DNA from: Tortispora ganteri
Taxonomy: Eukaryota
DNA: 64,000 nt
Reading direction: 5' to 3'
NCBI GenBank assembly: GCA_003707115.1
Contig: PPNB01000005.1
Location: 248,001-312,000 of the forward strand
Position numbers and translations under genes: made by a program. The notes under the pieces were generated by a model, which worked only from the letters and a program-made list of their open reading frames with translations, searched no databases and had not been told where the DNA came from. Every line of letters begins with the position of its first letter. Positions within the stretch are counted from its first letter, which is position 1. Below, in pieces: positions 1 to 64,000 of the stretch.

Positions 1-123
1 ACAATTATCTTCGGTTAATTCTTTGGGTCAAAGAAATTTCGGAGTACTGAAGAAGGTAAAACTAGCGGCATATAGAGATCAGAGTTAGAGCGAAAATCGT
101 CTGTATTTATTGATTATCTATCG

Positions 124-543
124 ATGGAGCTCGACGAAGTGTCATGGAGGTCGCCCGAATGGGTACGTATGAATGGACTGACTACGGAAAATGTACTGGA
201 TTATTTTGCACTTTCGCCATTTTATGATCGTACGGCGAACAATCAAGTATTGAAAATGCAGCAAGTGACAGGATCACTGATTGAACAGCTGCGACGAATG
301 CGTGGCATTGAGTTCGTAGTAGCTGTAGCCAAAGAACCAGAATTGTGGATAATACGGAAACAGAATCGGATTGGTCCTGACGAGACGATTCCATTAAGCA
401 CATATTTTGTGGCCAACGAGATCATTTATATGGCACCGAGCGTTTATTCGGTGGTGTCTTCGCATGTACTAAATTTGACGAGATCTCTAAAAGACTCTCT
501 TGCTGCAGCTTCTGCTATATTGAACGACGAATATACGAATTAA
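124..543 (+). CDS. MED6: Mediator subunit Med6 (short form)
   Basis: LDEVSWRSPEW...ENVLDYFALSPFYDRTANNQVLKMQ and LWIIRKQNR...YMAPSVYSV are Med6-family motifs. Confidence 0.93.
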   Translation: MELDEVSWRSPEWVRMNGLTTENVLDYFALSPFYDRTANNQVLKMQQVTGSLIEQLRRMRGIEFVVAVAKEPELWIIRKQNRIGPDETIPLSTYFVANEIIYMAPSVYSVVSSHVLNLTRSLKDSLAAASAILNDEYTN

Positions 544-659
544 GACTTGCATGTTAGTATAATTTTGCATTTATACAGTTATGTAATTAATTTTAATGAA
601 ATATAATGACATTTTACTTCAATTTTTAAACAAACTACTATAGCTTAACTTTCGACTGA

Positions 660-1922
660 ATGAGGATGAAAGATGTGATTGCTATCATCGGCAACACAGG
701 TGTAGGTAAATCTAAGCTCGCTGTTCAGATAGCACAACGTATTGGTGGTGAGATAATTAATGCAGATGCTATGCAGATGTACAAAGGGATTCCAATTATT
801 ACAAACAAACATCCAGAACGCGAACGACTAGGTATTCCACACCATATGCTTGGATTTATTGATTGGCGCCACCAATATACAGCACATGATTTCAGCAAAG
901 ATGCCATGTCAGTTATTGATAGTATCTATAGTCGCGGTAAAGTACCGATCTTAGTTGGCGGGACACATTATTATTTGAATTCTATACTGTTGAATATGAC
1001 ACTGGACGCCGAAGACATTGAAGTGCCTACACATCTAAACGAGAAATCAAACGACGAACTTCACGAGATATTAAAACATGTAGACGAACCATTGAGTCAG
1101 AAGTTTCATCCGAACGACCGACGGAAACTACTCAAGGCAATCTCTTACCAGCTTTCAACAGGCACCAAACTATCAGATGCCTACCTAGCACAGAAGACAC
1201 AGTTGCCGCCGCCACCAGCCTACAGGACGTTGTTTCTGTGGATCTATTGCGAACCTGAGACGCTGTCTATGCGGCTCAATACCCGTGTCGACGAAATGGT
1301 AGCAAATGGCCTGCTAGATGAGGTCAAGCAACTACATGAGTTCTATACTACCACAAACTCATCTGCTGATGTCGGCCCATTGCAAGCTATTGGGTTCAAA
1401 GAGTGTCTTGCGTGGGCGGAAAACGGGACTGAAGAGGACAAAATCGAAGGTATAGAAGCCACAAAACGTGCCACTAGGAAGTACGCGAAATACCAGACGC
1501 GATTCATTAGAAAGAAAACCATTCTGCATACGCGACAACTGCGCGACATGTACCCGGACTACGGAATGGACGTGTACCTGCTTGACTCTACGATGCTTTC
1601 CTTATGGGATACTAATGTGGGGGAGCGTGGCGAAAGTATTGCCGCATCATTCCTGAAAGGCACTGCGTGTGAAGAACCGTTCGCTCCAGACCAGCTGAAA
1701 CATCTACTGGAACCGCCGAAAGATTACGATCTCAGCGATCGACCAGACCTATGGCAACATAAGACTTGTGATACATGCACTGTCGCTGGCAAGCCAATGA
1801 TTTTAGTCGGAGAAGAAGCATGGCAGGAACATCTGCGATCACAACGGCACCGTCGCGGCGTTCGCGGAGCCAAAAAGCTGGCAGCTTTTGAGGCATGGAA
1901 GAAGGCTAATGCTATAAACTGA
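660..1922 (+). CDS. MOD5: tRNA dimethylallyl(isopentenyl)transferase
   Basis: P-loop GNTGVGKS, INADAMQMYKG, VGGTHYY, QAIGFKE, C-terminal zinc finger CDTC...HLRSQRH. Confidence 0.95.
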   Translation: MRMKDVIAIIGNTGVGKSKLAVQIAQRIGGEIINADAMQMYKGIPIITNKHPERERLGIPHHMLGFIDWRHQYTAHDFSKDAMSVIDSIYSRGKVPILVGGTHYYLNSILLNMTLDAEDIEVPTHLNEKSNDELHEILKHVDEPLSQKFHPNDRRKLLKAISYQLSTGTKLSDAYLAQKTQLPPPPAYRTLFLWIYCEPETLSMRLNTRVDEMVANGLLDEVKQLHEFYTTTNSSADVGPLQAIGFKECLAWAENGTEEDKIEGIEATKRATRKYAKYQTRFIRKKTILHTRQLRDMYPDYGMDVYLLDSTMLSLWDTNVGERGESIAASFLKGTACEEPFAPDQLKHLLEPPKDYDLSDRPDLWQHKTCDTCTVAGKPMILVGEEAWQEHLRSQRHRRGVRGAKKLAAFEAWKKANAIN

Positions 1923-2028
1923 CTACGAACTGAATGAAAACATTAATAATATAACCAGAAGAAAAGCCGGGATGTCTAGGCGAAGGTCGTAAAGTCGTGT
2001 GATAGTACAAAATATACTACAGGACAGG

Positions 2029-2418
2029 CTATATTTCCCATTCCTGTGTATCCATAGTTGGTGTCTGTGAAGGAGTAAGCACAGCAGGCTGGACTTTCTC
2101 TAGAATCGCAAAAGCCATAGCGTCGGCGGCTTCTTCGACGATCGCGGACGTCGACAACGGCTCATCTGGGCTTTCTGACTCTTCAAGTACCGCAGAGAGC
2201 ATCTGATCACGATCAGTCGGTGGAGTCGGCGGCATATACGATTGTCGGTCACATTTCGTGATAATAATAGCCGGCTCAATTTTGTCCTCAGAAGCGTTTT
2301 CGAGTATAGGAGGCAGATGCTCACCCTTGTTCTTCGAGCGATTTGAATCTCTGAATAGTCTTGCGATCTTGTACATTTGCTTCTGAGCTTCACTAGAACT
2401 GTAATATGAACAGTACAT
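2029..2418 (-). CDS. Hypothetical low-complexity protein (129 aa)
   Basis: ATG-started ORF convergent with MOD5, about 1 kb noncoding region upstream; no family recognised. Confidence 0.55.
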   Translation of the reverse strand: MYCSYYSSSEAQKQMYKIARLFRDSNRSKNKGEHLPPILENASEDKIEPAIIITKCDRQSYMPPTPPTDRDQMLSAVLEESESPDEPLSTSAIVEEAADAMAFAILEKVQPAVLTPSQTPTMDTQEWEI

Positions 2419-3420
2419 GAAATCTATGATCTATCGGATCTATAATATGTATCAAAAGGGTCTATATGAGTTCAGAAACTGCTAATTTCCGTCGAATAAA
2501 GGCAGTTCAGTGTTGAGTAAAAGGAAAAGGGTCTTTATAAGGGCACTTAGTATCCTGGTGGGGAAAGACAATACGGTAAATTTCTAATTGAGATTAGACT
2601 TTCGGCGAGAACGATGTTCTTTCTCGAATTATAAATTTCTTTCTTTCTTTGTTGCTTGCTTGTTTATCTCACTACCACTTATAATCTTAACAGAATACCA
2701 CCTTTCACAATCGCTTTATATATATATTAAAAAACTGTATTGAAATATTACGTGGCACTTGGGGTTTTCCGAGTCAAATGCTGACGCTGTATTCTCCGAA
2801 AACTCCTAAATCCAACTTGGCACCTGAAAATTTTACAAACCTTATTTAGGAAAAAACCCTCGTTTAATTGGCTCTTAAAACGTTAGATTCATTCAGCACA
2901 GCTAGGTCTAGACTTTCTCTAATTATACAAAAAGACGTTTACTGTCATTGTCCTGGTGACACATATTAATCTGGAAGAAACCAAATTCAAGTTCTTCACT
3001 TATCATAAGTTCAGCACCAATCAAAATGCCGTTCTGAAACAAACTAAACCCGACAAAAAAAAAATATGAAGCACCCTAATGCATCACCTGCAAGTTTTCA
3101 ATGCCATAGTTCGACGCTCATCACATTCGGTAAAAATCATTCGGAGATGCCCTTTCAAAGTTAATATTTGGTCTGACTCGACCAAACCAAGATATAAAGT
3201 TTCGCTTTTCCTCTACTGTATCGCATATTGAGCCTCGGAAAAGGCCGTTTAACTGCGTAATGCGTAAATCAGCACCATCCATTGCTAGAAACAGCGAAAG
3301 ATAGCAAGCAATTTTGTCTGTAAAATGCAGCACTCAGTTGGAAAAGACCTATGATAGCATCAAACTGTCCTTTCAATACGATCGATGCGAATTAAAAATC
3401 AACTGTTGATTTTCAATTTG

Positions 3421-5697
3421 TCAAAGCCCAAGAGAATCCGTTACAACTAGTCTATCATGCGAAGACTGACCGTGCACATCCGATCCAAAAATATCCCGTC
3501 GAGCATCCTGGCGCGACATCGTACTGTTCATACTTCTTGGAGTCGCCGGCCTTGATCCACCGTGAGATCCAGTTTCGGACCCAAACGTACGTTGAGGCGA
3601 TATGAGATCTTCTAGTTGCGGATCTGCATGCACATACCCAGCATTTTGGCGACGACTGTGTGCGCTAGTAGAAGGCACTAAGTCTAATGGCGCCTGGTTG
3701 CCTTCTGACACACTTCTCTCGTGTCCTCGATTGTCGCTCACCTGCTGAAAATCAGCCCTAGGCCCAATAGGCGGCTGCCCTTGCATTTGCAAGTTATTCT
3801 GCGGCGAATATTGCGGTGTCGCTGGCGCGTTGCGGTACGAGGAATACATCGGATTGACTGGCAAACCCTCAGTATGGTGTCCAACAGGGTTTCTGCGCGG
3901 AGAAGGTTTGCGTGCATTCCCGTTGGCGTTGGTACCCGCTCGCTGGTACTGTAAACTGTTGTCGTAAGGAGGCTGTCCACTATGGTTGCTCTGTACACTG
4001 TGGTAACTGTTGTTTGAGATAGATGGTGTCAAGTCGTTTACACTCGAAGACGAAACAGCCCCTGGTATGGGGCCAGGACCGGGACGTGCTGGCAGATTCT
4101 TTTCAGGAGAGTAGGCATATGCCTGCCCAACTTCAGGCTGGTTGCTTTCAAATGTCCCTTGAGCTATGAAAGGTGATATGCTCGGTAACGGTTTCTGTTG
4201 AGGAACAGAGTTAGACCGTTCGTGTCCAGGAACAACGTCTCTAGCACTTCCGGGTCGACTGACACTGTCAGCATCATAAAGCTTTACTTCTGGGGCAAGA
4301 TTTATTCCTTCTGTATCTCCCGAGAAGCCGCTGGAAAGGCGTCTAGATAATACTTCTTTGATATTTTTGCGCCATTCGTAATCAGACCATCTCTCTGAAC
4401 CAGGACTGGCTACAAGCAAGCGTAAATCTGCGACATCGAGGTACTTAGGACGACGCTGAGAGGGAAAAGCGAAAAGCATTGATCTAACGTCATTTTTATC
4501 AGAGTTGAGACGTCTCGGACGGCCGTATAAACCAAAGGCGTCAAAAGTAGGGATGATAAATCGAATTAAAGTGTCAAACCCGGGTACTGCGGGATGCAAT
4601 TCGGGAATTATGAATACAAAAGCCCCAGTAGGTTCCTTACTGTTGCCGAAAATGACTTGACCTTCTATCTTCAGCAATGTAGACTGACTGACAAGAAGTT
4701 TTGATTCAGGATATATGGCGTATGTAGAATAGGCGGATATGACTTTCGCAAGAGGATCTTTTTTGCCAGCTTGCTTTTTGTTCTCATAGAAAGATATGTT
4801 GCCAGCAACGCTTTTTTTAAATCGTCTTTCTTCAGAAGGGTTAACGACTATATAGCACCGCTTCCAGGGCATTCCAGCGCCGAATCTTACGCGGCCCCAT
4901 TCGCCATGTTTACGTTTGGTTTCGCTCAAGATGGACCGAATATCATTAAGTTTTGAACCTTTTGCCGATAGCAAAGCACCGGTATAAGCTTCCTGCAGAG
5001 AAGTATGCTCAAACACAGCGAGGCGCAAAGCGGCAGTCCATTCTTGGAGGAGTTCGGGGGTTTGGAACTGCAGCAAGTAGCGGTTGCGCAAAGTGGTCGA
5101 CAAAGCGATAATGTTAGGAAGAGGGCCATTCGCAGTAGGGAGTTGAGTAATAGATCTAAAGTTGGAGTCAGTTACATTTATGTAAGATGGCTTTGAGAGT
5201 TTGTTGAAATCGCCTGCAGCCGCATCGAGTTCTTTGGCGTCCCAAACGGAAAGAACGGTACCTGCGAGACGACCGTACACCTCGACCCATTTACGTTCAG
5301 CAAATGGGTTGCCGTCGGCATTCAAATCATCGAGTTTCATAAAATAACCCTGCGCGTATATCCTGCGCGCCTGAGTTGCCAGCAGATGTATAGCGGGTGT
5401 GAGTTCCTGCTCAAAGTCCTTATCATCCATCTCTGTTTGTATGTTTTTCTCGGATACGGCATCGGGATTGCGAAACAGGGCGGAAGGAGGGCGATCAAAC
5501 TGAGCGTGTGAGTTCATTTTCGGTGAGGGCAAAATGGTGGAGCCTTCAAAGGCCAAAGGATGAGAGCTGTTTGCGAAGACAGACACGTCGGGTGTTCGCA
5601 AGCCGTCTGCAGAAGTGAAGCCGTCAGGCGAGTAACTTGTGTTTATATTCTGGAGCTGTTTTTTGTTGCTGAAGGACATGATTCTAGGGCGAGCCAT
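3421..5697 (-). CDS. Skg3/Caf120-like PH-domain protein
   Basis: PH-like region GYFMKLDDLNADG...LAGTVLSVWDA, EAYTGALLS, WGRVRFGAGMPWKRCY, FGLYGRPRRL; disordered Pro/Gln/Ser C-terminus. Confidence 0.85.
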   Translation of the reverse strand: MARPRIMSFSNKKQLQNINTSYSPDGFTSADGLRTPDVSVFANSSHPLAFEGSTILPSPKMNSHAQFDRPPSALFRNPDAVSEKNIQTEMDDKDFEQELTPAIHLLATQARRIYAQGYFMKLDDLNADGNPFAERKWVEVYGRLAGTVLSVWDAKELDAAAGDFNKLSKPSYINVTDSNFRSITQLPTANGPLPNIIALSTTLRNRYLLQFQTPELLQEWTAALRLAVFEHTSLQEAYTGALLSAKGSKLNDIRSILSETKRKHGEWGRVRFGAGMPWKRCYIVVNPSEERRFKKSVAGNISFYENKKQAGKKDPLAKVISAYSTYAIYPESKLLVSQSTLLKIEGQVIFGNSKEPTGAFVFIIPELHPAVPGFDTLIRFIIPTFDAFGLYGRPRRLNSDKNDVRSMLFAFPSQRRPKYLDVADLRLLVASPGSERWSDYEWRKNIKEVLSRRLSSGFSGDTEGINLAPEVKLYDADSVSRPGSARDVVPGHERSNSVPQQKPLPSISPFIAQGTFESNQPEVGQAYAYSPEKNLPARPGPGPIPGAVSSSSVNDLTPSISNNSYHSVQSNHSGQPPYDNSLQYQRAGTNANGNARKPSPRRNPVGHHTEGLPVNPMYSSYRNAPATPQYSPQNNLQMQGQPPIGPRADFQQVSDNRGHERSVSEGNQAPLDLVPSTSAHSRRQNAGYVHADPQLEDLISPQRTFGSETGSHGGSRPATPRSMNSTMSRQDARRDIFGSDVHGQSSHDRLVVTDSLGL

Positions 5698-6479
5698 CGT
5701 GTGTACGAATGGTGGCTAGAGTAAAGAGCGCAGTTGTGTGGTAGCGGTGGTTAAGGTTGAAGCGCGATGTTGTGGGCTTGGCACGGGTTCGGTTTCAGAG
5801 GAAGACCAATAGCTAGGCGCGCAAAAGACGAAGCGCGCGCGAAAAAATTGAGGTTGCAGTGAGGCACACCTATGAGGGCGGAGGAAGGTGGATTCGCAAG
5901 TGGGTCTGGAAAGATATGCCGTAGAGACAGACAGTGGAACAATCGGAAGAGGAAGATGAAACGACGCAGAGGTTGATGGAAACAGACAGAATAAGTTAAC
6001 GACAAAAGTTATTAGTTTCTTGCAGGCGAGCCGAACAAATCAGTGAGCCGCGAATAGTACAGAGAAGCAGAAAAAAAAAACACTTAGTCAGTTAAGTTGG
6101 AAAAATGTATGGGCGAACGATGGAGTATGTAATATATAAAGTTTCAATATTACAGAATGTAGCGGATAGAACAATACGTCAGCCAATAAGATAATAAGTT
6201 GCTATGGTTACTAAATACTTTTATGGGAATGTTATTAAGCGGGTTTATTATGCGGATGGGGTTTATAGCTAAGCTGACTGGGTTGATTGGGCGGGACAGG
6301 CATTGTAATGCGGAGATAATTTATATAAGGTTGCATATCTATAAGCGATATTTTCAAGTTATTAAAATTAGAGACGTGTGAAACGCGTGACAAGTGCGGA
6401 AGCTAGGCGCGTTGCGTGTGTTGCGCTAGTGACGCAGGTTTTGGGGGTGGAGTGAGAAAGGACTTGGGAGGATCAGCTT

Positions 6480-7511
6480 ATGCGGTAAGGTGAATCACAG
6501 ACTGCTGCGCTGTTCAATATACGGGAACTAATCAGGAATACCGGGACAGTAGCACGGAGGTTAGTTCGGCGGCCGAATGAGGTCTATTTTGCCGACCGAC
6601 GGCGGTATATAGTGAATGAGGCGTCACAACGGCAGGTGGCAATAGGCGAATCAGAGCCGGGAATGGTAGAGGAGCTGCGGTTCAGAGTTGGCATCGCTAT
6701 GGCACCAAAAAGACATCCATCAGGGTTAAAGCCGGAACTAGAGACGTTGACCAAAGGATATACAAATGGAGACGATGCTTTGTACGCTAATGACCACATT
6801 CTGGCAGTGGCGGATGGAGTTGGCGCCTGGAACACTAAAGGTAGCGGTATGCCAGCGTTGTGGTCACGGCTACTAGTCGGGTACGGCGCTGAAGAGGTGG
6901 CGAAACGACGGGCAAACGGTGCAGAAACTGGCTGTGGTTGGATGATCGAGTCGCTGAGCCGAGCATACGAGCGAACAAAGGAAGAGTGTACACGACGCGG
7001 CGTGCGAGGGACCACAACTGTAGCGTTTGGGTCGTTAGTGTACCGTCAACTACATATTGCTGCGCTGGGTGATGCACGTATCTGGCTACTGAGACCAACG
7101 CAGATCGAAGACGAACAGGGTCATGAGATCGGGACATTTGCAGTTGTTTATTCGAATCACGAGCAGTGGCACTGGTTTGACTGCCCACGACAGCTAGGGA
7201 CTAACTCCGTCGATACAATCGAGGAACACTGCGAGACAGCAGTCGTACCGGTACGAAAGGGTGACCTTGTTATTGTATCATCGGATGGACTCAGTGACAA
7301 TTTGTGGGAGCCCGAAATTGTCGAGATATGCACCGAGGGCCTACCAAATGGTATACAGAACACTGCCGAAATGTTACTCGAAAGAGCTAGAGCTATTGCA
7401 TTCGACGTCTACTCGATCAGCCCCTATATGGAACGTGCACAGATGGAAGGTCTAGCGTACGAGGGCGGAAAGCGCGATGATATTAGCATCGCGCTGGGAC
7501 TCGTCGAATGA
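6480..7511 (+). CDS. PTC7: PP2C-family phosphatase, Ptc7-like; spliced (exons 6480-6484, 6536-7511)
   Basis: GDDA, AVADGVGAW, LGDA, FDCPRQLG, SDGLSDN, GGKRDDIS motifs; ATG-CG|GTAAGG...ACTAATCAG|G splices in frame and adds an Arg-rich N-terminus. Confidence 0.85.
6485..6535 (+). other. Predicted 51-nt spliceosomal intron (PTC7-like gene)
   Basis: GTAAGG donor, ACTAAT branch site directly followed by CAG; splicing links ATG 6480 to the main ORF frame. Confidence 0.75.
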
Positions 7512-7581
7512 TCTCAGGCCGGGCCGTACTGACCTTTAAGTGCGATCAAAAAGAAAAATTCAACATACGCATCCAATACAC

Positions 7582-7607
7582 GCGAATTTGCAATATTGCA
7601 AATTCGC
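7582..7607. repeat. Perfect 26-bp palindrome GCGAATTTGCAATATTGCAAATTCGC
   Basis: Read directly; lies between the convergent PTC7-like and SEC66 stop codons. Confidence 0.95.
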
Positions 7608-7663
7608 AGACATGACATACACATCATAATCGCTATATATTTAATAGTCATAATCATATAACA

Positions 7664-8161
7664 TCAGCTGCTCTTTAAGATACTCAATTTTGATCGTTGT
7701 CTGCTGTTCTGTGCCATTTGTCCTGCAGAAACGAATATTGATTCGCCCCATCCCTTTGAAATAGATTCAGCCTCTGACGCGACGACGTTCGCTTCCGACT
7801 GTACGATCGCTTCAGCAGTGGCGAACTTCCTGAATGTAGTATCGCCGATTTGAGACGACTGATGCAACTTAATAATCACCTGTTTCACTTCCTTCAAGAT
7901 TACCATACGTTTCATCACTTCACACGCGTAATTTAGCAGTGCCGCCTTGATCACCAGGTCCGGTATGGTCTCTTTATTGTTTGTCCAGGCTTCTTTAGTT
8001 TTGAAGTACACTTCAGAATCAATGTTACTATTGTCAAACCACGGTTCCAGCGACGCGAACTCCTTAGCCTTCCTCATCCTATATGATTTCGAAAAGAAGT
8101 AAAATGCCGCAAGAACAACACCAATATACAAAAATGGTACCACAACTTCAGTACCAATCAT
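7664..8161 (-). CDS. SEC66: Translocation protein Sec66 (Sec71)
   Basis: N-terminal TM (PFLYIGVVLAAFYFFSKSYR), LEPWF, IKAALL, IGD, EAE...GWGESIF..A.QM. Confidence 0.88.
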   Translation of the reverse strand: MIGTEVVVPFLYIGVVLAAFYFFSKSYRMRKAKEFASLEPWFDNSNIDSEVYFKTKEAWTNNKETIPDLVIKAALLNYACEVMKRMVILKEVKQVIIKLHQSSQIGDTTFRKFATAEAIVQSEANVVASEAESISKGWGESIFVSAGQMAQNSRQRSKLSILKSS

Positions 8162-8303
8162 GCTACCTTTTAGATTACAAACGATTACAGTGGGGGTGCT
8201 GTCAGTTTCTGCGTCTAGCCAAAACGCATAAAACCTTAATTGACTTACACAACTACTTCAACGGCAAAACTTATCTATTGGTTTTTTAATTGTGCTACAA
8301 ACT

Positions 8304-9986
8304 ATGATACTCAGGTTTCGCGGCCGGGATGGCACATTTCGTATAGATCTTTCTGATGATGCTACTATCAATGATGTTATCCAACAGCTCAGTCTGCGTA
8401 TCCCTTCAGCGCAACCTTCCACTTTTACATTCTCCGACGCACCTAACCGCCCCGGTCAACTTGCCACTGAAGTCCTTTCTAAGACGGTTTCTGATCTTGG
8501 ACTTAAACATGGCGACCTTCTTTTTCTTGCCTATGAGTCTGCTGGCACAGACGGTGCTGTCAATAGCACACCTGTCGCCACCAATGCCACTGCAAAATAC
8601 ACGAGCCCTGTTGTGCCCTTGTCAGAACTCGACAAGGAGCTACTCGCAATTGATGGAAGAATCAAGAGACCGCGTGATCCGAAGTTTTGCAAACATACAG
8701 CTAATGGTATGTGCGAATATTGCAGCCCTTTAGAACCCTGGGATCCAGCCTATATTGAAGAACACAAAATAAAGCACCTCAGCTTCCATGCCTATCTACG
8801 CCAATTACAGCATCAACAACACTCAGAGGTCGGCTCAACTATTACTAAAATTCTTACTCAACCATTCTATGGCGTCAAGAAACCTTGTCCTAACAAGCAC
8901 GCTCCCTGGCCGAACGGTATCTGTAGCAAATGCCAACCGTCTGCCATCACGCTCCAGCAGCAACAGTTCCGTATGGTTGACCACGTCGAGTTCGCGTCAC
9001 CCTCGATAATAAACAGGTTCTTGGATTCATGGAGAAGTTCTGGTTTGCAACGATTTGGCTACATGTTTGGCACATTAAAGCCGTACACAGATGTACCGCT
9101 AGGTATTAAAGCCGTAGTAGAGGTGATCTATGAGCCACCCCAAAGAGACGAATCAGATGGCCTGCAACTTACGCTACCTTGGGATGACGAGGACAGAATC
9201 AATCACATTGCCAGTATCTGCGGGCTAGTTCCACTTGGTGCTATATTCACAGACCTCACCGATGCAGGCAACGGCGACGGTTCTGTTGTATGCCGACGTC
9301 ATGCCGACTCATACTTCCTTTCATCACTTGAGGTGTGCTTTGCTGCTGAAATGCAGCGACGACATAGACTCAAGATTCCATTTGCCGAGAACGACGAGTT
9401 TTCTTCGCGGTATGTGACGTGTGTGATCAGCGGGAATACAAAGGGCGAGATCGAAGTATCGGCATATCAAACGTCTGCAGCGGCGGAGTCGATGCTCGAT
9501 GTGGACTTGATAGAACCATCTACTGATCCCGGACAGATGCTCGTCAAATTGCCACAGTCTGGTTCAGACAGATACGTTCCTGATATTTTCTACAGAAAAG
9601 TGAACAAGTACGGTGTGGGCGAGCAGCACAGCGCGAAACCCGCATTCCCTGTGGAGTATCTGATTGTGACATTGTCACATGGGTTCCCATCGGAGCCGAG
9701 GCCACTATTTAGCGGGTCTAACGCGTTCCCAGTCGAAAACCGTGGATATATTGGCGAGACTGCAGACATGACAGCTGTAAAGAAAGCAGTACTGAACAAC
9801 GCGCTGAATGCGTCTTCGTTAAGCGACTTCCATCTACTGTGTTACATTCAAGAGATGGGTATTCTGGATGAGGAAGGGTTCAAATTGCTGGTTGAGTTTG
9901 TCACGACACATTCAGAGAATGTGGGATTAAAACTCGAATCGAATGCCAGCTGGCAAACGTTTGTTATGATCTTAGAGTCGTCCTAG
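8304..9986 (+). CDS. NPL4: Cdc48 cofactor Npl4
   Basis: MILRFRGRDG UBL start (first ATG 8304), zf-NPL4 CKH..NGMCEYCSPLEPWD, FRMVDHVEF, AKPAFPVEYLIVTLSHGFP. Confidence 0.97.
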   Translation: MILRFRGRDGTFRIDLSDDATINDVIQQLSLRIPSAQPSTFTFSDAPNRPGQLATEVLSKTVSDLGLKHGDLLFLAYESAGTDGAVNSTPVATNATAKYTSPVVPLSELDKELLAIDGRIKRPRDPKFCKHTANGMCEYCSPLEPWDPAYIEEHKIKHLSFHAYLRQLQHQQHSEVGSTITKILTQPFYGVKKPCPNKHAPWPNGICSKCQPSAITLQQQQFRMVDHVEFASPSIINRFLDSWRSSGLQRFGYMFGTLKPYTDVPLGIKAVVEVIYEPPQRDESDGLQLTLPWDDEDRINHIASICGLVPLGAIFTDLTDAGNGDGSVVCRRHADSYFLSSLEVCFAAEMQRRHRLKIPFAENDEFSSRYVTCVISGNTKGEIEVSAYQTSAAAESMLDVDLIEPSTDPGQMLVKLPQSGSDRYVPDIFYRKVNKYGVGEQHSAKPAFPVEYLIVTLSHGFPSEPRPLFSGSNAFPVENRGYIGETADMTAVKKAVLNNALNASSLSDFHLLCYIQEMGILDEEGFKLLVEFVTTHSENVGLKLESNASWQTFVMILESS

Positions 9987-10057
9987 GCCCTAACTGTGGG
10001 CACTGCTTGGGATCATCACCAACACCAACACTAACACCGCACCTAGACTTCGACCTA

Positions 10058-10549
10058 ATGGAGTACCGGGTGTACGATAACGAAGACTTTGACGAATTAA
10101 AACAACTAATTGCATCGGACTTATCGGAACCTTATTCTGTATATGTATATAAATTTTTTCTGTTACAGTGGCCGGAACTGAGCTTTGTGGCGTGCGATAA
10201 TGGGAAAGTCATAGGTGTGGTAGTATGCAAACTAGAAACACACAAAGAAGTGCGCCAGCGTGGGTATATAGGCATGTTAACTGTAAGCACTGAATACCGA
10301 CGGCGAGGTATTGCACGGGAACTTGTCAGATTGGCGATCAACAAGATGAAAGACGCGGGAGCAGACGAGATCGCTCTCGAAACTGAGGTTTCTAACATCG
10401 CTGCAGCTAAGCTATACACTAGTATGGGATTCATAAAGATTAAACGGCTACGACGGTACTATTTGAGTGGCAATGATGCTGAGCGGTTGATTCTACCACT
10501 AACTAAAAAGGCAGGACAATTATCAATATTCGGTAATACGCTGTTCTAA
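10058..10549 (+). CDS. MAK3: NatC catalytic N-acetyltransferase (Naa30)
   Basis: DLSEPYSVYVYKFFL..WPEL, RGYIGML.V...YRRRGIA, LETEVSN; first ATG at 10058. Confidence 0.93.
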   Translation: MEYRVYDNEDFDELKQLIASDLSEPYSVYVYKFFLLQWPELSFVACDNGKVIGVVVCKLETHKEVRQRGYIGMLTVSTEYRRRGIARELVRLAINKMKDAGADEIALETEVSNIAAAKLYTSMGFIKIKRLRRYYLSGNDAERLILPLTKKAGQLSIFGNTLF

Positions 10550-10551
10550 AT

Positions 10552-11349
10552 TTAATCGTCAGTGAGACGGCCAGCAATGTAGTAACAGATACCACTTCCC
10601 TCTTTCATTGAGAAAGAAAACATAAGAGGGGTCTCAGCATCTATCATCTTAATAATCACCCTTTCATTGATATTCTTGTTCTTCGCAAAGGAGAGAACGT
10701 AGTGTGTCGTAAGCGACACTCTGAATGGGGCTTCGATATTCATTCTGACGGAATTTGACGCATTCGTAGAATCCTCATAGGGGTGTATAAGGTAATCAGC
10801 AGTACTCTCCTTACTGGAGCACGATATTCTGAGCTTATCCTTTTCAAATTCCAAGACCATGATCTCCGAAAACAGCGAAATGTCACGTGAAATGCGGAAC
10901 AATTCTTGCGTAGGCATCTCGATTTCATTCGTCCATGGAAGTTCCGGCACTTCTTCCTCCATGGGGTCTATGTGCGTCAATTTAAGCGCAAACTCAGCTA
11001 TATCTTTTTTCTCGCCGCGTTCGACCTCGAATATCACCTTCAACTCACTCACATCGTCATCGTCATTTTCGTAGCTGAGCGCCAGTAAACTATTATCCGG
11101 TCCACATTTTAAAATCTTCAAAAGTGTTTCAAGATTTACTCCTAGAAGAACAGCTTCGTCGTCACAACGGTATTCATTCCACCACGTAGCCGACAACGTC
11201 ACAAACGTGAATGCAATATGTGAGCTGTCCAACGCTTGCATCTTCAATCCTTCACGTGTAAATTCAAAATTACATTCTTTAATATGTTCGCTCATCGCCT
11301 CAACAACGCTGCGAAATACTTTCGGTTCCTGTAATTTACATTCAAGCAT
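10552..11349 (-). CDS. PCNA-family sliding clamp, divergent
   Basis: MLE start, QALDSSHI, EYRCD, LGVNLETLLKILKC, EFALKL..ID, MP..ELFRISRD; 265 aa. Confidence 0.88.
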   Translation of the reverse strand: MLECKLQEPKVFRSVVEAMSEHIKECNFEFTREGLKMQALDSSHIAFTFVTLSATWWNEYRCDDEAVLLGVNLETLLKILKCGPDNSLLALSYENDDDDVSELKVIFEVERGEKKDIAEFALKLTHIDPMEEEVPELPWTNEIEMPTQELFRISRDISLFSEIMVLEFEKDKLRISCSSKESTADYLIHPYEDSTNASNSVRMNIEAPFRVSLTTHYVLSFAKNKNINERVIIKMIDAETPLMFSFSMKEGSGICYYIAGRLTDD

Positions 11350-11377
11350 TTTTCTTTTTGAATTCTCGTTGGCAAAA

Positions 11378-11429
11378 ACGCGTCTGATTGTCGAAAAGTC
11401 TAGTTTAACCCCCTACGTCAGCTACGCGT
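11378..11429. promoter_or_regulatory. Two MCB (ACGCGT) cell-cycle boxes upstream of the PCNA-like gene
   Basis: ACGCGT at 11378-11383 and 11424-11429; MCBs are the MBF sites of fungal G1/S replication genes such as POL30. Confidence 0.7.
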
Positions 11430-11623
11430 TTATATTGGTTGCTATGCAATTACACTCCTACTAAATTGTCTTATGTCAACTTCAACTCCTCCCTCTACCA
11501 ACCTCATCTAATCAGTTGTATTTATACCAATTCCCCCTTATATATTCCTGTGTATACCTATTCTGCACGCATATACACTTATATTACCAATACCCATACT
11601 TTTACACTGATTTATTACTGAAT

Positions 11624-12937
11624 ATGCGCTCATTTATTCACTCAAATGGTTCTATTATTGACGTCTCTCAGCAGTCTAGCCGCCTAACTACCCCCGTTCA
11701 CGCTACCGCAGCATCCGTGCCCTCACAGCTAGTTGCCTCCAATGCCGACTACCAACCATTCAAAACCGTGCTCGGCCCTGTTACTGCTGTCGAGCCCTCT
11801 AACATATTTACACAACCTCGCCCGCCCTCTGCAAAATTCCCTGCTCATTACTTCACGTCCAGAATATCAGATCACCTCTACAGCGTCCTGCACGAAAATT
11901 CTACTCTCCTAGAAACAGACTACGACTTCTTCCAGCAGTCAACTTTTTCTAACGATCCGTTGCAGTTTCTGCCCTACTCTCAGCCCGACCCGCTGCTTGA
12001 TTCCGCACCAGACTACAATACGCCCATCTCTCTCGACGACAACCAGAACCACGACTTTCTGATCGGGTCTATTCTCGCTAATTCTATTGAAAACCAGCCA
12101 GCTAATTGTATCACGGCTGCTTCTCTCTTTAACCCTACGCGTGTTACTGCGGAGAAATTGTCCTCTCGCAGCCTAGTAGTGAAAGTAACCACCACAAAGG
12201 GCCTGCCAACCGCAGATCTTCAACTCGATCATCCCTCGAATCTAGATTCTCTGCAGACGCAATCGCTCACACAAACACAACCACGTCAGGAGCCAAGAGA
12301 GCACAAGTCCCAAAATGACTGTATTGATATGCGTATCATCAGAGCTAGACCTATCAGAAGTTTCCCTTCTTACATACCAATAAGACATGAGTTCCCTCGG
12401 TTTTATAACCAATTCCCTCGGTTGGAAGAATCTAACCCACCATCTAGGTACGACTCCTATACGCAGTATCCTAATACCGATATATACAGCCCACGGTACA
12501 CGCGTGGCGTGGCTAATGGCAAGGAAGCTTTGTGCCCAATATGCGCTGTTGCCGTGGAGTCTGGTGGTGAAAGCAGGTACGTCTGGCTAAAAACCAAGTG
12601 TAGCGCATACTGGTACCACATGAATTTTTACCACGGAGTTTCTTCGCTGACCAAAATGCCTGTGTCTCCGCCAATTGCGTTTGAATCATATCCGCTGTCA
12701 CCCGAGATCCTCGGCAAAAGCTATACGTCTAATTCCGAAGCCATATATGCGCTTCATGGGAAGTGCCACGAATGCCTGCAGTGGGTTGCTCTTGAAAAGC
12801 AGAAAGCGGGTACGCACTACACGGTGCCGGAGCTTCTATGGTTTCAGCACGCCAAGAAGTGTCACACCACGCGGATAGACGGCGAAGGCCTTGAGCTGAT
12901 AACACCAGGAAGCGTTGATGTGACGCACATCATCTGA
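11624..12937 (+). CDS. Rua1/DUF4451-like Cys/His-domain putative transcription regulator
   Basis: C-terminal DIYSPRYTRG...EALCPIC...WLKTKCSAYWYHMNFYHGVSS...GKCHECLQWV...WFQHAKKCH; disordered N-terminus; first ATG 11624. Confidence 0.75.
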   Translation: MRSFIHSNGSIIDVSQQSSRLTTPVHATAASVPSQLVASNADYQPFKTVLGPVTAVEPSNIFTQPRPPSAKFPAHYFTSRISDHLYSVLHENSTLLETDYDFFQQSTFSNDPLQFLPYSQPDPLLDSAPDYNTPISLDDNQNHDFLIGSILANSIENQPANCITAASLFNPTRVTAEKLSSRSLVVKVTTTKGLPTADLQLDHPSNLDSLQTQSLTQTQPRQEPREHKSQNDCIDMRIIRARPIRSFPSYIPIRHEFPRFYNQFPRLEESNPPSRYDSYTQYPNTDIYSPRYTRGVANGKEALCPICAVAVESGGESRYVWLKTKCSAYWYHMNFYHGVSSLTKMPVSPPIAFESYPLSPEILGKSYTSNSEAIYALHGKCHECLQWVALEKQKAGTHYTVPELLWFQHAKKCHTTRIDGEGLELITPGSVDVTHII

Positions 12938-13167
12938 AGAAAATGAAACGTGCGCGCTGCGTAATATCTGAGTCACTATTGGATACCCTGTGGGGCATGC
13001 GATAGCAGATTGCGCCCTCGTTGTCGCAATGCGGCAACACCCTTTACTTATGAACGTTCCACCTACCCTTCTTATCATTCTCCCAAGCACCCACGAGCCA
13101 GAGATTTCGACTAGTGTATATATACACGCTCATAAACACGTGCCGTTGTGACGATCGTAGTAGATAA

Positions 13168-13851
13168 ATGGTAGCTACAGTCACTCTCGAACAGGCGCAC
13201 GACGATAATACTGAACTATGGATATTCGGTTACGGGTCGCTGATCTTCAAGCCACCGCCGCATGCGGATCAACGTGTACCAGGGTACATTCAAGGCTATG
13301 TACGACGATTCTGGCAGAGCTCTTCAGACCATAGAGGTACACCAGAGTATCCTGGACGAGTCGTCACACTGATAGAACATGCGCACTGGCAGCGACTAGA
13401 CGATCCATCGCCAACGGCAGACGTCTGGGGTGTATGCTATAAGATCCGTCCGGAAAAGGCGCTCGAGGTGATGAGGTACTTAGATGTGCGTGAACAGGAT
13501 GGCTATACAGTGCATAAAGTTGATTTCTATCCTTATGATTGTACTTCTAAACCAATACTAGCGCTTGTGTACATCGGTACTCCATCAAACCCATCGTTCA
13601 CGGGTCCCGAGCCACCATCTGATGTCGCTACACGTATCTCTCGAAGTATAGGGCCGTCAGGTCTAAACTCTGACTATTTATTTAAATTGCAGGAGGCTCT
13701 ACAGGAACTTGCGATTGAGACCGGTGCTGATATTCGTGACATCTACATAGAAAACTTGTGCGAACTTGTCAACCAGGAGATCAAGAAGCACAACCTCAAA
13801 TTGACTCCCTCTAATTGCAAACATCCCTGTGAGTTTATAGTCTCCAAGTGA
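13168..13851 (+). CDS. GCG1: ChaC-family glutathione-specific gamma-glutamylcyclotransferase
   Basis: WIFGYGSLIFK, RRFWQSSSDHRGTPEYPGRVVTL, YLDVRE, GPSGLNSDYL. Confidence 0.95.
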   Translation: MVATVTLEQAHDDNTELWIFGYGSLIFKPPPHADQRVPGYIQGYVRRFWQSSSDHRGTPEYPGRVVTLIEHAHWQRLDDPSPTADVWGVCYKIRPEKALEVMRYLDVREQDGYTVHKVDFYPYDCTSKPILALVYIGTPSNPSFTGPEPPSDVATRISRSIGPSGLNSDYLFKLQEALQELAIETGADIRDIYIENLCELVNQEIKKHNLKLTPSNCKHPCEFIVSK

Positions 13852-13915
13852 TGCATTGTGACTCTCTTTAATATTAATATATCAACTTTTTATTAGCAAT
13901 AACTATTCATGTACC

Positions 13916-13951
13916 TTGTAACATTCCTTTTAACATTCCTTGTAACGTTCC
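13916..13951 (+). repeat. 3 x 12-bp tandem repeat (TTGTAACATTCC consensus)
   Basis: ttgtaacattcc/ttttaacattcc/ttgtaacgttcc, 30 nt upstream of ATG 13982. Confidence 0.85.
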
Positions 13952-13981
13952 TACACACACCTGTCTTCCGACTACATCACC

Positions 13982-14977
13982 ATGGACCTGCAGATACTTC
14001 TGGGTCTGGACCCGGAATCTGCGCGGCAAATACTCGAAAACGCCGACACAATGTCACTGGATGACGCGTCGGCATTTCTACACGATCTACTTGGCGACGG
14101 GTCTGATGCGCTTGACTTCATCTCAGACTATAGCCGCAAACGTGCGGTCAAACATACAGATCTGTTACATGAAAAGACGCCACCAACACATACGCCTATT
14201 ATGACACCTACACGATCACAAACTAGCACTCCACAACCTATAGATATTGACAAGTTGATCAGAGAAGACTCTAACGCGACAGTTCAGTCTGTCAGCGGCC
14301 ACACGCTCTCTAAGAGGCAAGCACTTACACGGCTGCGAACAGTTCTCGATGACCTCAAAAACCCTCAGCCAGGGCTAAACTGTTTTTGCCAGGCACAGAT
14401 ACACCCGCTACTCGAACCTGTATTGAATTGCCTGAACTGTGGCCGTATAATCTGTGAAAAGATTGGATTTGGCAATTGTCCAACGTGCAATAATCTTCTC
14501 ATCTCATACGAAGACCGTAGGGATATGATCCAACAGGTAGAGACTTATATTGTCTCTTTAGAGACCGCTAAGCTGCAGTCAAAGACTTACACACTGCTAC
14601 AGGATCTCGAAAATCAGTTCCGACTTGTCGATGCTGGCGAGCGTCTATCACGACTAACGCCGATCCTACGCGCTCTACTACTTAGCAAGCAGACACCACA
14701 TGCAAGCACTAAACCATCTAATAAATCTATAGTGAGCGTGAAGTTGCAAGGCAAGAGAGCTATGGTTAGTGAAAAGCGCCGTGTACATGCACCTGCAGCT
14801 ACCAGCGCACCTGTTGAGTACGAAGTGTCTACAGAAGCCTTCATGAACGAGAAGAAGCTGCCTCTGCCAGTATACATGAAAGAACAAAAAAGCATGCAGC
14901 ACAGGCAGAACGCGCCTCTTGTTGTACATGAAGTAAGTACACAAGTAGTGCAATCCAACTACGATACGTTGGAATAG
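13982..14977 (+). CDS. RQT4: Rqt4/ASC-1 (TRIP4)-like C2HC5 zinc-finger protein
   Basis: CFCQAQIHPL....NCLNCGRIICEKIG.G.CPTC zf-C2HC5; N-terminal LLG...A.DFI..Y helical domain. Confidence 0.82.
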   Translation: MDLQILLGLDPESARQILENADTMSLDDASAFLHDLLGDGSDALDFISDYSRKRAVKHTDLLHEKTPPTHTPIMTPTRSQTSTPQPIDIDKLIREDSNATVQSVSGHTLSKRQALTRLRTVLDDLKNPQPGLNCFCQAQIHPLLEPVLNCLNCGRIICEKIGFGNCPTCNNLLISYEDRRDMIQQVETYIVSLETAKLQSKTYTLLQDLENQFRLVDAGERLSRLTPILRALLLSKQTPHASTKPSNKSIVSVKLQGKRAMVSEKRRVHAPAATSAPVEYEVSTEAFMNEKKLPLPVYMKEQKSMQHRQNAPLVVHEVSTQVVQSNYDTLE

Positions 14978-15030
14978 ATACGTATAATGACCGTTATTCG
15001 ATATAGACAGTATTTAGTATTTATAGTAGT

Positions 15031-16485
15031 CTAGTCAGAAGGACCGATCATGTTCTCCGGGCGAACCCATTGATCAAACTCCTCAGATGTTAAAACACCT
15101 AACTCAAGGGCAGATTCCTTGAGTGTTATTCCCTTCTTGTGAGCATTCTTAGCAACTTTGGAAGCTGCGTCATAACCGATTTTAGGGTTTAAGGCGGTGA
15201 CAAGCATCAGAGATTCATGAAGGAGTTGCGCAATGCGTTTTTCGTTAGCTACAATTCCGTCCAGGCAGTGGACGCGGAAAGAGTTGCAGCCGTCAGCAAG
15301 AAGACGAATAGAGCTCAACAGGTTGGAGATCATAACGGGCTTGAAAACGTTGAGTTCAAATTGACCAGAAGCACCAGAGTATGTGATAGCAGCGTGGTTA
15401 CCAAACACTTGAGCGCATACCATGGTAAGGGCCTCGTTCTGAGTCGGATTTACCTTGCCGGGCATGATAGAGCTACCGGGTTCGTTCTCGGGAAGCGAGA
15501 GTTCGCCATAACCGCAACGAGGGCCAGATCCAAGGTACCTGATATCGTTGGCAATCTTGAATAAAGAAGCAGCGACGGTATTAAGCGCACCAGAAGCCTC
15601 GACAATGGCGTCATGAGCGGCAAGTGCCTCAAACTTGTTGGGTGCGGTTTCAAACTTCTCGCCGGTGATCTTGGAGACCTCGGCGGCAACTGCTTCAGCG
15701 AAACCCTTTTTAGTGTTGAGACCAGTGCCTACGGCGGTTCCGCCTTGGGCCAAGAGTCTCAAACGTGGAAGGACGCCTTCAACACGGGCGATAGCGTTGG
15801 TAATTTGGTGAGTGTATCCGGAGAATTCCTGACCGAGAGTGAGCGGAGTGGCATCCTGGAGATGTGTGCGTCCAATCTTGATGATCTTAGAAAACTCGTC
15901 AGATTTTGCCTGAAGAGAGTCGCGGAACTTTGTCAGCGCAGGGAGCAGTTCGGAGGTGATCTGCAAAACAGCGGCGATATGCATGACAGTGGGGAAAGTA
16001 TCATTTGAAGACTGTGACATATTAACGTGGTCGTTCGGATGGACGGGGTTCTTAGAACCGAGTTTTCCGCCGAGGATTTCAATTGCACGGTTCGAGATGA
16101 CCTCGTTGGCGTTCATATTGCTCTGAGTTCCGGAGCCAGTCTGAAAGACCACAAGGGGGAAATGGTCCATAAGTTTTCCAGACTGGACTTCGCGAGCGGC
16201 TTGCTGAATGGCATCTGCGACTTTGGGGTCTAAGCCGTAAGTGGCATTGACCTTAGCTGCGGCCTCCTTGAGAACACCAAAAGCTTTTACGACGGGTTCT
16301 GGCATACGTTCGCGCGGTCCGCCGATCTTGAAGTTTTCGAAGGACCGCTCGGTCTGAGCGCCCCAATACTTGTCATCAGGGACCTCGATATCGCCAAAGG
16401 CGTCTTTTTCAATACGTTTCGCCATAGACGTAGAGGAGAATGCAACAGCACGTTTAGGCACCGTTAATACAATTCTGGACAGCAT
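15031..16485 (-). CDS. FUM1: Fumarate hydratase class II with mitochondrial presequence
   Basis: [11 protein letters not shown] signature, [27 protein letters not shown]. Confidence 0.99.
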
Positions 16486-16856
16486 CGCTATAGGTGGAGA
16501 GGGTTCTGGGCAGCGAAAAGTTAATGCGGGGTAAAAAGTTATCGAAACGAAGAAAAATAAAAGGTAGATAGAAAGTATAAAATGGTGTTAACAGCGTCAG
16601 GAAGCAGTAAGAAACTCTATGGATGGAATTGCGGGCGTCAGAAAGTACGACTGCTAATAACTGTCAGTTCCTGTCTATAGGGGAAAGTGTGAGTGCCATG
16701 CAAACTCTAGCTTTCCTTTTAAGGTGTAGCGGAAAGGTCCCGGTAACATCCGGAAGGGTGTTTATTAGTTGCGAAGTTTCCGAGTAGTTCAATAGGGTTA
16801 AGGGTTATAGAACTAAGTAAAACCGACACCGGTTTGCTGTGTGAGGACGAAAAAAA

Positions 16857-17330
16857 ATGTCGATCGCCGTTGATAATGTAGTTGCAAACAACGTAGCGAT
16901 GCTCCGATGCGTGAACGAGCGGTGTCTGCCTGTGAAGTTTGATGCAAAGTTCTATGAGGGTGCTGTAGAAACAAAAGATCTTTGTTATCTGGGATTCTAT
17001 GAGGAGATACCCGTTGGCGGGATTCGGTGCGAGCTCGTGACGGCCGAGGACACCGAGAACGGCGACAGTGCCGCTGCGAAATTGTATATCATGAGTCTGG
17101 CTGTGCTACCAGCGTACAGGAGGCAGGGTATCGGCAGCCTGCTGCTGAATAAAGTGGCAAAGGTATGCAGTGAGAAAAATGTTCATGAAATCGTTATACA
17201 TGTGAGTGTCGAGAACGAGGACGCGCTAGCGTGGTACAAGAAGCGCGGCTTCGAGCAAATAGGCACTCTCGATGGCTACTACAAGCAGCTGTCCAACACG
17301 AAGGCGATAGTGCTCGTGAAGAAAGTGTGA
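16857..17330 (+). CDS. NAT5: GNAT N-acetyltransferase, Naa50/Nat5-like
   Basis: NN...LR.VN...LPVKF..KFY, LYIMSLAVLPAYRRQGIGS.LL, HV...NEDA..WYKKRGF. Confidence 0.82.
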   Translation: MSIAVDNVVANNVAMLRCVNERCLPVKFDAKFYEGAVETKDLCYLGFYEEIPVGGIRCELVTAEDTENGDSAAAKLYIMSLAVLPAYRRQGIGSLLLNKVAKVCSEKNVHEIVIHVSVENEDALAWYKKRGFEQIGTLDGYYKQLSNTKAIVLVKKV

Positions 17331-17350
17331 GTACTGTTAAATGGCAGGAG

Positions 17351-18250
17351 TTATGCCTCGCCGAGCTGATACTCTAGGAACTGGTCTATTGAGCTATTAA
17401 CCAGTGCGAGTATAAGATTCGGAAGAAGCAATGCGGGCGTTAGGAACATCATGCAGGGGATTGCGTCGCCATGGCAGGCAACAATTCCAGATATTAGTAT
17501 GCCGACGAGGTAGCCCGAAACACTTAGGCGGATGAATTGCGGACGCTTGTAAGTAGAACTGTAGGCTTGTATGGACTTGAGGAAGATGCTAGGAACGATT
17601 ATGTCGCCAAGGCCGAGTTTCAGTTTAGCTTCATTAAAAACAAAAACGAGGCACGGAAGTGAAGACTGTGAGCTGCTTAGAGCGGGCATCACTGGTATGC
17701 CATATACATAGACGATGTCGATGAGCCAGAAGAGTAACATGTACAAAATAGCTGTCTTCATTGTTGGAAGCGAGACAGTAAAGCAGACAAGGTATGCAAG
17801 AACTGCGTTTGCAATATTGGTGACAATATTGTAAGAATTTTTTGTGGCGAGGATCAAAATGCTAGATACCAAAAAGAATGCAAGGAATTCGACCATGCCC
17901 ACACCAGACGATAGTCGCTGTGCGTAAAAGTTGTCCATGAATGTCGACAGTACAACGGAAAGTGCAGCTGCTTGAGCTATTATGACAACAGCGTTTATTA
18001 CAAACTGGAAAACATATGGATCGACTAATTTGTAGAGTCCATAGAGAAAAAGGCCCGTGACGGCAGCGGCGGCAGCAATGATCCAGGAGTCAGAACTGGA
18101 TCGTGATTGCGCTGGTGAGGGTGCTGGTTGACGTCCAAAGAACGGCAGAGCTGGGTCAATAGGTATAAATGACCTGTTCGCATTCCAAGCAACGCAAGCT
18201 GTAGATATAATAGATGCTGTGAGCACTACTACGGCGCAATCAGAATCCAT
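17351..18250 (-). CDS. Signal-peptide-peptidase-like (A22B) GxGD membrane protease, divergent
   Basis: Multi-TM protein with IDIVYVYG.PVM, LP, LGLGDIIVP and a degenerate PAL region. Confidence 0.75.
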   Translation of the reverse strand: MDSDCAVVVLTASIISTACVAWNANRSFIPIDPALPFFGRQPAPSPAQSRSSSDSWIIAAAAAVTGLFLYGLYKLVDPYVFQFVINAVVIIAQAAALSVVLSTFMDNFYAQRLSSGVGMVEFLAFFLVSSILILATKNSYNIVTNIANAVLAYLVCFTVSLPTMKTAILYMLLFWLIDIVYVYGIPVMPALSSSQSSLPCLVFVFNEAKLKLGLGDIIVPSIFLKSIQAYSSTYKRPQFIRLSVSGYLVGILISGIVACHGDAIPCMMFLTPALLLPNLILALVNSSIDQFLEYQLGEA

Positions 18251-18420
18251 TCTTGGTGGGGGGGCACTAGTGCTGGTTGTTGTCTCTGGTTAGAAGAAGG
18301 GACTAAGCACCCTTGGGAGGTCATATGACTACATTATACCGGCTAACCGGCTTCAGTTGACAATATATGGTTATATTGGTATTTTTCATCACGTAAAAAG
18401 TATCAAGAATATATTACTGA

Positions 18421-18933
18421 TCACTTAGATGATGCGATAGTACCGCATGCTGCACATGTGCGTTTCTCTATATCGCCATCGAAGTCTAGAACTGCCGCTT
18501 TCACTTGGGTACCCAAGTCGGTACAGTGGAATGCTGCTTCGTACACGATCTTGCGACATTGTTTATTTGGACAGTACCACCGTAGACGGTCGAGAGCATT
18601 CTGAGGCCGCTTCTGTTCGACGACAATGCCTACAGTGTCAGCGAACCGTACGGGGTTATGTGGCGTGTTCCCCGGCAACAAGAACAGTTCATGCTCCTTA
18701 ATTACAATATCGCGGAACTCACCGTCATCAACAACCTTTAATAACATGTCGCCTTTATACTGGTAGAAGTATTCAGGCGTCTCGTTGATGTGATAATCTG
18801 TGCGCTCATTCGGGCCACCGACAATCATTACCGTGAAGTCCTCGTTATAAAGGCAATAGTTGTTAATAGGTGGCTGCAGCAATTGCCCATTCTCTTCGAG
18901 CCATTTCGGAATATTAATAGGCGGACCGAGCAT
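18421..18933 (-). CDS. BNA1: 3-hydroxyanthranilate 3,4-dioxygenase
   Basis: [36 protein letters not shown]-terminal rubredoxin-like Cys pairs. Confidence 0.98.
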
Positions 18934-19144
18934 AAGTTAAAAAATCGCAAATATCAAATAGCAAATATACAAGTACCGGCGTCCTGGCGGGCAAGCAGTT
19001 AGTCTGATTATACAAATCAATGGCTCATTATATGAAATATATGGTTGGTTGCCTCCCATTGTCTTGTGCGGCTGATAAACTTTTATACCCACCTCCTTCA
19101 TCCTTTGCAACTTACACCAATCTTGATCGCTTTTCTATTCTCGT

Positions 19145-20290
19145 TTGCCAACCATTCAGCGGCTTCGTACATTCTCCCTGATGGCAGCTCATGTACGGCT
19201 TGCTGATATATTACAGGTAGACCCTTCCAAAGTACATATATCTGCGGACGGTTCCGTCAGCTTCGACCCTACTGTGGAAGGCGACCAGTGCCAGGCCGCT
19301 CTATTACGTGCTGCCAAGCTGCTCAACAACAACCAACCCGTTGCTATACCCACAGAAACAGTGTATGGCTTAGCTGCATCGGCTCGATCTACTGCTGCTG
19401 TTCGGTCTATTTATGCAGCTAAGAACCGGCCCGCAGATAACCCGCTGATCGTGCATGTCGGCTCAATTCAACAACTCAATGACCTGCTTAAAGGCGACCC
19501 AATCCCCTCTGCGTACCGTCCACTGATCGACCGGTGCTGGCCCGGTCCACTTACTATACTACTCCATAATAAGCAAAATTACGGTATTTGCCCAGAAGTG
19601 TCTGCTGGCCAGCCGACATTTGCCGTCCGCATCCCTGTGCACCCTGTTGCGCGCGCGCTGATGATCTTGAGCGGTCTACCATTGGCTGCACCTTCGGCGA
19701 ACGCGTCTACACGGCCGTCGCCCACAATTGCATCACACGTTTTTGAGGATCTCAAAGACAAGATCCCGCTAATCATCGACGGCGGGCCCTGCGATGTCGG
19801 TGTTGAGTCTACAGTGGTTAATGGACTCGTCAACCCGCCCGTACTTTTACGGCCAGGCGGATACTCGCTCGAGGAGATCAAACAGCACGGAGGTGCAAGC
19901 TGGCGGGATTTAGTCGTTGGCAAAGCCACGGCACAGGCTGATGAGAAGGTGCAGACGCCCGGAATGAAGTACAAACATTACTCACCCACTGCAAAAGTTG
20001 TACTGTTCACTACATCCACTGACCCCGCAGGCTACTTATCGGAAGTCAGCGACACCGCCAAGGTGATCATTTTGCGGACTGAACGGTTCCCCGAGGCTAT
20101 TGATCGTGCAAACGTAACCGTAGAAAACCTCGGGACTACAGGAAAAGACATTTCGCGAAACCTTTTTGCGGCTCTGAGACGAGCAGACGAAGTTGGTGCA
20201 GACTTGGTACTAGTAGAAGGTACAGACGAATCCAATGAAGGCTTAGCGGTAATGAATAGACTTCGGAAAGCAGCTTCTGTGATCATATGA
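19145..20290 (+). CDS. SUA5: Threonylcarbamoyl-AMP synthase (first ATG 19181; possible TTG start 19145)
   Basis: PTETVYGL, KNRPADNPLIVH, WPGPLT, AAPSANASTRPSPT, GVESTV, PGMKYKHYSP. Confidence 0.97.
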   Translation: MPTIQRLRTFSLMAAHVRLADILQVDPSKVHISADGSVSFDPTVEGDQCQAALLRAAKLLNNNQPVAIPTETVYGLAASARSTAAVRSIYAAKNRPADNPLIVHVGSIQQLNDLLKGDPIPSAYRPLIDRCWPGPLTILLHNKQNYGICPEVSAGQPTFAVRIPVHPVARALMILSGLPLAAPSANASTRPSPTIASHVFEDLKDKIPLIIDGGPCDVGVESTVVNGLVNPPVLLRPGGYSLEEIKQHGGASWRDLVVGKATAQADEKVQTPGMKYKHYSPTAKVVLFTTSTDPAGYLSEVSDTAKVIILRTERFPEAIDRANVTVENLGTTGKDISRNLFAALRRADEVGADLVLVEGTDESNEGLAVMNRLRKAASVII

Positions 20291-20361
20291 CGAATTAATG
20301 ATTCTCTACATTTAAATATTTCAACATAACGGAAAAAGAAAAAAATAGTATATAATGCATT

Positions 20362-20847
20362 TTACATGCTTTCGAGCTGCTCGTTGATCTCGTCCAGCTC
20401 GACTTTGGCGGCATTGTATTTGGCCTGCATCTCCTCGAACTTATTTTCCCATGTAGCGACCTCTTTCTCAAGAGTGGCAACTTTACGGGTAGCATGTTCA
20501 GATTCAACTTCGCTATTTTGCAGTTTCTCAGTAAGTTCCTTGATCTTAGCTTCGGCTGTTTCCAAACTCTGCTCGAGCTGGTCATTCTTGCGCGAAAGCG
20601 TCTCAGATTGTGCACTAGACTCTTCACCTGACGCAGCCTTAGACTTCGCTTCAGCTAGTTCGGCCTCTAATTTCTCGACACGCTCTTCCAACAAGGCATT
20701 GTTATGAGTAAGCGACGTAACTTCCTGCTCCTTGCCGAGATTATCCTGTTCCAGCGTCTTAATCTTTGCCAGTGCTTCCTCAAGCTTTTCGTGCGCAGAA
20801 TCAGCTTCAAGACGCAAAGATCCAATTTTTTCTTTCAGTTTATCCAT
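20362..20847 (-). CDS. Tropomyosin (161 aa)
   Basis: MDKLKEK...LRLEAD start, continuous heptad coiled coil, fungal tropomyosin length. Confidence 0.93.
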   Translation of the reverse strand: MDKLKEKIGSLRLEADSAHEKLEEALAKIKTLEQDNLGKEQEVTSLTHNNALLEERVEKLEAELAEAKSKAASGEESSAQSETLSRKNDQLEQSLETAEAKIKELTEKLQNSEVESEHATRKVATLEKEVATWENKFEEMQAKYNAAKVELDEINEQLESM

Positions 20848-20999
20848 TTCTATTCACGTAAATGATAAAAACACAAGCCAGTAATGTCACTTATATGTAT
20901 GTAAATTGCTCGAAATCTCGCACAAAAGGGTTCCTCTTTCGCTGGTGTTGTCTTTCTCTGAGCCACCCCTTTTCAGGCAACTTGACACATTAACCACCC

Positions 21000-21005
21000 A
21001 CGCGT
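21000..21005. promoter_or_regulatory. MCB element in the tropomyosin/securin-like spacer
   Basis: ACGCGT at 21000-21005. Confidence 0.4.
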
Positions 21006-21123
21006 CACAGCCGAAGCAAAATTACCCGGCTTGGTTGCTATGCTAATCTATTCTAGGCAGTAGCTAAACACACCAGACATACATACACACAGATACGTGC
21101 AATTGCGAATTTTGAGAGTTCAT

Positions 21124-21621
21124 ATGGACATTTATAGAGATGTCAGGTCGGCTAGAAAGACGCCCAAGGCCCGCGTGAAGTTTGTACAGGATGAGAACGC
21201 CCTTGCGGGCAAGCGCGTGATCAGCAAAACGCCGCTGAAGCAGGTACAGACACCGCGAAGAGTACTGGGCGGGAAAGACACCAATCTGCAGGGTGGCACC
21301 GAGTTCAAAACGCCTGCTCCTACTAGATTTGCGCGAAAGATAGAAGTTAAGAAAGATTCAGTGCCTGTGGAAGAGGTCTCAGATCATTCAGAATCTTCAA
21401 TAGAGTACTGTCCGCCGCCAGAAGAACCGCTTCCGTTCTGTCCAGAAGATGATCCGATCGATTTCAAGAAGTTTGCCAATACTTTCACACGGCCTCAGGG
21501 CTCGCTGAGCTCATTAATTTATGTGGAAAGACCTGTTATTGAGTCTCCAGAGTTCCAACCTTTTGATATCGACGAGGATTTGCTCAAAGCATTAGACAGC
21601 GACGAGTCTGCAGAACTGTGA
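21124..21621 (+). CDS. Securin-like protein (Pds1/Cut2-type)
   Basis: Basic N-terminus with QDEN, D-box RRVLGGKDTN, several TP sites, acidic C-terminus with IEYCPP...LPF.P; first ATG 21124. Confidence 0.65.
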   Translation: MDIYRDVRSARKTPKARVKFVQDENALAGKRVISKTPLKQVQTPRRVLGGKDTNLQGGTEFKTPAPTRFARKIEVKKDSVPVEEVSDHSESSIEYCPPPEEPLPFCPEDDPIDFKKFANTFTRPQGSLSSLIYVERPVIESPEFQPFDIDEDLLKALDSDESAEL

Positions 21622-21855
21622 CTCACATGCCGCTATCACTGTACCACTCAGAACAGCTAGCATTCATAAGCACTATAATTCTATACAGCATAACCACTGT
21701 TTCAGTCTTACTGCTCCTTGATTATGAGACTTTCGACGCTTTAATTTTCCATACAATATTTACCGTTGCTATGTGGACCTGCCAGTCGACTACCCTGCCT
21801 ACACAGTGTGTGCACGTCTGTCTAACTTACACTTAACCAGCACTCCCCCTTAACA

Positions 21856-22845
21856 ATGAGAACTCTTAGCGTGGGCCTTCTGTTTGCATTGAATGCATTG
21901 ACAGTGTTCGCTATTGGAGATTCTTCTCCATTTTTTGTATTCGGATACAAAGAGTAAGTGATTTGCCTAAGGAAGAGCTCGCTTTCCCCTTGTAGGAGGA
22001 GAAACCGAATATGGCTTTTATCTCTGTCCTGTGGCATTAGTTGTAAACAATTCTTTATAGCATGACACTAACCGCTACAAAATAGACAACTGTCAGGATC
22101 GCCAAAGAAAGGAAACTATATGATTAACACTACGGAATTTCAAGAACTCGTAGAGTCTCATACAGCTGAATGCGATTTTGATGCATACATATTAGTTCAC
22201 CAACCCCGTCTGCATCTGTCTGATATCATGGATTCGAGCTCTATGCCTCACAGCAGCCAGGCGTTAAAAGTATCGCCAATTTCGCATATTGCTGCCAACG
22301 TTGTGGGCGAGTACGATTTCGGTGGTGTTCGCGACCGGCTGACGCAAAAATGCAACGCCAAAGTGATACAGGCTGATGCGTCCAGCGGAAGCTTCAATTC
22401 TTTCACGGACAAGCAGGCGAGGGTCATCACGTTGGAATTTGACACACTTTCAAATGACAAAGAGACACGAGCTAAACAAATTCTTCGCAACGATGCAGTT
22501 ATTTTCAATATCCTTTCGTCGTTGCCGTCGAAGAACGCTATTGTTGTGTTCTCGTCAACGCCCTTAGAAGACCCAAAAGTGATTCAGTCGTACGAAGGCG
22601 GTTACGCTGAAGCGATTCGTGTTGAGATGCCACCCAAAAACTTCCGTCGATCAGACAAACAAAGGCCACCAAAAGTTAATCGAGTACAATCAGGACTGTT
22701 TTCGAACTACTCTTTTGTATCTGCTGGCATATTGATGGGTTTCTTTGTCGTCGCTACAGTTTTGACGATTATTTATATTGGTTTGTCTGTTATTTCTGGG
22801 ATGTCAGTATCATATTCTGCTTTTGAAAAGCAAAAAACTAGCTAA
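21856..22845 (+). CDS. Voa1/Big1 (Ac45-like) type I ER membrane protein; spliced (exons 21856-21953, 22086-22845)
   Basis: Exon 1 encodes signal peptide MRTLSVGLLFALNALTVFA; C-terminal GLFSNYSF...TM...VSYSAFEK and a dilysine-like KQKTS tail. Confidence 0.82.
21954..22085 (+). other. Predicted 132-nt intron
   Basis: GTAAGT donor, ACTAAC branch, TAG acceptor; splice joins the signal-peptide exon in frame with ORF 22120. Confidence 0.88.
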
Positions 22846-22989
22846 GATTTTGCTTTTCTTACAATATAATTTACATATCTATCTATACTGCTCTAACGGG
22901 GGCGGTCCTGCGGCCAACTAAACTCACTCCCACCCATACAACATTGTACTTTTTCCCCACTTATTCACACGGCTTCGAAACAAGCATAA

Positions 22990-25683
22990 GTGTTTAATAA
23001 TTATAATTTAGTCACCATAATACGAGATTTTGAAATTAAGACGCAACCATGGCGTCTGCCTCAGGCAGTTACTGATAGAATACTTGACAAACTCGATCCA
23101 GTCGATTGGGCACGGTTTGCGCAAGTATCTAGAGCCACAAACCGCATAACCTACCGTCCAAACCGTTGGGTTTACGCACTACGCCTGATAGGCGCCTGGA
23201 ACGAATTAAAAGCTCATGAAGTTGTTATTCAATTACGTGAACAACAACGAAAATTGCGCGACTTACAATTAAAACGACAACGGAAACTTGAAAAGGCTTA
23301 TGGAACGATCTTCGATGCTGAAATTGATGGTGCTGATATGAACGACGAATCAATGTCGATTTCGGCACCAGTGCCTGACCTCATCGATGTCAACACACCC
23401 GCTACACCACATATAGTTACAAACTATTCTTTTGATTTAATTCAGATCTACGAACAAGTGTCACATATTCCCGAGAATGCTAGACGCGAGTTTGGCGCCA
23501 TCTACGCCGTTGCAAAACCACTTTACGACGATACTGTGATCCCTAGATCCCTCGCCGATATCGTCAGACGATCAAAAGTGTATCAACAGTATAGCGATCC
23601 CATGCAACTTGCAAAGGCACTTCAAATCCTCAAAAAATTCTCTATTATCGACAAATCCTCTGATAACTACAATGCACACATTGAACATCTCGATTCTATA
23701 CTGGAATTGTTCGAGAACTCATGTCTAGCCGAGCTTGAAACTGTACTGGATGTAATTGATCCTAAAGTGCCCATAAAACTATCGGGTGTGCCTCAGGACC
23801 CCATGAAGTTGAAACAGGCCCGCATGTATATAGACGTTCTAGTATACTTCAATGGTGGATCGTCTGCAGCCGAGCTATTTGCGCGTCACGCGTCCCGGTC
23901 TTTTGAGGTTCTTGCCAGACCAGAAGTAAATTCATTTATTGAAGACGAAAAATTTCACATATCACATATCAAACGCTACTTGGACTCAGAAAAGGCTTTA
24001 GTCGTCACCAAATGCATTCTGGCCGATTCGCTTTTCCCGTCACCTTTGAAACTTCCGCAGACCATCATAACTAATGCTAACGAGAAATATCTAGTGTCTT
24101 ACTTCTCTGAACTGCTAGAAATTTCTAAATCACAAAGAGAAACCTTGCCACAGCTATATCTGGACTCGTTTTCAGCTATATTTGGTCTGTTTCTTGACTA
24201 CTGCGACTCTCTTGCTTCTGTAAAACTCGAATTAAACCTTGCTCAGATCGCTTACGACCAAATCGTCAAAATAGTCGTTCCTTCAATCCCCCCTTTCATG
24301 CACAGTATCGTTGACTATATGAACCTGAACTGCGAGGGTATCATTGGCGAATGGGATTCTGCTGCCGATACCGAACAGGAAGCAGCTGAACGCATACTTT
24401 TCAGTAATGTCTCGCGTCAGAAGGAAAAGACAGATTTCCTTGCTAGTTTCAAGCACGTTCTGATGATGCCTGTGACTGCAATAAGTAAAGCCTCCTCTTC
24501 AACACCAGCAGCTTCTACAAACGACTTGAACGGGTCTACTTCTCGCCCACAAACGCCATCAATGTCTACATCAGATACTCTTACTGGTGAGCTTCCCACA
24601 ACTGCCCTCGAAGCACAACTGGCTATTATGAAGACGCGGCTGGAAAATATTCGGTCGCTGTTCAGTATACAACTGGCAATGGATTTGCTTACTGAAGCCC
24701 GTAGCAGCTTAGAGAGACTGAAAGTATTTGTTGCTTTGAAAGGCGATATTGGCAAACTTGCACAAAAAAATGCGGAACGTATATTTACATCAATGCTCGA
24801 CTTCCTAGGACCTCGTCACGTTCAAAAGGGTTTTGAAAAAGCCATAGAGCATCTGGACGAGTATCGCGCACAGACGAAATTGTCGGAGGTGACTTCTGAC
24901 AATGTATCAGACCCACTCACGATTTTCCTTGAGCTTGTCAATGTTGGTGACCTGATACAACAACTCGTCGATACATTTTACGAACAAGAGCTCATTGCCC
25001 CACGATTTGTGAGCAAGCAAGACTTCCTCACTCAGTCTATCCAAGAAAAGAGGAAGTTCGAGCAAATGTTAGACGAGAGTGTCGCAACAGGTCTAAATAA
25101 GGGCATTGACGTCCTAATAGGTACGAGCGAGCGGATACTATCAGCAGAACAGCTCAGCAGCGATTACAATCCGCCTATTATTGATAACTCGCTACTGTTT
25201 ATCGGGGGTGGCACAGAACTAGGGCCAACTAGAGCTGCACAGGACGTAGTGCAGCTACTAAAGAAGCATTTGACGACCTTAGAAGGAGCCACAGAAAAGT
25301 CTGTGCTTGATGTGTTCAAGCAGGAAGTGGGCATGCAACTTTTTGGTCTGCTATGCCGGCATATTAAACAACAAACAATAAGTGTTGCTGGAGCGCCTAT
25401 TTTCATGTGCGACATGAACTACTTCTACGCGTTTGTGAGTTCTCTGCGTCAACGACAATTGTATGATTATTTTGCGGCCCTCAAGACACTGGGTCAGTTA
25501 TATTTGATTGATGGGGAGGATTCTAAAGAGATTGGAGCATTGGTAGGAGACTTGAACAGGTTCAAAGGAGTATTTCAGGCGGAAGAACTTTATGAGTTCG
25601 CTCAACGACGAGCAGATTGGTCAAAAGTGAAAAAAGAAGTGGAAAAAGTCATGTATGGGCTGGTTGAATGCATTGTCATGTGA
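22990..25683 (+). CDS. RCY1: F-box / Sec10-like recyclin Rcy1 (start codon unresolved)
   Basis: N-terminal F-box (LPQAVTDRILDKLDPVDWARFAQVS), FLELVNVGDLIQQ, KRKFEQMLDESVA, RRADW, CAAX terminus CIVM. Confidence 0.92.
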   Translation: MFNNYNLVTIIRDFEIKTQPWRLPQAVTDRILDKLDPVDWARFAQVSRATNRITYRPNRWVYALRLIGAWNELKAHEVVIQLREQQRKLRDLQLKRQRKLEKAYGTIFDAEIDGADMNDESMSISAPVPDLIDVNTPATPHIVTNYSFDLIQIYEQVSHIPENARREFGAIYAVAKPLYDDTVIPRSLADIVRRSKVYQQYSDPMQLAKALQILKKFSIIDKSSDNYNAHIEHLDSILELFENSCLAELETVLDVIDPKVPIKLSGVPQDPMKLKQARMYIDVLVYFNGGSSAAELFARHASRSFEVLARPEVNSFIEDEKFHISHIKRYLDSEKALVVTKCILADSLFPSPLKLPQTIITNANEKYLVSYFSELLEISKSQRETLPQLYLDSFSAIFGLFLDYCDSLASVKLELNLAQIAYDQIVKIVVPSIPPFMHSIVDYMNLNCEGIIGEWDSAADTEQEAAERILFSNVSRQKEKTDFLASFKHVLMMPVTAISKASSSTPAASTNDLNGSTSRPQTPSMSTSDTLTGELPTTALEAQLAIMKTRLENIRSLFSIQLAMDLLTEARSSLERLKVFVALKGDIGKLAQKNAERIFTSMLDFLGPRHVQKGFEKAIEHLDEYRAQTKLSEVTSDNVSDPLTIFLELVNVGDLIQQLVDTFYEQELIAPRFVSKQDFLTQSIQEKRKFEQMLDESVATGLNKGIDVLIGTSERILSAEQLSSDYNPPIIDNSLLFIGGGTELGPTRAAQDVVQLLKKHLTTLEGATEKSVLDVFKQEVGMQLFGLLCRHIKQQTISVAGAPIFMCDMNYFYAFVSSLRQRQLYDYFAALKTLGQLYLIDGEDSKEIGALVGDLNRFKGVFQAEELYEFAQRRADWSKVKKEVEKVMYGLVECIVM

Positions 25684-25742
25684 TAGTATCTGTGAAATGG
25701 TCATAGCATAGAAATTAGAGAAGAGTTTGGTGTAATATGCCA

Positions 25743-27236
25743 TTAATTGCACCAAAGTCGCACTGAACGGTCTTTGCCGCCAGTTGCTACCTTCGAACCA
25801 TCTGGTGCCCAATCAAGGGCATAAATTTCGTCATTATGTCCAAATAAATCTGATTCCATTTTGCGAGTTCTGACGTTCCATACTTTACATGTAGTATCTT
25901 TAGAAGCCGAAGCCAGCAACCTAGAGTCGGCAGACCAGGCTACCATGTACACCGACGAGACGTGACCTCTAAGAGAGGTGATAAATTTTCCGGTCAAGCC
26001 GTCCCACAATTTTACTGAGTTGTCAAATGATGCAGAAGCGAGGTAGCGGCCGTCTGGTGAGAATGCAACATGGTTGACTAATTTCTGGTGACCAGTCATA
26101 CGACATATTGGACTTGTGGACTGTGAAGGCTCCCATAAATACATTGTAAAGTCATCTGAAGCAGTCGCCACGCGTTCTGTCACTCTTCCATCGATAGTGG
26201 CAGCTTTTATAAACCGTTCCTGAGCGCGCTGTTGAAACTCCTGCTGCGTCTGCGGAGTTGGCTTGGACTTGTACTCAGGACCTAAGTAGCCCGTTCTGAG
26301 CGCATGATCGGTAGACAGGGATATGTGGTTGACCCAGTGCGCGTGTGATTTCAAGATATGTAAACACTTTCCAGTCTTGTCGTCCCAAACTCTTACAGTT
26401 TTGTCGTGTGATGTAGTGTAGATGTGACCGATTCCACCCCATTTAACGCACGAGACAGCGGAGGTGTGTCCACCGAGGGTAAATATAGTTTTGCGTCCAA
26501 CGACATCCCAGACACGCACTGAACCGTCCTTGGACGAAGAAGCCAGTCGCGGGAAGCTATCCGGATCGACTCTATGTATAGGCTCCCACGAGAGCGAAGA
26601 GATCCACTGAGTGTGGCCTCTGAGCTCGCCGACGAAATCGCCCTTGCGGGAGTGTAAGCGTATAGTCTTGTCCATAGATCCGGAGGCAATCATAGAGCCG
26701 TCTGGTGCCCAGGCGACGCAAAGGACCCAGCCGTTGTGACCCGGTATTGACTTGACACAAGTACCTGTGTCGCAGTCCCAGAGTCTAAGAGTGTGATCAC
26801 CAGAACCCGTAATAAGACGCGAACCTGTCTCTGGCGAAAAAGCTGCAGCAAGAACAATGCCTTGATGACCGGTCATTGTGGCGCTTGATCGTGTAGCGGG
26901 TTTAACCTTGAACACAGCTTGCGGTCTATAGAGGACATCTATAGTGTCTTCTGCAGAGCATAGTGCAGGTTTGATAACGTCTTCATAAAGAGTTGTAGTA
27001 ATTTCTGCGTCTTTAACAGAGAAAGCGTAAGGCAGACGTTCTTGATCGTTAAGTAGTTGGTGTATAAGCGCCTGCAGCTGTGCTGGCGTAGAGCCCGCCG
27101 GCAGACGCAGTGGTTGTAAAGTCGCTGCAGAGTCACCACTGACGAACCTGATAGTAAGATCACCCAAGGGTACCTCTTTTGGCTGTTGCGCATCGCGCTT
27201 CTGGCGTTTAGACTGTCTAGGTATTAGTGTTGCCAT
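25743..27236 (-). CDS. RSA4: Ribosome assembly WD40 protein Rsa4/Notchless
   Basis: NLE domain (YRPQAVFKVK), WD40 repeats, HAHWVNH, ASDDFTMYLW, RMTGHQKLVNHV. Confidence 0.97.
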   Translation of the reverse strand: MATLIPRQSKRQKRDAQQPKEVPLGDLTIRFVSGDSAATLQPLRLPAGSTPAQLQALIHQLLNDQERLPYAFSVKDAEITTTLYEDVIKPALCSAEDTIDVLYRPQAVFKVKPATRSSATMTGHQGIVLAAAFSPETGSRLITGSGDHTLRLWDCDTGTCVKSIPGHNGWVLCVAWAPDGSMIASGSMDKTIRLHSRKGDFVGELRGHTQWISSLSWEPIHRVDPDSFPRLASSSKDGSVRVWDVVGRKTIFTLGGHTSAVSCVKWGGIGHIYTTSHDKTVRVWDDKTGKCLHILKSHAHWVNHISLSTDHALRTGYLGPEYKSKPTPQTQQEFQQRAQERFIKAATIDGRVTERVATASDDFTMYLWEPSQSTSPICRMTGHQKLVNHVAFSPDGRYLASASFDNSVKLWDGLTGKFITSLRGHVSSVYMVAWSADSRLLASASKDTTCKVWNVRTRKMESDLFGHNDEIYALDWAPDGSKVATGGKDRSVRLWCN

Positions 27237-27479
27237 TGGCTGTGGGAGATCAAGGGCTACAAATGAATGTGATGGAGTGTGGTGGAGTATGCTACTAATT
27301 TTTCGCAGGTGCGCTTTGGGAGAATGTGAGATCTTCCCCTAGTCATGTTGGGCCGTCCGCCAGAAACGCTTTGAGCGTCGCGCATAAAAAAAAAAAGGAA
27401 AATCGCGTTTAGTAATATTAAAATATTGGTAGAGATGACAAAAATCAAGGAGATCTTTACAAAAGGTTTCACAAAACAG

Positions 27480-27842
27480 TTAATGCTTCTTGAACAGCTC
27501 TTTGGCCTTGTCGAAAAGCGATCGCTCGGCTTCCTCTGTTTGACGAATGTTACCGTAACCACCGCGACCAACTGACATGCCAGACTCATAGAAGGTGGGC
27601 TTATCGCCGGTATGCGCCTCCAAAACTTCTTCTTTGTTTTCGTCTATATCTTGTGCCATTCTCGACAGCTTGGGATCATCATTGTGCATCATGTTGCCTC
27701 GTCCGCCGCGCCCCGTAGTAAATACCTTCTGTTCGAGCACTGGTATATCCTGTCCTGCAGAACCCTCTTCAACCTGGATATCTTCGTCCGCTGTGCGCAC
27801 ATTTCCGGCGCCTCCACGCCCAGTAGATATGTATTTCGACAT
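27480..27842 (-). CDS. Par32-like (DUF3602) small protein
   Basis: Three repeats STGRGGAGN / TTGRGGRGN / SVGRGGYGN. Confidence 0.8.
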   Translation of the reverse strand: MSKYISTGRGGAGNVRTADEDIQVEEGSAGQDIPVLEQKVFTTGRGGRGNMMHNDDPKLSRMAQDIDENKEEVLEAHTGDKPTFYESGMSVGRGGYGNIRQTEEAERSLFDKAKELFKKH

Positions 27843-28118
27843 TTTGATATTATTCTAAGCGGTCAATTTGATCCAATTCTCCTTAAGTCGAAGCAGAACT
27901 ACAAATACTTCAGTGTCGATTTTCCTTTGTCCTTTTATACTTCACCTAGCAATCGATGCGCACTGCCCTGTGATTTGCTACATGACTCTTGGCATGGTCA
28001 CTCATCAACCACCTCCTATTGGCCAATCACTGTCTTATCTTACATTTAAAACCTTACTCCTGAGTCACAAAAACTCTCTATCATGTAGAAAAACATACAT
28101 TATAGCGTCGTAAAATAT

Positions 28119-30392
28119 CTATTCAACCACTTCTGTCTTCTCAGACAGTACTTCCTCCGTGTACTCCTCGATATTCTCTTGTGTACTCTGCTTTGCACCA
28201 AATAGTTCCTTTGGCAGCTTCGCAGTAATGTTCGCACGGTACGCAGTCCATTCACCCAATAGCCGTCGACGACTCTCCATCACTTCGCGTGCTTGTGCGC
28301 TCTGAGCGGCAACATCTTCAGCGTCAAAGATTGGCGTCCACTTCTCACGTAACTGTTTGCGAATTTGTTTCATCTGTTCCTTCGACAGCGGTGTTGGCGG
28401 CCGCGGTCGCCATAGCAGACACTTCAGTAACTCGATGCGTTCTTCGCGGATTACAGCGCCCCGTATATCACAAATCTTGTACCCATTCTCCAAATTGTGG
28501 ATCCAAAAACTGCTAACTGTAGTCACATACCGTCCAGACGGATCCCAGTCGATATCCGTCGCACCATAGTGCGAGCTCTGCCCGATCTTCATCACGTTCA
28601 CAGGCACATCCGCAGCGTCTTCCAGCATGTACTTGTTCTCCTTACGGTCGCCTTCGTAGTCGAAATCGAAAAACTCCAGGTCGCATTTTGTCGTATTCAG
28701 AAGACCACGGTTCAGGACCAGCGTAGTCAAGACTAAAAAGCGTCCGTTCGGGTTCCAACGAATGGTGTTGATTGTGCGTCTCTCAAGCTTCTTCGCAATC
28801 TGTACAAACTTGTCAGTAGCAGCAACTGAACCGCCTGGACCAGAATGTTCAAGGCCGTAAAACGAAATAATCGTTCTAGGAGGCTGAGTCAGGGGTGCAC
28901 GGCCAGCGGCAATCTGCTCTTTCAGAATTGCCTTAGAGATACCATCCGTAGGGTCTGCACAAATAACAACAAAACGATCACGATTGGGTTCCCAAGCAAA
29001 TTGCAGTACCTGAGAGTCGCGCAGCTCCATAACTTCAACAGGAATTCCCGCCTCGGTTGCCCGGTAGAACTCCAGGTTTGAGAAAATCGATTTGCCTGAC
29101 TTCGAGTGTCGGTCGACCTTGACGCACAGGAGCCGGCCGAGGTTGTGCCAGTGCAAAGAGACATCATTTACATTGACGAGGTTTCTAGTACGGATGACTT
29201 CCTTGTTGGGGATAGTCATTAGAGAAACTCTGGCGGCCTGGTCGCCAACTTCGGGAGTCCAGTAGGCCAAAAGGGAAGGCGGAATCTCCTTAGCGGGAGT
29301 TTTACGGCCCTGGATAGCGATGTTATTAGTAGGGCACCAGGAGAAGTCACGGATACCTTCAACACGGATGCTCTTCTTATCAATGAGACCCATTGATGGA
29401 AGCTCGTATATGCTCAAGGATTGGCCGGGTGTCAAGCGCGCAACATAACGTTCGTCTGGAGACCAGCGCATGATGTCTTCTTCCGGGTTGAGTTCACGAG
29501 CAACTTCTCCTGGAAGTGCAAGGGTACGCAAAAGTGCACCTGTTGAGAGCTCCCAGACAGCGATGTTTTTGCCCGCGTCCTGCTCGCCAAAAGGAAAAGC
29601 ACCACGGCGGTCCGGGGGAGGCAGCTGAATCGGTTCAGGAGAATATGTAACAAGATAGTTCTCGTGAGGAGAAATGCGAGCGTAAGCGACATTAGGGTGC
29701 ACATAACGACTTGTAGGTTGGAAAGAAGGACCAGACCAGATTTGAACACCTTGACGGTGCAAGCTGATAAGATAGGAGCCTAGCGGTGACCAGCGGACTG
29801 GCTGCTCGGTGAGTCCAGGGCGCACGGCGACCTTTTCGGGAGCATCAGCTTTACAATTCCAGAATAGACCTGTATCATCGCCGCGCTGCATAATAAATTG
29901 ATCGCGTCCTTGCTTGTCTGCGAGCCACCATTTGAGGTGTTCACGTTCGGTAAAAGGTTCTGGCTCAGGGGCAGTCCAAGTATCGGGCACCACACCAGGT
30001 TCAGTGTAGCGAATGACATCCGATAATTTATTTACCAAAATAGTATGATTTTTGTCAAATCTCTTCTTGTGCAACATAGTAGCGGCAGTTTCGGCGCCAG
30101 TCTTGGTTTCATACTCTACAAAAGCGGTGCCTTTGGTGGTGCCGTCGTCGTTTAGAGCCAATATGATTCCAGAGGTGCCATCTTCATTATCGGGGGTAAT
30201 TGGACCAGCGGGGCTCAAGAATTTTCTGAGAACTGTCCGCAGTGCTTTATGTTTAGCGGTAGGTACGCCTTTCGGGACGCCATCGGCGACTACAAAAGCG
30301 CCGAGGTCAGGCTCGTCAGTGACGACGTATTTACTTTCGAGGTCAGAGAAGTCGATCCCCAGCTCTTTTGCTTCCTCAAGGTCGACAGTCAT
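28119..30392 (-). CDS. PRT1: Translation initiation factor eIF3 subunit b
   Basis: RRM, EREHLKWWLAD..GRDQF, WSPLGSYL.SLHRQGVQIW, WDPSGRYV, WRPRPPTPLS; ATG at 30392. Confidence 0.97.
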   Translation of the reverse strand: MTVDLEEAKELGIDFSDLESKYVVTDEPDLGAFVVADGVPKGVPTAKHKALRTVLRKFLSPAGPITPDNEDGTSGIILALNDDGTTKGTAFVEYETKTGAETAATMLHKKRFDKNHTILVNKLSDVIRYTEPGVVPDTWTAPEPEPFTEREHLKWWLADKQGRDQFIMQRGDDTGLFWNCKADAPEKVAVRPGLTEQPVRWSPLGSYLISLHRQGVQIWSGPSFQPTSRYVHPNVAYARISPHENYLVTYSPEPIQLPPPDRRGAFPFGEQDAGKNIAVWELSTGALLRTLALPGEVARELNPEEDIMRWSPDERYVARLTPGQSLSIYELPSMGLIDKKSIRVEGIRDFSWCPTNNIAIQGRKTPAKEIPPSLLAYWTPEVGDQAARVSLMTIPNKEVIRTRNLVNVNDVSLHWHNLGRLLCVKVDRHSKSGKSIFSNLEFYRATEAGIPVEVMELRDSQVLQFAWEPNRDRFVVICADPTDGISKAILKEQIAAGRAPLTQPPRTIISFYGLEHSGPGGSVAATDKFVQIAKKLERRTINTIRWNPNGRFLVLTTLVLNRGLLNTTKCDLEFFDFDYEGDRKENKYMLEDAADVPVNVMKIGQSSHYGATDIDWDPSGRYVTTVSSFWIHNLENGYKICDIRGAVIREERIELLKCLLWRPRPPTPLSKEQMKQIRKQLREKWTPIFDAEDVAAQSAQAREVMESRRRLLGEWTAYRANITAKLPKELFGAKQSTQENIEEYTEEVLSEKTEVVE

Positions 30393-30543
30393 TTTCACTT
30401 TTATTGGTCAAATTGCGTGTATTGAATGACGTCAAACGGCAGAGTAGACCGTGGATGCAGGAAAATATCGAGTAAAACGACGAGTCCTTGGTTCGTCGGT
30501 GTGTGCGTTTTTTTTTCCTTTTGAATTTTTTTGTGAAATTCGG

Positions 30544-30553
30544 TAGGGTTAGG
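30544..30553 (+). promoter_or_regulatory. Telobox/Tbf1-like TAGGGTTAGG in the PRT1-HCR1 bidirectional promoter
   Basis: Read directly; function inferred. Confidence 0.35.
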
Positions 30554-30710
30554 TTTAATTGTTGACCCAACTGCACCACCAAAGAAAGACTGTCAGAGAA
30601 GCTTCTGTCTTTTCCCCTTACGACTGCACGAGTACTGAAACGAATAGAGCGGTTTTATAATTGGTATATTAAGGAACGTGTGTACGTTCTTATTGTGATA
30701 TTGAACCAAT

Positions 30711-31586
30711 ATGAGCAACTGGGACGACGAAGAGTTCGATATCGATAGTGGCCACACTGCGGCGGCGGCCACATCGGCGGCCGCATCAGCTTGGGACGAC
30801 GAGGAAGAGCTTGGCGAAGATGTCGCTGAAAGCTGGGAGGCATTGGAAGATGAAGAAGAAAAAGCGGCTAAAGAAGCGGCGAAAAACGCCGTTAAGAACG
30901 CTGAACCGAAATTGACGCCCGCTGAGCGCGCGGAACTACGTAAAGCAGAACGCGCTAAAGCCGAAGAGGAAGCCAGGATCGCAGCTGAAATGGCCGCTGC
31001 AGAAGCTAAAGAAGATGCAGAAACGAAGCGACAACGACTAAAGAATGCGCAGATAGAGGCAGATATTGCCAATGCGGAAACACTACTTGGAGCCGTTTCT
31101 GTGTCTGCTGAAGAGAAACCCAAGCCGAAACCAAAAGTAGTGAAGCTGGGTGCTAAAGGCATATCGATCGGTGGCAGCAGCAAGCCGGTGGCATCTAAGC
31201 CAAAATCTGAAACGTCTACTGCTGAGCAGAAGCCATTGCAAGATCAGCCATTGTTTAACCCTAAAACGAAAGACGGATTTGATGAACTACGTAAAGCGTT
31301 ATCTGCACAGCTAAAAGAACTTTCGAAATACAGCTATTACGCGCCGTTTGTACCTCAATTGACGACAGAACTCTTAGAACCTCTTAGCGGTGATCAAACC
31401 AGGAAACTGGCGCAAAACCTTATAGCATTGTCTAATGAGAAAATTCGCAACGAGAAACTTGAAGCTAACAAGGCTAAACAAGCAAAGAAACGACCTAACC
31501 TCGGTGGAGCGTCTGCCAAGTTGAACGACGATCGAGATTTGACCGACTACGGGAACTCTCCGTTTGACGAGGATGATTTCATGTGA
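30711..31586 (+). CDS. HCR1: Translation initiation factor eIF3 subunit j
   Basis: Acidic WDDEE motifs, ESWE, EADIANAETLLG, LFNPKTK..FDEL, L.NEK, C-terminal DDDFM-type end. Confidence 0.93.
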   Translation: MSNWDDEEFDIDSGHTAAAATSAAASAWDDEEELGEDVAESWEALEDEEEKAAKEAAKNAVKNAEPKLTPAERAELRKAERAKAEEEARIAAEMAAAEAKEDAETKRQRLKNAQIEADIANAETLLGAVSVSAEEKPKPKPKVVKLGAKGISIGGSSKPVASKPKSETSTAEQKPLQDQPLFNPKTKDGFDELRKALSAQLKELSKYSYYAPFVPQLTTELLEPLSGDQTRKLAQNLIALSNEKIRNEKLEANKAKQAKKRPNLGGASAKLNDDRDLTDYGNSPFDEDDFM

Positions 31587-31715
31587 TTTTCTATCTTATA
31601 TCGAAAGTGTTTATGTCATAAAAAATAACTGAAAGTACTATAAGTAATGCTATGAACGCGTGGTAGTTGTGTAAAGTGTGTTTTCAGTTAATGCTGATCC
31701 AGCAGCATGTGCGGG

Positions 31716-32366
31716 TTAGAAACTACGCGTTTCGACAGGCGAAGTAGCTAATGAATTTGCCAACGAGTCGACTTGTGCCATGTCCAGCATGCCAGTCGAT
31801 GTCGTGGAGTCGCTGTTTTGTCTAATAAGTCTCTGAATGTAGTCGTCTTCGACCATCTGATTATCACTAAGATCGTCCTCACTAAAGAACTCATTGCGTG
31901 ATCGCAGTGTTCCGGTACCACTCGATTTTGTGGATGCTCTAGACCTGCCTGTGCGGCCAAATAGACGAAAAAAAGTGGTCTGCCAGCCGCCGGCAGAAGG
32001 ACGGTGTCGGTATATGGAGTCGCCGCGCAAAAGGGCAGTCTCCTCGTCGGCCTCTGGACCGTCAGAAAATTCATAGACAGACGGATCAGGATCAGCAGCA
32101 TAAAAATCAAAAATCGCCGTCGACTCATTGGCGCGTAACGGGCCAATTGGTTCGCCATTTACATCTATTTCTGCGGCATTGCGCCGTCGTAGTCTACTGG
32201 CGATCGATCGCCTGATCGCTCTTGCCCATCGCCGCAGGAAGTCCCATATCCTTATAAACGCCTCCTTAATAGATGACAGTATTGTCAGACCGCGTCCAGC
32301 TGCCGATTCGAGGTGCTCAGTGGCGACTTCGAGGGCGTCGTGGAGCCGTTCAGAGTTTGTCTGCAT
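31716..32366 (-). CDS. Hypothetical protein
   Basis: About 216-aa ORF with basic amphipathic stretch, EETALL dileucine-like motif, TLRSRNEFFSEDD; family not recognised. Confidence 0.6.
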   Translation of the reverse strand: MQTNSERLHDALEVATEHLESAAGRGLTILSSIKEAFIRIWDFLRRWARAIRRSIASRLRRRNAAEIDVNGEPIGPLRANESTAIFDFYAADPDPSVYEFSDGPEADEETALLRGDSIYRHRPSAGGWQTTFFRLFGRTGRSRASTKSSGTGTLRSRNEFFSEDDLSDNQMVEDDYIQRLIRQNSDSTTSTGMLDMAQVDSLANSLATSPVETRSF

Positions 32367-32399
32367 GTTCACGTGGGGTGTCTAGTCTAGTGTAGTTTT

Positions 32400-32450
32400 G
32401 GGGGTGTTTGGGTGAGGATGTCTGGGTGGGGGTGTCTGGGTGGGGGTGGG
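32400..32450 (+). repeat. G-tract array / TGTCTGGGTGGGGG duplication (G-quadruplex motif)
   Basis: Seven tracts of at least 3 G within about 50 nt in the intergenic spacer. Confidence 0.7.
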
Positions 32451-32486
32451 CCATTACACCAAACGCAGAGAAACGGTTCATGAATG

Positions 32487-33353
32487 TCATTGTTGTGCCA
32501 TATGAATCCCCCACACAATTTTTGAGTCATCAAGGACAAGAGATCTGCGGCTAATATCTTGGAGACGGCGCATCGCAAATCTCGGAGACAGCTGGTTGTC
32601 GTTGGCCACAAGCCGTCCAGGAGATATTGTACCTTTAAACTTCGTCAGGGCATCGAACCGCGACCCGCTGATATCCATAAGCCCCGCGCCGCGCGTACGC
32701 ATCACCGCACAATATGGGCTCGCAAGATCAATATCCGGATGAGTCTGCCGCTGCTCCAGCTGTGCAATCTTCTCGTTCAGTACCGCGAACTCCTCCAGTG
32801 GGATCGGCGCATGCGCTCGGGTCTGCGCCTTATGCAGCCATGCCTTAAGCTGATTCCTGATTCGGCACTCAGGCACGAGCTCCTGTTCTCCAGGTATTCG
32901 TGCCTTTCCCGCTCGCATGTGTTGAACTCCCCGGATGTTGTACGTGTAGTCTATGTACGGGTTCAATTTCTCTCGGTGTGCAGTGAACACAGTTTGACCG
33001 ATCCTTGACAAGTACGGCCGCCCATCTTCACCCGTGTAGTCTTTGTGACCAATCGCCCCCTTTTCTAATACAAGATCATGTAGCATCCGCCGTCTCCGTG
33101 GACCTTTTATCGCATATGCGCATTCCAGCGTATATCTCAAACGAGCAACGTCGCCAGCATTTGCTCGTGTCAAACTTCGCAGATGGCGGTACCCTTGTTG
33201 CCGGTAATATGCCTGTCTATGGGGCTCTATTGCCATTCGCGCCGCCCACTTCCGCGCCGTATATCGTATACGTTCTATCCAGAACCGCGAAGCGTGCTTG
33301 TCAAATAGCGCTCGCGCTTGTATCAAACAATGACGGTATATTGCAGTGTCCAT
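32487..33353 (-). CDS. LYR-motif-like, probably mitochondrial protein
   Basis: IYRHCLIQARALFD start and L.RANAG...L...AY..KGPRRR resemble the fungal LYR/Cup1-like family; very basic; start chosen at MDTAIY. Confidence 0.55.
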   Translation of the reverse strand: MDTAIYRHCLIQARALFDKHASRFWIERIRYTARKWAARMAIEPHRQAYYRQQGYRHLRSLTRANAGDVARLRYTLECAYAIKGPRRRRMLHDLVLEKGAIGHKDYTGEDGRPYLSRIGQTVFTAHREKLNPYIDYTYNIRGVQHMRAGKARIPGEQELVPECRIRNQLKAWLHKAQTRAHAPIPLEEFAVLNEKIAQLEQRQTHPDIDLASPYCAVMRTRGAGLMDISGSRFDALTKFKGTISPGRLVANDNQLSPRFAMRRLQDISRRSLVLDDSKIVWGIHMAQQ

Positions 33354-33566
33354 GTCGTTTGTTAAGATCGCCAAAACTTCGTTGCTGTGAACCTTAATTG
33401 AAATAAAGTTCATTGATATCAATCGCAGAGTCTACAACAGAGAATCCAAGGACCACTAAGACCGGTTATACATCTACAAATACTTACTTGTCTTATAACA
33501 GTTTTGTCCTATAAATGTCATTGTGCCGCTGTTAGGTTCATAGAGGCAATTTTGACGCATTTGTAA

Positions 33567-34502
<936 letters not shown>

Positions 34503-34591
34503 ACTAATATCAGAGTTACTTATACGATAAAAGAAAAAAAAAACAATAATATTGACATCATTATTGACTCGTCACATCTTTAAAGACACAT

Positions 34592-35782
34592 TCAACGTCC
34601 CGCTGTAGACTGTCTTAAAACAGACAAAATGTTTCGCAAAGATACGCTCCAATCGTCTAGTTTAGAGGCAACTTCCTGCCAATGCTCTTGTTTGAACTGA
34701 TGCAATGAAGGTCTAAAGACCTTGAACGACGAAGTTGCTTGACTCAGTCTGCCATTAACGAGATCTAGGCGAATTGCGTCGATCACGTACACTTCAACTT
34801 CGTCCTCAGATACGTCGAGGGCCTTAGCAAGGACACCGTAGGGTACAGCCTCATTCTTAGCGAAGTGTTGGCTCGCAATATTTGCAAGCACAAACAGCTG
34901 CAGTTTCCTGACAAGCAGATCTTCAGGCAGTTTGGCTTCCTTTGCCAGAGACCGTATAGAGTCCTGCGCTGATTTGCCTTCAGGGGCATCAAGGAACAGC
35001 TTGAGGACCTGGGACTCGGGGGCAGTGCCACTATTCAGGACTTGTTGTGTAGAGTCAAGAGCTAGTAAATCATCGTAGTCAAATTGAGAAGGAAGTTGTA
35101 TGCCGCGACGCAAAGCGACGGTGGCGGCGTCGGTTGACTGAGAAGCAACTTTCAGATTTAGTTTATAGGCAGCTTTCAGGTCTGCGGGGGCAATAATATC
35201 TGCGAGCTTCATGTAGAATTCAGTCTCATCAGCGACATTCCAAACTTTTACCCAAACGTCTACTTGGCCGAGCTGCAAAGCGAGAGCATCGTAATGTCCT
35301 TTCTCCACAGCCATAGTCGCGATCGTGAAAAATACTTGCTGGATCAGCAGTTTCGTCTTATCGCTGGCTTCTCCCGTCAGCACGTTCAGTTCGCTAAAAA
35401 TAAGGTTGAACATCTTCGATAAAACACTCAGAACAGCAGGTACAGAGACAGTACTGCCAGGAGGAGGTTTTGACAAGATCGAGAGAATGTTGGGCAACAT
35501 TTCATCGAGGACCAACGAAGAATCGGCTTTTATCTGCTGGAAGATGGTGAGAACAAGAAAATTAAAAGCCGATTCAAATTCAGAATCCGGTTTCAATCTA
35601 AGGAACTTGTCTGCGTGTGCAGCAAGCTCTTTGACTCCTTCTAACACGCTTTGTTCAGCTTTGGTGCTCACAGACTCAGAAATCTCTGTATCAGTCAAAG
35701 AGTCAATAATTGACGCTATATCGACCAACGTTCCAGCAGTATCAGACGCAAGCGTCTCGTGTCCTTGCTGATACAAATCCAT
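34592..35782 (-). CDS. Translation initiation factor eIF3 subunit m (PCI domain)
   Basis: EFESAFNFL, FDYDDLLAL, RKLQLFVLA, PYG.LAKALDV...EVEVYVIDAIR..LV.GRLSQ, F..EHW..V..KLD.W. Confidence 0.85.
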   Translation of the reverse strand: MDLYQQGHETLASDTAGTLVDIASIIDSLTDTEISESVSTKAEQSVLEGVKELAAHADKFLRLKPDSEFESAFNFLVLTIFQQIKADSSLVLDEMLPNILSILSKPPPGSTVSVPAVLSVLSKMFNLIFSELNVLTGEASDKTKLLIQQVFFTIATMAVEKGHYDALALQLGQVDVWVKVWNVADETEFYMKLADIIAPADLKAAYKLNLKVASQSTDAATVALRRGIQLPSQFDYDDLLALDSTQQVLNSGTAPESQVLKLFLDAPEGKSAQDSIRSLAKEAKLPEDLLVRKLQLFVLANIASQHFAKNEAVPYGVLAKALDVSEDEVEVYVIDAIRLDLVNGRLSQATSSFKVFRPSLHQFKQEHWQEVASKLDDWSVSLRNILSVLRQSTAGR

Positions 35783-36084
35783 CTCCTATATAAAAATATT
35801 AATCTAATGTGCTAATGAGAAAAGGTGTCTCGTAGCAGGTTTTCAAGTATCGACATGGGTTATCCGTATAAAAACTATTTTCTGTTAGATTTCGTTGCTA
35901 TGACAACATCACTCTCTTCTGTTTGTCTTTCTCGCGCCAAATAACACCCACCCACCTTCGCTGCGAAAGCTGAACGCTTGACTTATTTTGACCGCGCGGT
36001 CCGCATAAGCAATAGCTGCGTGTGCTGTTTTTGTCGCTGTGCTCACGTGACGCGTATTTATTGCTTCACTGTTGACTTTGCGCG

Positions 36085-38877
36085 ATGGAGAACGATTACA
36101 AGCCGCGAGATTCTTACCAGATCTTGCACGATCCCGAAATACAAGGACCGGGCCCAGATGGGTCAAAACGACCTGTATACAGGTTCAACGGCGGGTCTAG
36201 TCCGGCCCCACCTACGGATCCGCGTCTCAAAATACCGAATTACATGCCTGGTGTACCTTTTCTCTCGAAGAAACTTGCATTCAAGCTTCCAGTGCCGCAA
36301 TACAACTTTGATCCGCAGCTTTCGATCGGCGAGGCCCCCACCCGCGCCGTAGTTGTCCAAGGTCTCTCTGAATTGACCACTATGGGCACCGTGTCGCGTC
36401 ATTACTCTACATTTGGCCCAATAGACCAAATACATATGGAACTACATCCGGAGACAGGAACGTTCCTCGGCATATGTCGCATAGAGTTTAGAGATACCCC
36501 AGTTGGACGCGGATCTGAATACGCCAAAGCTGCCGTCGAACGTGCAAATGAAATACAAATTGACTACCATCATCCAACGGTTGCTTTTGATCCAACAGGA
36601 ACCCGAAGCAAACGGCTAGCCACTCAATTACTTGAAAAAAGGGCCGCCGAAGCTAAAGCCTCCCTGAACAGCAAGAACGGCAGCTCAAAAATTCATGATG
36701 ATCATGATAATGATAACGAAACGAGGCATAATGATTATTCAAATACTGCTCCTCTTCCAAATGCACCCTATAACTTAAAACGAAAAATTGGACAAAGCGC
36801 GTTTTTATTTGTCTCGCATCTAGACGTTCCACCGGAGAGTGTGCATTTGTCCGAAGTGCGTCGTTTCTTCCGAAAAACTGACGCTGTAGCTTACAGAGTT
36901 GACCCTAAATCTGGATATTATGTTATATACCGCAATCGTGATACCGCACGAAGAGCTTATGAACGCAATAAAGTCTGCCACATATCAGGATATAGAGCTG
37001 ATCTTGATTTTTACCCGTTTGGTTTCCCCACATCTGAGACTGCTGACGATAGAAACTATATGGACAACTCTGAATCAAATGGTGTCATTTCCAATGGATA
37101 TGGACACCACGATTCGCATATCTCGTATCCGCCAGCTCCAAACTCGGCTGCTCCTCCTGCCCCTATGCAGTTGTCTCAATTCCAAGTCCGACCACACAGA
37201 TCGCTTGACCCTGTTCGAGATATAACGCAAGACTTGCGAAAACGACTACGCACTGAGCTCAAAGAACGATGGGTAGCTCAGCAGATCTACCGCACTGTTA
37301 AAAGACTCCAAATGGAACGGAAGAGCCAGGCTTCTTCTGATAGCCTTGTGGCTCATACGGCCGCTTCTCCTGCCCTTAACGGTTTATCTAATGGCGATAG
37401 GCCTGAGACTCCGACAGCTATGGATTCGATTGTACGCCTTCCTTCACTTCCGAGCTTTCGCAAAAAAGTTACTGAGAAACGGCGACGCAAACTTCGCCCT
37501 GCGAATTTGGATGAATTAGCCGATCAGTCAGAAGATGACGATTCAGCTACCGATATAGAAACAGATAAAGAATTACCAGTTAAAAGAATCAAGGAAGAGC
37601 CAGAATTAAAAACTCGTTCTGGCTCTCTTATTGATTTCTCGAGCAGCGACGAAGGTACTGATGAGGAATTACCTCCTAACACTCAAATGATAGATGCTGA
37701 AGACGAGAAGATATCTTATGTTGGTCATGAAGCATGGGAACCACGGCCTGAAATAAGCATTGTCGGACCAGATGATGATCTGGACCTGGAAAAAGATTTG
37801 GATGGTCTGCAGACGTACGTTCGGGACACCGAAGATTACGATTTCTTGCGACGTGTAATTTCCGAAATTAATGAAAAGAAAGGACGCAGTTACAAGCTCG
37901 AGACCGCTGGTGATATTGCTTCCCTGTCATGGCTCATGAAAGACGAAAAGGCTCGAATGCATTTACCCCCGGGTGGCATTAGAGGCGAGCGACTGACTGA
38001 TGATGTGAAGGATCAGTCCTATTTTGTCGGAGCTACTGTGAAAAGTCAGAAACCGGCCTACATTAATCACAGTAAAGGATGTGCCAAAGCGCAGGGCTTC
38101 TATGCCGTATCAGATCTTGAGAAGTCAGAATATTTACCGCATAAACGAAGACGAAACGGGCGATTTGCCGGTAGTAATCTTGTTATGCACGGTACTGAGA
38201 ACAATGGAATCGATATGGATAATGGTTCATCTATGCTTCCTCCGGAGCAGGTCATGATGGAGCGAAGCGCAAGTGCCGATGTGCGGGAAAAGAAAGAGAC
38301 TAACGGAGAAGATAAAGATGATTACCTGATGGTCTCTAGGACCGAGAGAGCTGCTAATCGGAAGTACGCAGCCGATATTAATGCTCAGAAGTCATTAGCA
38401 CCAGAAAGCGATATACTGAAATACAATCAGCTACTTATGAGGAAAAAGAAAGTGCGGTTTGCACGGTCTGCTATTCATAATTGGGGTTTGTATGCGATGG
38501 AGCCAATCAGCATGAACGAAATGATTATTGAATACGTTGGGGAGATGATTCGACAGCAGGTAGCAGATTTCCGCGAGATCAGGTATGTGAAATCCGGAAT
38601 TGGATCAAGCTATTTGTTTAGGATAGATGAGAGTACGGTTATTGACGCTACGAAACGTGGTGGTATAGCTAGGTTTATTAACCACTGCTGCACTCCTAAC
38701 TGCACAGCAAAGATCATTAAAGTCGGGAAGGAGAAGAGGATTGTTATTTATGCATTGACGGACATTGCAGCTAATGAAGAGCTGACGTATGATTACAAGT
38801 TTGAGCGAGAACTAAATTCGGACGAGCGCATACCGTGTCTTTGTGGATCTAAAGGTTGCAAAGGGTATCTCAATTAG
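36085..38877 (+). CDS. SET1: Histone H3K4 methyltransferase Set1
   Basis: RRM, n-SET (GCAKAQGF), SET ([13 protein letters not shown]...[11 protein letters not shown]), post-SET CLCGS.GCKGYLN. Confidence 0.98.
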
Positions 38878-38950
38878 GCTTAGAGTTGGAGAGTGAAAAG
38901 TTGATCTCATTCTTTGAAGCTTGATTATTTCGTTCATAATTGTATATATG

Positions 38951-39322
38951 TTACACGAGATGTGGCGGCAACAGAAAACTGGCGATGCCGTCTTTCACGT
39001 GGTATATGTGAGAGCATCGCGGACAAACGAGTTCACCTTCTTGTATAGTAGTTTCTATTAGTATCGAATGTAACTCTTTGAGGAGTTCTTGATTCTGTTC
39101 AACCTGCTCTTTTGTGAATGACAGCGGCCTCCCAAGCTGGTTCAATGAGGTTTCTAGTCCATGCCAATCGATTTTGGTGAGAATGTTGGCCATAAAATCT
39201 GGGTCGAGATCGGTCTCTTGCGCGGCAAGCTGTACGTTTTGAGGCGTAAGCGGGAACGCGTCCTGTCGACCAGCACAATCGCGTGCTGCGCACTGTACGA
39301 AATTGAGTGTCAGCAATTTCAT
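38951..39322 (-). CDS. TRM112: Methyltransferase activator Trm112
   Basis: MKLLTLNFVQCA...AFPL, LH.ILIE..IQEGELVCPRC.H.Y.VKDGI..FLLPPHLV. Confidence 0.95.
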   Translation of the reverse strand: MKLLTLNFVQCAARDCAGRQDAFPLTPQNVQLAAQETDLDPDFMANILTKIDWHGLETSLNQLGRPLSFTKEQVEQNQELLKELHSILIETTIQEGELVCPRCSHIYHVKDGIASFLLPPHLV

Positions 39323-39534
39323 TAGGTAGATCAAAAGTAAAATGAGAAAAAAAGCTGGCCGGATATTTGGATCTTTTTGGTATTTTTTTTTTCTTATAGT
39401 GCAATGAATGTTGGGTTAAATGTTGAGGGTTAGGGTACTGATATTTCGACTTTGCAGTGGCCAAGGCAGGCGGAAGGACCTGTTAGGACTTGGAGACCGG
39501 CAGATACACAGCCAGCGCGATAAACAAGAGGCAG

Positions 39535-40311
39535 ATGACGGACACACCATCAAGAAGCACTAGCTATGTGCAACTGAATCGTGGAGCGCTTTTTTCGGTG
39601 TTTGGATCGCAAGTGGGGCTGTCTGACATGGACGTGCCTACGCCTGTACGACGATCATCAGATGAAGGTACGAAGCCTAGGAACGTTGTAGTGAAGGCAA
39701 AGATGAGTTTTAACGAGAGTATTAAAGACATTATGGACAAGAAGTATGTTTTATTACGGATGTGTTCACTATGCATGACTGGAGTACTGACTGCGTATGT
39801 GCTAAATCACTTTCAAGACAATAACGTATTCTCAGGACTCGACCTGGAGTTTAGTGTAGGCAGCGCAAGAGGCGTTATAGCATGGTGTGTTGTCGGTCTA
39901 TCTATTGGACTTCTATATGCTATTGTTGACCGATTAGTGCCGCGCGGAACTGTGCCTGAACGAGATGTGGCGACGCCCGTAGAAGGGCTGCTAAGCACGG
40001 CGCGCCTAACGTGTGCGCTTCTAGGTGTAGCATTTGGCATCAGACGGCTGAACTGGACAAGCATTAAACAGGAGGCATTGACATTTGTATTGGGTAATCC
40101 TGCTATATGGTATGCGATAGATGGATCGATGAATGGATTTTTCATTTCAGCTATAATTTCGGTGACAATGGGTGCGCTGTACTATGTTTTCTACAGCGGT
40201 CTTCTGCCGTTTGAATGCTGGGACAGGTTTGCAATGATTACGTCAATATCTAGTCTTACGTTCTGCGTGTGCATATGCCTGGGCTCTTTTGGTCGGCGGG
40301 TGTTTTCCTAG
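39535..40311 (+). CDS. INSIG-family sterol-sensing-domain regulator (Nsg1/2-like)
   Basis: SYVQLN..ALFSVFG, LGVAFGIRRLNW.S..Q, NPAIWYAIDGS..GF, ICLGSFGR; about 6 TMs. Confidence 0.85.
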   Translation: MTDTPSRSTSYVQLNRGALFSVFGSQVGLSDMDVPTPVRRSSDEGTKPRNVVVKAKMSFNESIKDIMDKKYVLLRMCSLCMTGVLTAYVLNHFQDNNVFSGLDLEFSVGSARGVIAWCVVGLSIGLLYAIVDRLVPRGTVPERDVATPVEGLLSTARLTCALLGVAFGIRRLNWTSIKQEALTFVLGNPAIWYAIDGSMNGFFISAIISVTMGALYYVFYSGLLPFECWDRFAMITSISSLTFCVCICLGSFGRRVFS

Positions 40312-40327
40312 TGACATATACATGTAT

Positions 40328-40687
40328 CTAATCTTCTTTATCAGCGGATTTGGACTTAGTGGCCGAACTGAGGAGGTTCGAAACACCATGATAATTGACG
40401 TACCTTACGCCCTGAACCAGTTGTGAGCATTCATTGACAAAGTGACATGCAAATAAAAGATAATTCTTAGGCGTGACGGCGAGAGAGTATCGCATGAATA
40501 CCAACGAGTAGATAATAAGCGAGCCCGTCATTGGGCCGGAGATTAGTTTGGCGTCTTTCTGTGTATCCATGATCGCGGCCAGAGGAATACCGAAGTTGGA
40601 GACCGGGCCCCAGAAGTGTGTCGAGCACACATATCGCAAAAAGTCCTTGGAGAATAGGAACTTCGTGAATTTATTGCCTGAAGACAT
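40328..40687 (-). CDS. MPC1: Mitochondrial pyruvate carrier 1
   Basis: CSTHFWGPVSNFGIPLAA, ISGPMT, FMRYSLAVTPKNYLLFACH. Confidence 0.97.
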   Translation of the reverse strand: MSSGNKFTKFLFSKDFLRYVCSTHFWGPVSNFGIPLAAIMDTQKDAKLISGPMTGSLIIYSLVFMRYSLAVTPKNYLLFACHFVNECSQLVQGVRYVNYHGVSNLLSSATKSKSADKED

Positions 40688-40877
40688 TGGTTTATTGTGC
40701 GGTAAGAGCAAGCGCGTGGGGTAAAAATTTCTGAGCGGCTGGGCAACGTCCGGTTACTGGTTGTAAAGTACAGTTTTGTTGAAATGGATAAGATATATTA
40801 GGGTTCAGGGGATGACCTAACAAACTCAAATCGGCCATATACTACTCTCTAATTGGTTTGCTATACATGCATGCGAG

Positions 40878-42518
40878 CTATCTATTGAGGAGGAGACTGC
40901 GGAAAAAGTGCACGGTACCGTGGTATTTAAGCGCAAATGCAAGCGATACGAGAATGACAACTGTGTGGTAGACGGTCTTGGGCACTACATAGCGGAACAA
41001 GCGATAGATCGCATGAAGACGCCAGAACTTGTGTTCGCCCTTGAGATCGTAGTCTTGGTAATGCGGCCACAGCAGATGCATCCAATAGTCGCTAGCTAGT
41101 CCTGGGTATGATGCGGTATTACGTCCGAATTCGTTCAGGTACCAGTTTGAGCATCCCGCTGACCATACTGTCCCTTTCAATTTCAACTGCACGTCGAGCG
41201 CGTCTGCATCTTCAGCAGCCTGTTTAACGTCTACGATATTCGCGCGTCCACTGGCAACGGCCTCGACGATTGTCTTGCATGCGTATTCGACTTGCACTTC
41301 GGCTGTATAGATGACTGAATTGTGCGCAGGGAACGAGTTTGGCCCGAAAATGATAGCAAAGTTAGGGAACCCATGTACAGTAGTACCGCCATATGCGTGT
41401 GCGCCGCGTGTCTCTTTCCAATGATCTGCTAGCTCCTTGCCTCCGACGCCGTAAAATCTGATTGGTACCAGAAATTCCTGTACCTTGAATCCAGTAGCCA
41501 TCACGACAACGTCGAAATCTTCCTGGCGGCCACTTGGAGTGACGAGCGTTGACCCGTCAATATGATCCACAGCTTCCCATACTAGGTCTACATTTGGTCT
41601 GTGCAAGGCCTTTAAGTAACCTGGGTCAAATACGCGGCGTTTGCAGCCAAGCGGGAAATCAGGTATCAGTACGTCGTGGTACTTTTTTGGGGCTGTGGCG
41701 CGGATATACGCTTTGGCGTTCTCTTCGGCCTGTTCTCTGATCCGCTCGGAGTAGTCGCTGTCAAGGTACGAATAGTACAAGTTATCAGCGCTGTTGAATA
41801 TCTTGTAGCGCAAATACCGCATGGCAAATGGCACATTGCGGAAGACCCACTTTTGAAACGCAGAATACGGATGGTTTGGACGCTCATGATACCACTGGCC
41901 GGATCTGGCGAAGTGAGTAACGTGTGCTGCTTTTTCTGCGATTCTTGGTACAGTTTGCGAACCAGAACAGCCGTTTCCTACCACTGCTACCCTCTTGCCG
42001 GTGAGATCTGCTCTATCGTCCCATCTTGCAGTGTGGAACAGTGGCCCGGGGAAGGTTTGGTGACCTGGAGTGACAATATCTTTCGGTGTAGCGATTGCAC
42101 CGACGCAGGAAAACAATATTTGCGAGGACCTTGTGAATCGTACACCTGTATTGAGGTCAATGAGATTAACATCCCATTGATTAGTTGTTTCATTCCAGCT
42201 GGCGCTCTCAACCTCGATTTTTGTGTGAATGTACTTTCGAAGGCCAAACTTATCGACCGTGTCATTAATATACTGCAGGATTTCGTCGCGCTCGCACAGC
42301 TCTTTGGACCAGTTTGGATTTAAGTTGAACGAGAAGGAGTACAGGTGCGACATGACATCGCAGCCGCAGCCGGGGTATTTGTTCAGACTCCAGGTGCCGC
42401 CGACATCGGCCTTTTCGAATATGGTGAAGTTCGATACGCCATGTCGATGAAGCAGATTATAACCAGCAGCGATACCGCTTGGTCCAGCACCAATAATAAT
42501 AACTGATGGGCCTGACAT
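40878..42518 (-). CDS. Type I Baeyer-Villiger (flavin-binding) monooxygenase with C-terminal hydrophobic segment
   Basis: GAGPSG and GNGCSG Rossmann motifs; BVMO fingerprints GGTWSLNKYPGCGCD and FPGPLFHTARWD; GCKRR; ATGF. Confidence 0.93.
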   Translation of the reverse strand: MSGPSVIIIGAGPSGIAAGYNLLHRHGVSNFTIFEKADVGGTWSLNKYPGCGCDVMSHLYSFSFNLNPNWSKELCERDEILQYINDTVDKFGLRKYIHTKIEVESASWNETTNQWDVNLIDLNTGVRFTRSSQILFSCVGAIATPKDIVTPGHQTFPGPLFHTARWDDRADLTGKRVAVVGNGCSGSQTVPRIAEKAAHVTHFARSGQWYHERPNHPYSAFQKWVFRNVPFAMRYLRYKIFNSADNLYYSYLDSDYSERIREQAEENAKAYIRATAPKKYHDVLIPDFPLGCKRRVFDPGYLKALHRPNVDLVWEAVDHIDGSTLVTPSGRQEDFDVVVMATGFKVQEFLVPIRFYGVGGKELADHWKETRGAHAYGGTTVHGFPNFAIIFGPNSFPAHNSVIYTAEVQVEYACKTIVEAVASGRANIVDVKQAAEDADALDVQLKLKGTVWSAGCSNWYLNEFGRNTASYPGLASDYWMHLLWPHYQDYDLKGEHKFWRLHAIYRLFRYVVPKTVYHTVVILVSLAFALKYHGTVHFFRSLLLNR

Positions 42519-42553
42519 ATTTAGATTGTGTCTAGTTTTCTTAGTCGGACGCT

Positions 42554-42571
42554 TATATATATATATATATA
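42554..42571. repeat. (TA)n microsatellite / TATA region of the BVMO gene
   Basis: tatatatatatatatata about 35-50 nt upstream of the BVMO ATG. Confidence 0.7.
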
Positions 42572-42578
42572 ATCTCTC

Positions 42579-42743
42579 CGGGTACCATCACCCGAGATCG
42601 ATCGCTCCCATTTCGGCGGAAGACATCCGATATCCACAACACTACTGTAGCAATTCCAGTGTAGTTTTGCCAGACTACAATATTATTAATATAATATACT
42701 GTATATTATTTTTACAATTGTAATTAGCGGCTATTGTGTGCCG
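42579..42743. promoter_or_regulatory. Three CGG-N10-CCG Zn2Cys6-type sites upstream of the BVMO gene
   Basis: 42579-42594 CGGgtaccatcacCCG; 42614-42629 CGGcggaagacatCCG; 42728-42743 CGGctattgtgtgCCG. Confidence 0.7.
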
Positions 42744-43216
42744 TTCGGCGCATGCCGATGTGTGGGGAAGACAGAGCTATTTTGGGAATTACCCCGGATT
42801 TTCTCTAAACATGTATGAATATATGGGATATCAAATAATTGCAGTAAGTAATCAGTTATATGATTTTCAAAATTACATTTCTGTAATATTAAGTGTTAAC
42901 TGTCGAACTGTTATTTGTGAAATCAGTATAATTTACTCTCTAGGGCCAGTACATGTCTTAATATAATCAAAGCGGTCGATGAAAAAGAGCAGTCCTTTAT
43001 CTGATACCGACAATTGAATATAAGACATTCATAATTTTAAAATACAACCCAAATAAATATAATCCAATAACTATGAAATGATTTATATTAAATAATAGGC
43101 GAGCTAACTACGAATACGTTGCAGCACTATAGATCGACACAAAAGTCTAATCTCAAAATAGAGTTTAATACCTCGCTGGATATTTCTTGCAGTATATAAA
43201 TAACAATTACTTTTTT

Positions 43217-44263
43217 TCATATTTTAAAAATGACCTTTTGCACTTTACGCTCATCAAATAATTTGTATCCTTCTTTGGCATCCTCGAGTGGCATGATGTG
43301 GTCAGTAAGGAAAAGGAGATCGTTGGCTTTTTCATTGAGAAGTTTTAGAGCTTCAGGGAAAAGGTGACGTACAGGACATCTACCAAACTGAATAGTAAGA
43401 TTTTTGCAGTAAGTATCCCATGCTGTAAATGGAAATGGATCAGAGTTAACTCCAATTGATGAGATTTTTCCCCAAGGACGAAGTACATCGAATGCGAGTT
43501 TTACAGCATCGGCAACTCCGACGATCTCCATAACATTATCAGCACCTCTGCCATTAGTGACAGATTTGATGGTTTCAATAATGTATTCACGGCCTTTCTT
43601 GAGATCAAGTGGAATCGCACCAAGACGTTGAGCTTGTTTAAGACGGTCGTCAACGGTATCGACAGCATATATGGTGTCGGCCATAGTCTTTGCAGCAACA
43701 ATAGTGCAAAGACCTACAGGCCCACATCCAACAACGACATTGACAGAAGATTTACGCTCCTCATCAGATAAACCTTTGAGAACATTTGAAGCAGCAAAGT
43801 AACCGGTAGGGAAGATATCGGCCATAAGTACCATGGCCTCGGCTGGAGCGTTCGTATTCGGCATAGGGAACAAGGTACCGTCAGCCCATGGTACACGCAC
43901 ATATTCTGCCTGTGCACCATCTAGTGGTTTAGTACCAAAGAGCAGACTGTGTTCGCAACGAGAAGTGGCGCCGTGTTTACAATAAAAGCATTGCATGCAA
44001 CTACAGGTAAACGGAGAGACGATACGGTCACCAGGTTTGAATGATGTCACTTTCGAACCGATTTCTTCGACAGTACCAATAAATTCATGACCCATTATGA
44101 ACCCTGTATCAGATTTCTGATGACCTCTGTAGACGTGAAGTTCAGATCCGCAAAGTGCGGTCAAGTCTACTTTAACAATAGCATCAGTATCATTTTGTAG
44201 AGTTGGTTTAGGTCTATCTACGACTTCGACGTCGTATGGTCCATTGAATACCACAGCTTTCAT
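43217..44263 (-). CDS. Zn-dependent alcohol dehydrogenase (MDR, FDH-like subfamily)
   Basis: CGSELH, GHEFIG, structural Zn CMQCFYC......RC, ADIFPTG, GCGPVG; Asp in AVD suggests NAD preference. Confidence 0.93.
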   Translation of the reverse strand: MKAVVFNGPYDVEVVDRPKPTLQNDTDAIVKVDLTALCGSELHVYRGHQKSDTGFIMGHEFIGTVEEIGSKVTSFKPGDRIVSPFTCSCMQCFYCKHGATSRCEHSLLFGTKPLDGAQAEYVRVPWADGTLFPMPNTNAPAEAMVLMADIFPTGYFAASNVLKGLSDEERKSSVNVVVGCGPVGLCTIVAAKTMADTIYAVDTVDDRLKQAQRLGAIPLDLKKGREYIIETIKSVTNGRGADNVMEIVGVADAVKLAFDVLRPWGKISSIGVNSDPFPFTAWDTYCKNLTIQFGRCPVRHLFPEALKLLNEKANDLLFLTDHIMPLEDAKEGYKLFDERKVQKVIFKI

Positions 44264-44366
44264 TGTTAATAAAATCCAAAAATTGTAATAAATATAAATG
44301 TATTTGTAATATTTATATACAATAGTAAAAGTAAATAAATGGTATTATAAATAATGTGGGGATATT

Positions 44367-44382
44367 CGGATATTAATATCCC
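44367..44382. promoter_or_regulatory. CGG-N10-CCC site containing the perfect palindrome GGATATTAATATCC, upstream of the ADH gene
   Basis: Read directly; one mismatch from the BVMO-promoter motif. Confidence 0.5.
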
Positions 44383-44510
44383 TAATTAGGGGAAATATCT
44401 GGGGAAACTGTGAATTTCCCAAATAAGATTGGCTTGAAGGTATTGTTGTATTTATATGAACTAAAAAAAGAGAAAATATATAAGATTAGATATTTCAATT
44501 ATTAGATATT

Positions 44511-45566
44511 TTAATTATTCGATATAGCATGTTTTGCAAGTTGTTCAATAATTATATTATCGGTTTTCTTTTCAACTGCACGTGATGAGACTACAATGCC
44601 ACCCATAGCATATGTATGCACTTGTGCAGGTTCTTCAATATAAATTATTTCGTGTTCAGGCAACTTGTCGCGGGCCGCTTTTGACGCAAAAATACGCGAA
44701 TCGTTTACAAGAATCTCGGTCGATCCAGCTAATATCAGAACATTACCAATACCGGCAAAATCGTTGTTATTAATCGGACTGATACGTGGATCTTTAGCTG
44801 AAATCTCACCATTTTCAGGTACAAACTGTTCTACCGCTGCAGGTCCAGTTTTTAAATGATCAAGCAGCCAGTCATTGTATACTTGCAGTTTGTCTGGATG
44901 CTCAAACCCAAGATCTAACCATGGCGAGATCAGTATGCTCAAACAAGGTAACGGTCGTTTCTTCTCGTCTTTGATCTTGAACAGTGCCATGCTGCACAAT
45001 CCACCACCTGCAGAATCACCAGCAAAAGCAATGCTCTTAGTACGCGGGCATTTCTCCAGTAGGTAATCGTATGCCGACATAAACGCATTAAGACATCCAG
45101 GGTACCGCTGCTCACTGGCAAGTGGGTACTCGAGACTGAATATAGCCAGATTCAGTCCATGACTATGCGCTACCTTGATCCAGCGCCAGAACGTGCTCTC
45201 GTACATTAATGCATCTCCAACAAAGAATCCACCTCCATGTGCAAACAAAATAGTAACGTCTGCGCTGTAGAATGTGGCATCGTTTGCGGGAAACTGGTAC
45301 CCGCGGAATCCCTTGCCGGCGACATACTTTGTACCACGACCTGCATCCCAGGCAGCTTTGTAGACGGTATCAGGGACACAGTAGAATGCCGATCCGTACA
45401 CTGCTCTACTGATCGCCGTGTACAAAGATGTAGTGTTTCTGCCAATAACACGTCTGTACGGTGTTAGGGCCAGCTCCTTAAAAGTTCTGATCAGAAATCG
45501 TAAAGTCGCGATCGGATTCTTCAGCAGGATCAATATAATCCTCAACCAGTTCAACAAGCGGTTCAT
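44511..45566 (-). CDS. Alpha/beta-hydrolase, HSL family esterase/lactonase
   Basis: HGGGF oxyanion motif, GDSAGG nucleophile, ISPWLD, GSTEILVND, catalytic His in VHTY; hydrophobic N-terminus. Confidence 0.92.
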   Translation of the reverse strand: MNRLLNWLRIILILLKNPIATLRFLIRTFKELALTPYRRVIGRNTTSLYTAISRAVYGSAFYCVPDTVYKAAWDAGRGTKYVAGKGFRGYQFPANDATFYSADVTILFAHGGGFFVGDALMYESTFWRWIKVAHSHGLNLAIFSLEYPLASEQRYPGCLNAFMSAYDYLLEKCPRTKSIAFAGDSAGGGLCSMALFKIKDEKKRPLPCLSILISPWLDLGFEHPDKLQVYNDWLLDHLKTGPAAVEQFVPENGEISAKDPRISPINNNDFAGIGNVLILAGSTEILVNDSRIFASKAARDKLPEHEIIYIEEPAQVHTYAMGGIVVSSRAVEKKTDNIIIEQLAKHAISNN

Positions 45567-45898
45567 TGTTTTTTTTTTATTGATCTTATTATTATAATAT
45601 CTGATCCCTGTAACCGCTATTTATATAATTATTAGAACCTAACCGGCTTAATTGAGTTTTGGCGTTACCATCGCCATCATCGTTTGACATCTCATCAACG
45701 GACAACCCTACGTGCACAATGCAGGTACTGGCGGCAAATTATAGCAATTGAACAACTGCAAAATATTTTTCTAAGATCTTAAGCAACCTTAAGAAAATAT
45801 TTTATATAAATCTACTATTATAAACGATCTCATGAGCATTTTTTATCGAACAATTCGCCCTCGCGCATAGTGTTTTATGGTTATTGCGACCCGAACTA

Positions 45899-45911
45899 CC
45901 CCGCATTTTTT
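45899..45911 (-). promoter_or_regulatory. Mig1/CreA-type GC box with AT flank (AAAAAATGCGGGG)
   Basis: Reverse complement of CCCCGCATTTTTT in the esterase/TF divergent promoter. Confidence 0.55.
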
Positions 45912-46024
45912 GAAACTCTATTTCAAAATAAAGTTTCAAAAATACATACACCTTTAGAGCGGTAAGGGTGAGAAAGAACAAGAAAAAGAAGAACAAAAAG
46001 AAAAAGGTACTAAACAAATTTGCA

Positions 46025-48190
46025 ATGGCCACACAAAGGACCAAACCACGAAGATCAAGTGCAAGCACACGACGCGACATTCAAGAACGAAAACGCATAT
46101 CGTTGGCTTGCGTTTCCTGCCGATCAAAGAAAGTGCGATGTGACGGCAGAACGCCAACTTGTCTTAACTGCGAGAAAGCTCATGAACAATGCACGTACCA
46201 ACCACACAATGACAAACGCAAACCGTACCCGAAGGAGTATATTTCTGCACTATGTGCTCGGATCTCGGCGTTGGAGGCGCTGCTGCAGGAGGCCGGTATT
46301 GCTGCACCGCCGCCTAACCTGTCTATTCCGGACTACACAGCTGATTTGACCTGGATGACGGTTAAAGAGAATTCTAGTAGTTTGTCAGGCGATCTAACGC
46401 AAGTATTGGCTGAACGTATTGGAGAGCTTAATATTGCAGACGATGGTCATCTTCGTTACTTCGGTGCGACTTCAATCTATCACCTTGACGGTGTTGGTAT
46501 AAATCAACAGTCTTTCGAAGATCTTGACATGCTCGGTACTAAAGCGCTTTTAGCTGCTGGTTTAAATGAACCGCTTGACCTTGATCAACGTGACCATCTT
46601 CTCCAGCTCTATTGGACCTGGCACAATTGCTTCTTCTACCATATCAATCAGCACGTATTCATGAAACATATGCATCTCTATCAACAAGGCAATATTAACA
46701 ATGCTTGGGCGTTTTCACCTCTACTACTCTACTCGATTCTTGCTCTTGCTGCGCTATTTGATGATAATTCAGACCCGATTTATTTCCTCAAACGCGCTCG
46801 AGTTTTGTTGGATGTTGAGCTCAATTGTCCCCGCATGGCCACAGTTCAGGCCGCCGCCGTTATTGGTACTACTGAAACAGCGCTAGGAAGCGATCCTCGC
46901 GGTTGGGTTCACTCTGGAATGGCTTTTAGGCTTGTTACAGACTTAGGATATCATATGAACGCCATCAAATGGCTCAAATCTGGTATCCTATCTGAAGAAG
47001 AAGCATTTTGCAGACAGACAACATTCTGGGGCCTTTATATCCAGGACGGCCTCTGGGCGTGCTATTTGGGTCGTCCAGGCTCGTTGAACATGCGTGATAT
47101 CAGTCAGCAAATGCCAGACCCATATGCAATACCAGATACTGTCTGGAAACCATATACAGGAATTAACGACCCATTGCCAGAGGAATGGGAATCGATCGAA
47201 ATGAAAGATCAGCTTGGAATTCTTACTTACTACTCAATCCTACTTGCACAGCATACACATGATGTCGTTGAGATTATTTACCCAGGACGCGAACAACCTT
47301 TATCAGAACTCATCAACTTTGCATCCGCTACCAGGGTCAAATTGGCAGAATGGTATACCGAGCTACCTGCATCATTGCTCTGTTCCACTACTTCTACCCG
47401 TCCCATACTGCCGCACGTCATACTACTACATCTTCAGTACTGGGTCACCACAATATTACTCAACCGACCCTTCCTTAATCAAAAACAGTACGAAACCGTT
47501 CGTGAAGACTCAGAACGGCTCTGCAGGAATGCTGCCGTTAACATATCCAGTCTAATGGCAAAATACTATCGTCTTTATACTTTGAGACGTATAAACATAG
47601 CAGTTGTTCATATGACCTTTACAGCCGCGACAATACATCTCCTGACAGTATGTACAGCCAAACAATCTAATCTGAAAGCTGAGGCCAGGTCCGGTTTACT
47701 CATATGTTGTGCTGCTCTCTCATTGCTTTCGAAGACGTATTCTAATGCACGAATATCGCTCGTCCTACTTACAAGACTCATGACACGCTGGATTGGCGAA
47801 GTTCCTTACTATATGCGTCAGGAGGCTGCCTCGTATTCTAATGGCACCGAAAACGCTACTCCGCCAAAACTACTCGATACTTTCCTCGATCCTGGAAAAG
47901 CAGAGTTTACGTCCGCACAAGCTCTACCTAAAGAGAACATTTACAATCTAGACCAGCGTCTTGATACTGGAATTGATCAGTCAAAGCTTTTATCTGTAAC
48001 TAGTACAGACCAGAAAGATTCTGAACGTCAAGATGCTTCACATGTTGATGAGAACTTACTCTCTGCTTTATTTGATTCGTTTCCGTACCCAGATTCACCA
48101 CAGAACTTTACAGAACATCAGTTAGAAGAAAATGCATGGGCAGATTTCTTTACTGAACATGACTCTATGGTTCTCCAAGAACTATTCTAA
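46025..48190 (+). CDS. Zn(II)2Cys6 transcription factor with fungal-specific TF domain
   Basis: ACVSCRSKKVRCDGRTPTCLNCEKAHEQCTY, DKRK linker, coiled coil, RYFGATS, SGMAFRLVTDLGYH, TFWG...YLGRP; acidic C-terminus; first ATG 46025. Confidence 0.95.
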   Translation: MATQRTKPRRSSASTRRDIQERKRISLACVSCRSKKVRCDGRTPTCLNCEKAHEQCTYQPHNDKRKPYPKEYISALCARISALEALLQEAGIAAPPPNLSIPDYTADLTWMTVKENSSSLSGDLTQVLAERIGELNIADDGHLRYFGATSIYHLDGVGINQQSFEDLDMLGTKALLAAGLNEPLDLDQRDHLLQLYWTWHNCFFYHINQHVFMKHMHLYQQGNINNAWAFSPLLLYSILALAALFDDNSDPIYFLKRARVLLDVELNCPRMATVQAAAVIGTTETALGSDPRGWVHSGMAFRLVTDLGYHMNAIKWLKSGILSEEEAFCRQTTFWGLYIQDGLWACYLGRPGSLNMRDISQQMPDPYAIPDTVWKPYTGINDPLPEEWESIEMKDQLGILTYYSILLAQHTHDVVEIIYPGREQPLSELINFASATRVKLAEWYTELPASLLCSTTSTRPILPHVILLHLQYWVTTILLNRPFLNQKQYETVREDSERLCRNAAVNISSLMAKYYRLYTLRRINIAVVHMTFTAATIHLLTVCTAKQSNLKAEARSGLLICCAALSLLSKTYSNARISLVLLTRLMTRWIGEVPYYMRQEAASYSNGTENATPPKLLDTFLDPGKAEFTSAQALPKENIYNLDQRLDTGIDQSKLLSVTSTDQKDSERQDASHVDENLLSALFDSFPYPDSPQNFTEHQLEENAWADFFTEHDSMVLQELF

Positions 48191-48458
48191 GAAATTTGAA
48201 ATGATCCCTACTACATAGCATTGTTACGAGCTCCACTATCTAAAAAAGGTACAGCCAGTATTAGCAGATACAGAAACTGCCCTTATATTTATAAAACAAA
48301 ACATTGAAGATTGATTGACGAGTATAGTTTAATGAAATATTGTAATTGATAACTTAGAAATGACTAAATTCATATTTAATAATTTTATACCTATTTGTAC
48401 GTTAAACCTATAGGAAACCTCACGGAATCTTAATCATAAAAGTTCAATTGCCTTACCA

Positions 48459-49511
48459 CTAATCCGCGATCTTGATAATTGCCTTATAACCACTAGGAAC
48501 CTTACCAGTTTTGACGGCATCCAGAACACTATTTACAGCGTTCAATCCACCATCATACACCTTGACAGCCTGTTCAATGTATTTTCCAGCAAACACAGTC
48601 TTCTCAAAAGCTTCCCAGTAATCAGAAGTAGGTTTGACCATCTCTGGCTCCTCATTTTTACCAAAATGGTGACAGTGATGACCAGCCAATGAGGTGTAAG
48701 CAAGCACAAACAGAAGTTCAACGTCCTTTCGCGGTTGTGAAGATGGGGGCAACAATAAAGCAAGCTTTCCACCTTTAGAGCCAAAAGCTTCCACTGCGAT
48801 AGGGATACTCTTGTCTTCAGATATAGTGTCGATTCCTAGATCAAGCGAATCATTGGTAATCTTGCGGATTTGTTCTGCCACGTCTGAATCATGATAATCC
48901 AAAACAGCAGTAGCACCAAGTTGCTTTATGCGGTCAAAACTATGTGGAGAGGCAGTTGCAATTACTTTGTAGCCAGCTAAAGCTGCTGCCTGAATTGCAG
49001 CTTGACCGACGCTAGTTGCACCAGACCAGACCAGGAACCATTTGCCCTCTGCATTAGGGTCTTTTTGCCCAAACAAAGGTAAACCAAGACGAATATAAAG
49101 AGCTTGACTGATTGTAGTAATCTTAACTCCCCAAGTAGCAGCTTCTTCAAATGATACTTTTTCTGGAATGTGAGAGAAGGTGCGATCGGTGAGTAATGCG
49201 TATTCAGCATAGGCGCCGTTCTCTGGAGCATCTACATAACATCCATGGACCATTCCAGATACGCGATCGCCTGGTTTTGTAGAAGTAACCTTTGATCCAG
49301 TTTTAACGACAATTCCTGCAGCATCGCATCCACACACAGTACCGGTAGTGATATCATTAAAGAATTCGATATGTTTCCAATCGGTGGGATTGGCGGCGGC
49401 AGCGTGAACTTTGATTAAGATCTCATTTTCAGCAGGTTCAGGAATTGGACCTTCTTTGATTTCAACATCTTTTGATTTGGTAACATAAGCGGCTTTTCTG
49501 GTAGAACTCAT
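48459..49511 (-). CDS. Zn-independent MDR oxidoreductase, enoyl-reductase-like (LovC/ToxD/YNL134C type)
   Basis: NPTDWK, GCDAAG.V, GAYAEY, WSGATSVG, VIATASPHSF..IKQLGA..VLDY. Confidence 0.9.
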   Translation of the reverse strand: MSSTRKAAYVTKSKDVEIKEGPIPEPAENEILIKVHAAAANPTDWKHIEFFNDITTGTVCGCDAAGIVVKTGSKVTSTKPGDRVSGMVHGCYVDAPENGAYAEYALLTDRTFSHIPEKVSFEEAATWGVKITTISQALYIRLGLPLFGQKDPNAEGKWFLVWSGATSVGQAAIQAAALAGYKVIATASPHSFDRIKQLGATAVLDYHDSDVAEQIRKITNDSLDLGIDTISEDKSIPIAVEAFGSKGGKLALLLPPSSQPRKDVELLFVLAYTSLAGHHCHHFGKNEEPEMVKPTSDYWEAFEKTVFAGKYIEQAVKVYDGGLNAVNSVLDAVKTGKVPSGYKAIIKIAD

Positions 49512-50004
49512 TTTTGATTGTAGAAATCAAAAGAAGAATTGAAATATCAACTCTTTATATAATTAAGTAGAGTATAAACTCTAAACAAGATAAGGTTATA
49601 ATGGCATTCAAATACTTACTTAATATATTGTCTATAAACCAACAAATGATTCTAGATATCTAATAAATTTTAATTGCTATTAATGAAAATCATACAATTA
49701 ATATAATTGCAGAGTATTATTCAATGAAAATGACAGTGTATTGTTGTAAATGACATAGCTAGAAGAATCTTGGTGAAGATCTTAGAATTACATAATCATA
49801 ATTATGACGATGAATATAATTCGGAAGCCTAAGTTCTTTACAGTAGATATTGATCAAAAATGAATCTATAAATAAGATCTAAATCAATAAATTACGATAC
49901 AATAATGTGGAAAGAAGAAAGGTACTATAAGACTGTTGTGCCTGTAGTATCATGGACTAATTGAGTATAAGGAGACAAGTCAATAAAACTACTTACTAAG
50001 AAAG

Positions 50005-50461
50005 TCATTGTTTAGTATCAGCAGATGTGTTAATCAATTCAATTTCCTTTCGTGCTTCTTCAATTTCCTTAGACGCGTCTATCAATGTTTCTTTCATTTC
50101 ACTGTGCGCTTGCCGAAGTTCTCCTTTTACCCTTTGGATCGCCTCATCGAAGTCTTTTGTCTCTGCATTGAGTTCATCCTCGAGTTCCTGCGGCAGAGAC
50201 TTCAATTGGATAGTATTTAAGTTAATAGATTGGTCTGTATTCGCGATCTTTTCAATGTCCGTAAAGGCTTTAGAATTAAGGAAATCATTCAGTTTCGCGT
50301 CTAAGTCGTTCAACATATCCTCGAGATGCTGAAGTTAGCGGTTAATAACAGGATAAAAGTAATTTTACTTAATTTGACTTAAATTTACTTACTTCTGCAG
50401 TTAGATTGGCAGAATCTATCATTTTCAATGCCTCTTTGATGTTTAAATTTGTATCGTCCAT
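50005..50461 (-). CDS. Small coiled-coil hypothetical protein; spliced (exons 50461-50393, 50328-50005)
   Basis: MDDTNLNIKEALKMIDSANLTAE|HLEDMLNDLDAKL reads in frame across the intron. Confidence 0.7.
50329..50392 (-). other. Predicted 64-nt intron containing a 3 x 10-bp AAGTAAATTT-like repeat
   Basis: GTAAGT donor, GCTAAC branch, TTCAG acceptor, phase 0. Confidence 0.82.
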
Positions 50462-50598
50462 GATGTATCGAAGGTTAAGTATAGATGTGTATTACTTCTT
50501 TGGTAGGTATAGTGTAATACTCATTATGATAATATTGTGATTCGTATAATTTTATATATTAGATAAGAGAGAGAAAAAAAATAGTCTTACAAGTAACG

Positions 50599-51468
50599 TT
50601 AGACGCTCGTTTTCACATATGCTTCAACATCCTTATACACGTCGAAACGACGTTGTATGGTTACAGGAATACCTTCACGCGCAGATTTAATGACCTCTGG
50701 GTCAAGTTCTGCATATACAATACTCTCTGTCTCATCAGCCTCACTTATAATTTTTCCAAGTGGGTCACATACTAATGAGTGACCGTATGCATGGTATCCT
50801 GCACTCATGTCTCTTGCTGGTGCGCACATTAGCGTATAGACTTCATTGTCGACAGACCGCGCTTGTGCCAGCAGACTCCAATGCATAGGACCAGTGGTTA
50901 AATTAAATGCTCCTGGATAGACTAATGCAAAAGCATTGTGTTTACGTGCAGCAGCCATAGCAAGTTCTGGGAACCGCACATCGTAGCAGATACCAATACC
51001 AATATTACCAAATCCGTCAAGATGTGCAACAGTGCCATGGTCCCCGCCAGCAAGTACTGATGATTCTTTAAATGTCATTTTTCCAGGAATATCAATGTCA
51101 AACAGGTGTACTTTTCGATGCACAGCTAACAACTCGCCTTTAGGACTGAATGTCATATTGGTGTTATACAGAGTACCATCGGCAGCGCGCTCAGGGATGG
51201 ATCCACCTACAAGGAACACTTTGGACTCTCCAGCGATCTTTTTAAGGAATTCACCCGTAACACCACCAGGAACAGTTTCGGCATATTCTGGGAAAGCAGT
51301 GACTGCATAAGGGCTGTTAAAACATTCAGGCAAAACGACTATTTTGGCTCCTTCCGCGGCCGCTTTCAGAATATGCGTCTCGGCTTTCTTGAGGTTCGCA
51401 GCTTTGTCTGCACCTGCTGCAAACTGTATGAGCGCCACTTTAACTTTTTGTAATAATGGCGAAGGCAT
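50599..51468 (-). CDS. NIT3: Nitrilase-superfamily omega-amidase
   Basis: LPECFNSPY, HRKVHLFDIDIPG..TFKES, GICYDVRFPEL, YPGAFNLTTGP.HW. Confidence 0.95.
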   Translation of the reverse strand: MPSPLLQKVKVALIQFAAGADKAANLKKAETHILKAAAEGAKIVVLPECFNSPYAVTAFPEYAETVPGGVTGEFLKKIAGESKVFLVGGSIPERAADGTLYNTNMTFSPKGELLAVHRKVHLFDIDIPGKMTFKESSVLAGGDHGTVAHLDGFGNIGIGICYDVRFPELAMAAARKHNAFALVYPGAFNLTTGPMHWSLLAQARSVDNEVYTLMCAPARDMSAGYHAYGHSLVCDPLGKIISEADETESIVYAELDPEVIKSAREGIPVTIQRRFDVYKDVEAYVKTSV

Positions 51469-51652
51469 TCTTTTTATATCAGCGTCGAATCAGTTTAACC
51501 GATCTTATCCTTTACTTCTTTGTTGGTGTCGATGGTGTCATTCATGTCCTCCCCCACACTTTCCCTTGTTACCCCCCCACACCTGACAGCCGCACAAATT
51601 GCACATTTTTACTAATACATAAATATAATCTTCCCTGTCTATTCTCCTAGAC

Positions 51653-53422
51653 TCAACGCAAAGGAATTTTCGCGCTCTCACGCACAAGCTGATTGAACGC
51701 ATTGTCTATCAGTTCTTTGATCTTCGCGTAAGTCACTATAACACATGATCTTTCGTCTCTCGATACCAACATTATCGATTCGTCCACACCCACATCTAAT
51801 TTATTCAAACACCGTAACACATGTCCCAGATCAATAACTGGTTTACCCGTTTCATCCACTTGCTGGAAAACGTAGTCGTGAAAAAGTACAACTAAATAGT
51901 TCGTCCCTTGTGCACTCCAATTATCGTCGTTCGCGAACTCTGGCCGTTGAATCAGGTAGTTCAGCTTACACAATAGCCGCACCAGTCGGTCATTTTCCAC
52001 TTCTGTCATTAATCCTCGCTCCATTGCATCTGTACAGTTCATCTGATACTCCAGTACGTCAATAAACCGCGTGCCACATAATCTTACAATATCATCAAGT
52101 TTCGGCTCCTCTTCTGCTCCACGCAATGCCACCACTACTTTGATAAGCTCACTAGAAAACACGGCTTCCATGCTATCGAGTGCTGCGTCTCGGTCTTCAT
52201 CTGACCGCGGTATACCCTTCAGCACTAGCGCGAATACCAGATCCGCCAGCGCCCGAAAGTCATCTGCCTGCGCTTTTTGCACACTGTCAAAACTCAGCGG
52301 GTCCAGTACATCCGGAATACCGAGTCCGTTAAGGCGCAATCGTTTCTGGAAGTCTACCAGTATCATAGATCCAGATATCACACGAGCAGCGAGATTCTGC
52401 TTGTGCACAGCACGCAGAATCGCCAGTACCTGGCATATGTAAAGCCACAGGTCTGACTCGTCCTTCGCGTTCAGCATATAGGAAAGCGACAGTTGCGGGA
52501 GCATCCAAAAAGACTGACCGACCGGGTAGAAGTCGTAGACAAAGACGACCGAATGGTCGCCAAAGGCCTGTGTAGTGAATGCCTCGTAGCCGTTGATGGC
52601 ACCGGGGGCGCTGATCCTTGTGGATTTCTGGAACAGTTTTAGGGATTGAGTAGGTCCAAGAATCAAGCCCGGTAGCCTTAGCAGCAAGTAACACAATCCA
52701 TTGTCGGAGGACGTAGCGCGGTACTGTGAGACAGGTCGGCCCAGAACAGAGCCCATGGCTTCGTCGACGCCCAGGAAATGCAGAGAGTGGTAGTTGGATA
52801 CAGTGTCCGGGACCGAGTAGTCCTGTACGTTCTGCACCATGGCTTCTGCCTTCTGAAGCAAATTGAGGTGGAGATCTGTCTCGAGAAAAAAGTCGGCGGG
52901 TTCACGAATATGCGGCGGTAGACGCCGCTTGTAGGGTGGGCGGGGCACGTAAAGGTGGTACTGTAGCGGTTCAGTAGAGGCCTGTGCAGACGATTGATAA
53001 TACATATCTCCATAATCGTGTGTACCTGAAATTGCTGAAGTACCTATAGTTTGTTGACCGGCAGCCGATGATGGTGGCGGTACGACTGACGAGGATTGGT
53101 TGCCCAAATCAAGGGCGTTGAAGGAGGGTACTATTGTTGACACATCCTGCTGGTAATATTCCGGGACGAAAGGTGTAGTTTCAGTTTTGACAATAGGTTT
53201 AGAAATAGTTGGTATAGGACTTCGTGTAGTTGTACGTGATTCAGAAGTCGCATTATGATCTGTATGCTTGAATTGACATCCGCGATCTTTGAACCTGCAG
53301 AACCCGTATATGAGCTCATTACGGCATTGTGGTGGGCCCGAAGAAGATTCTGTTCATGAAATTAGTATTAAATCACAAATAAAACATTTTATTTAATATT
53401 ATTACTTACCTTTAGTACTCAT
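51653..53422 (-). CDS. PAN3: Poly(A) nuclease subunit Pan3; spliced (exons 53422-53410, 53349-51653)
   Basis: Reconstructed N-terminus MSTKESSSGPPQCRNELIYGFCRFKDRGCQFKH (CCCH finger), PAM2-like TPFVP, PLQYHLY, pseudokinase, LFHDYVFQQVD...LNKLD. Confidence 0.93.
53350..53409 (-). other. Predicted 60-nt intron (PAN3)
   Basis: GTAAGT donor, TACTAAT branch, CAG acceptor; supplies the ATG for the CCCH finger. Confidence 0.88.
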
Positions 53423-53574
53423 ATGGGCATTCAAAATAGTATCAGATCTGAGAAATAAAGAATTAATAGTTGATACTTACTAAGTTTTGTTGTGATTTGT
53501 AGTCTAAACACCAAGTCAACCCCAAACCTTGCAATTTATCAAAACTAGCTTACGTTGATTCATTTTAACAACGT

Positions 53575-55518
53575 ATGCTCGTAATTAGACGTCGTAATAG
53601 AGGCGTACTTCCTGCTACAGCTGAACCATTACTTGTATCATGGTCAATTAATGCTGATCTTTTGCTCTTTGCACTCTCACGTACCGTTCTTGTTGCTTAT
53701 CGTCCAGATGGCACACGCGTTTGGACGCTAGCTGTTCGCGGAAGGCCAATAATTGCAGCAATAGCATGGAGTATTGATGGTACAAGTATTGCTGCAAGTT
53801 ATACTGATGGATATGTCCGCATATGTGATGCTAATCTCGGTAAAGTATCTTCCACTTTACCTCTTCCACCAGGCGACATCTCTCTTCATCCGCCTATCCT
53901 TACCTGGTTAGCGTTCGATGCAAATAATATTGCTGCAAGAACTACTCCAGAATTCGGTCTCCGCGATTTTTTTAATCCGAGGATCGAGGCACACTTGCCC
54001 AAACTCTCAGCGCTACCCACCGCAGCCCCAGATAGCCCCTTCACTTCACAGCCGATCATTGACGCCCTTTTCCGTTCAGATCCTGTTCGCAATATAGACT
54101 GTATCGTTCTTGCTTCACAAACAGATTCTACCACTATAAGTCTTTCGCTTGGCATTCAAGGCACATTCGCTGTACCAAATGCATTCATTTCCACCCCGCT
54201 CGTCCCGCTCGCACACGCACAGACAAACACTACATATGCACACTATCTTATCTGTCACGATATCGAGCTCTCTGCAATAGTACTACTGCCTCTCTGCTTT
54301 AGGTTTCTTCCCCGCTTTGGTTCCTTCTTCTCGCTCCTCACAACAGCATCAACGAAACTACAGTATCTCTCCCGCTACATCCAGGATGCTATCGCCTCAC
54401 TCGCCGATGAAAGCACCGCTCTCCAGTCCGCTATAGACACACTCTTTTCCTCCATAGATACAGACGTCTCCAAGGACCTGATCACACTACTCGTCATAGG
54501 AGTCGCTTCCCCGACATGCACCGAATGGATCAAAAACGATCTCGGTGAGCGCGGTATAAAAAAATGGAGGAAGTCCGTCACATCCGCTTATAACTCCTCT
54601 AATAAACTGCTCACGCAACATATAATACCCGCTTGTGAACGTGCTATATTGATATTACAAGAACTGCATGGTCTAGCCCTTTGGGCTGAACGCGGAAAAC
54701 CGCTTGGCCTCGATCCCGAGACCGTTCAGGCCGCTATCGCATCAATCGAACTGTTAGCACTGGAAGCATATAACATCGCTTCGGGCTTTTCGAAAGAACA
54801 AAACGACTTCTGCGTATTCATACAGTGGCTCTCTGACATTTATGACTACGACACCAAAGGCAATGCCTACCCGTCGCTGGACGCTAAAATACAGCAGGTA
54901 GAAGACTACATTGTGACGTCTCTGCGACGACCAAAAATAGCTCAGTATCACGACTCCAACGAGAATCTGAGCAGCATGACAGCCACAATAGACGAGAACA
55001 TCACCGCTATATTCGACAAAACTGTCGATATTGTTCGCAACCAGATCGACGCAGGATCACCATTCCCCTTGGACGATCTGCAAGCAGATACAAAGCTGCA
55101 GTTTGATGCTCGGATGCTAGAAGACGGATACACATGTATTCTTACATGCTCTGGCTCTGCGTTGAAGTTGTGCAAATTCAGGGCCAAAAACATCTCTACG
55201 GACGTCAAATCGCTGTCACAGATTGACAAGATGTACAGTACAATTGACACCGGCAACTTACGACTTGCCAGGTTTGTCAGTGATACAATTATAGCATGTA
55301 TCGTCGACAAGTCTACGTCTTTACACTTGATTCTTGTATCTTTGGACGCCAGCATGTTTGCTGCTGAGCATATAGCCGCCCCTGCGCAGATCATCGGCCA
55401 GACCGACCTCGAGGATTTGCCTACAACTATAAAAGGACACCAAATTGACACAGAGGTGTGCATAGTTGTTCTGCTCGGCGACTCAAAACGATTCCAAGTA
55501 CTGAGATTCAACGTGTAG
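53575..55518 (+). CDS. APC4: Anaphase-promoting complex subunit Apc4
   Basis: N-terminal WD40-like (WS...DLL, AWSIDG..IA), LPKLSALP, LGERGIKKW.K.V..AY, IIPACER..L.L.EL.GLA, FIQWL. Confidence 0.82.
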   Translation: MLVIRRRNRGVLPATAEPLLVSWSINADLLLFALSRTVLVAYRPDGTRVWTLAVRGRPIIAAIAWSIDGTSIAASYTDGYVRICDANLGKVSSTLPLPPGDISLHPPILTWLAFDANNIAARTTPEFGLRDFFNPRIEAHLPKLSALPTAAPDSPFTSQPIIDALFRSDPVRNIDCIVLASQTDSTTISLSLGIQGTFAVPNAFISTPLVPLAHAQTNTTYAHYLICHDIELSAIVLLPLCFRFLPRFGSFFSLLTTASTKLQYLSRYIQDAIASLADESTALQSAIDTLFSSIDTDVSKDLITLLVIGVASPTCTEWIKNDLGERGIKKWRKSVTSAYNSSNKLLTQHIIPACERAILILQELHGLALWAERGKPLGLDPETVQAAIASIELLALEAYNIASGFSKEQNDFCVFIQWLSDIYDYDTKGNAYPSLDAKIQQVEDYIVTSLRRPKIAQYHDSNENLSSMTATIDENITAIFDKTVDIVRNQIDAGSPFPLDDLQADTKLQFDARMLEDGYTCILTCSGSALKLCKFRAKNISTDVKSLSQIDKMYSTIDTGNLRLARFVSDTIIACIVDKSTSLHLILVSLDASMFAAEHIAAPAQIIGQTDLEDLPTTIKGHQIDTEVCIVVLLGDSKRFQVLRFNV

Positions 55519-55571
55519 GCATGCTCACCACTACGTTCCTTATACTATTTTAACATCATCATTTGTTTACC

Positions 55572-55868
55572 TTACTCATCGGTCTTCGTGAATGGGTTGT
55601 TGATAACTTCGGTGCCATCCAAAGGAGCAATCGATGTTAACAGTGGACCTCTCGCTATAATGCGTGGCAGGTTTCTAGTGGTTCCCTCTATAGACTCTTG
55701 CACGTCCTCCAGCACAAGGTTCATCAGCTTGTCAAATCCCTTCAGCGTGCCTACAGCCTGTCTACCGCCGCTGAAATTCACTATAATCTTCTTATCCAAA
55801 TACTTCGCCAAATCGACAATCTCCTGCCGCTCCTTGCGCGGCCTTTCCTGCTTTTCCGTGTCCGACAT
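55572..55868 (-). CDS. LSM7: Sm-like protein Lsm7
   Basis: IVDLAKYLDKKI.V.FSGGRQ.VGTLKGFD.LMNLVL, I.P.DG.E.I.NPF. Confidence 0.93.
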   Translation of the reverse strand: MSDTEKQERPRKERQEIVDLAKYLDKKIIVNFSGGRQAVGTLKGFDKLMNLVLEDVQESIEGTTRNLPRIIARGPLLTSIAPLDGTEVINNPFTKTDE

Positions 55869-56198
55869 CGTATCGATCGTACGCAGAGTCAAGGCCACCT
55901 GCTAAACTAGCGACTCTCAGTTAGAGTTGCCATAGCAACTAACATAAACTCAAAATATCCACTACCTAAATAAACGATCCCTCTACATATATTGTCTAAA
56001 CGATTGCCGTGCTGTTTTTTTTTTTCTCCATTCTTTTCCTGTCTTCTTTTTATCGCTCTTGTTTTGTATCGCTGACTGCTATTGGAAAGCGCTCTACAGA
56101 ACTGTCATTGAACCTTACAAACAACACCTCACAGCACACCCTGTTTGCCCAGCGCCACTAGCTCTCGACCTTTTTCCCTTAAACGACGCACTGAACTC

Positions 56199-58793
56199 AT
56201 GGACTTGTCAAATATCCTCCGTATCGCTATCCAGCACCCAGATGCCAGTGCACGTGCACATGCAGAGGAACAGCTAGATTCTCTCGCATCGACGCAGTTC
56301 CCTGTCCTCTTGAAGGACTTGGTCTCTTGTATGAAGGACGAGGCCCAGCCGACCGAGATTCGAATGCTCGCAGGCATCTTCCTAAAAAATCAGCTTTCCT
56401 CGAAGAATGTCCAGAAAAAAATGGATTATCTTCAGCGCTGGAACTCTGTAGATACAGACACAAAGGCTGTAGTTCGAGCTAGCGCTCTGGATTTGCTCAA
56501 AACTCCTCAAGCCCAGGTCGCCAACACGGCCGCCCAGCTCATATCCGCTATCGCTGATTTCGACCTTCCGCTCAACCAATGGCCTGAGCTCATGCCTTCA
56601 CTTGTTGCGAACACTCAGCATGATCAACCGGAAAACGTCAAACGTGCCTCCCTTACAACTATCGGTTACATCTGTGAAAACGCTGATCCTAACAACTCAG
56701 GTGTCGTCGCTCAGTCTAGTGGCATATTAACTGCTATCGTATTGGGTGCCCAATCCTCGGAACCCAGCGTCGCCGTCCGAATAGCTGCAATAAATGCACT
56801 CACAGACTCCCTTGAATTCATATGTGAAAATTTCACTCATGAGTCCGAACGAAATTACATCATGCAGGTCGTGTGCGAGGCTTCTCAAGTACCCAATTCT
56901 GCTTTGCAGGCAGCCGTGTTTGGTGCACTTGCTAGAATAATGAGTATGTACTACCAGTACATGAACTTCTATATGGAGCGCGCGCTGCTCGCTCTAACCG
57001 TTAACGGTATGCAATCTGAAGATGATAATGTTGCCGCTATGGCCGTGGAGTTTTGGTGTACCGTTTGTGAGCAGGAAATAGATATTGATCAATCGAATCT
57101 TGAGCGCGATCCATTAGAACCAGAACAGCAAAATTATCGATTTGCTAACAATGCACTGCCAGCGGTTTTGCCAACATTACTTCGTCTTCTTGTCCGTCAA
57201 TCTGACGATGACGATGACGACGACTGGACTGTCTCAATGGCGGCCGGCTCTTGCCTGCAACTATTTGCGCAGGCTACCGGCTCGATCATTGTTCAGCCAG
57301 TGTTACAGTTCGTTGAACAAAACATCTCCAAGCCTACATGGCAGGAGCGTGAAGCAGCTGTGATGGCCTTTGGTAGTATACTTGGTGGACCTGATCCTAG
57401 CTCGCTGATTAATTTAATTCGACAAGCCCTCACGCCGATTCTCCACCTAATGGGTGATTCTAATCTGCAGGTGAAGGATACAGTCGCGTGGTGTCTTGGT
57501 AGGATGGCAGATTTTGCCGCAGACGGCATTGATATTAATACTCAATTACCTGCGATTATTGAAGCTGTTCTGTTGGGATTTAAAGATCATCCGCGCGTCT
57601 CTACCAATTGCTGCTGGACTTTAATAAACCTCACAGAACAGCTCTCTGTTAATGGAGCGTCATTGCCTACCACACACATGTCGCAATACTATCCCCAACT
57701 TGTTCCGGGTCTATTGACTACTTCCGATAGGCCAAACAATGAAGCATTTTCCCGTACTTCAGCATACGAAGCTTTAGCTTGTCTTGTGACTTATGCTGCT
57801 GAGGATGTGGTTCCAATTGTTGAACAACTGTCCGCCACGGTCGGTGAACGCTTAAGCGCGACTATTCAGATGCAAGCCAATATAGTTAACATTGACGACA
57901 GAAACAACCTTGAAGAGCTGCAAAGTAGCTTGATTACTTTACTCATCAGCATAATACGCCGTATGGGTTATCGTGTTACTGCTGCGGCTGACGATATTAT
58001 GACTTTGTTGTTGACATTGAGACAACAATCTTTGCAGAACTCGGCTATAGAAGAAGACATTTTAATTGCTATTGGATCTGTTGCTACTTCTATTGAGTCT
58101 CAATTCACGAAGTACATGGATGCTTTTACACCTTTCTTAGTTTCTGCTTTAGAGAATCCGGCTGAATTCGAGACATGTAATACTGCAATTGGCTTAGTAT
58201 CGGACATTGCTCAAGCAATTGGCCAAAGTTTGGCAAACTATGCTAATGTGATCATGTCTACTTTGTTTAAGATTCTGACGAACTCTCCTATGCGAGATTT
58301 ACGACCGACTGTCCTTTCTGCTATAGGAGATGTGGCTACTTCTCTCGGGACTTTATTTGAGCCTTATCTTAATGACGTTATGATTCTCCTCAGCAAAGCC
58401 GCTATGGTTGAGGCTCCAGGCGATGACATAGACATGCGTGACTATGTAGTTACTTTGCGTGGTGCAATTTTGGATGCCTATGTTGGAATAGTGTCTGGAT
58501 TTGAGAGCGGAGCCAACATTCTCCAACCGCATATCGAAACAATTCTCGGGTTCATATCGAAAATCAACCAGGACCGACACATGCTAAGATCTGACAATGC
58601 TGTTAGGTCAGCTGTTGGTCTTTTAGGCGATATCGCAGCTATGTTCCCTGGTGGTGAAGTCAAAGTATTTTACACTGCACCATGGGTAACTGAATTTATA
58701 AAACGCGCTCGCTCTGATAAAACATACAGTGCCTCTACGCACGATGTTGCTAGATGGGCGCGTGAGCAGCAAAAGCGCCAGCTGTTGTTGTAG
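56199..58793 (+). CDS. KAP95: Importin beta-1 (karyopherin beta)
   Basis: IBN_N domain, WPELM, ERNYIMQVVCEA, AVEFW.TVCE.E, acidic loop DDDDW, REAAVMAFGSIL; first ATG 56199. Confidence 0.97.
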   Translation: MDLSNILRIAIQHPDASARAHAEEQLDSLASTQFPVLLKDLVSCMKDEAQPTEIRMLAGIFLKNQLSSKNVQKKMDYLQRWNSVDTDTKAVVRASALDLLKTPQAQVANTAAQLISAIADFDLPLNQWPELMPSLVANTQHDQPENVKRASLTTIGYICENADPNNSGVVAQSSGILTAIVLGAQSSEPSVAVRIAAINALTDSLEFICENFTHESERNYIMQVVCEASQVPNSALQAAVFGALARIMSMYYQYMNFYMERALLALTVNGMQSEDDNVAAMAVEFWCTVCEQEIDIDQSNLERDPLEPEQQNYRFANNALPAVLPTLLRLLVRQSDDDDDDDWTVSMAAGSCLQLFAQATGSIIVQPVLQFVEQNISKPTWQEREAAVMAFGSILGGPDPSSLINLIRQALTPILHLMGDSNLQVKDTVAWCLGRMADFAADGIDINTQLPAIIEAVLLGFKDHPRVSTNCCWTLINLTEQLSVNGASLPTTHMSQYYPQLVPGLLTTSDRPNNEAFSRTSAYEALACLVTYAAEDVVPIVEQLSATVGERLSATIQMQANIVNIDDRNNLEELQSSLITLLISIIRRMGYRVTAAADDIMTLLLTLRQQSLQNSAIEEDILIAIGSVATSIESQFTKYMDAFTPFLVSALENPAEFETCNTAIGLVSDIAQAIGQSLANYANVIMSTLFKILTNSPMRDLRPTVLSAIGDVATSLGTLFEPYLNDVMILLSKAAMVEAPGDDIDMRDYVVTLRGAILDAYVGIVSGFESGANILQPHIETILGFISKINQDRHMLRSDNAVRSAVGLLGDIAAMFPGGEVKVFYTAPWVTEFIKRARSDKTYSASTHDVARWAREQQKRQLLL

Positions 58794-58939
58794 AACTTGT
58801 GAAAAATACGCATTGGTGTTTAGAAATACAGAGACTCTAATGTTCCCAGTAAACGTAAGAATCATCAATAGTTGTAGAAATTGCGGTGTAGATTATTTCA
58901 GCAGCAAGTAAAATATACGTGCCATATGTTATGTGAGTT

Positions 58940-60379
58940 TCAATCAGAGATATCACCGAGTAGTTCGGCGATAAGTGTACCATTAGGCCAAAGAAGATTT
59001 TCGTCTTTAATATAGGAGTCCTTATCGCAAGGGAACTCGTGGCGAGGCATCGGAGAGACAAGAATGAAGTCGTAAAAGTGTTCGTAATCTACCGGGGGAG
59101 CGTCGGGGACGACCTGAACAGCTTGCTCCTTTAATAGCGGGTAACATTCCACAAAATTATATAGGTCGATTATCTTTGTGTCTGAGCTAAACCGTCTAAT
59201 GACACGGCTTCCGTCAGGCAACCGAATACTTAACCTTGTGGAGTCCTTATTTGATGCTTCCGGTTCAGGGGGCAGTGTGGAAGCGATGTATCGTTTCCAT
59301 TGATCTTTTAGCTGGCGTGTATTGAGTCTGCGCTGTTCTTCTAGCTGCTGCTGGCGTTCGAGTTCCAGACGAGCAGCACGTTCTTCATCTAAACGTCTCA
59401 AACGATCTCTGTCGGCAGCTAATGAGCGCTCATAAGCTGAATCCTGCTCAGCTCGCAGCTGTCTAGCGGTTTCACGTTCTCTGTTGAGAGACTCAAGCTG
59501 AATTTCGTTTTCTCTGATACTCTCCATGATTCTGGCGTACTTGGCAGTAAGACGCTGAATGAAGGCGACAACCTCTTCGGGCGAATGGTATCCGCTCATG
59601 CGGCCGAGTACATGCATAGAAAGAAGATCAGAGCTACGCTTAGTTTCAGATATGAGGGCGATGAAGGGGAATTCAGTGCAATGCAGTTCTGCACTGATCT
59701 GGTAACCCTCTGAGGTTGCCGCCGAGCCTCCCCATACGAGCACGTTGTTGGTTCTGATAGCTTCGACGACCATATCTGAGGCTAGAACGTTCTGAGAGTA
59801 CTTTTCGGTATCATCATGGACATAGCTGTGTATGATGACTAGTAGGCATCGGCGGGAGTCTTTAGCTTCCTTGAGGGCGGACATGTAAGAGTCCTTGTGG
59901 AACGGGAGGGTGACGCCATTTGTGGCGCGTTCAAACCGATTGACAAACTCAAGTGCCGACTGTTTACGGTCATCAATAGGCGTGGGATGCGTAAACGAGG
60001 TTAATCTCGCAAGTAGCGGTGACATTGAGGGGAGGAAGAAAAGGATACTGCCGAGGAGTCTAAACATGGCGTGCACGGGTCGCAGCAACAGTCCGAACAG
60101 ACTACTTAGGAACGAGTAGCGCTGTCTTGGAATGTTAGATATCAGCGGAGCAGCATCAGTATCAGTAGACCGAGTAGCAGACGACAAGGAGTCCTGGACG
60201 GGTACAGGTGGAGATGAACGTGCAGGTACAGAGACGGTTTCGCCATTTTCATAGTAGTTGGCGATGGCGATCTCGAGATTGAAGTCCCACCGCGCCAGAA
60301 AGCGTACAAGCAAATTATCGTCGCCAGACCAACCCGTAACTTCGCGAAACTGAGCCAGTACAGAGTCGTCAGATTCCAT
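58940..60379 (-). CDS. UBX-domain Cdc48 adaptor, FAF2/Ubx2-3-like
   Basis: UBA-like N-terminus (QFREVTG...WDFNLEIAI), hydrophobic hairpin, UAS domain, LRAEQDSAYERSLAADR, UBX (IRLPDGSR..RRF, SPMPR, LWPNG). Confidence 0.9.
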   Translation of the reverse strand: MESDDSVLAQFREVTGWSGDDNLLVRFLARWDFNLEIAIANYYENGETVSVPARSSPPVPVQDSLSSATRSTDTDAAPLISNIPRQRYSFLSSLFGLLLRPVHAMFRLLGSILFFLPSMSPLLARLTSFTHPTPIDDRKQSALEFVNRFERATNGVTLPFHKDSYMSALKEAKDSRRCLLVIIHSYVHDDTEKYSQNVLASDMVVEAIRTNNVLVWGGSAATSEGYQISAELHCTEFPFIALISETKRSSDLLSMHVLGRMSGYHSPEEVVAFIQRLTAKYARIMESIRENEIQLESLNRERETARQLRAEQDSAYERSLAADRDRLRRLDEERAARLELERQQQLEEQRRLNTRQLKDQWKRYIASTLPPEPEASNKDSTRLSIRLPDGSRVIRRFSSDTKIIDLYNFVECYPLLKEQAVQVVPDAPPVDYEHFYDFILVSPMPRHEFPCDKDSYIKDENLLWPNGTLIAELLGDISD

Positions 60380-60515
60380 AGGGGCGTGTACTGGCGGTAG
60401 TGGGGGTAAGGGGGTGTTAGGATGGCGAAGTACATAGACACCAGATGTTCGGTCATAATAAGTACAAACCTTGTTGCAATTAGAGTTTGTCGTTATTCAT
60501 TAGAATTTTGTGCAT

Positions 60516-63500
60516 CTAGAAGGCATTGTGCAGACGCATTTCAATTAGCCGTTTGAAAATATCGTTGACAGATCTATCAAGCTTTTCTGCAATTGTCTGT
60601 TGTTTCTGTTGTGGTAAGAGCAAGTATTGCTCGCAAAAATCGCCGTCTATGACATGTTTTACGGGCACGTAATAGCCACGGTAAGTTAGCAGGTTGCGAC
60701 CAACGCACGACGTTGTTTCTGCTGCGATGTGTTTCTGCAATTGTAGAAAAAATTCATAGTCTTTCTTCGACAATAGAGGGATAAGAGTACCAATAGTGCC
60801 TTGGAGACCTGCCCATACCAGCATTTCACGTGCAGCAAACTGTAGTTTTACTCGATGTACGGCCATGGGGATATCTTGGACGTAGAAATGACATATACAT
60901 TCGTTCTTGCTTGATGCACCTTGTAGCTTTGATTCCTTCTTCACAAGACTCCCAAATTCGTCCTTGTCAACTAATTCAGACGCTTGTTGATCTGGACGTA
61001 ATACCCATAAGTTGCCAAATTTGTCCCCACCAACTGCTGTGTCGTAATCAAACATTTTCATAGTTGTACAATGTCGTGCAATACAGTCATCGCTGAATGC
61101 CAAAAATTGATTAATACCATGCTTGTAGCTTAAAAAGCATATAGATTGCACACTGTCTGCAACAGCTATACGATCTCCTCCTTCATGGTCAATACGTACT
61201 ATCTGCTGATATCCGCGAAGTTCCAGCTCACATTTCTTCAGCAATTGTTTTTTTCCAATATCGTATATTCGCAATGCTCTGCCAATTCCTGCCAAAATTC
61301 GGCCGTTAAATGTGCAAATCGCTGTGGCGGGCTGTTCTACCCGTGTACGATGCACCAGCTGTAAACCGTTGTTGTCAGAAATCTCATACACACATATAAA
61401 ACAATCAGAGAATCGTGTAGACAGTGTAGACAGTGTATCAATGTCTTTAGCAACACTAACAACAAGATAATGTTTACCTGGACGCGCCAGAAACTGAACT
61501 GGCTCAATAGTCAACACTCGTTCACCGTTTTCGAGCAAAACAGCTTCAGAGATTTCTTTGGAGTTTAAATCAACGGACTCCACGCGAGAACTCCACTGTC
61601 CATGATGTTTATCGGCTTCAGACACATATTGTACAGGCAGCTGCATATCTCGTACAATTTTTCGTGGTGAACCATGAAGCGCGACCTTCTCAAACTGAAT
61701 TTTCTGTGTAAGGTTCTCAATGCTGAATATACACAGATCCTCGCCGCATACGCCAACTTGAGAGTCTGGACACGGCTCTCCAGAGAATTGAAATGCCTGG
61801 TCAAGCGTGTCGTAATCAAGCGGGTTAACTTCAAAACGATTCTCAGAGACATGAGCTAGCCAGCTTCTTGACGAAAGAACCATAATTGTGTGCTCACCGG
61901 CAACAATAAGCGGTACTAGTTTTACACTCGAGCTACCGACAACCTTAGAGACAGTGCTGGTCATTTCTCCTGTGAACTGGTCCATGACAGTACGCAGGTA
62001 CACACCACTAGATAGACCTACATGCAGGAACAAATTAGCATAACTGTCAGCGGGTTTGCCTAGTGGACCAATGTGCAATGACGACGCAGGTGCAGACAGA
62101 CCTTGCATAGTCAACGTGTCAAACATATCCTCCGGTTTTAAAGAGACGATCCTGAGAGTAGAATCGTCACATGCAACACAGAGAAGACTTGACTTGGCGG
62201 TTGCAGAAAGAGAAAGTGCAGTGATACCAGAACCAAATTTCTTACTTTCTGTATACTCTATTAACAGTCCATTCGAGTCGATTTCGAAATACTTAATATC
62301 CCTGTTTGATAGAGCGAGCACTAGCTGACGTGAATTGGCTACTGCCCGAGTCACATATACGTTATGCTGCGGTTTCCATTCGTCTATATGACTGTTTGTG
62401 CCACGAATATGCCGAAACCCACCTTCGTGTACTTGAACAAGTCCTACTAAGCCCATCTGCTGGACGAGAATGGTAGAGGCATGCAAAATTAGACCAGAAT
62501 CCTTTATCTCCTCGACAGTCTCGCCTACTTCCAGAATGAGCGTAGCGTCTGAGAACGATATCACAATATATTTGTCAAATTCGTCTGTAGAAGATAGTTT
62601 TGTAGTCCACAAATTTATGGGTCTTCCGGGTAAAGGCGTTCGTACAATCTCCATTACTTCTAGACCGTTGTGGATACTGGCAATAGCCGACTCTGCGCCA
62701 CGGCCAGAGGCAAGGTGTATTTTCATAGAAGATTTCAGTGTAGGCTCGTCAACATATGCAGATGTAACATAATGAAGAGCGGGTATCTCGTATAAAAGCT
62801 CTAAGTTTTGCGGGTCTTCGGGTGTAAACTGCGGTGGGGGAGAGCCTGGATGCCATTCTGATGAAACGACAGAAAAAGCGTTATCATTGTCATCATCGCC
62901 GAGCTTTTCAAATCTATAGTATTTGTGGTTGCCTGAGTCAGCAGTAAGGAACAGCGTACCGGATTTCAAGATGTTCAGACATACGGCGATCGGCAAAGTG
63001 GCAAAGTATTTCAGCTTAATATTAATAACAATGCTGTCTTCGACTTCAAATGTGATTTTAAACAAATCGCCGGTACTAGACTGGACAAGCACAAAGAAAC
63101 CGTTCTTTAGCTTGTGCACAACACCACATGTCAAATGCAGTGGCTGAGTCCCGGTGGCGTTAGACCGCGGAATAGGGATCTGTACGGGGCGTGCAGACAG
63201 ATTATGATACATTATGTAGTCAGTATAACCAATAAGCACTCCAGACGGGCCGTCTTTGCCGCCAGGTATTGGCAGCAAAAAGGCAGAATCTCGAGGTACG
63301 GGAACCGATAGTCGCTTTACGACGACGTTTGAACTAAGGTCGAGCTCATAGTAGACAAGTAGCTTTTCTGTCTTTGAATACGTTGTCGGGGATGTATTGA
63401 AGTCGCATTCAGCGTAGTCTACCTCGAGAGCAGCGAACAACGGGTTGTCGTAACCGACGTCCAGTGCTTCGAGCGCAAAAACGAGTCGACGGGCGGTATG

Positions 63501-63986
63501 CGATTCGAGTGGCGACGAGACGACAATCTTGCTGTTAGTGTCAATGTTCAGTACATATGAAAGCTTATATTTCTCGATGCTGGCAATCATTGCGGCTCGG
63601 CCCTTGGGGTCGACGGCAAGGTACTCTCCGGGCACCGATCTGCGGATGCCAGACTTGCCATAAGGCTCACAGACAGTCGGTTGAAACTGATTCATTTTGG
63701 AGTTGTAAATAAGTACAGTAAACATACCAGAGTCAGAAGTGACAATTAGCGCGTCTTTAGATGTACCCGGGACACGTACTGCGCGAACCATTCTAATACT
63801 GCAAAACAGGTTTTGATTTAGTACGGGTTGCAGAGCGCCAGATTCAAAATCAGGCCTGTACATGCGTAGCCAGGACCCACACGCCATGACTATATCCTGA
63901 CGCTTTTCACCAAAAAAAATACCGACCACAGACATGTTCGCAGCCTGAGGCGGTAGAAGCGTAAGCGAGTACAGGAAGACAGACAT
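60516..63986 (-). CDS. RSE1: U2 snRNP SF3b subunit Rse1 (SF3B3)
   Basis: LYSLTL start, GKSGIRR.VPGEYLAVDPKGRA, YYELDL, GGDKFGN, YRGYYVPVKHVIDGDFCEQY. Confidence 0.97.
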   Translation of the reverse strand: MSVFLYSLTLLPPQAANMSVVGIFFGEKRQDIVMACGSWLRMYRPDFESGALQPVLNQNLFCSIRMVRAVRVPGTSKDALIVTSDSGMFTVLIYNSKMNQFQPTVCEPYGKSGIRRSVPGEYLAVDPKGRAAMIASIEKYKLSYVLNIDTNSKIVVSSPLESHTARRLVFALEALDVGYDNPLFAALEVDYAECDFNTSPTTYSKTEKLLVYYELDLSSNVVVKRLSVPVPRDSAFLLPIPGGKDGPSGVLIGYTDYIMYHNLSARPVQIPIPRSNATGTQPLHLTCGVVHKLKNGFFVLVQSSTGDLFKITFEVEDSIVINIKLKYFATLPIAVCLNILKSGTLFLTADSGNHKYYRFEKLGDDDNDNAFSVVSSEWHPGSPPPQFTPEDPQNLELLYEIPALHYVTSAYVDEPTLKSSMKIHLASGRGAESAIASIHNGLEVMEIVRTPLPGRPINLWTTKLSSTDEFDKYIVISFSDATLILEVGETVEEIKDSGLILHASTILVQQMGLVGLVQVHEGGFRHIRGTNSHIDEWKPQHNVYVTRAVANSRQLVLALSNRDIKYFEIDSNGLLIEYTESKKFGSGITALSLSATAKSSLLCVACDDSTLRIVSLKPEDMFDTLTMQGLSAPASSLHIGPLGKPADSYANLFLHVGLSSGVYLRTVMDQFTGEMTSTVSKVVGSSSVKLVPLIVAGEHTIMVLSSRSWLAHVSENRFEVNPLDYDTLDQAFQFSGEPCPDSQVGVCGEDLCIFSIENLTQKIQFEKVALHGSPRKIVRDMQLPVQYVSEADKHHGQWSSRVESVDLNSKEISEAVLLENGERVLTIEPVQFLARPGKHYLVVSVAKDIDTLSTLSTRFSDCFICVYEISDNNGLQLVHRTRVEQPATAICTFNGRILAGIGRALRIYDIGKKQLLKKCELELRGYQQIVRIDHEGGDRIAVADSVQSICFLSYKHGINQFLAFSDDCIARHCTTMKMFDYDTAVGGDKFGNLWVLRPDQQASELVDKDEFGSLVKKESKLQGASSKNECICHFYVQDIPMAVHRVKLQFAAREMLVWAGLQGTIGTLIPLLSKKDYEFFLQLQKHIAAETTSCVGRNLLTYRGYYVPVKHVIDGDFCEQYLLLPQQKQQTIAEKLDRSVNDIFKRLIEMRLHNAF

Positions 63987-64000
63987 AAAGCAGTGGTCGA

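What the first reader, a model, noticed from the sequence alone, without database searches (positions are those of the whole stretch)
40878..49511. Candidate yeast metabolic gene cluster: BVMO + alcohol dehydrogenase + esterase + Zn2Cys6 regulator + enoyl reductase
Seen: five contiguous, intronless, non-housekeeping genes sit between MPC1 and the small coiled-coil/NIT3 genes. All four enzymes are on the minus strand and the TF is head-to-head with the esterase. Known: secondary-alcohol dehydrogenase -> type I BVMO -> esterase/lactonase is the logic of bacterial cycloalkanol and methyl-ketone catabolism (e.g. the Acinetobacter chn cyclohexanol genes). Enoyl-reductase-like MDRs can reduce enones or carbonyls. 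Inference: a self-regulated pathway in which an enone or secondary alcohol is converted to a ketone, oxygenated to an ester/lactone and hydrolysed, for catabolism or detoxification of a lipophilic compound. The BVMO's hydrophobic C-terminus (VVILVSLAFAL) and the esterase's hydrophobic N-terminus suggest membrane association. I do not recognise this as one of the characterised yeast clusters (GAL, DAL, NIT, MAL, PUL, sophorolipid, hydroxyaromatic). The substrate is unknown.
Basis: partly seen in the sequence, partly recalled or inferred. Interest (0 to 1): 0.88.

Follow-up and report, generated by a model that had tools for sequence, protein, structure and literature searches.

The report
Candidate yeast ketone-cleaving gene cluster
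A budding yeast close to Tortispora carries five adjacent genes (an oxygen-inserting enzyme, an alcohol dehydrogenase, an esterase, a regulator and a reductase) that could together break down a ketone, but nothing yet shows that they work together.

Summary
All five ORFs lie at the stated coordinates and strands. They encode:
- a zinc alcohol dehydrogenase (ADH) of the MDR family;
- an HSL/Say1-type serine esterase;
- a Zn2Cys6 regulator;
- a zinc-free, LovC/enone-reductase-like MDR.

The five form an island of accessory genes among housekeeping genes.

The pathway reading is only partly supported. For it:
- BVMO, ADH and esterase keep the same order in Tortispora caseinolytica (consecutive accessions).
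- The BVMO promoter carries three CGG-N10-CCG zinc-cluster-type sites, the only such group in the 64 kb.
- BVMO-dehydrogenase and esterase-BVMO fusions exist elsewhere.

Against it:
- The ADH is a widely conserved fungal gene. Its homologue shares a contig with the BVMO homologue in 0 of 11 other species.
- BVMO and esterase homologues are unlinked in 2 of 2 black yeasts checked.
- The other promoters have no exact site.
- No RNA data exist.

I see no sign of recent transfer from bacteria or filamentous fungi.

This is a plausible new member of the known BVMO-esterase-dehydrogenase kind. Its function is untested.

The parts
40878..42518 (-). [quoted passage not shown]
   Evidence: Regex finds GAGPSG(10), GGTWSLNKYPGCGCD(40), FPGPLFHTARWD(156) and GNGCSG(181). 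These motif residues are invariant in 46 aligned homologues. AF2 model pLDDT 86.5 with helices 499-531 and 533-545. Foldseek top matches are steroid monooxygenase (STMO), cyclohexanone monooxygenase (CHMO) and phenylacetone monooxygenase (PAMO), TM 0.75-0.78. 94% identical to T. caseinolytica ODV89695.
42519..43216 (-). BVMO upstream region, 698 bp, GC 0.33
   Evidence: Holds 15 CGG/CCG triplets and a (TA)n TATA-like run at 42554-42570.
42579..42594 (.). CGG-N10-CCG site 1 (-61 to -76 of the BVMO ATG)
42614..42629 (.). CGG-N10-CCG site 2 (-96 to -111)
42728..42743 (.). CGG-N10-CCG site 3 (-210 to -225)
   Evidence: Three sites within 165 bp. 0 of 5000 dinucleotide shuffles of the 698 bp give three N10 inverted sites. 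5 of 5000 give three of any of 48 pattern/spacer types.
43217..44263 (-). Zinc-dependent MDR alcohol dehydrogenase, YbdR/TADH-like, 348 aa
   Evidence: CGSELH(38), GHE(58), a structural-zinc Cys4 motif at 89 and GCGPVG(179). Best PDB match is 4cpd, the Thermus ADH, at 2.4e-63. 96% identical to T. caseinolytica ODV89696. 57-68% identical to many fungi.
44367..44382 (.). Near-palindrome CGGATATTAATATCCC in the ADH promoter (-104 to -119), one mismatch from CGG-N10-CCG
   Evidence: Weak: 131 of 5000 shuffles of the 247-bp region give such a site, and relaxed sites are common in other intergenic DNA (17 in 9216 bp).
44511..45566 (-). HSL-family / Say1_Mug180-type serine esterase, 351 aa, with an extra N-terminal helical segment
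   Evidence: HGGG(110) and GDSAG(183). H110, S185 and E284 are invariant and H317 nearly invariant among 10 relatives. AF2 pLDDT 88.5. Foldseek top matches are HSL-family esterases. 85% identical to T. caseinolytica ODV89697; the next relatives are at most 38% identical.
45567..46024 (.). Divergent esterase/TF intergenic region, 458 bp
   Evidence: No exact CGG-N10-CCG. Two one-mismatch sites, not significant (413 of 5000 shuffles).
46025..48190 (+). Zn2Cys6 transcription factor, 721 aa
   Evidence: Zn_clus 28-64 and Fungal_trans 193-424. Cys6 pattern at residue 29, followed by a heptad-like stretch YISALCARISALEALLQEAG. The Atlas gives only generic Zn2Cys6 clusters.
48459..49511 (-). Zinc-free MDR, LovC/enone-oxidoreductase-like, 350 aa
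   Evidence: No GHE and no structural-zinc motif. PDB matches: LovC enoyl reductase 4e-38 and the strawberry 'ripening-induced protein' 4ida at 2.6e-26.
49512..50004 (-). Upstream region of the MDR gene, 493 bp, GC 0.25
   Evidence: One CGG/CCG triplet and no CGG-N10-CCG even with one mismatch.

Best explanation
The five ORFs are real genes. They form an island of accessory genes among housekeeping genes in a budding yeast close to Tortispora caseinolytica.

The most likely working unit is the co-directional trio esterase - ADH - BVMO, acting in three steps:
1. An NAD-type zinc alcohol dehydrogenase oxidises a secondary alcohol to a ketone (family shown, reaction inferred).
2. An NADPH/FAD type I Baeyer-Villiger monooxygenase with a C-terminal hydrophobic helix inserts oxygen beside the carbonyl, giving an ester or lactone (family and motifs shown, reaction inferred).
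3. An HSL/Say1-type serine esterase hydrolyses that product (family shown, substrate inferred).

The BVMO gene is probably switched on by a zinc-cluster dimer that binds three CGG-N10-CCG sites just upstream of its TATA-like run. The neighbouring Zn2Cys6 gene is the obvious candidate for that regulator (inferred).

The LovC/enone-reductase-like MDR could deliver saturated ketones from enones, but its membership is the weakest.

The substrate is unknown. A lipophilic methyl or cyclic ketone (terpenoid, steroid-like or aliphatic) fits best.

The confidence given is for 'at least BVMO and esterase act in one pathway'.
For: 1. Families and catalytic motifs are intact in all four enzymes.
2. Island character: none of the other 29 ORFs of 150 aa or more scanned is of these families.
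3. T. caseinolytica keeps the order BVMO, ADH, esterase, shown by consecutive accessions ODV89695/96/97 on one 2.61-Mb contig.
4. Both end enzymes are rare in the databases for budding yeasts. Among the 120 best BVMO hits the only named Saccharomycotina row is T. caseinolytica. The esterase has only 6 relatives at E<=1e-30 among 1.84 billion representatives.
5. Three exact CGG-N10-CCG sites lie at -61 to -225 of the BVMO ATG. This is the only group of three over spacers 0-15 in the 64 kb. 0 of 5000 shuffles give three N10 sites, and 5 of 5000 give three of any pattern. Inverted CGG repeats are the classic zinc-cluster homodimer site (PMC10954478, introduction passage).
6. Fusion proteins link the enzyme classes. 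Aaosphaeria P0050 is a BVMO of this clade (52% identity) with a C-terminal SDR. Metagenome ORF L061:9551-12229 is Abhydrolase_3 + BVMO.
7. The same three-enzyme logic is proven in a fungus by VidF/VidP/VidH (PMC5943271, passages). It is described for Rhodococcus erythropolis DCL14: carveol dehydrogenase, carvone reductase, BVMO and MlhB lactone hydrolase (PMC7794910, passages).
Against: 1. Linkage is not conserved where it could be looked at. In 11 of 11 species that appear in both the BVMO and ADH top-120 lists, the two homologues sit on contigs of different length. Seven of these are single-member clusters, where the figure is unambiguous.
2. BVMO and esterase homologues carry distant locus tags on different contigs in Fonsecaea pedrosoi and Cladophialophora immunda, 2 of 2. 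Only one BVMO paralogue per species was seen.
3. T. caseinolytica is so close that shared order is expected anyway.
4. The ADH is 57-68% identical across Pezizomycotina, Saitoella and Blastobotrys. It therefore probably has a role of its own.
5. No exact CGG-N10-CCG occurs in the ADH, esterase/TF or MDR promoters. One-mismatch sites are common elsewhere. Shared 8-mers are marginal: 3 against a background mean of 0.47, reached by 4% of 2000 random sets, and 7-mers are not significant.
6. Only 2 of 80 metagenome loci with HSL-type esterases have a BVMO nearby.
7. No RNA data, so co-expression is untested.
8. From recall, not from a call: the Yarrowia BVMOs that have been characterised were reported to prefer sulfoxidation, so ketone oxidation is not guaranteed.
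Confidence: 0.45

Rival explanations
1. Accessory-gene island without a shared pathway. The five genes are leftovers of the ancestral fungal gene stock that early-branching yeasts keep. They happen to sit together in a tolerant spot between housekeeping genes, and each works alone: the BVMO as a general xenobiotic or S-oxidising flavoenzyme, the esterase as a Say1-like membrane deacetylase, and the ADH and MDR as general carbonyl reductases.
For: - No linkage outside the genus in the cases seen: 0 of 11 and 0 of 2.
- The ADH is widely conserved.
- The esterase family is eukaryote-wide. Its next relatives are in Chaetothyriales, Calcarisporiella, Podila and an amoebozoan.
- The BVMO sits outside a 38-row Pezizomycotina clade on its own long branch, as vertical descent with loss would give.
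- Basal yeast families are known to keep filamentous-fungus-type P450s (PMC6723986, passages).
- There is no common promoter element.
Against: - The product class of the BVMO is exactly the substrate class of the esterase.
- Both are rare in yeasts, yet they lie two genes apart.
- Five accessory genes in a row among core genes.
- Fusions elsewhere tie the enzyme classes together.
Confidence: 0.35
2. The full five-gene, self-regulated pathway. This is a wider sub-case of the best explanation. The enone reductase and the ADH both feed ketones to the BVMO, the esterase opens the product, and the cluster's own Zn2Cys6 factor controls all four enzyme genes.
For: - All four activity classes of the DCL14 carveol route are present: dehydrogenase, enone (carvone) reductase, BVMO and lactone hydrolase (families).
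- The TF is divergent from the esterase.
- The BVMO promoter has zinc-cluster-type sites.
Against: - The MDR and esterase promoters have no exact site.
- The MDR gene lies beyond the TF, convergent with it.
- Nothing ties the TF to the sites.
- There is no expression or synteny support for the MDR or the TF.
Confidence: 0.2
3. A sterol/steroid-type acetate route. This is a substrate-specific sub-case. The BVMO turns a C-20-keto or other methyl-ketone side chain into an acetate ester, the Say1-like esterase removes the acetate, and a dehydrogenase oxidises the freed hydroxyl, as in VidF/VidP/VidH.
For: - The esterase passes the Pfam Say1_Mug180 threshold (58 bits against 21).
- The best fold match of the BVMO model includes steroid monooxygenase.
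- VidF is 541 aa and VidP 354 aa, similar in size. The authors state that such trios are widespread in fungal genomes (PMC5943271, discussion passage).
- Both proteins look membrane-associated.
Against: - VidH is an SDR, whereas the dehydrogenase here is a zinc MDR.
- CHMO and PAMO match the BVMO model as well as STMO does.
- The Abhydrolase_3 score exceeds the Say1 score.
Confidence: 0.1
4. A recently transferred bacterial (or filamentous-fungal) catabolic operon fragment.
For: - The word-index search of the esterase listed mostly bacterial or metagenomic proteins labelled epsilon-lactone hydrolase.
- The best solved relatives of the ADH are bacterial.
Against: - In the exhaustive HMMER search, 7 of the 9 best non-Tortispora esterase clusters that could be named are eukaryotic and 1 is bacterial.
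- GC3 values of the five genes (0.33-0.54) lie within the range of their neighbours (0.35-0.58).
- The BVMO is not nested in any sampled donor clade.
- Two signature peptides of the BVMO clade have no confirmed match in 185,579 prokaryote genomes.
- The ADH follows a fungal distribution.
Confidence: 0.02

Closest known systems
VidF / VidP / VidH pregnane side-chain cleavage trio of Nodulisporium sp. (PMC5943271; abstract and passages read)
   Same: It is a fungal example. A type I BVMO (541 aa), an esterase (354 aa) and a dehydrogenase are encoded together and act in sequence: ketone to acetate ester, to alcohol, to ketone. The authors say such trios are widespread in fungal genomes.
   Different: It is embedded in a 19-gene biosynthetic cluster. 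Its dehydrogenase is an SDR, not a zinc MDR, and acts after the esterase rather than before the BVMO. Orthology of the window's BVMO and esterase to VidF and VidP was not tested. The paper's Supplementary Fig. 10 was not seen.
Carveol/dihydrocarveol route of Rhodococcus erythropolis DCL14: carveol dehydrogenase LimC, carvone reductase, BVMO, monoterpene epsilon-lactone hydrolase MlhB (PMC7794910, passages)
   Same: All four activity classes have a counterpart in the window: alcohol dehydrogenase, enone reductase, BVMO and lactone/ester hydrolase.
   Different: It is bacterial. Its dehydrogenase and reductase belong to other families. The window's esterase is only 33-35% identical over 55-65% of its length to proteins automatically labelled lactone hydrolase. 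No NCBIfam model reaches its cut-off.
Cyclohexanol (chn) genes of Acinetobacter and methyl-ketone genes of Pseudomonas (mekA/mekB; ADH-BVMO-esterase of P. fluorescens). Names recalled; the general scheme is in PMC7794910
   Same: The logic is secondary alcohol to ketone to ester or lactone to hydrolysis, with a linked regulator.
   Different: These are operons with bacterial regulators. Here there are separate eukaryotic promoters and a Zn2Cys6 factor. The BVMO belongs to a fungal clade with a C-terminal hydrophobic helix, only 24-28% identical to the solved bacterial enzymes.
Say1 steryl acetyl hydrolase of S. cerevisiae (Pfam PF10340; its biology is recalled)
   Same: The esterase passes the PF10340 threshold and has an N-terminal helical, partly hydrophobic extension.
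   Different: The generic Abhydrolase_3 model scores higher. No yeast Say1 appeared among the named nearest relatives. Sterol deacetylation is untested.
Grosmannia clavigera BVMOs CMQ_7007 and CMQ_6956 in limonene use (review PMC8120277, passages; the primary paper PMC4148792 is not held)
   Same: Fungal BVMOs with a catabolic or detoxifying role towards a plant terpenoid.
   Different: It is a filamentous fungus, and the review lists the enzymes as peroxisomal. The cluster make-up could not be read. None of the four enzymes here ends in a PTS1-like tripeptide (read).

Membership tests
Type I Baeyer-Villiger monooxygenase | Two Rossmann GxGxxG motifs flanking the fingerprint FxGxxxHxxxW[P/D], plus [A/G]GxWxxxx[F/Y]P[G/M]xxxD (motif definitions recalled) | tested here: met
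   GAGPSG(10), GGTWSLNKYPGCGCD(40), FPGPLFHTARWD(156) and GNGCSG(181). The FMO-type variant of the fingerprint is absent. The motif residues are invariant in 46 homologues.
Type I Baeyer-Villiger monooxygenase | Fold of the solved BVMOs | tested here: met
   AF2 pLDDT 86.5. Foldseek E about 1e-41 to 1e-37 and TM 0.75-0.78 to STMO, CHMO, PAMO and OTEMO over about 545 columns.
Type I Baeyer-Villiger monooxygenase | NADPH- and O2-dependent conversion of a ketone to an ester or lactone | not testable with these tools
   Needs an enzyme assay.
Hormone-sensitive-lipase (family IV) esterases | HGGG oxyanion motif, GDSAG nucleophile elbow, conserved acid and His, alpha/beta-hydrolase fold with N-terminal cap | tested here: met
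   HGGG(110) and GDSAG(183). E284 is invariant and H317 nearly invariant in 10 relatives. Foldseek top matches are all HSL-family esterases, E about 1e-17.
Epsilon-lactone hydrolase (MlhB/ChnC type) | Specific sequence kinship to characterised lactone hydrolases, and lactone hydrolysis | tested here: inconclusive
   Hits labelled '(monoterpene) epsilon-lactone hydrolase' by JGI are 28-36% identical over 54-74% of the query. The labels are automatic. No NCBIfam model reaches its cut-off; the best is GESAG_HSLs at 104 bits against 430. Activity is untested.
Say1_Mug180 steryl acetyl hydrolase (PF10340) | Pfam gathering score | tested here: met
   58.1 bits against a cut-off of 21. However, bacterial HSL esterases and lactone hydrolases also carry this Pfam hit, so it does not discriminate.
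Zinc-dependent MDR alcohol dehydrogenase | Catalytic zinc ligands (Cys..His, GHE), structural-zinc Cys4 loop, GxGxxG | tested here: met
   CGSELH(38), GHE(58), CMQCFYCKHGATSRC(89) and GCGPVG(179). PDB 4cpd at 2.4e-63. The Asp in 'YAVD' after the second strand suggests NAD (inference from MDR rules, recalled).
Zn2Cys6 fungal transcription factor | CX2CX6CX5-12CX2CX6-8C cluster plus the fungal-specific middle domain | tested here: met
   Pattern at residue 29. Zn_clus 39 bits and Fungal_trans 79 bits.
LovC / quinone-oxidoreductase-like zinc-free MDR (enoyl or enone reductase) | MDR fold without zinc ligands, and kinship to enoyl/enone reductases | tested here: met
   No GHE and no Cys4 loop. LovC 4e-38 and 4ida 2.6e-26. 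The substrate is untested.
Fungal metabolic gene cluster | Physical contiguity of functionally complementary genes | tested here: met
Fungal metabolic gene cluster | Linkage kept across lineages more distant than sister species | tested here: not met
   The order is kept in T. caseinolytica. BVMO/ADH share a contig in 0 of 11 other species, and BVMO/esterase in 0 of 2. The sampling is thin and paralogues were not resolved. No fungal genome collection was available.
Fungal metabolic gene cluster | Co-expression, or dependence on the cluster's TF | not testable with these tools
   No RNA run is listed. Candidate sites occur at the BVMO promoter only.
VidF/VidP/VidH-type trio | BVMO + esterase + SDR dehydrogenase encoded together | tested here: not met
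   BVMO and esterase are present, but the dehydrogenase is a zinc MDR, not an SDR. Orthology was not tested.

The most novel reading that the evidence does not exclude
This is a true catabolic or detoxifying gene cluster that was put together in the Tortispora lineage from old fungal genes. It would be the first Baeyer-Villiger-based ketone-cleavage cluster in budding yeasts. A pathway-specific Zn2Cys6 factor reading CGG-N10-CCG sites would control it, and four enzymes would act in series: enone reductase, NAD-ADH, a membrane-tethered BVMO and a Say1-like esterase. The substrate would be a lipophilic ketone or secondary alcohol of the yeast's plant-rot habitat. The habitat link is recalled and not tested.
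Probability: 0.2. Interest if true: 0.65.

Novelty: new member of a known kind. Interest (0 to 1): 0.4.

Why it matters
Budding yeasts have few known catabolic gene clusters and few Baeyer-Villiger monooxygenases. My full-text searches found no report of a BVMO-based cluster in them. 'Tortispora' + 'Baeyer-Villiger' gave 0 papers. 'Baeyer-Villiger' + 'Saccharomycotina' gave 4 papers, none of whose listed titles or abstract openings concerns such a cluster; I read passages of only one. The five-term search gave 14 papers, none on a yeast cluster.

If the genes work together, three things would follow. It would show how an early-branching yeast assembled a small ketone-cleaving pathway from ancestral fungal genes. 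It would give a first physiological role to a large, uncharacterised fungal BVMO clade with a C-terminal anchor. And it would offer a matched BVMO/esterase/ADH set for biocatalysis.

If they do not work together, the locus is simply an island of retained accessory genes.

Tried and rejected
- Whole-genome search of the window's own assembly: no genome is held. Paralogue counts and a genome-wide chance estimate were therefore impossible.
- Earlier notes of this scan: nothing for this genome or for look-alikes of the BVMO or esterase. The word search gave only two bacterial BVMO-esterase islands.
- Expression: no RNA holder is listed.
- Laid contigs: runs X3 and X5 (other organisms) matched only short low-complexity pieces.
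- Metagenome scan with the esterase alignment: the patterns used were the generic HGGG and GDSAGG blocks, so it returned ordinary HSL esterases at 26-36% identity. 2 of 80 loci have a BVMO beside the esterase (L061, L009), 1 of 80 has a weak ADH match, and 0 of 80 have a TF or MDR match.
- Prokaryote genome scan with the BVMO alignment: 42 pattern matches, none confirmed.
- NCBIfam: none of the 4 enzymes reaches any curated cut-off.
- Atlas search of the TF: only generic Zn2Cys6 clusters.
- Composition as a sign of transfer: GC3 is within the range of the neighbours.
- Shared promoter words: AATTGCTA, AAACTCTA and GAAATATC each occur in 3 of 4 promoters, but this is marginal.
- One-mismatch CGG-N10-CCG sites are not specific.
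- tRNA genes: none in the window.
- Papers not held: PMC4148792 and PMC1594591.
- (Yarrowia/EthA terms) gave nothing useful.

Full report
**Observation.**
- 40878-42518(-), 546 aa;
- 43217-44263(-), 348 aa;
- 44511-45566(-), 351 aa;
- 46025-48190(+), 721 aa;
- 48459-49511(-), 350 aa.

Pfam assigns them, in that order, to FMO-like/Pyr_redox_3, ADH_N+ADH_zinc_N, Abhydrolase_3 (+Say1_Mug180), Zn_clus+Fungal_trans, and ADH_N+ADH_zinc_N. The flanks are an MPC gene on one side, and a small family-less ORF plus a nitrilase-family gene on the other. The four enzymes are on the minus strand. The regulator is divergent from the esterase across 458 bp.

Contigs from two runs of the same organism cover 39500-51500 at over 99% identity, and one contig spans 40888-51500. 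The arrangement is therefore not an assembly artefact.

The rest of the window is almost wholly core machinery: PCNA, NPL4, Sec66, Sec10, fumarase, Sua5, eIF2A, eIF3j, adenylate kinase, SET1, APC4, importin-beta, RSE1 and others. None of the 29 further ORFs scanned belongs to the five families. A run of five accessory genes is thus a real local feature.

**What the genes are.**

*BVMO.* It has both Rossmann motifs, the type I fingerprint FPGPLFHTARWD and the GGxWxxxxYPGxxxD motif. These residues are invariant in 46 homologues. Its AlphaFold model (pLDDT 86.5) superposes on steroid, cyclohexanone and phenylacetone monooxygenases at TM 0.75-0.78, but with only 24-28% identity (sequence search). 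A hydrophobic stretch sits at the same place in all six homologues printed, from Tortispora, Microbotryomycetes, Xylaria and Marasmius. It therefore looks like a clade feature rather than something special to this gene.

*ADH.* It is a classical zinc MDR with catalytic and structural zinc motifs. Its closest solved relative is the Thermus ADH 4cpd at 2.4e-63.

*Esterase.* It has HGGG and GDSAG, and a conserved acid and His. Its confident model (pLDDT 88.5) matches hormone-sensitive-lipase-family esterases. It carries about 30 extra N-terminal residues that are predicted helical and only borderline hydrophobic.

*Regulator.* It has a canonical Cys6 cluster followed by a heptad-like stretch.

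*Fifth gene.* It is a zinc-free MDR. Its closest solved relatives are the LovC enoyl reductase (4e-38) and a plant enone oxidoreductase.

No NCBIfam equivalog cut-off is reached by any of the four enzymes.

**Whose genes they are.** The best database hits are from Tortispora caseinolytica NRRL Y-17796: 94% (BVMO), 96% (ADH) and 85% (esterase), all on a 2,610,682-base contig. Their GenBank accessions are consecutive (ODV89695, ODV89696, ODV89697), so the trio has the same order there. The window comes from a close relative of that species.

Beyond it the three genes behave differently.
- The ADH is 57-68% identical to proteins from many Pezizomycotina, Saitoella and Blastobotrys. It is an ordinary, widely kept fungal gene.
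- The BVMO drops at once to at most 55% identity, with Microbotryomycetes and many Pezizomycotina. No other named budding yeast is among the 120 listed hits.
- The esterase drops to at most 38%. An exhaustive HMMER search of 1.84 billion representatives found only 6 proteins at E<=1e-30. Seven of the nine best non-Tortispora clusters carry an organism or eukaryote label: three Chaetothyriales black yeasts, a lichen fungus, a Helotiales fungus, the protist Syssomonas and one bacterium. Further down the list come Calcarisporiella, Podila and an amoebozoan.

The bacterial 'epsilon-lactone hydrolase' labels that dominate the word-indexed search are thus a sampling effect. They show general family kinship only.

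**Origin.** I built a quick maximum-likelihood tree of 50 BVMOs plus one metagenome outgroup. The 50 were the query and 49 of the 120 listed hits, thinned by taxon; the other 71 were left out. In it the Tortispora pair sits on its own long branch, outside a well-supported clade of 38 rows (36 Pezizomycotina and 2 Marasmius), and is unresolved with the Microbotryomycetes. GC3 of the five genes (0.33-0.54) lies within the range of their neighbours. Two signature peptides of the BVMO clade have no confirmed match in 185,579 prokaryote genomes.

Old fungal genes kept by an early-branching yeast and lost in most others is the simplest reading. The same has been described for P450 families of these basal yeast families (PMC6723986, passages). 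Recent transfer is not supported.

**Do they work together? Evidence for.**
1. The chemistry fits. A BVMO makes exactly what an esterase cleaves, and an ADH makes what a BVMO needs.
2. The two rare genes lie two genes apart, inside an accessory island.
3. The BVMO promoter holds three exact CGG-N10-CCG inverted repeats at -61 to -225, just upstream of a (TA)n run. Over spacers 0-15 this is the only group of three within 200 bp in the 64 kb. None of 5000 dinucleotide shuffles of the 698-bp region gives three N10 sites. Five of 5000 give three of any of 48 repeat types, and 33 of 5000 do so when only the GC-richer 241-bp core is shuffled. Inverted CGG repeats are what zinc-cluster homodimers bind (PMC10954478, introduction).
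4. Fusions link the classes. An Aaosphaeria protein joins a BVMO of this clade (52% identity) to an SDR, although this may be a merged gene model. A metagenome ORF joins an Abhydrolase_3 domain to a BVMO.
5. The same three-enzyme logic is proven in a fungus (VidF/VidP/VidH; PMC5943271). With an enone reductase added, it is described for Rhodococcus DCL14 (PMC7794910).

**Do they work together? Evidence against.**
1. Linkage is not seen further afield. In 11 of 11 species present in both top-120 lists, the BVMO and ADH homologues are on contigs of different length. Seven of the 11 involve single-member clusters, where the figure is unambiguous.
2. In Fonsecaea pedrosoi and Cladophialophora immunda the esterase relative and the one BVMO relative seen have distant locus tags on different contigs.
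3. These are thin samples with unresolved paralogy, and no fungal genome collection was available.
4. Shared order with T. caseinolytica is expected at that distance whatever the function.
5. The ADH, esterase/TF and MDR promoters have no exact site. The ADH near-palindrome (one mismatch) is reached by 131 of 5000 shuffles, and relaxed sites are common in other intergenic DNA. Shared 8-mers are marginal.
6. Only 2 of 80 metagenome loci with HSL esterases have a BVMO nearby.
7. No RNA run exists for the organism.

**Verdict.** I put about 0.45 on 'at least BVMO and esterase act in one pathway, probably with the ADH between them and under a zinc-cluster regulator'. I put 0.2 on the full five-gene self-regulated pathway, which is a sub-case, and 0.35 on an island of unrelated accessory genes.

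The substrate cannot be named. A lipophilic methyl or cyclic ketone fits the apparent membrane association. The DCL14-type enone/terpenoid route and the VidFPH-type methyl-ketone/acetate route are the two concrete models.

The kind of system (BVMO + esterase + dehydrogenase) is known in bacteria and in one filamentous fungus. What is new is a candidate in a budding yeast, with an MDR-type ADH, an MDR-type reductase and a Zn2Cys6 gene. My literature searches found no report of it. The supplementary figure of PMC5943271 that maps VidFPH-like trios across fungi was not seen and could bear on this.

Noticed in passing
L061:9551-12229 (+), metagenome contig of 183,533 bases: One uninterrupted 893-aa ORF joins an Abhydrolase_3 esterase domain (residues 169-369) to a BVMO (from residue 408; 32% identical to the window's BVMO). 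It looks like a natural esterase-BVMO fusion.
   Followed up: partly
Protein P0050 (Aaosphaeria arxii, 798 aa): A BVMO of the same fungal clade (52% identity) carries a C-terminal short-chain dehydrogenase domain (551-791). It is either a true fusion or two merged neighbouring genes.
   Followed up: partly
window 40318-44540 versus 44541-51500: The contigs of two runs of the same organism differ from the window at 17 single bases and one 1-base deletion. All of these lie between 40318 and 44540 (MPC, BVMO, its promoter, ADH, start of the esterase). None lies in the following 7 kb. This could be a strain difference or a block of different ancestry.
   Followed up: no
window 39535-40311 (+): An INSIG-family (sterol-sensing partner) gene lies two genes from the BVMO, next to the MPC gene. 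This is probably a coincidence, but it is noted because one reading of the esterase is a sterol-acetate hydrolase.
   Followed up: no
window 42554-42570: A 17-base (TA)n run lies 36-52 bases upstream of the BVMO start codon, directly below the three CGG-N10-CCG sites. It is a likely TATA element.
   Followed up: no
window 6663-7511 (+), 21124-21621 (+), 31716-32366 (-), 50005-50316 (-): Four ORFs (282, 165, 216 and 103 aa) have no Pfam family at the thresholds used.
   Followed up: no
window 10058-10549 (+) and 16857-17330 (+): Two small GNAT acetyltransferase genes lie about 6 kb apart among housekeeping genes.
   Followed up: no
window 63152-63456: Three further CGG-N10-CCG matches lie within 305 bp, but inside the coding region of the RSE1/CPSF_A-like gene (60516-63986, -). 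I take them as coding-sequence chance.
   Followed up: partly

Follow-up and report, generated by a model that had tools for sequence, protein, structure and literature searches.

Three CGG-N10-CCG sites upstream of a Baeyer-Villiger monooxygenase gene of Tortispora ganteri: a predicted target of Zn2Cys6 dimers, most likely of the factor encoded nearby

Binding of a Gal4-class dimer to inverted CGG repeats is already a textbook mechanism, and several described fungal systems can be set beside the locus analysed here, which lies in a 64,000-nucleotide stretch of Tortispora ganteri DNA (the window). Upstream of the GAL genes of Saccharomyces cerevisiae, several inverted CGG repeats of fixed spacing (UASG) precede a TATA element, as do the repeats in the promoter of the window's Baeyer-Villiger monooxygenase (BVMO) gene. 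The Zn2Cys6 transcription factor (TF) encoded in the same cluster is like Gal4 in its Lys-Lys pair, a similar linker (KR.P in both) and a heptad coiled coil. In contrast to the Gal4 system, the spacing here is 10 rather than 11, the linker of the window TF is one residue longer, a BVMO cluster takes the place of the GAL genes as target, and no Gal80-like partner was seen. Put3 and Tea1 use CGG-N10-CCG, and the upstream activating sequences of PUT1/PUT2, on which Put3 acts, resemble our locus in having inverted CGG triplets 10 bp apart. However, the linker and coil of the window TF do not align with those of Put3, and proline genes are not the targets here. Ppr1, acting at the upstream activating sequences of URA genes, has CGG-N6-CCG as its site; its domain is the best solved match to that of the TF, and one CGG-N6-CCG is found in the BVMO promoter (42746), whereas the repeated and conserved spacing here is N10 and the linker of the window TF is two residues longer. 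The alc ethanol cluster of Aspergillus nidulans provides a further parallel, as the pathway-specific Zn2Cys6 activator AlcR is encoded in a catabolic cluster holding a dehydrogenase, and its sites lie beside SYGGRG repressor boxes (CreA) in the same promoters. AlcR differs in acting as a monomer on WGCGG repeats and in lacking a coiled coil, while here we predict a dimer binding to N10 palindromes.

The genes concerned encode a type I BVMO of 546 aa (40878-42518, minus strand; Pfam), a zinc alcohol dehydrogenase (ADH) of 348 aa (43217-44263, minus strand), an Abhydrolase_3 (HSL-family) esterase of 351 aa (44511-45566, minus strand; Pfam), the TF, a candidate binder of 721 aa (46025-48190, plus strand; Pfam Zn_clus and Fungal_trans), and a LovC-like MDR enoyl reductase of 350 aa (48459-49511, minus strand). 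PDB matches of the BVMO were PAMO, STMO and CHMO, at about 3e-49. The BVMO is 94% identical to T. caseinolytica CANCADRAFT_4319 and the TF 91% identical to CANCADRAFT_4322, and these tags (4319 and 4322) suggest that the cluster is conserved in that species. A Protein Atlas search with the TF returned nothing beyond generic names, Rfam gave no match in the window, no credible small ORF was seen in the BVMO-ADH spacer, and a repeat search of 42400-50700 yielded short AT-rich chance pairs only. In the literature, no link was found between Tortispora and Baeyer-Villiger, and by title and abstract nothing relevant appeared on a yeast BVMO/ADH/esterase cluster or a Zn2Cys6-regulated BVMO pathway. 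The sole occurrence of 'CGG-N10-CCG' was an unrelated one concerning AtrR.

Three exact CGG-N10-CCG sites are present in the BVMO promoter, just where the sequence-only reading had placed them. Site 1 (CGGGTACCATCACCCG) occupies 42579-42594 (-61/-76 from the BVMO ATG), site 2 (CGGCGGAAGACATCCG) 42614-42629 (-96/-111) and site 3 (CGGCTATTGTGTGCCG) 42728-42743 (-210/-225). All three fall within 165 bp, on the upstream side of the BVMO ATG (42518, minus strand) at a distance of 61-225 bp, and are closely followed, towards the gene, by a (TA)9 run at 42555-42572 (minus strand; 37-54 bp upstream of the ATG), a putative TATA-like element. When the window was scored with a matrix built from the sites of BVMO relatives in other fungi, site 1 was the top-scoring position (11.2 bits). 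The interiors of the three sites bear no resemblance to one another, the half-sites are without the R-A-T extension seen in the relatives, and site 1 alone reads CGGG in both of its halves. Site 2 overlaps a CGG-N7-CCG at 42617. Two bp from site 3 lies the CGG-N6-CCG with Ppr1-type spacing (42746-42757), which as one of three non-coding N6 sites in the window is not by itself significant.

The stretch was present in two of the six sequencing runs listed, with no RNA run among the listed carriers. Over 9.8 kb, one contig (X1) had 14 base changes relative to the window and another (X2) had 15, along with one deletion. Six of the changes, and the deletion as well, are located in the BVMO-ADH spacer but outside the N10 sites; as seven events would all avoid 48 of 698 bp with a chance of about 0.6, this is uninformative. 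Two other contigs (X3 and X5) gave short chance pieces only.

The number of exact CGG-N10-CCG copies in the window, 14 against 7.4 expected, is unremarkable because at least 14 were reached in 5 of 100 shuffles. Their placement was then considered using a crude ORF map (ORFs of at least 100 aa), by which 11 of the 14 lie inside ORFs, leaving just the three of the BVMO promoter for the 11,461 bp of non-coding DNA. None of 5000 dinucleotide shuffles of the 698-bp BVMO-ADH spacer contained three or more N10 sites, and at least three sites of any of 63 kinds or spacings arose in seven of 5000. A family-wise test over 41 non-coding regions, covering all 42 inverted or everted spacings (0-20), gave at least three sites in 200 bp in 4 of 3000 shuffles, and the BVMO-promoter trio is the sole cluster of three or more same-spacing inverted or everted repeats in the 64 kb. 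The clustering of the three sites is non-random, and the promoter shows what is expected of a Gal4-class upstream activating sequence, namely inverted CGG triplets repeated at one fixed spacing.

The sequence-only reading had proposed conservation in orthologous promoters as a check; conservation was assessed in fungal metagenome loci carrying BVMO relatives. Of 38 fungal-like loci, six in which the match was without the BVMO N-terminus were dropped, and the 32 used formed 23 non-redundant groups. Within 800 bp upstream of the BVMO relatives, N10 occurred at 16 sites in 14 of the 23 groups, against 0-5 sites for every other inverted spacing. Shuffles gave a mean of 2.08 and a maximum of 8 N10 sites, and 16 was reached in none of 2000. 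BVMO coding sequence held three N10 sites in 36.6 kb, and bacterial-like loci showed no N10 peak. An exact N10 site was absent within 800 bp in nine of the 23 groups, three of which have less than 200 bp of upstream sequence. The sites of the relatives share the consensus CGGRAT-N4-ATYCCG, the CGG-R-A-T being drawn from 32 half-sites, and their flanks have otherwise diverged. A further N10 motif lies between the BVMO stop codon and an SDR gene, exact in three of five loci and with one mismatch in another. N10 is thus the sole enriched spacing, and it is conserved upstream of BVMO relatives.

Relatives of the TF adjoin the BVMO gene in four (L021, L080, L031 and L024) of the nine groups with at least 3.3 kb of downstream sequence, and all four of these loci have the N10 motif. 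In these four loci the N10 sites are linked to the TF family. In L021 and L080, the two read across the DNA-binding region, the counterparts align without gaps to the window TF along the whole stretch of zinc cluster, linker and coil, the linker being identical in length, and the heptad residues L76, I80, L83 and L87 of the TF are invariant across homologs. The best PDB matches to its DNA-binding domain were Ppr1 (9.5e-08, residues 27-107) and Gal4 (1.6e-07, residues 25-87). Both extend through the linker and coiled coil, and the Lys-Lys of the TF aligns with that of Gal4. In contrast, Put3 chains matched the zinc cluster only (residues 26-63, E 0.006-0.011). According to PMC6265462, guanines are read by lysine at this position in Gal4, Ppr1, Hap1 and Leu3, while Put3 contacts guanine by histidine; the window TF has lysine. 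Homology to Put3 beyond the zinc cluster, in linker or histidine contact, was not found in the TF. Its domain thus resembles those of Gal4 and Ppr1 rather than that of Put3, and the earlier label 'Put3-type' applies to the N10 spacing alone. The TF carries a zinc cluster, the CGG-reading lysine, a linker and a coiled coil, from which dimerisation is predicted; a modelled dimer of two copies of residues 18-100 scored 0.21 against a mark of 0.32, which speaks neither for nor against it. The linker does not predict N10, because of the two closest solved domains one binds N6 and the other N11, and a CGG-N6-CCG is present in the BVMO promoter too.

Copies with one mismatch had been claimed for two other promoters of the cluster, and both were recovered. 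The first, CGG-N10-CCC (CGGATATTAATATCCC), lies at 44367-44382 (-104/-119 from the ADH ATG). It consists of three GGATATT units, with a core (GGATATTAATATCC) of 14 bp that is perfectly palindromic, and it is mismatched at the outer C, as are the variant sites of relatives in L080. The other, TGG-N10-CCG (TGGTTATTGCGACCCG), lies at 45878-45893 in the esterase/TF spacer, and further copies, absent from the earlier list, were found at 42742 and 45601. One-mismatch copies number 16 per 11.46 kb of non-coding DNA, or 1.4 per kb. By count alone, those of the ADH promoter and the esterase/TF spacer do not exceed chance, and this background rate agrees with the caution of the sequence-only reading that such copies are weak evidence. 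It had also reported no copy upstream of the enoyl reductase, and we likewise found none, exact or with one mismatch, in 49512-50598.

A second element, CCCCGSATT, was noticed through a pairwise local alignment of four promoters that was itself not significant (15 to 120 of 200 shuffles scored as well). Copies lie on the plus strand at 42792-42800 in the BVMO promoter (CCCCGGATT, with the SYGGGG core on the other strand) and at 45899-45907 in the esterase/TF divergent spacer (CCCCGCATT). A one-mismatch copy, AATGTGGGG as read on the plus strand, lies on the minus strand at 44353-44361 in the ADH promoter. The 13-mer context of the 42792 box (TACCCCGGATTTT) recurs upstream of a BVMO relative in L027. 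These three promoters, with 12% of the non-coding DNA, account for three of its six box matches, and of ten occurrences in 142 kb, seven lie in the 400 bp that precede BVMO relatives. CCCCGSATT is thus better evidence than the N10 copies for co-regulation of the three promoters. It was not found in the enoyl-reductase promoter, and the lack of both N10 and CCCCGSATT there is consistent with a place for the enoyl reductase outside the regulon. In the Mig1/CreA box an A/T-rich 5' flank precedes an SYGGRG core, and both features are seen in the boxes, which read AAAATCCGGGG, AAAATGCGGGG and ATAATGTGGGG; the SYGGGG core of CCCCGSATT we take to be the Mig1/CreA consensus. SYGGGG alone was marginal, with five copies in the three promoters against 13 in other non-coding DNA. 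An exact copy of the box also occurs in the fumarase promoter (16523), which suggests a general carbon-source element. A k-mer shared by three of the four promoters (TAGCAATT) was rejected: 2.86 copies are expected in the window and four are present, a number reached in 34 of 100 shuffles.

We put at roughly 0.6 the probability that the three N10 repeats are the upstream activating sequence of the BVMO gene, bound by a Gal4-class Zn2Cys6 homodimer for which the TF at 46025-48190 is the best candidate. The trio would act from its place just upstream of the TATA-like (TA)9 run, and the candidate dimer would be encoded 3.5 kb away. With its conserved Lys-Lys, each zinc cluster would recognise one CGG, and the 10-bp spacing would be set by a linker of about Gal4's length followed by a short heptad coiled coil. 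The TF would turn the BVMO gene on in the presence of the pathway substrate, presumably some ketone or secondary alcohol, and could possibly act also on the ADH gene through the degenerate site, while the CCCCGSATT box probably adds glucose repression. We infer both binding and activation, and likewise the inducer and which factor recognises the box. The original proposal, that N10 is a predicted Zn2Cys6 dimer site and most likely that of the adjacent TF, gains support at the level of sequence from the N10 enrichment in relatives, the SDR-side motif and the linkage of the TF.

Triplets that carry CpG and have come together by chance in a long spacer, without any function, would account for the unrelated site interiors and for a window total that 5 of 100 shuffles reach, and very many windows were scanned. 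However, the count was reached by none of 5000 local shuffles and by 4 of 3000 in the window-wide test, and together with the independent enrichment upstream of BVMO relatives (0 of 2000) this makes a chance origin highly improbable. The sites could instead be genuine Zn2Cys6 targets of an unlinked factor, the neighbouring TF acting elsewhere or via another element. Fungi have many Zn2Cys6 factors, a TF relative adjoins the BVMO gene in only four of the nine groups with enough flank, N10 is not fixed by a linker whose closest solved counterparts bind N6 and N11, and the TF's own promoter is without an exact N10 site. Against this, the motif is present in all four TF-linked loci of relatives and the linker is of the same length in the window TF and in L021 and L080. 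Moreover, a regulator next to its target is the usual pattern in such clusters, and we hold an unlinked factor to be unlikely, though the most serious of the alternatives.

It is less likely still that CCCCGSATT is the cluster-specific element, read by the TF as a single CGGGG half-site, with the N10 repeats serving otherwise. Its presence in the BVMO promoter, in the esterase/TF spacer and, with one mismatch, before the ADH gene, and its concentration before BVMO relatives, described above, would fit such a role. In contrast, the exact copy in the fumarase promoter and the Mig1/CreA-like core speak against it, as does the coiled coil of the TF, from which a target of two half-sites is predicted.

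Beyond the preferred reading, a Gal4-class homodimer on the N10 trio, stands a wider and distinctly tentative one, in which an orphan Zn2Cys6 family and CGG-N10-CCG make up an old BVMO-cassette regulon common to budding yeasts and filamentous fungi and rebuilt in Tortispora. The cassette would be catabolic and uncharacterised. In filamentous fungi it would consist of a sugar-type MFS transporter, BVMO, SDR and TF, with the consensus CGGRAT-N4-ATYCCG. In Tortispora a zinc ADH and an esterase would have entered the rebuilt cassette, the BVMO gene would have come to have three copies of the site, and specificity for the flanks would have drifted. The cassette may have been transferred into this yeast lineage from other fungi. 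A concrete regulator-site pair is thus proposed for a BVMO-centred catabolic cluster, and the promoter with its TF would potentially be usable as an inducible expression switch in yeast. As the N10 spacing recurs before related genes in many fungi, one regulon could be defined across species, and this could help to find the inducer and the pathway.

The three exact CGG-N10-CCG sites (inverted CGG triplets with a 10-bp spacer) that the sequence-only reading had described upstream of the type I Baeyer-Villiger monooxygenase (BVMO) gene (40878-42518, minus strand) were found where it had placed them, at 42579-42594, 42614-42629 and 42728-42743 (sites 1, 2 and 3). They correspond to -61/-76, -96/-111 and -210/-225 from the BVMO ATG, and a (TA)9 run at -37/-54 immediately follows them towards the gene. 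The window total of 14 exact sites was unremarkable (7.4 expected; 14 reached in 5 of 100 shuffles). Eleven of the 14 are inside ORFs, which leaves the three at the BVMO promoter as the sole ones in the 11,461 bp that are non-coding. When the 698-bp spacer was shuffled with its dinucleotides preserved, three N10 sites appeared in 0 of 5000 runs, and three sites of any among 63 kind-and-spacing classes in 7 of 5000. A window-wide test, in which the 41 non-coding regions were shuffled and a cluster was defined as three inverted or everted pairs of one spacing (any from 0 to 20) in 200 bp, yielded such a cluster in 4 of 3000 runs. In the real window the BVMO-promoter cluster is the sole one of this type, while seven clusters of direct repeats, a class counted on both strands, lie elsewhere. 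Sites 1 to 3 are inverted CGG pairs of one fixed spacing, repeated within a promoter. Against the reading favoured below, a CGG-N6-CCG of Ppr1-type spacing (42746-42757) was also observed 2 bp off site 3, the two making up a 30-bp block of four triplets; the non-coding DNA of the window has three such N6 sites in all.

The spacing was analysed across species using 80 metagenome loci encoding BVMO relatives, 38 of which look fungal (40-54% identity, G+C 0.41-0.54 and HET, Fungal_trans or Zn_clus neighbours). Thirty-two loci matching the BVMO N-terminus were kept (L013, L015, L018, L025, L028 and L033 were dropped) and fell into 23 groups at 90% nucleotide identity. For each representative, inverted CGG-Nx-CCG was counted over 800 bp of upstream sequence, and the counts for x = 0 to 20 were 2, 3, 3, 2, 0, 2, 1, 3, 5, 2, 16, 2, 1, 5, 0, 2, 0, 2, 0, 2 and 2. 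Across 2000 shuffles the mean was 2.08 and the maximum 8, with 16 at any spacing in none. Fourteen of the 23 groups have an N10 site, and among the 20 whose upstream sequence reaches 300 bp, 13 do; the exact site was absent from these 800 bp in the other nine of the 23, which counts against the reading. The BVMO coding sequence of the relatives carries 3 N10 sites in 36.6 kb, and no N10 peak was seen in 31 bacterial-like loci. Site positions in the relatives (-125 to -355) are approximate, since start codons were estimated from the match. Their 32 half-sites gave a CGG-R-A-T consensus (R 28/32, A 23/32, T 19/32), in full CGGRAT-N4-ATYCCG, the flanks having otherwise diverged. Site 1, which alone among the three has CGGG on both halves, scores higher than any other place in the window against the matrix drawn from the relatives (11.2 bits); against the reading, the six half-sites of the window are without the R-A-T extension. 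The three sites are real and non-random, and their spacing is conserved across fungi.

The first 125 residues of the neighbouring Zn2Cys6/Fungal_trans factor (TF; 46025-48190, plus strand) were compared with solved structures. Matches to Ppr1 (9.5e-08, residues 27-107) and Gal4 (1.6e-07, residues 25-87) span zinc cluster, linker and coiled coil, whereas Put3 was matched in the zinc cluster alone (E 0.006-0.011). The TF retains the Lys-Lys aligned with that of Gal4; according to an excerpt of PMC6265462, this lysine contacts guanines in Gal4, Ppr1, Hap1 and Leu3, and Put3 does so through a histidine instead. Zinc-cluster dimers are described, in excerpts of PMC10954478 and PMC6080790, as recognising inverted, direct or everted CGG pairs, with the linker determining spacing and orientation. 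By alignment, the last cysteine and the first heptad position are one residue further apart in the TF than in Gal4, and two residues further apart than in Ppr1. A 3-4 heptad pattern follows I73, L76, I80, L83 and L87, the last four being invariant in eight homologs. The zinc cluster, linker and coil matches, together with this pattern, predict a dimer on an inverted repeat. The spacing itself cannot be read off the domain, because the two nearest solved relatives, Ppr1 and Gal4, use spacings of 6 and 11.

The gene order of the relatives connects the sites with the TF family. In L002, L021, L080 and L032 a sugar-type MFS transporter is divergent from BVMO, which is followed by an SDR (L031 retains the transporter, L017 the SDR). 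An N10-type site occupies the divergent promoter of this arrangement, and a second stands after the BVMO stop codon and ahead of the SDR: L002, L017 and L021 carry it in exact form, L080 has it with one mismatch, and it is absent in L032. A TF relative then follows in L021 (31.5% over 625 aa) and L080 (33.7% over 596 aa), and is also found in L031 and as fragments in L024; of the nine groups whose downstream sequence reaches 3.3 kb, four thus have it beside BVMO, and the motif is present in each of the four. The L021 and L080 proteins align with the window TF gap-free from the zinc cluster via the linker into the coil, so the dimer geometry should be the same. We favour, with a probability of about 0.6, the reading of sites 1 to 3 as a putative upstream activating sequence of the Gal4 class, through which the neighbouring factor would act. 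The main rival explanation, in which the same sites are bound by an unlinked zinc-cluster factor, appears unlikely. The mechanism is textbook; no description of this particular regulator, or of the site and BVMO cluster assigned to it, was found in the literature searched.

One-mismatch copies had also been reported upstream of the zinc alcohol dehydrogenase gene (ADH; 43217-44263, minus strand) and in the spacer between the TF and the Abhydrolase_3 esterase gene (44511-45566, minus strand). Both are present, at 44367 and 45878, with two more at 42742 and 45601, and the promoter of the LovC-like enoyl reductase (48459-49511, minus strand) was correctly said to lack an N10 copy, exact or one-mismatch. 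Non-coding DNA has 1.4 such copies per kb, so those at the ADH and esterase/TF promoters carry no statistical weight, bearing out the caution originally attached to them. Their mismatch is of the same kind as in the two L080 sites, which keep the full inner consensus with the outermost C of one triplet changed; the ADH and esterase/TF copies are neither dismissible nor supported. The ADH palindrome (44358-44382) consists of two direct GGATATT units and a third in inverted orientation, with several GGGGAW runs within 70 bp in a spacer of 22% G+C, and may thus be an element distinct from the N10 site.

Better evidence for shared control of the three promoters comes from a second element, CCCCGSATT, present in the BVMO promoter (42792-42800), in the esterase/TF spacer (45899-45907) and, as a one-mismatch copy, upstream of ADH (44353-44361). 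These are three of six non-coding hits in the window, and the only other exact non-coding copy is at 16523, some 30-40 bp ahead of a fumarase gene. The relatives contain 10 occurrences in 142,311 bp, seven of them no more than 400 bp ahead of BVMO, and the bacterial-like loci two in 279,620 bp; the relatives with the box upstream of BVMO are L002, L021, L024, L027, L036 and L080. We read it as a putative carbon-catabolite box, its core being SYGGGG with an A/T-rich flank, which we take to be the Mig1/CreA consensus. The spacer at 40688-40877, which separates the BVMO stop codon from a mitochondrial pyruvate carrier gene on the minus strand (40328-40687), contains a GTGGGG (40716) and, at 40736, the sole non-coding CGG-N11-CCG of the window.

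The window is densely coding, with few introns (52,539 of 64,000 bp in ORFs of at least 100 aa), and derives from a budding yeast near Tortispora caseinolytica, with identities of 91% between the TF and CANCADRAFT_4322 and 94% between BVMO and CANCADRAFT_4319. These tags are three apart on the same 2.6-Mb contig, which suggests that the cluster is conserved in T. caseinolytica. Compared over 40800-50600 with contigs from two sequencing runs of the same organism, the window differs by 14 (X1) and 15 (X2) base changes plus one deletion, all within 41058-44540, and the next 6 kb (44541-50600) shows none. From family function, BVMO, ADH and esterase would match the known route from secondary alcohol to ketone, ester, and acid plus alcohol. 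The filamentous-type relatives combine MFS transporter, BVMO and SDR, some with a Zn2Cys6 factor, and Tortispora has the zinc ADH and esterase in place of SDR and transporter. Outside Tortispora, no budding yeast is represented among the named proteins in the best 120 BVMO relatives; Pezizomycotina, Microbotryomycetes and a few mushrooms supply these named proteins (47-55% identity). The G+C of the cluster genes is also below the window average, and together these features suggest patchy inheritance, or transfer between fungi.
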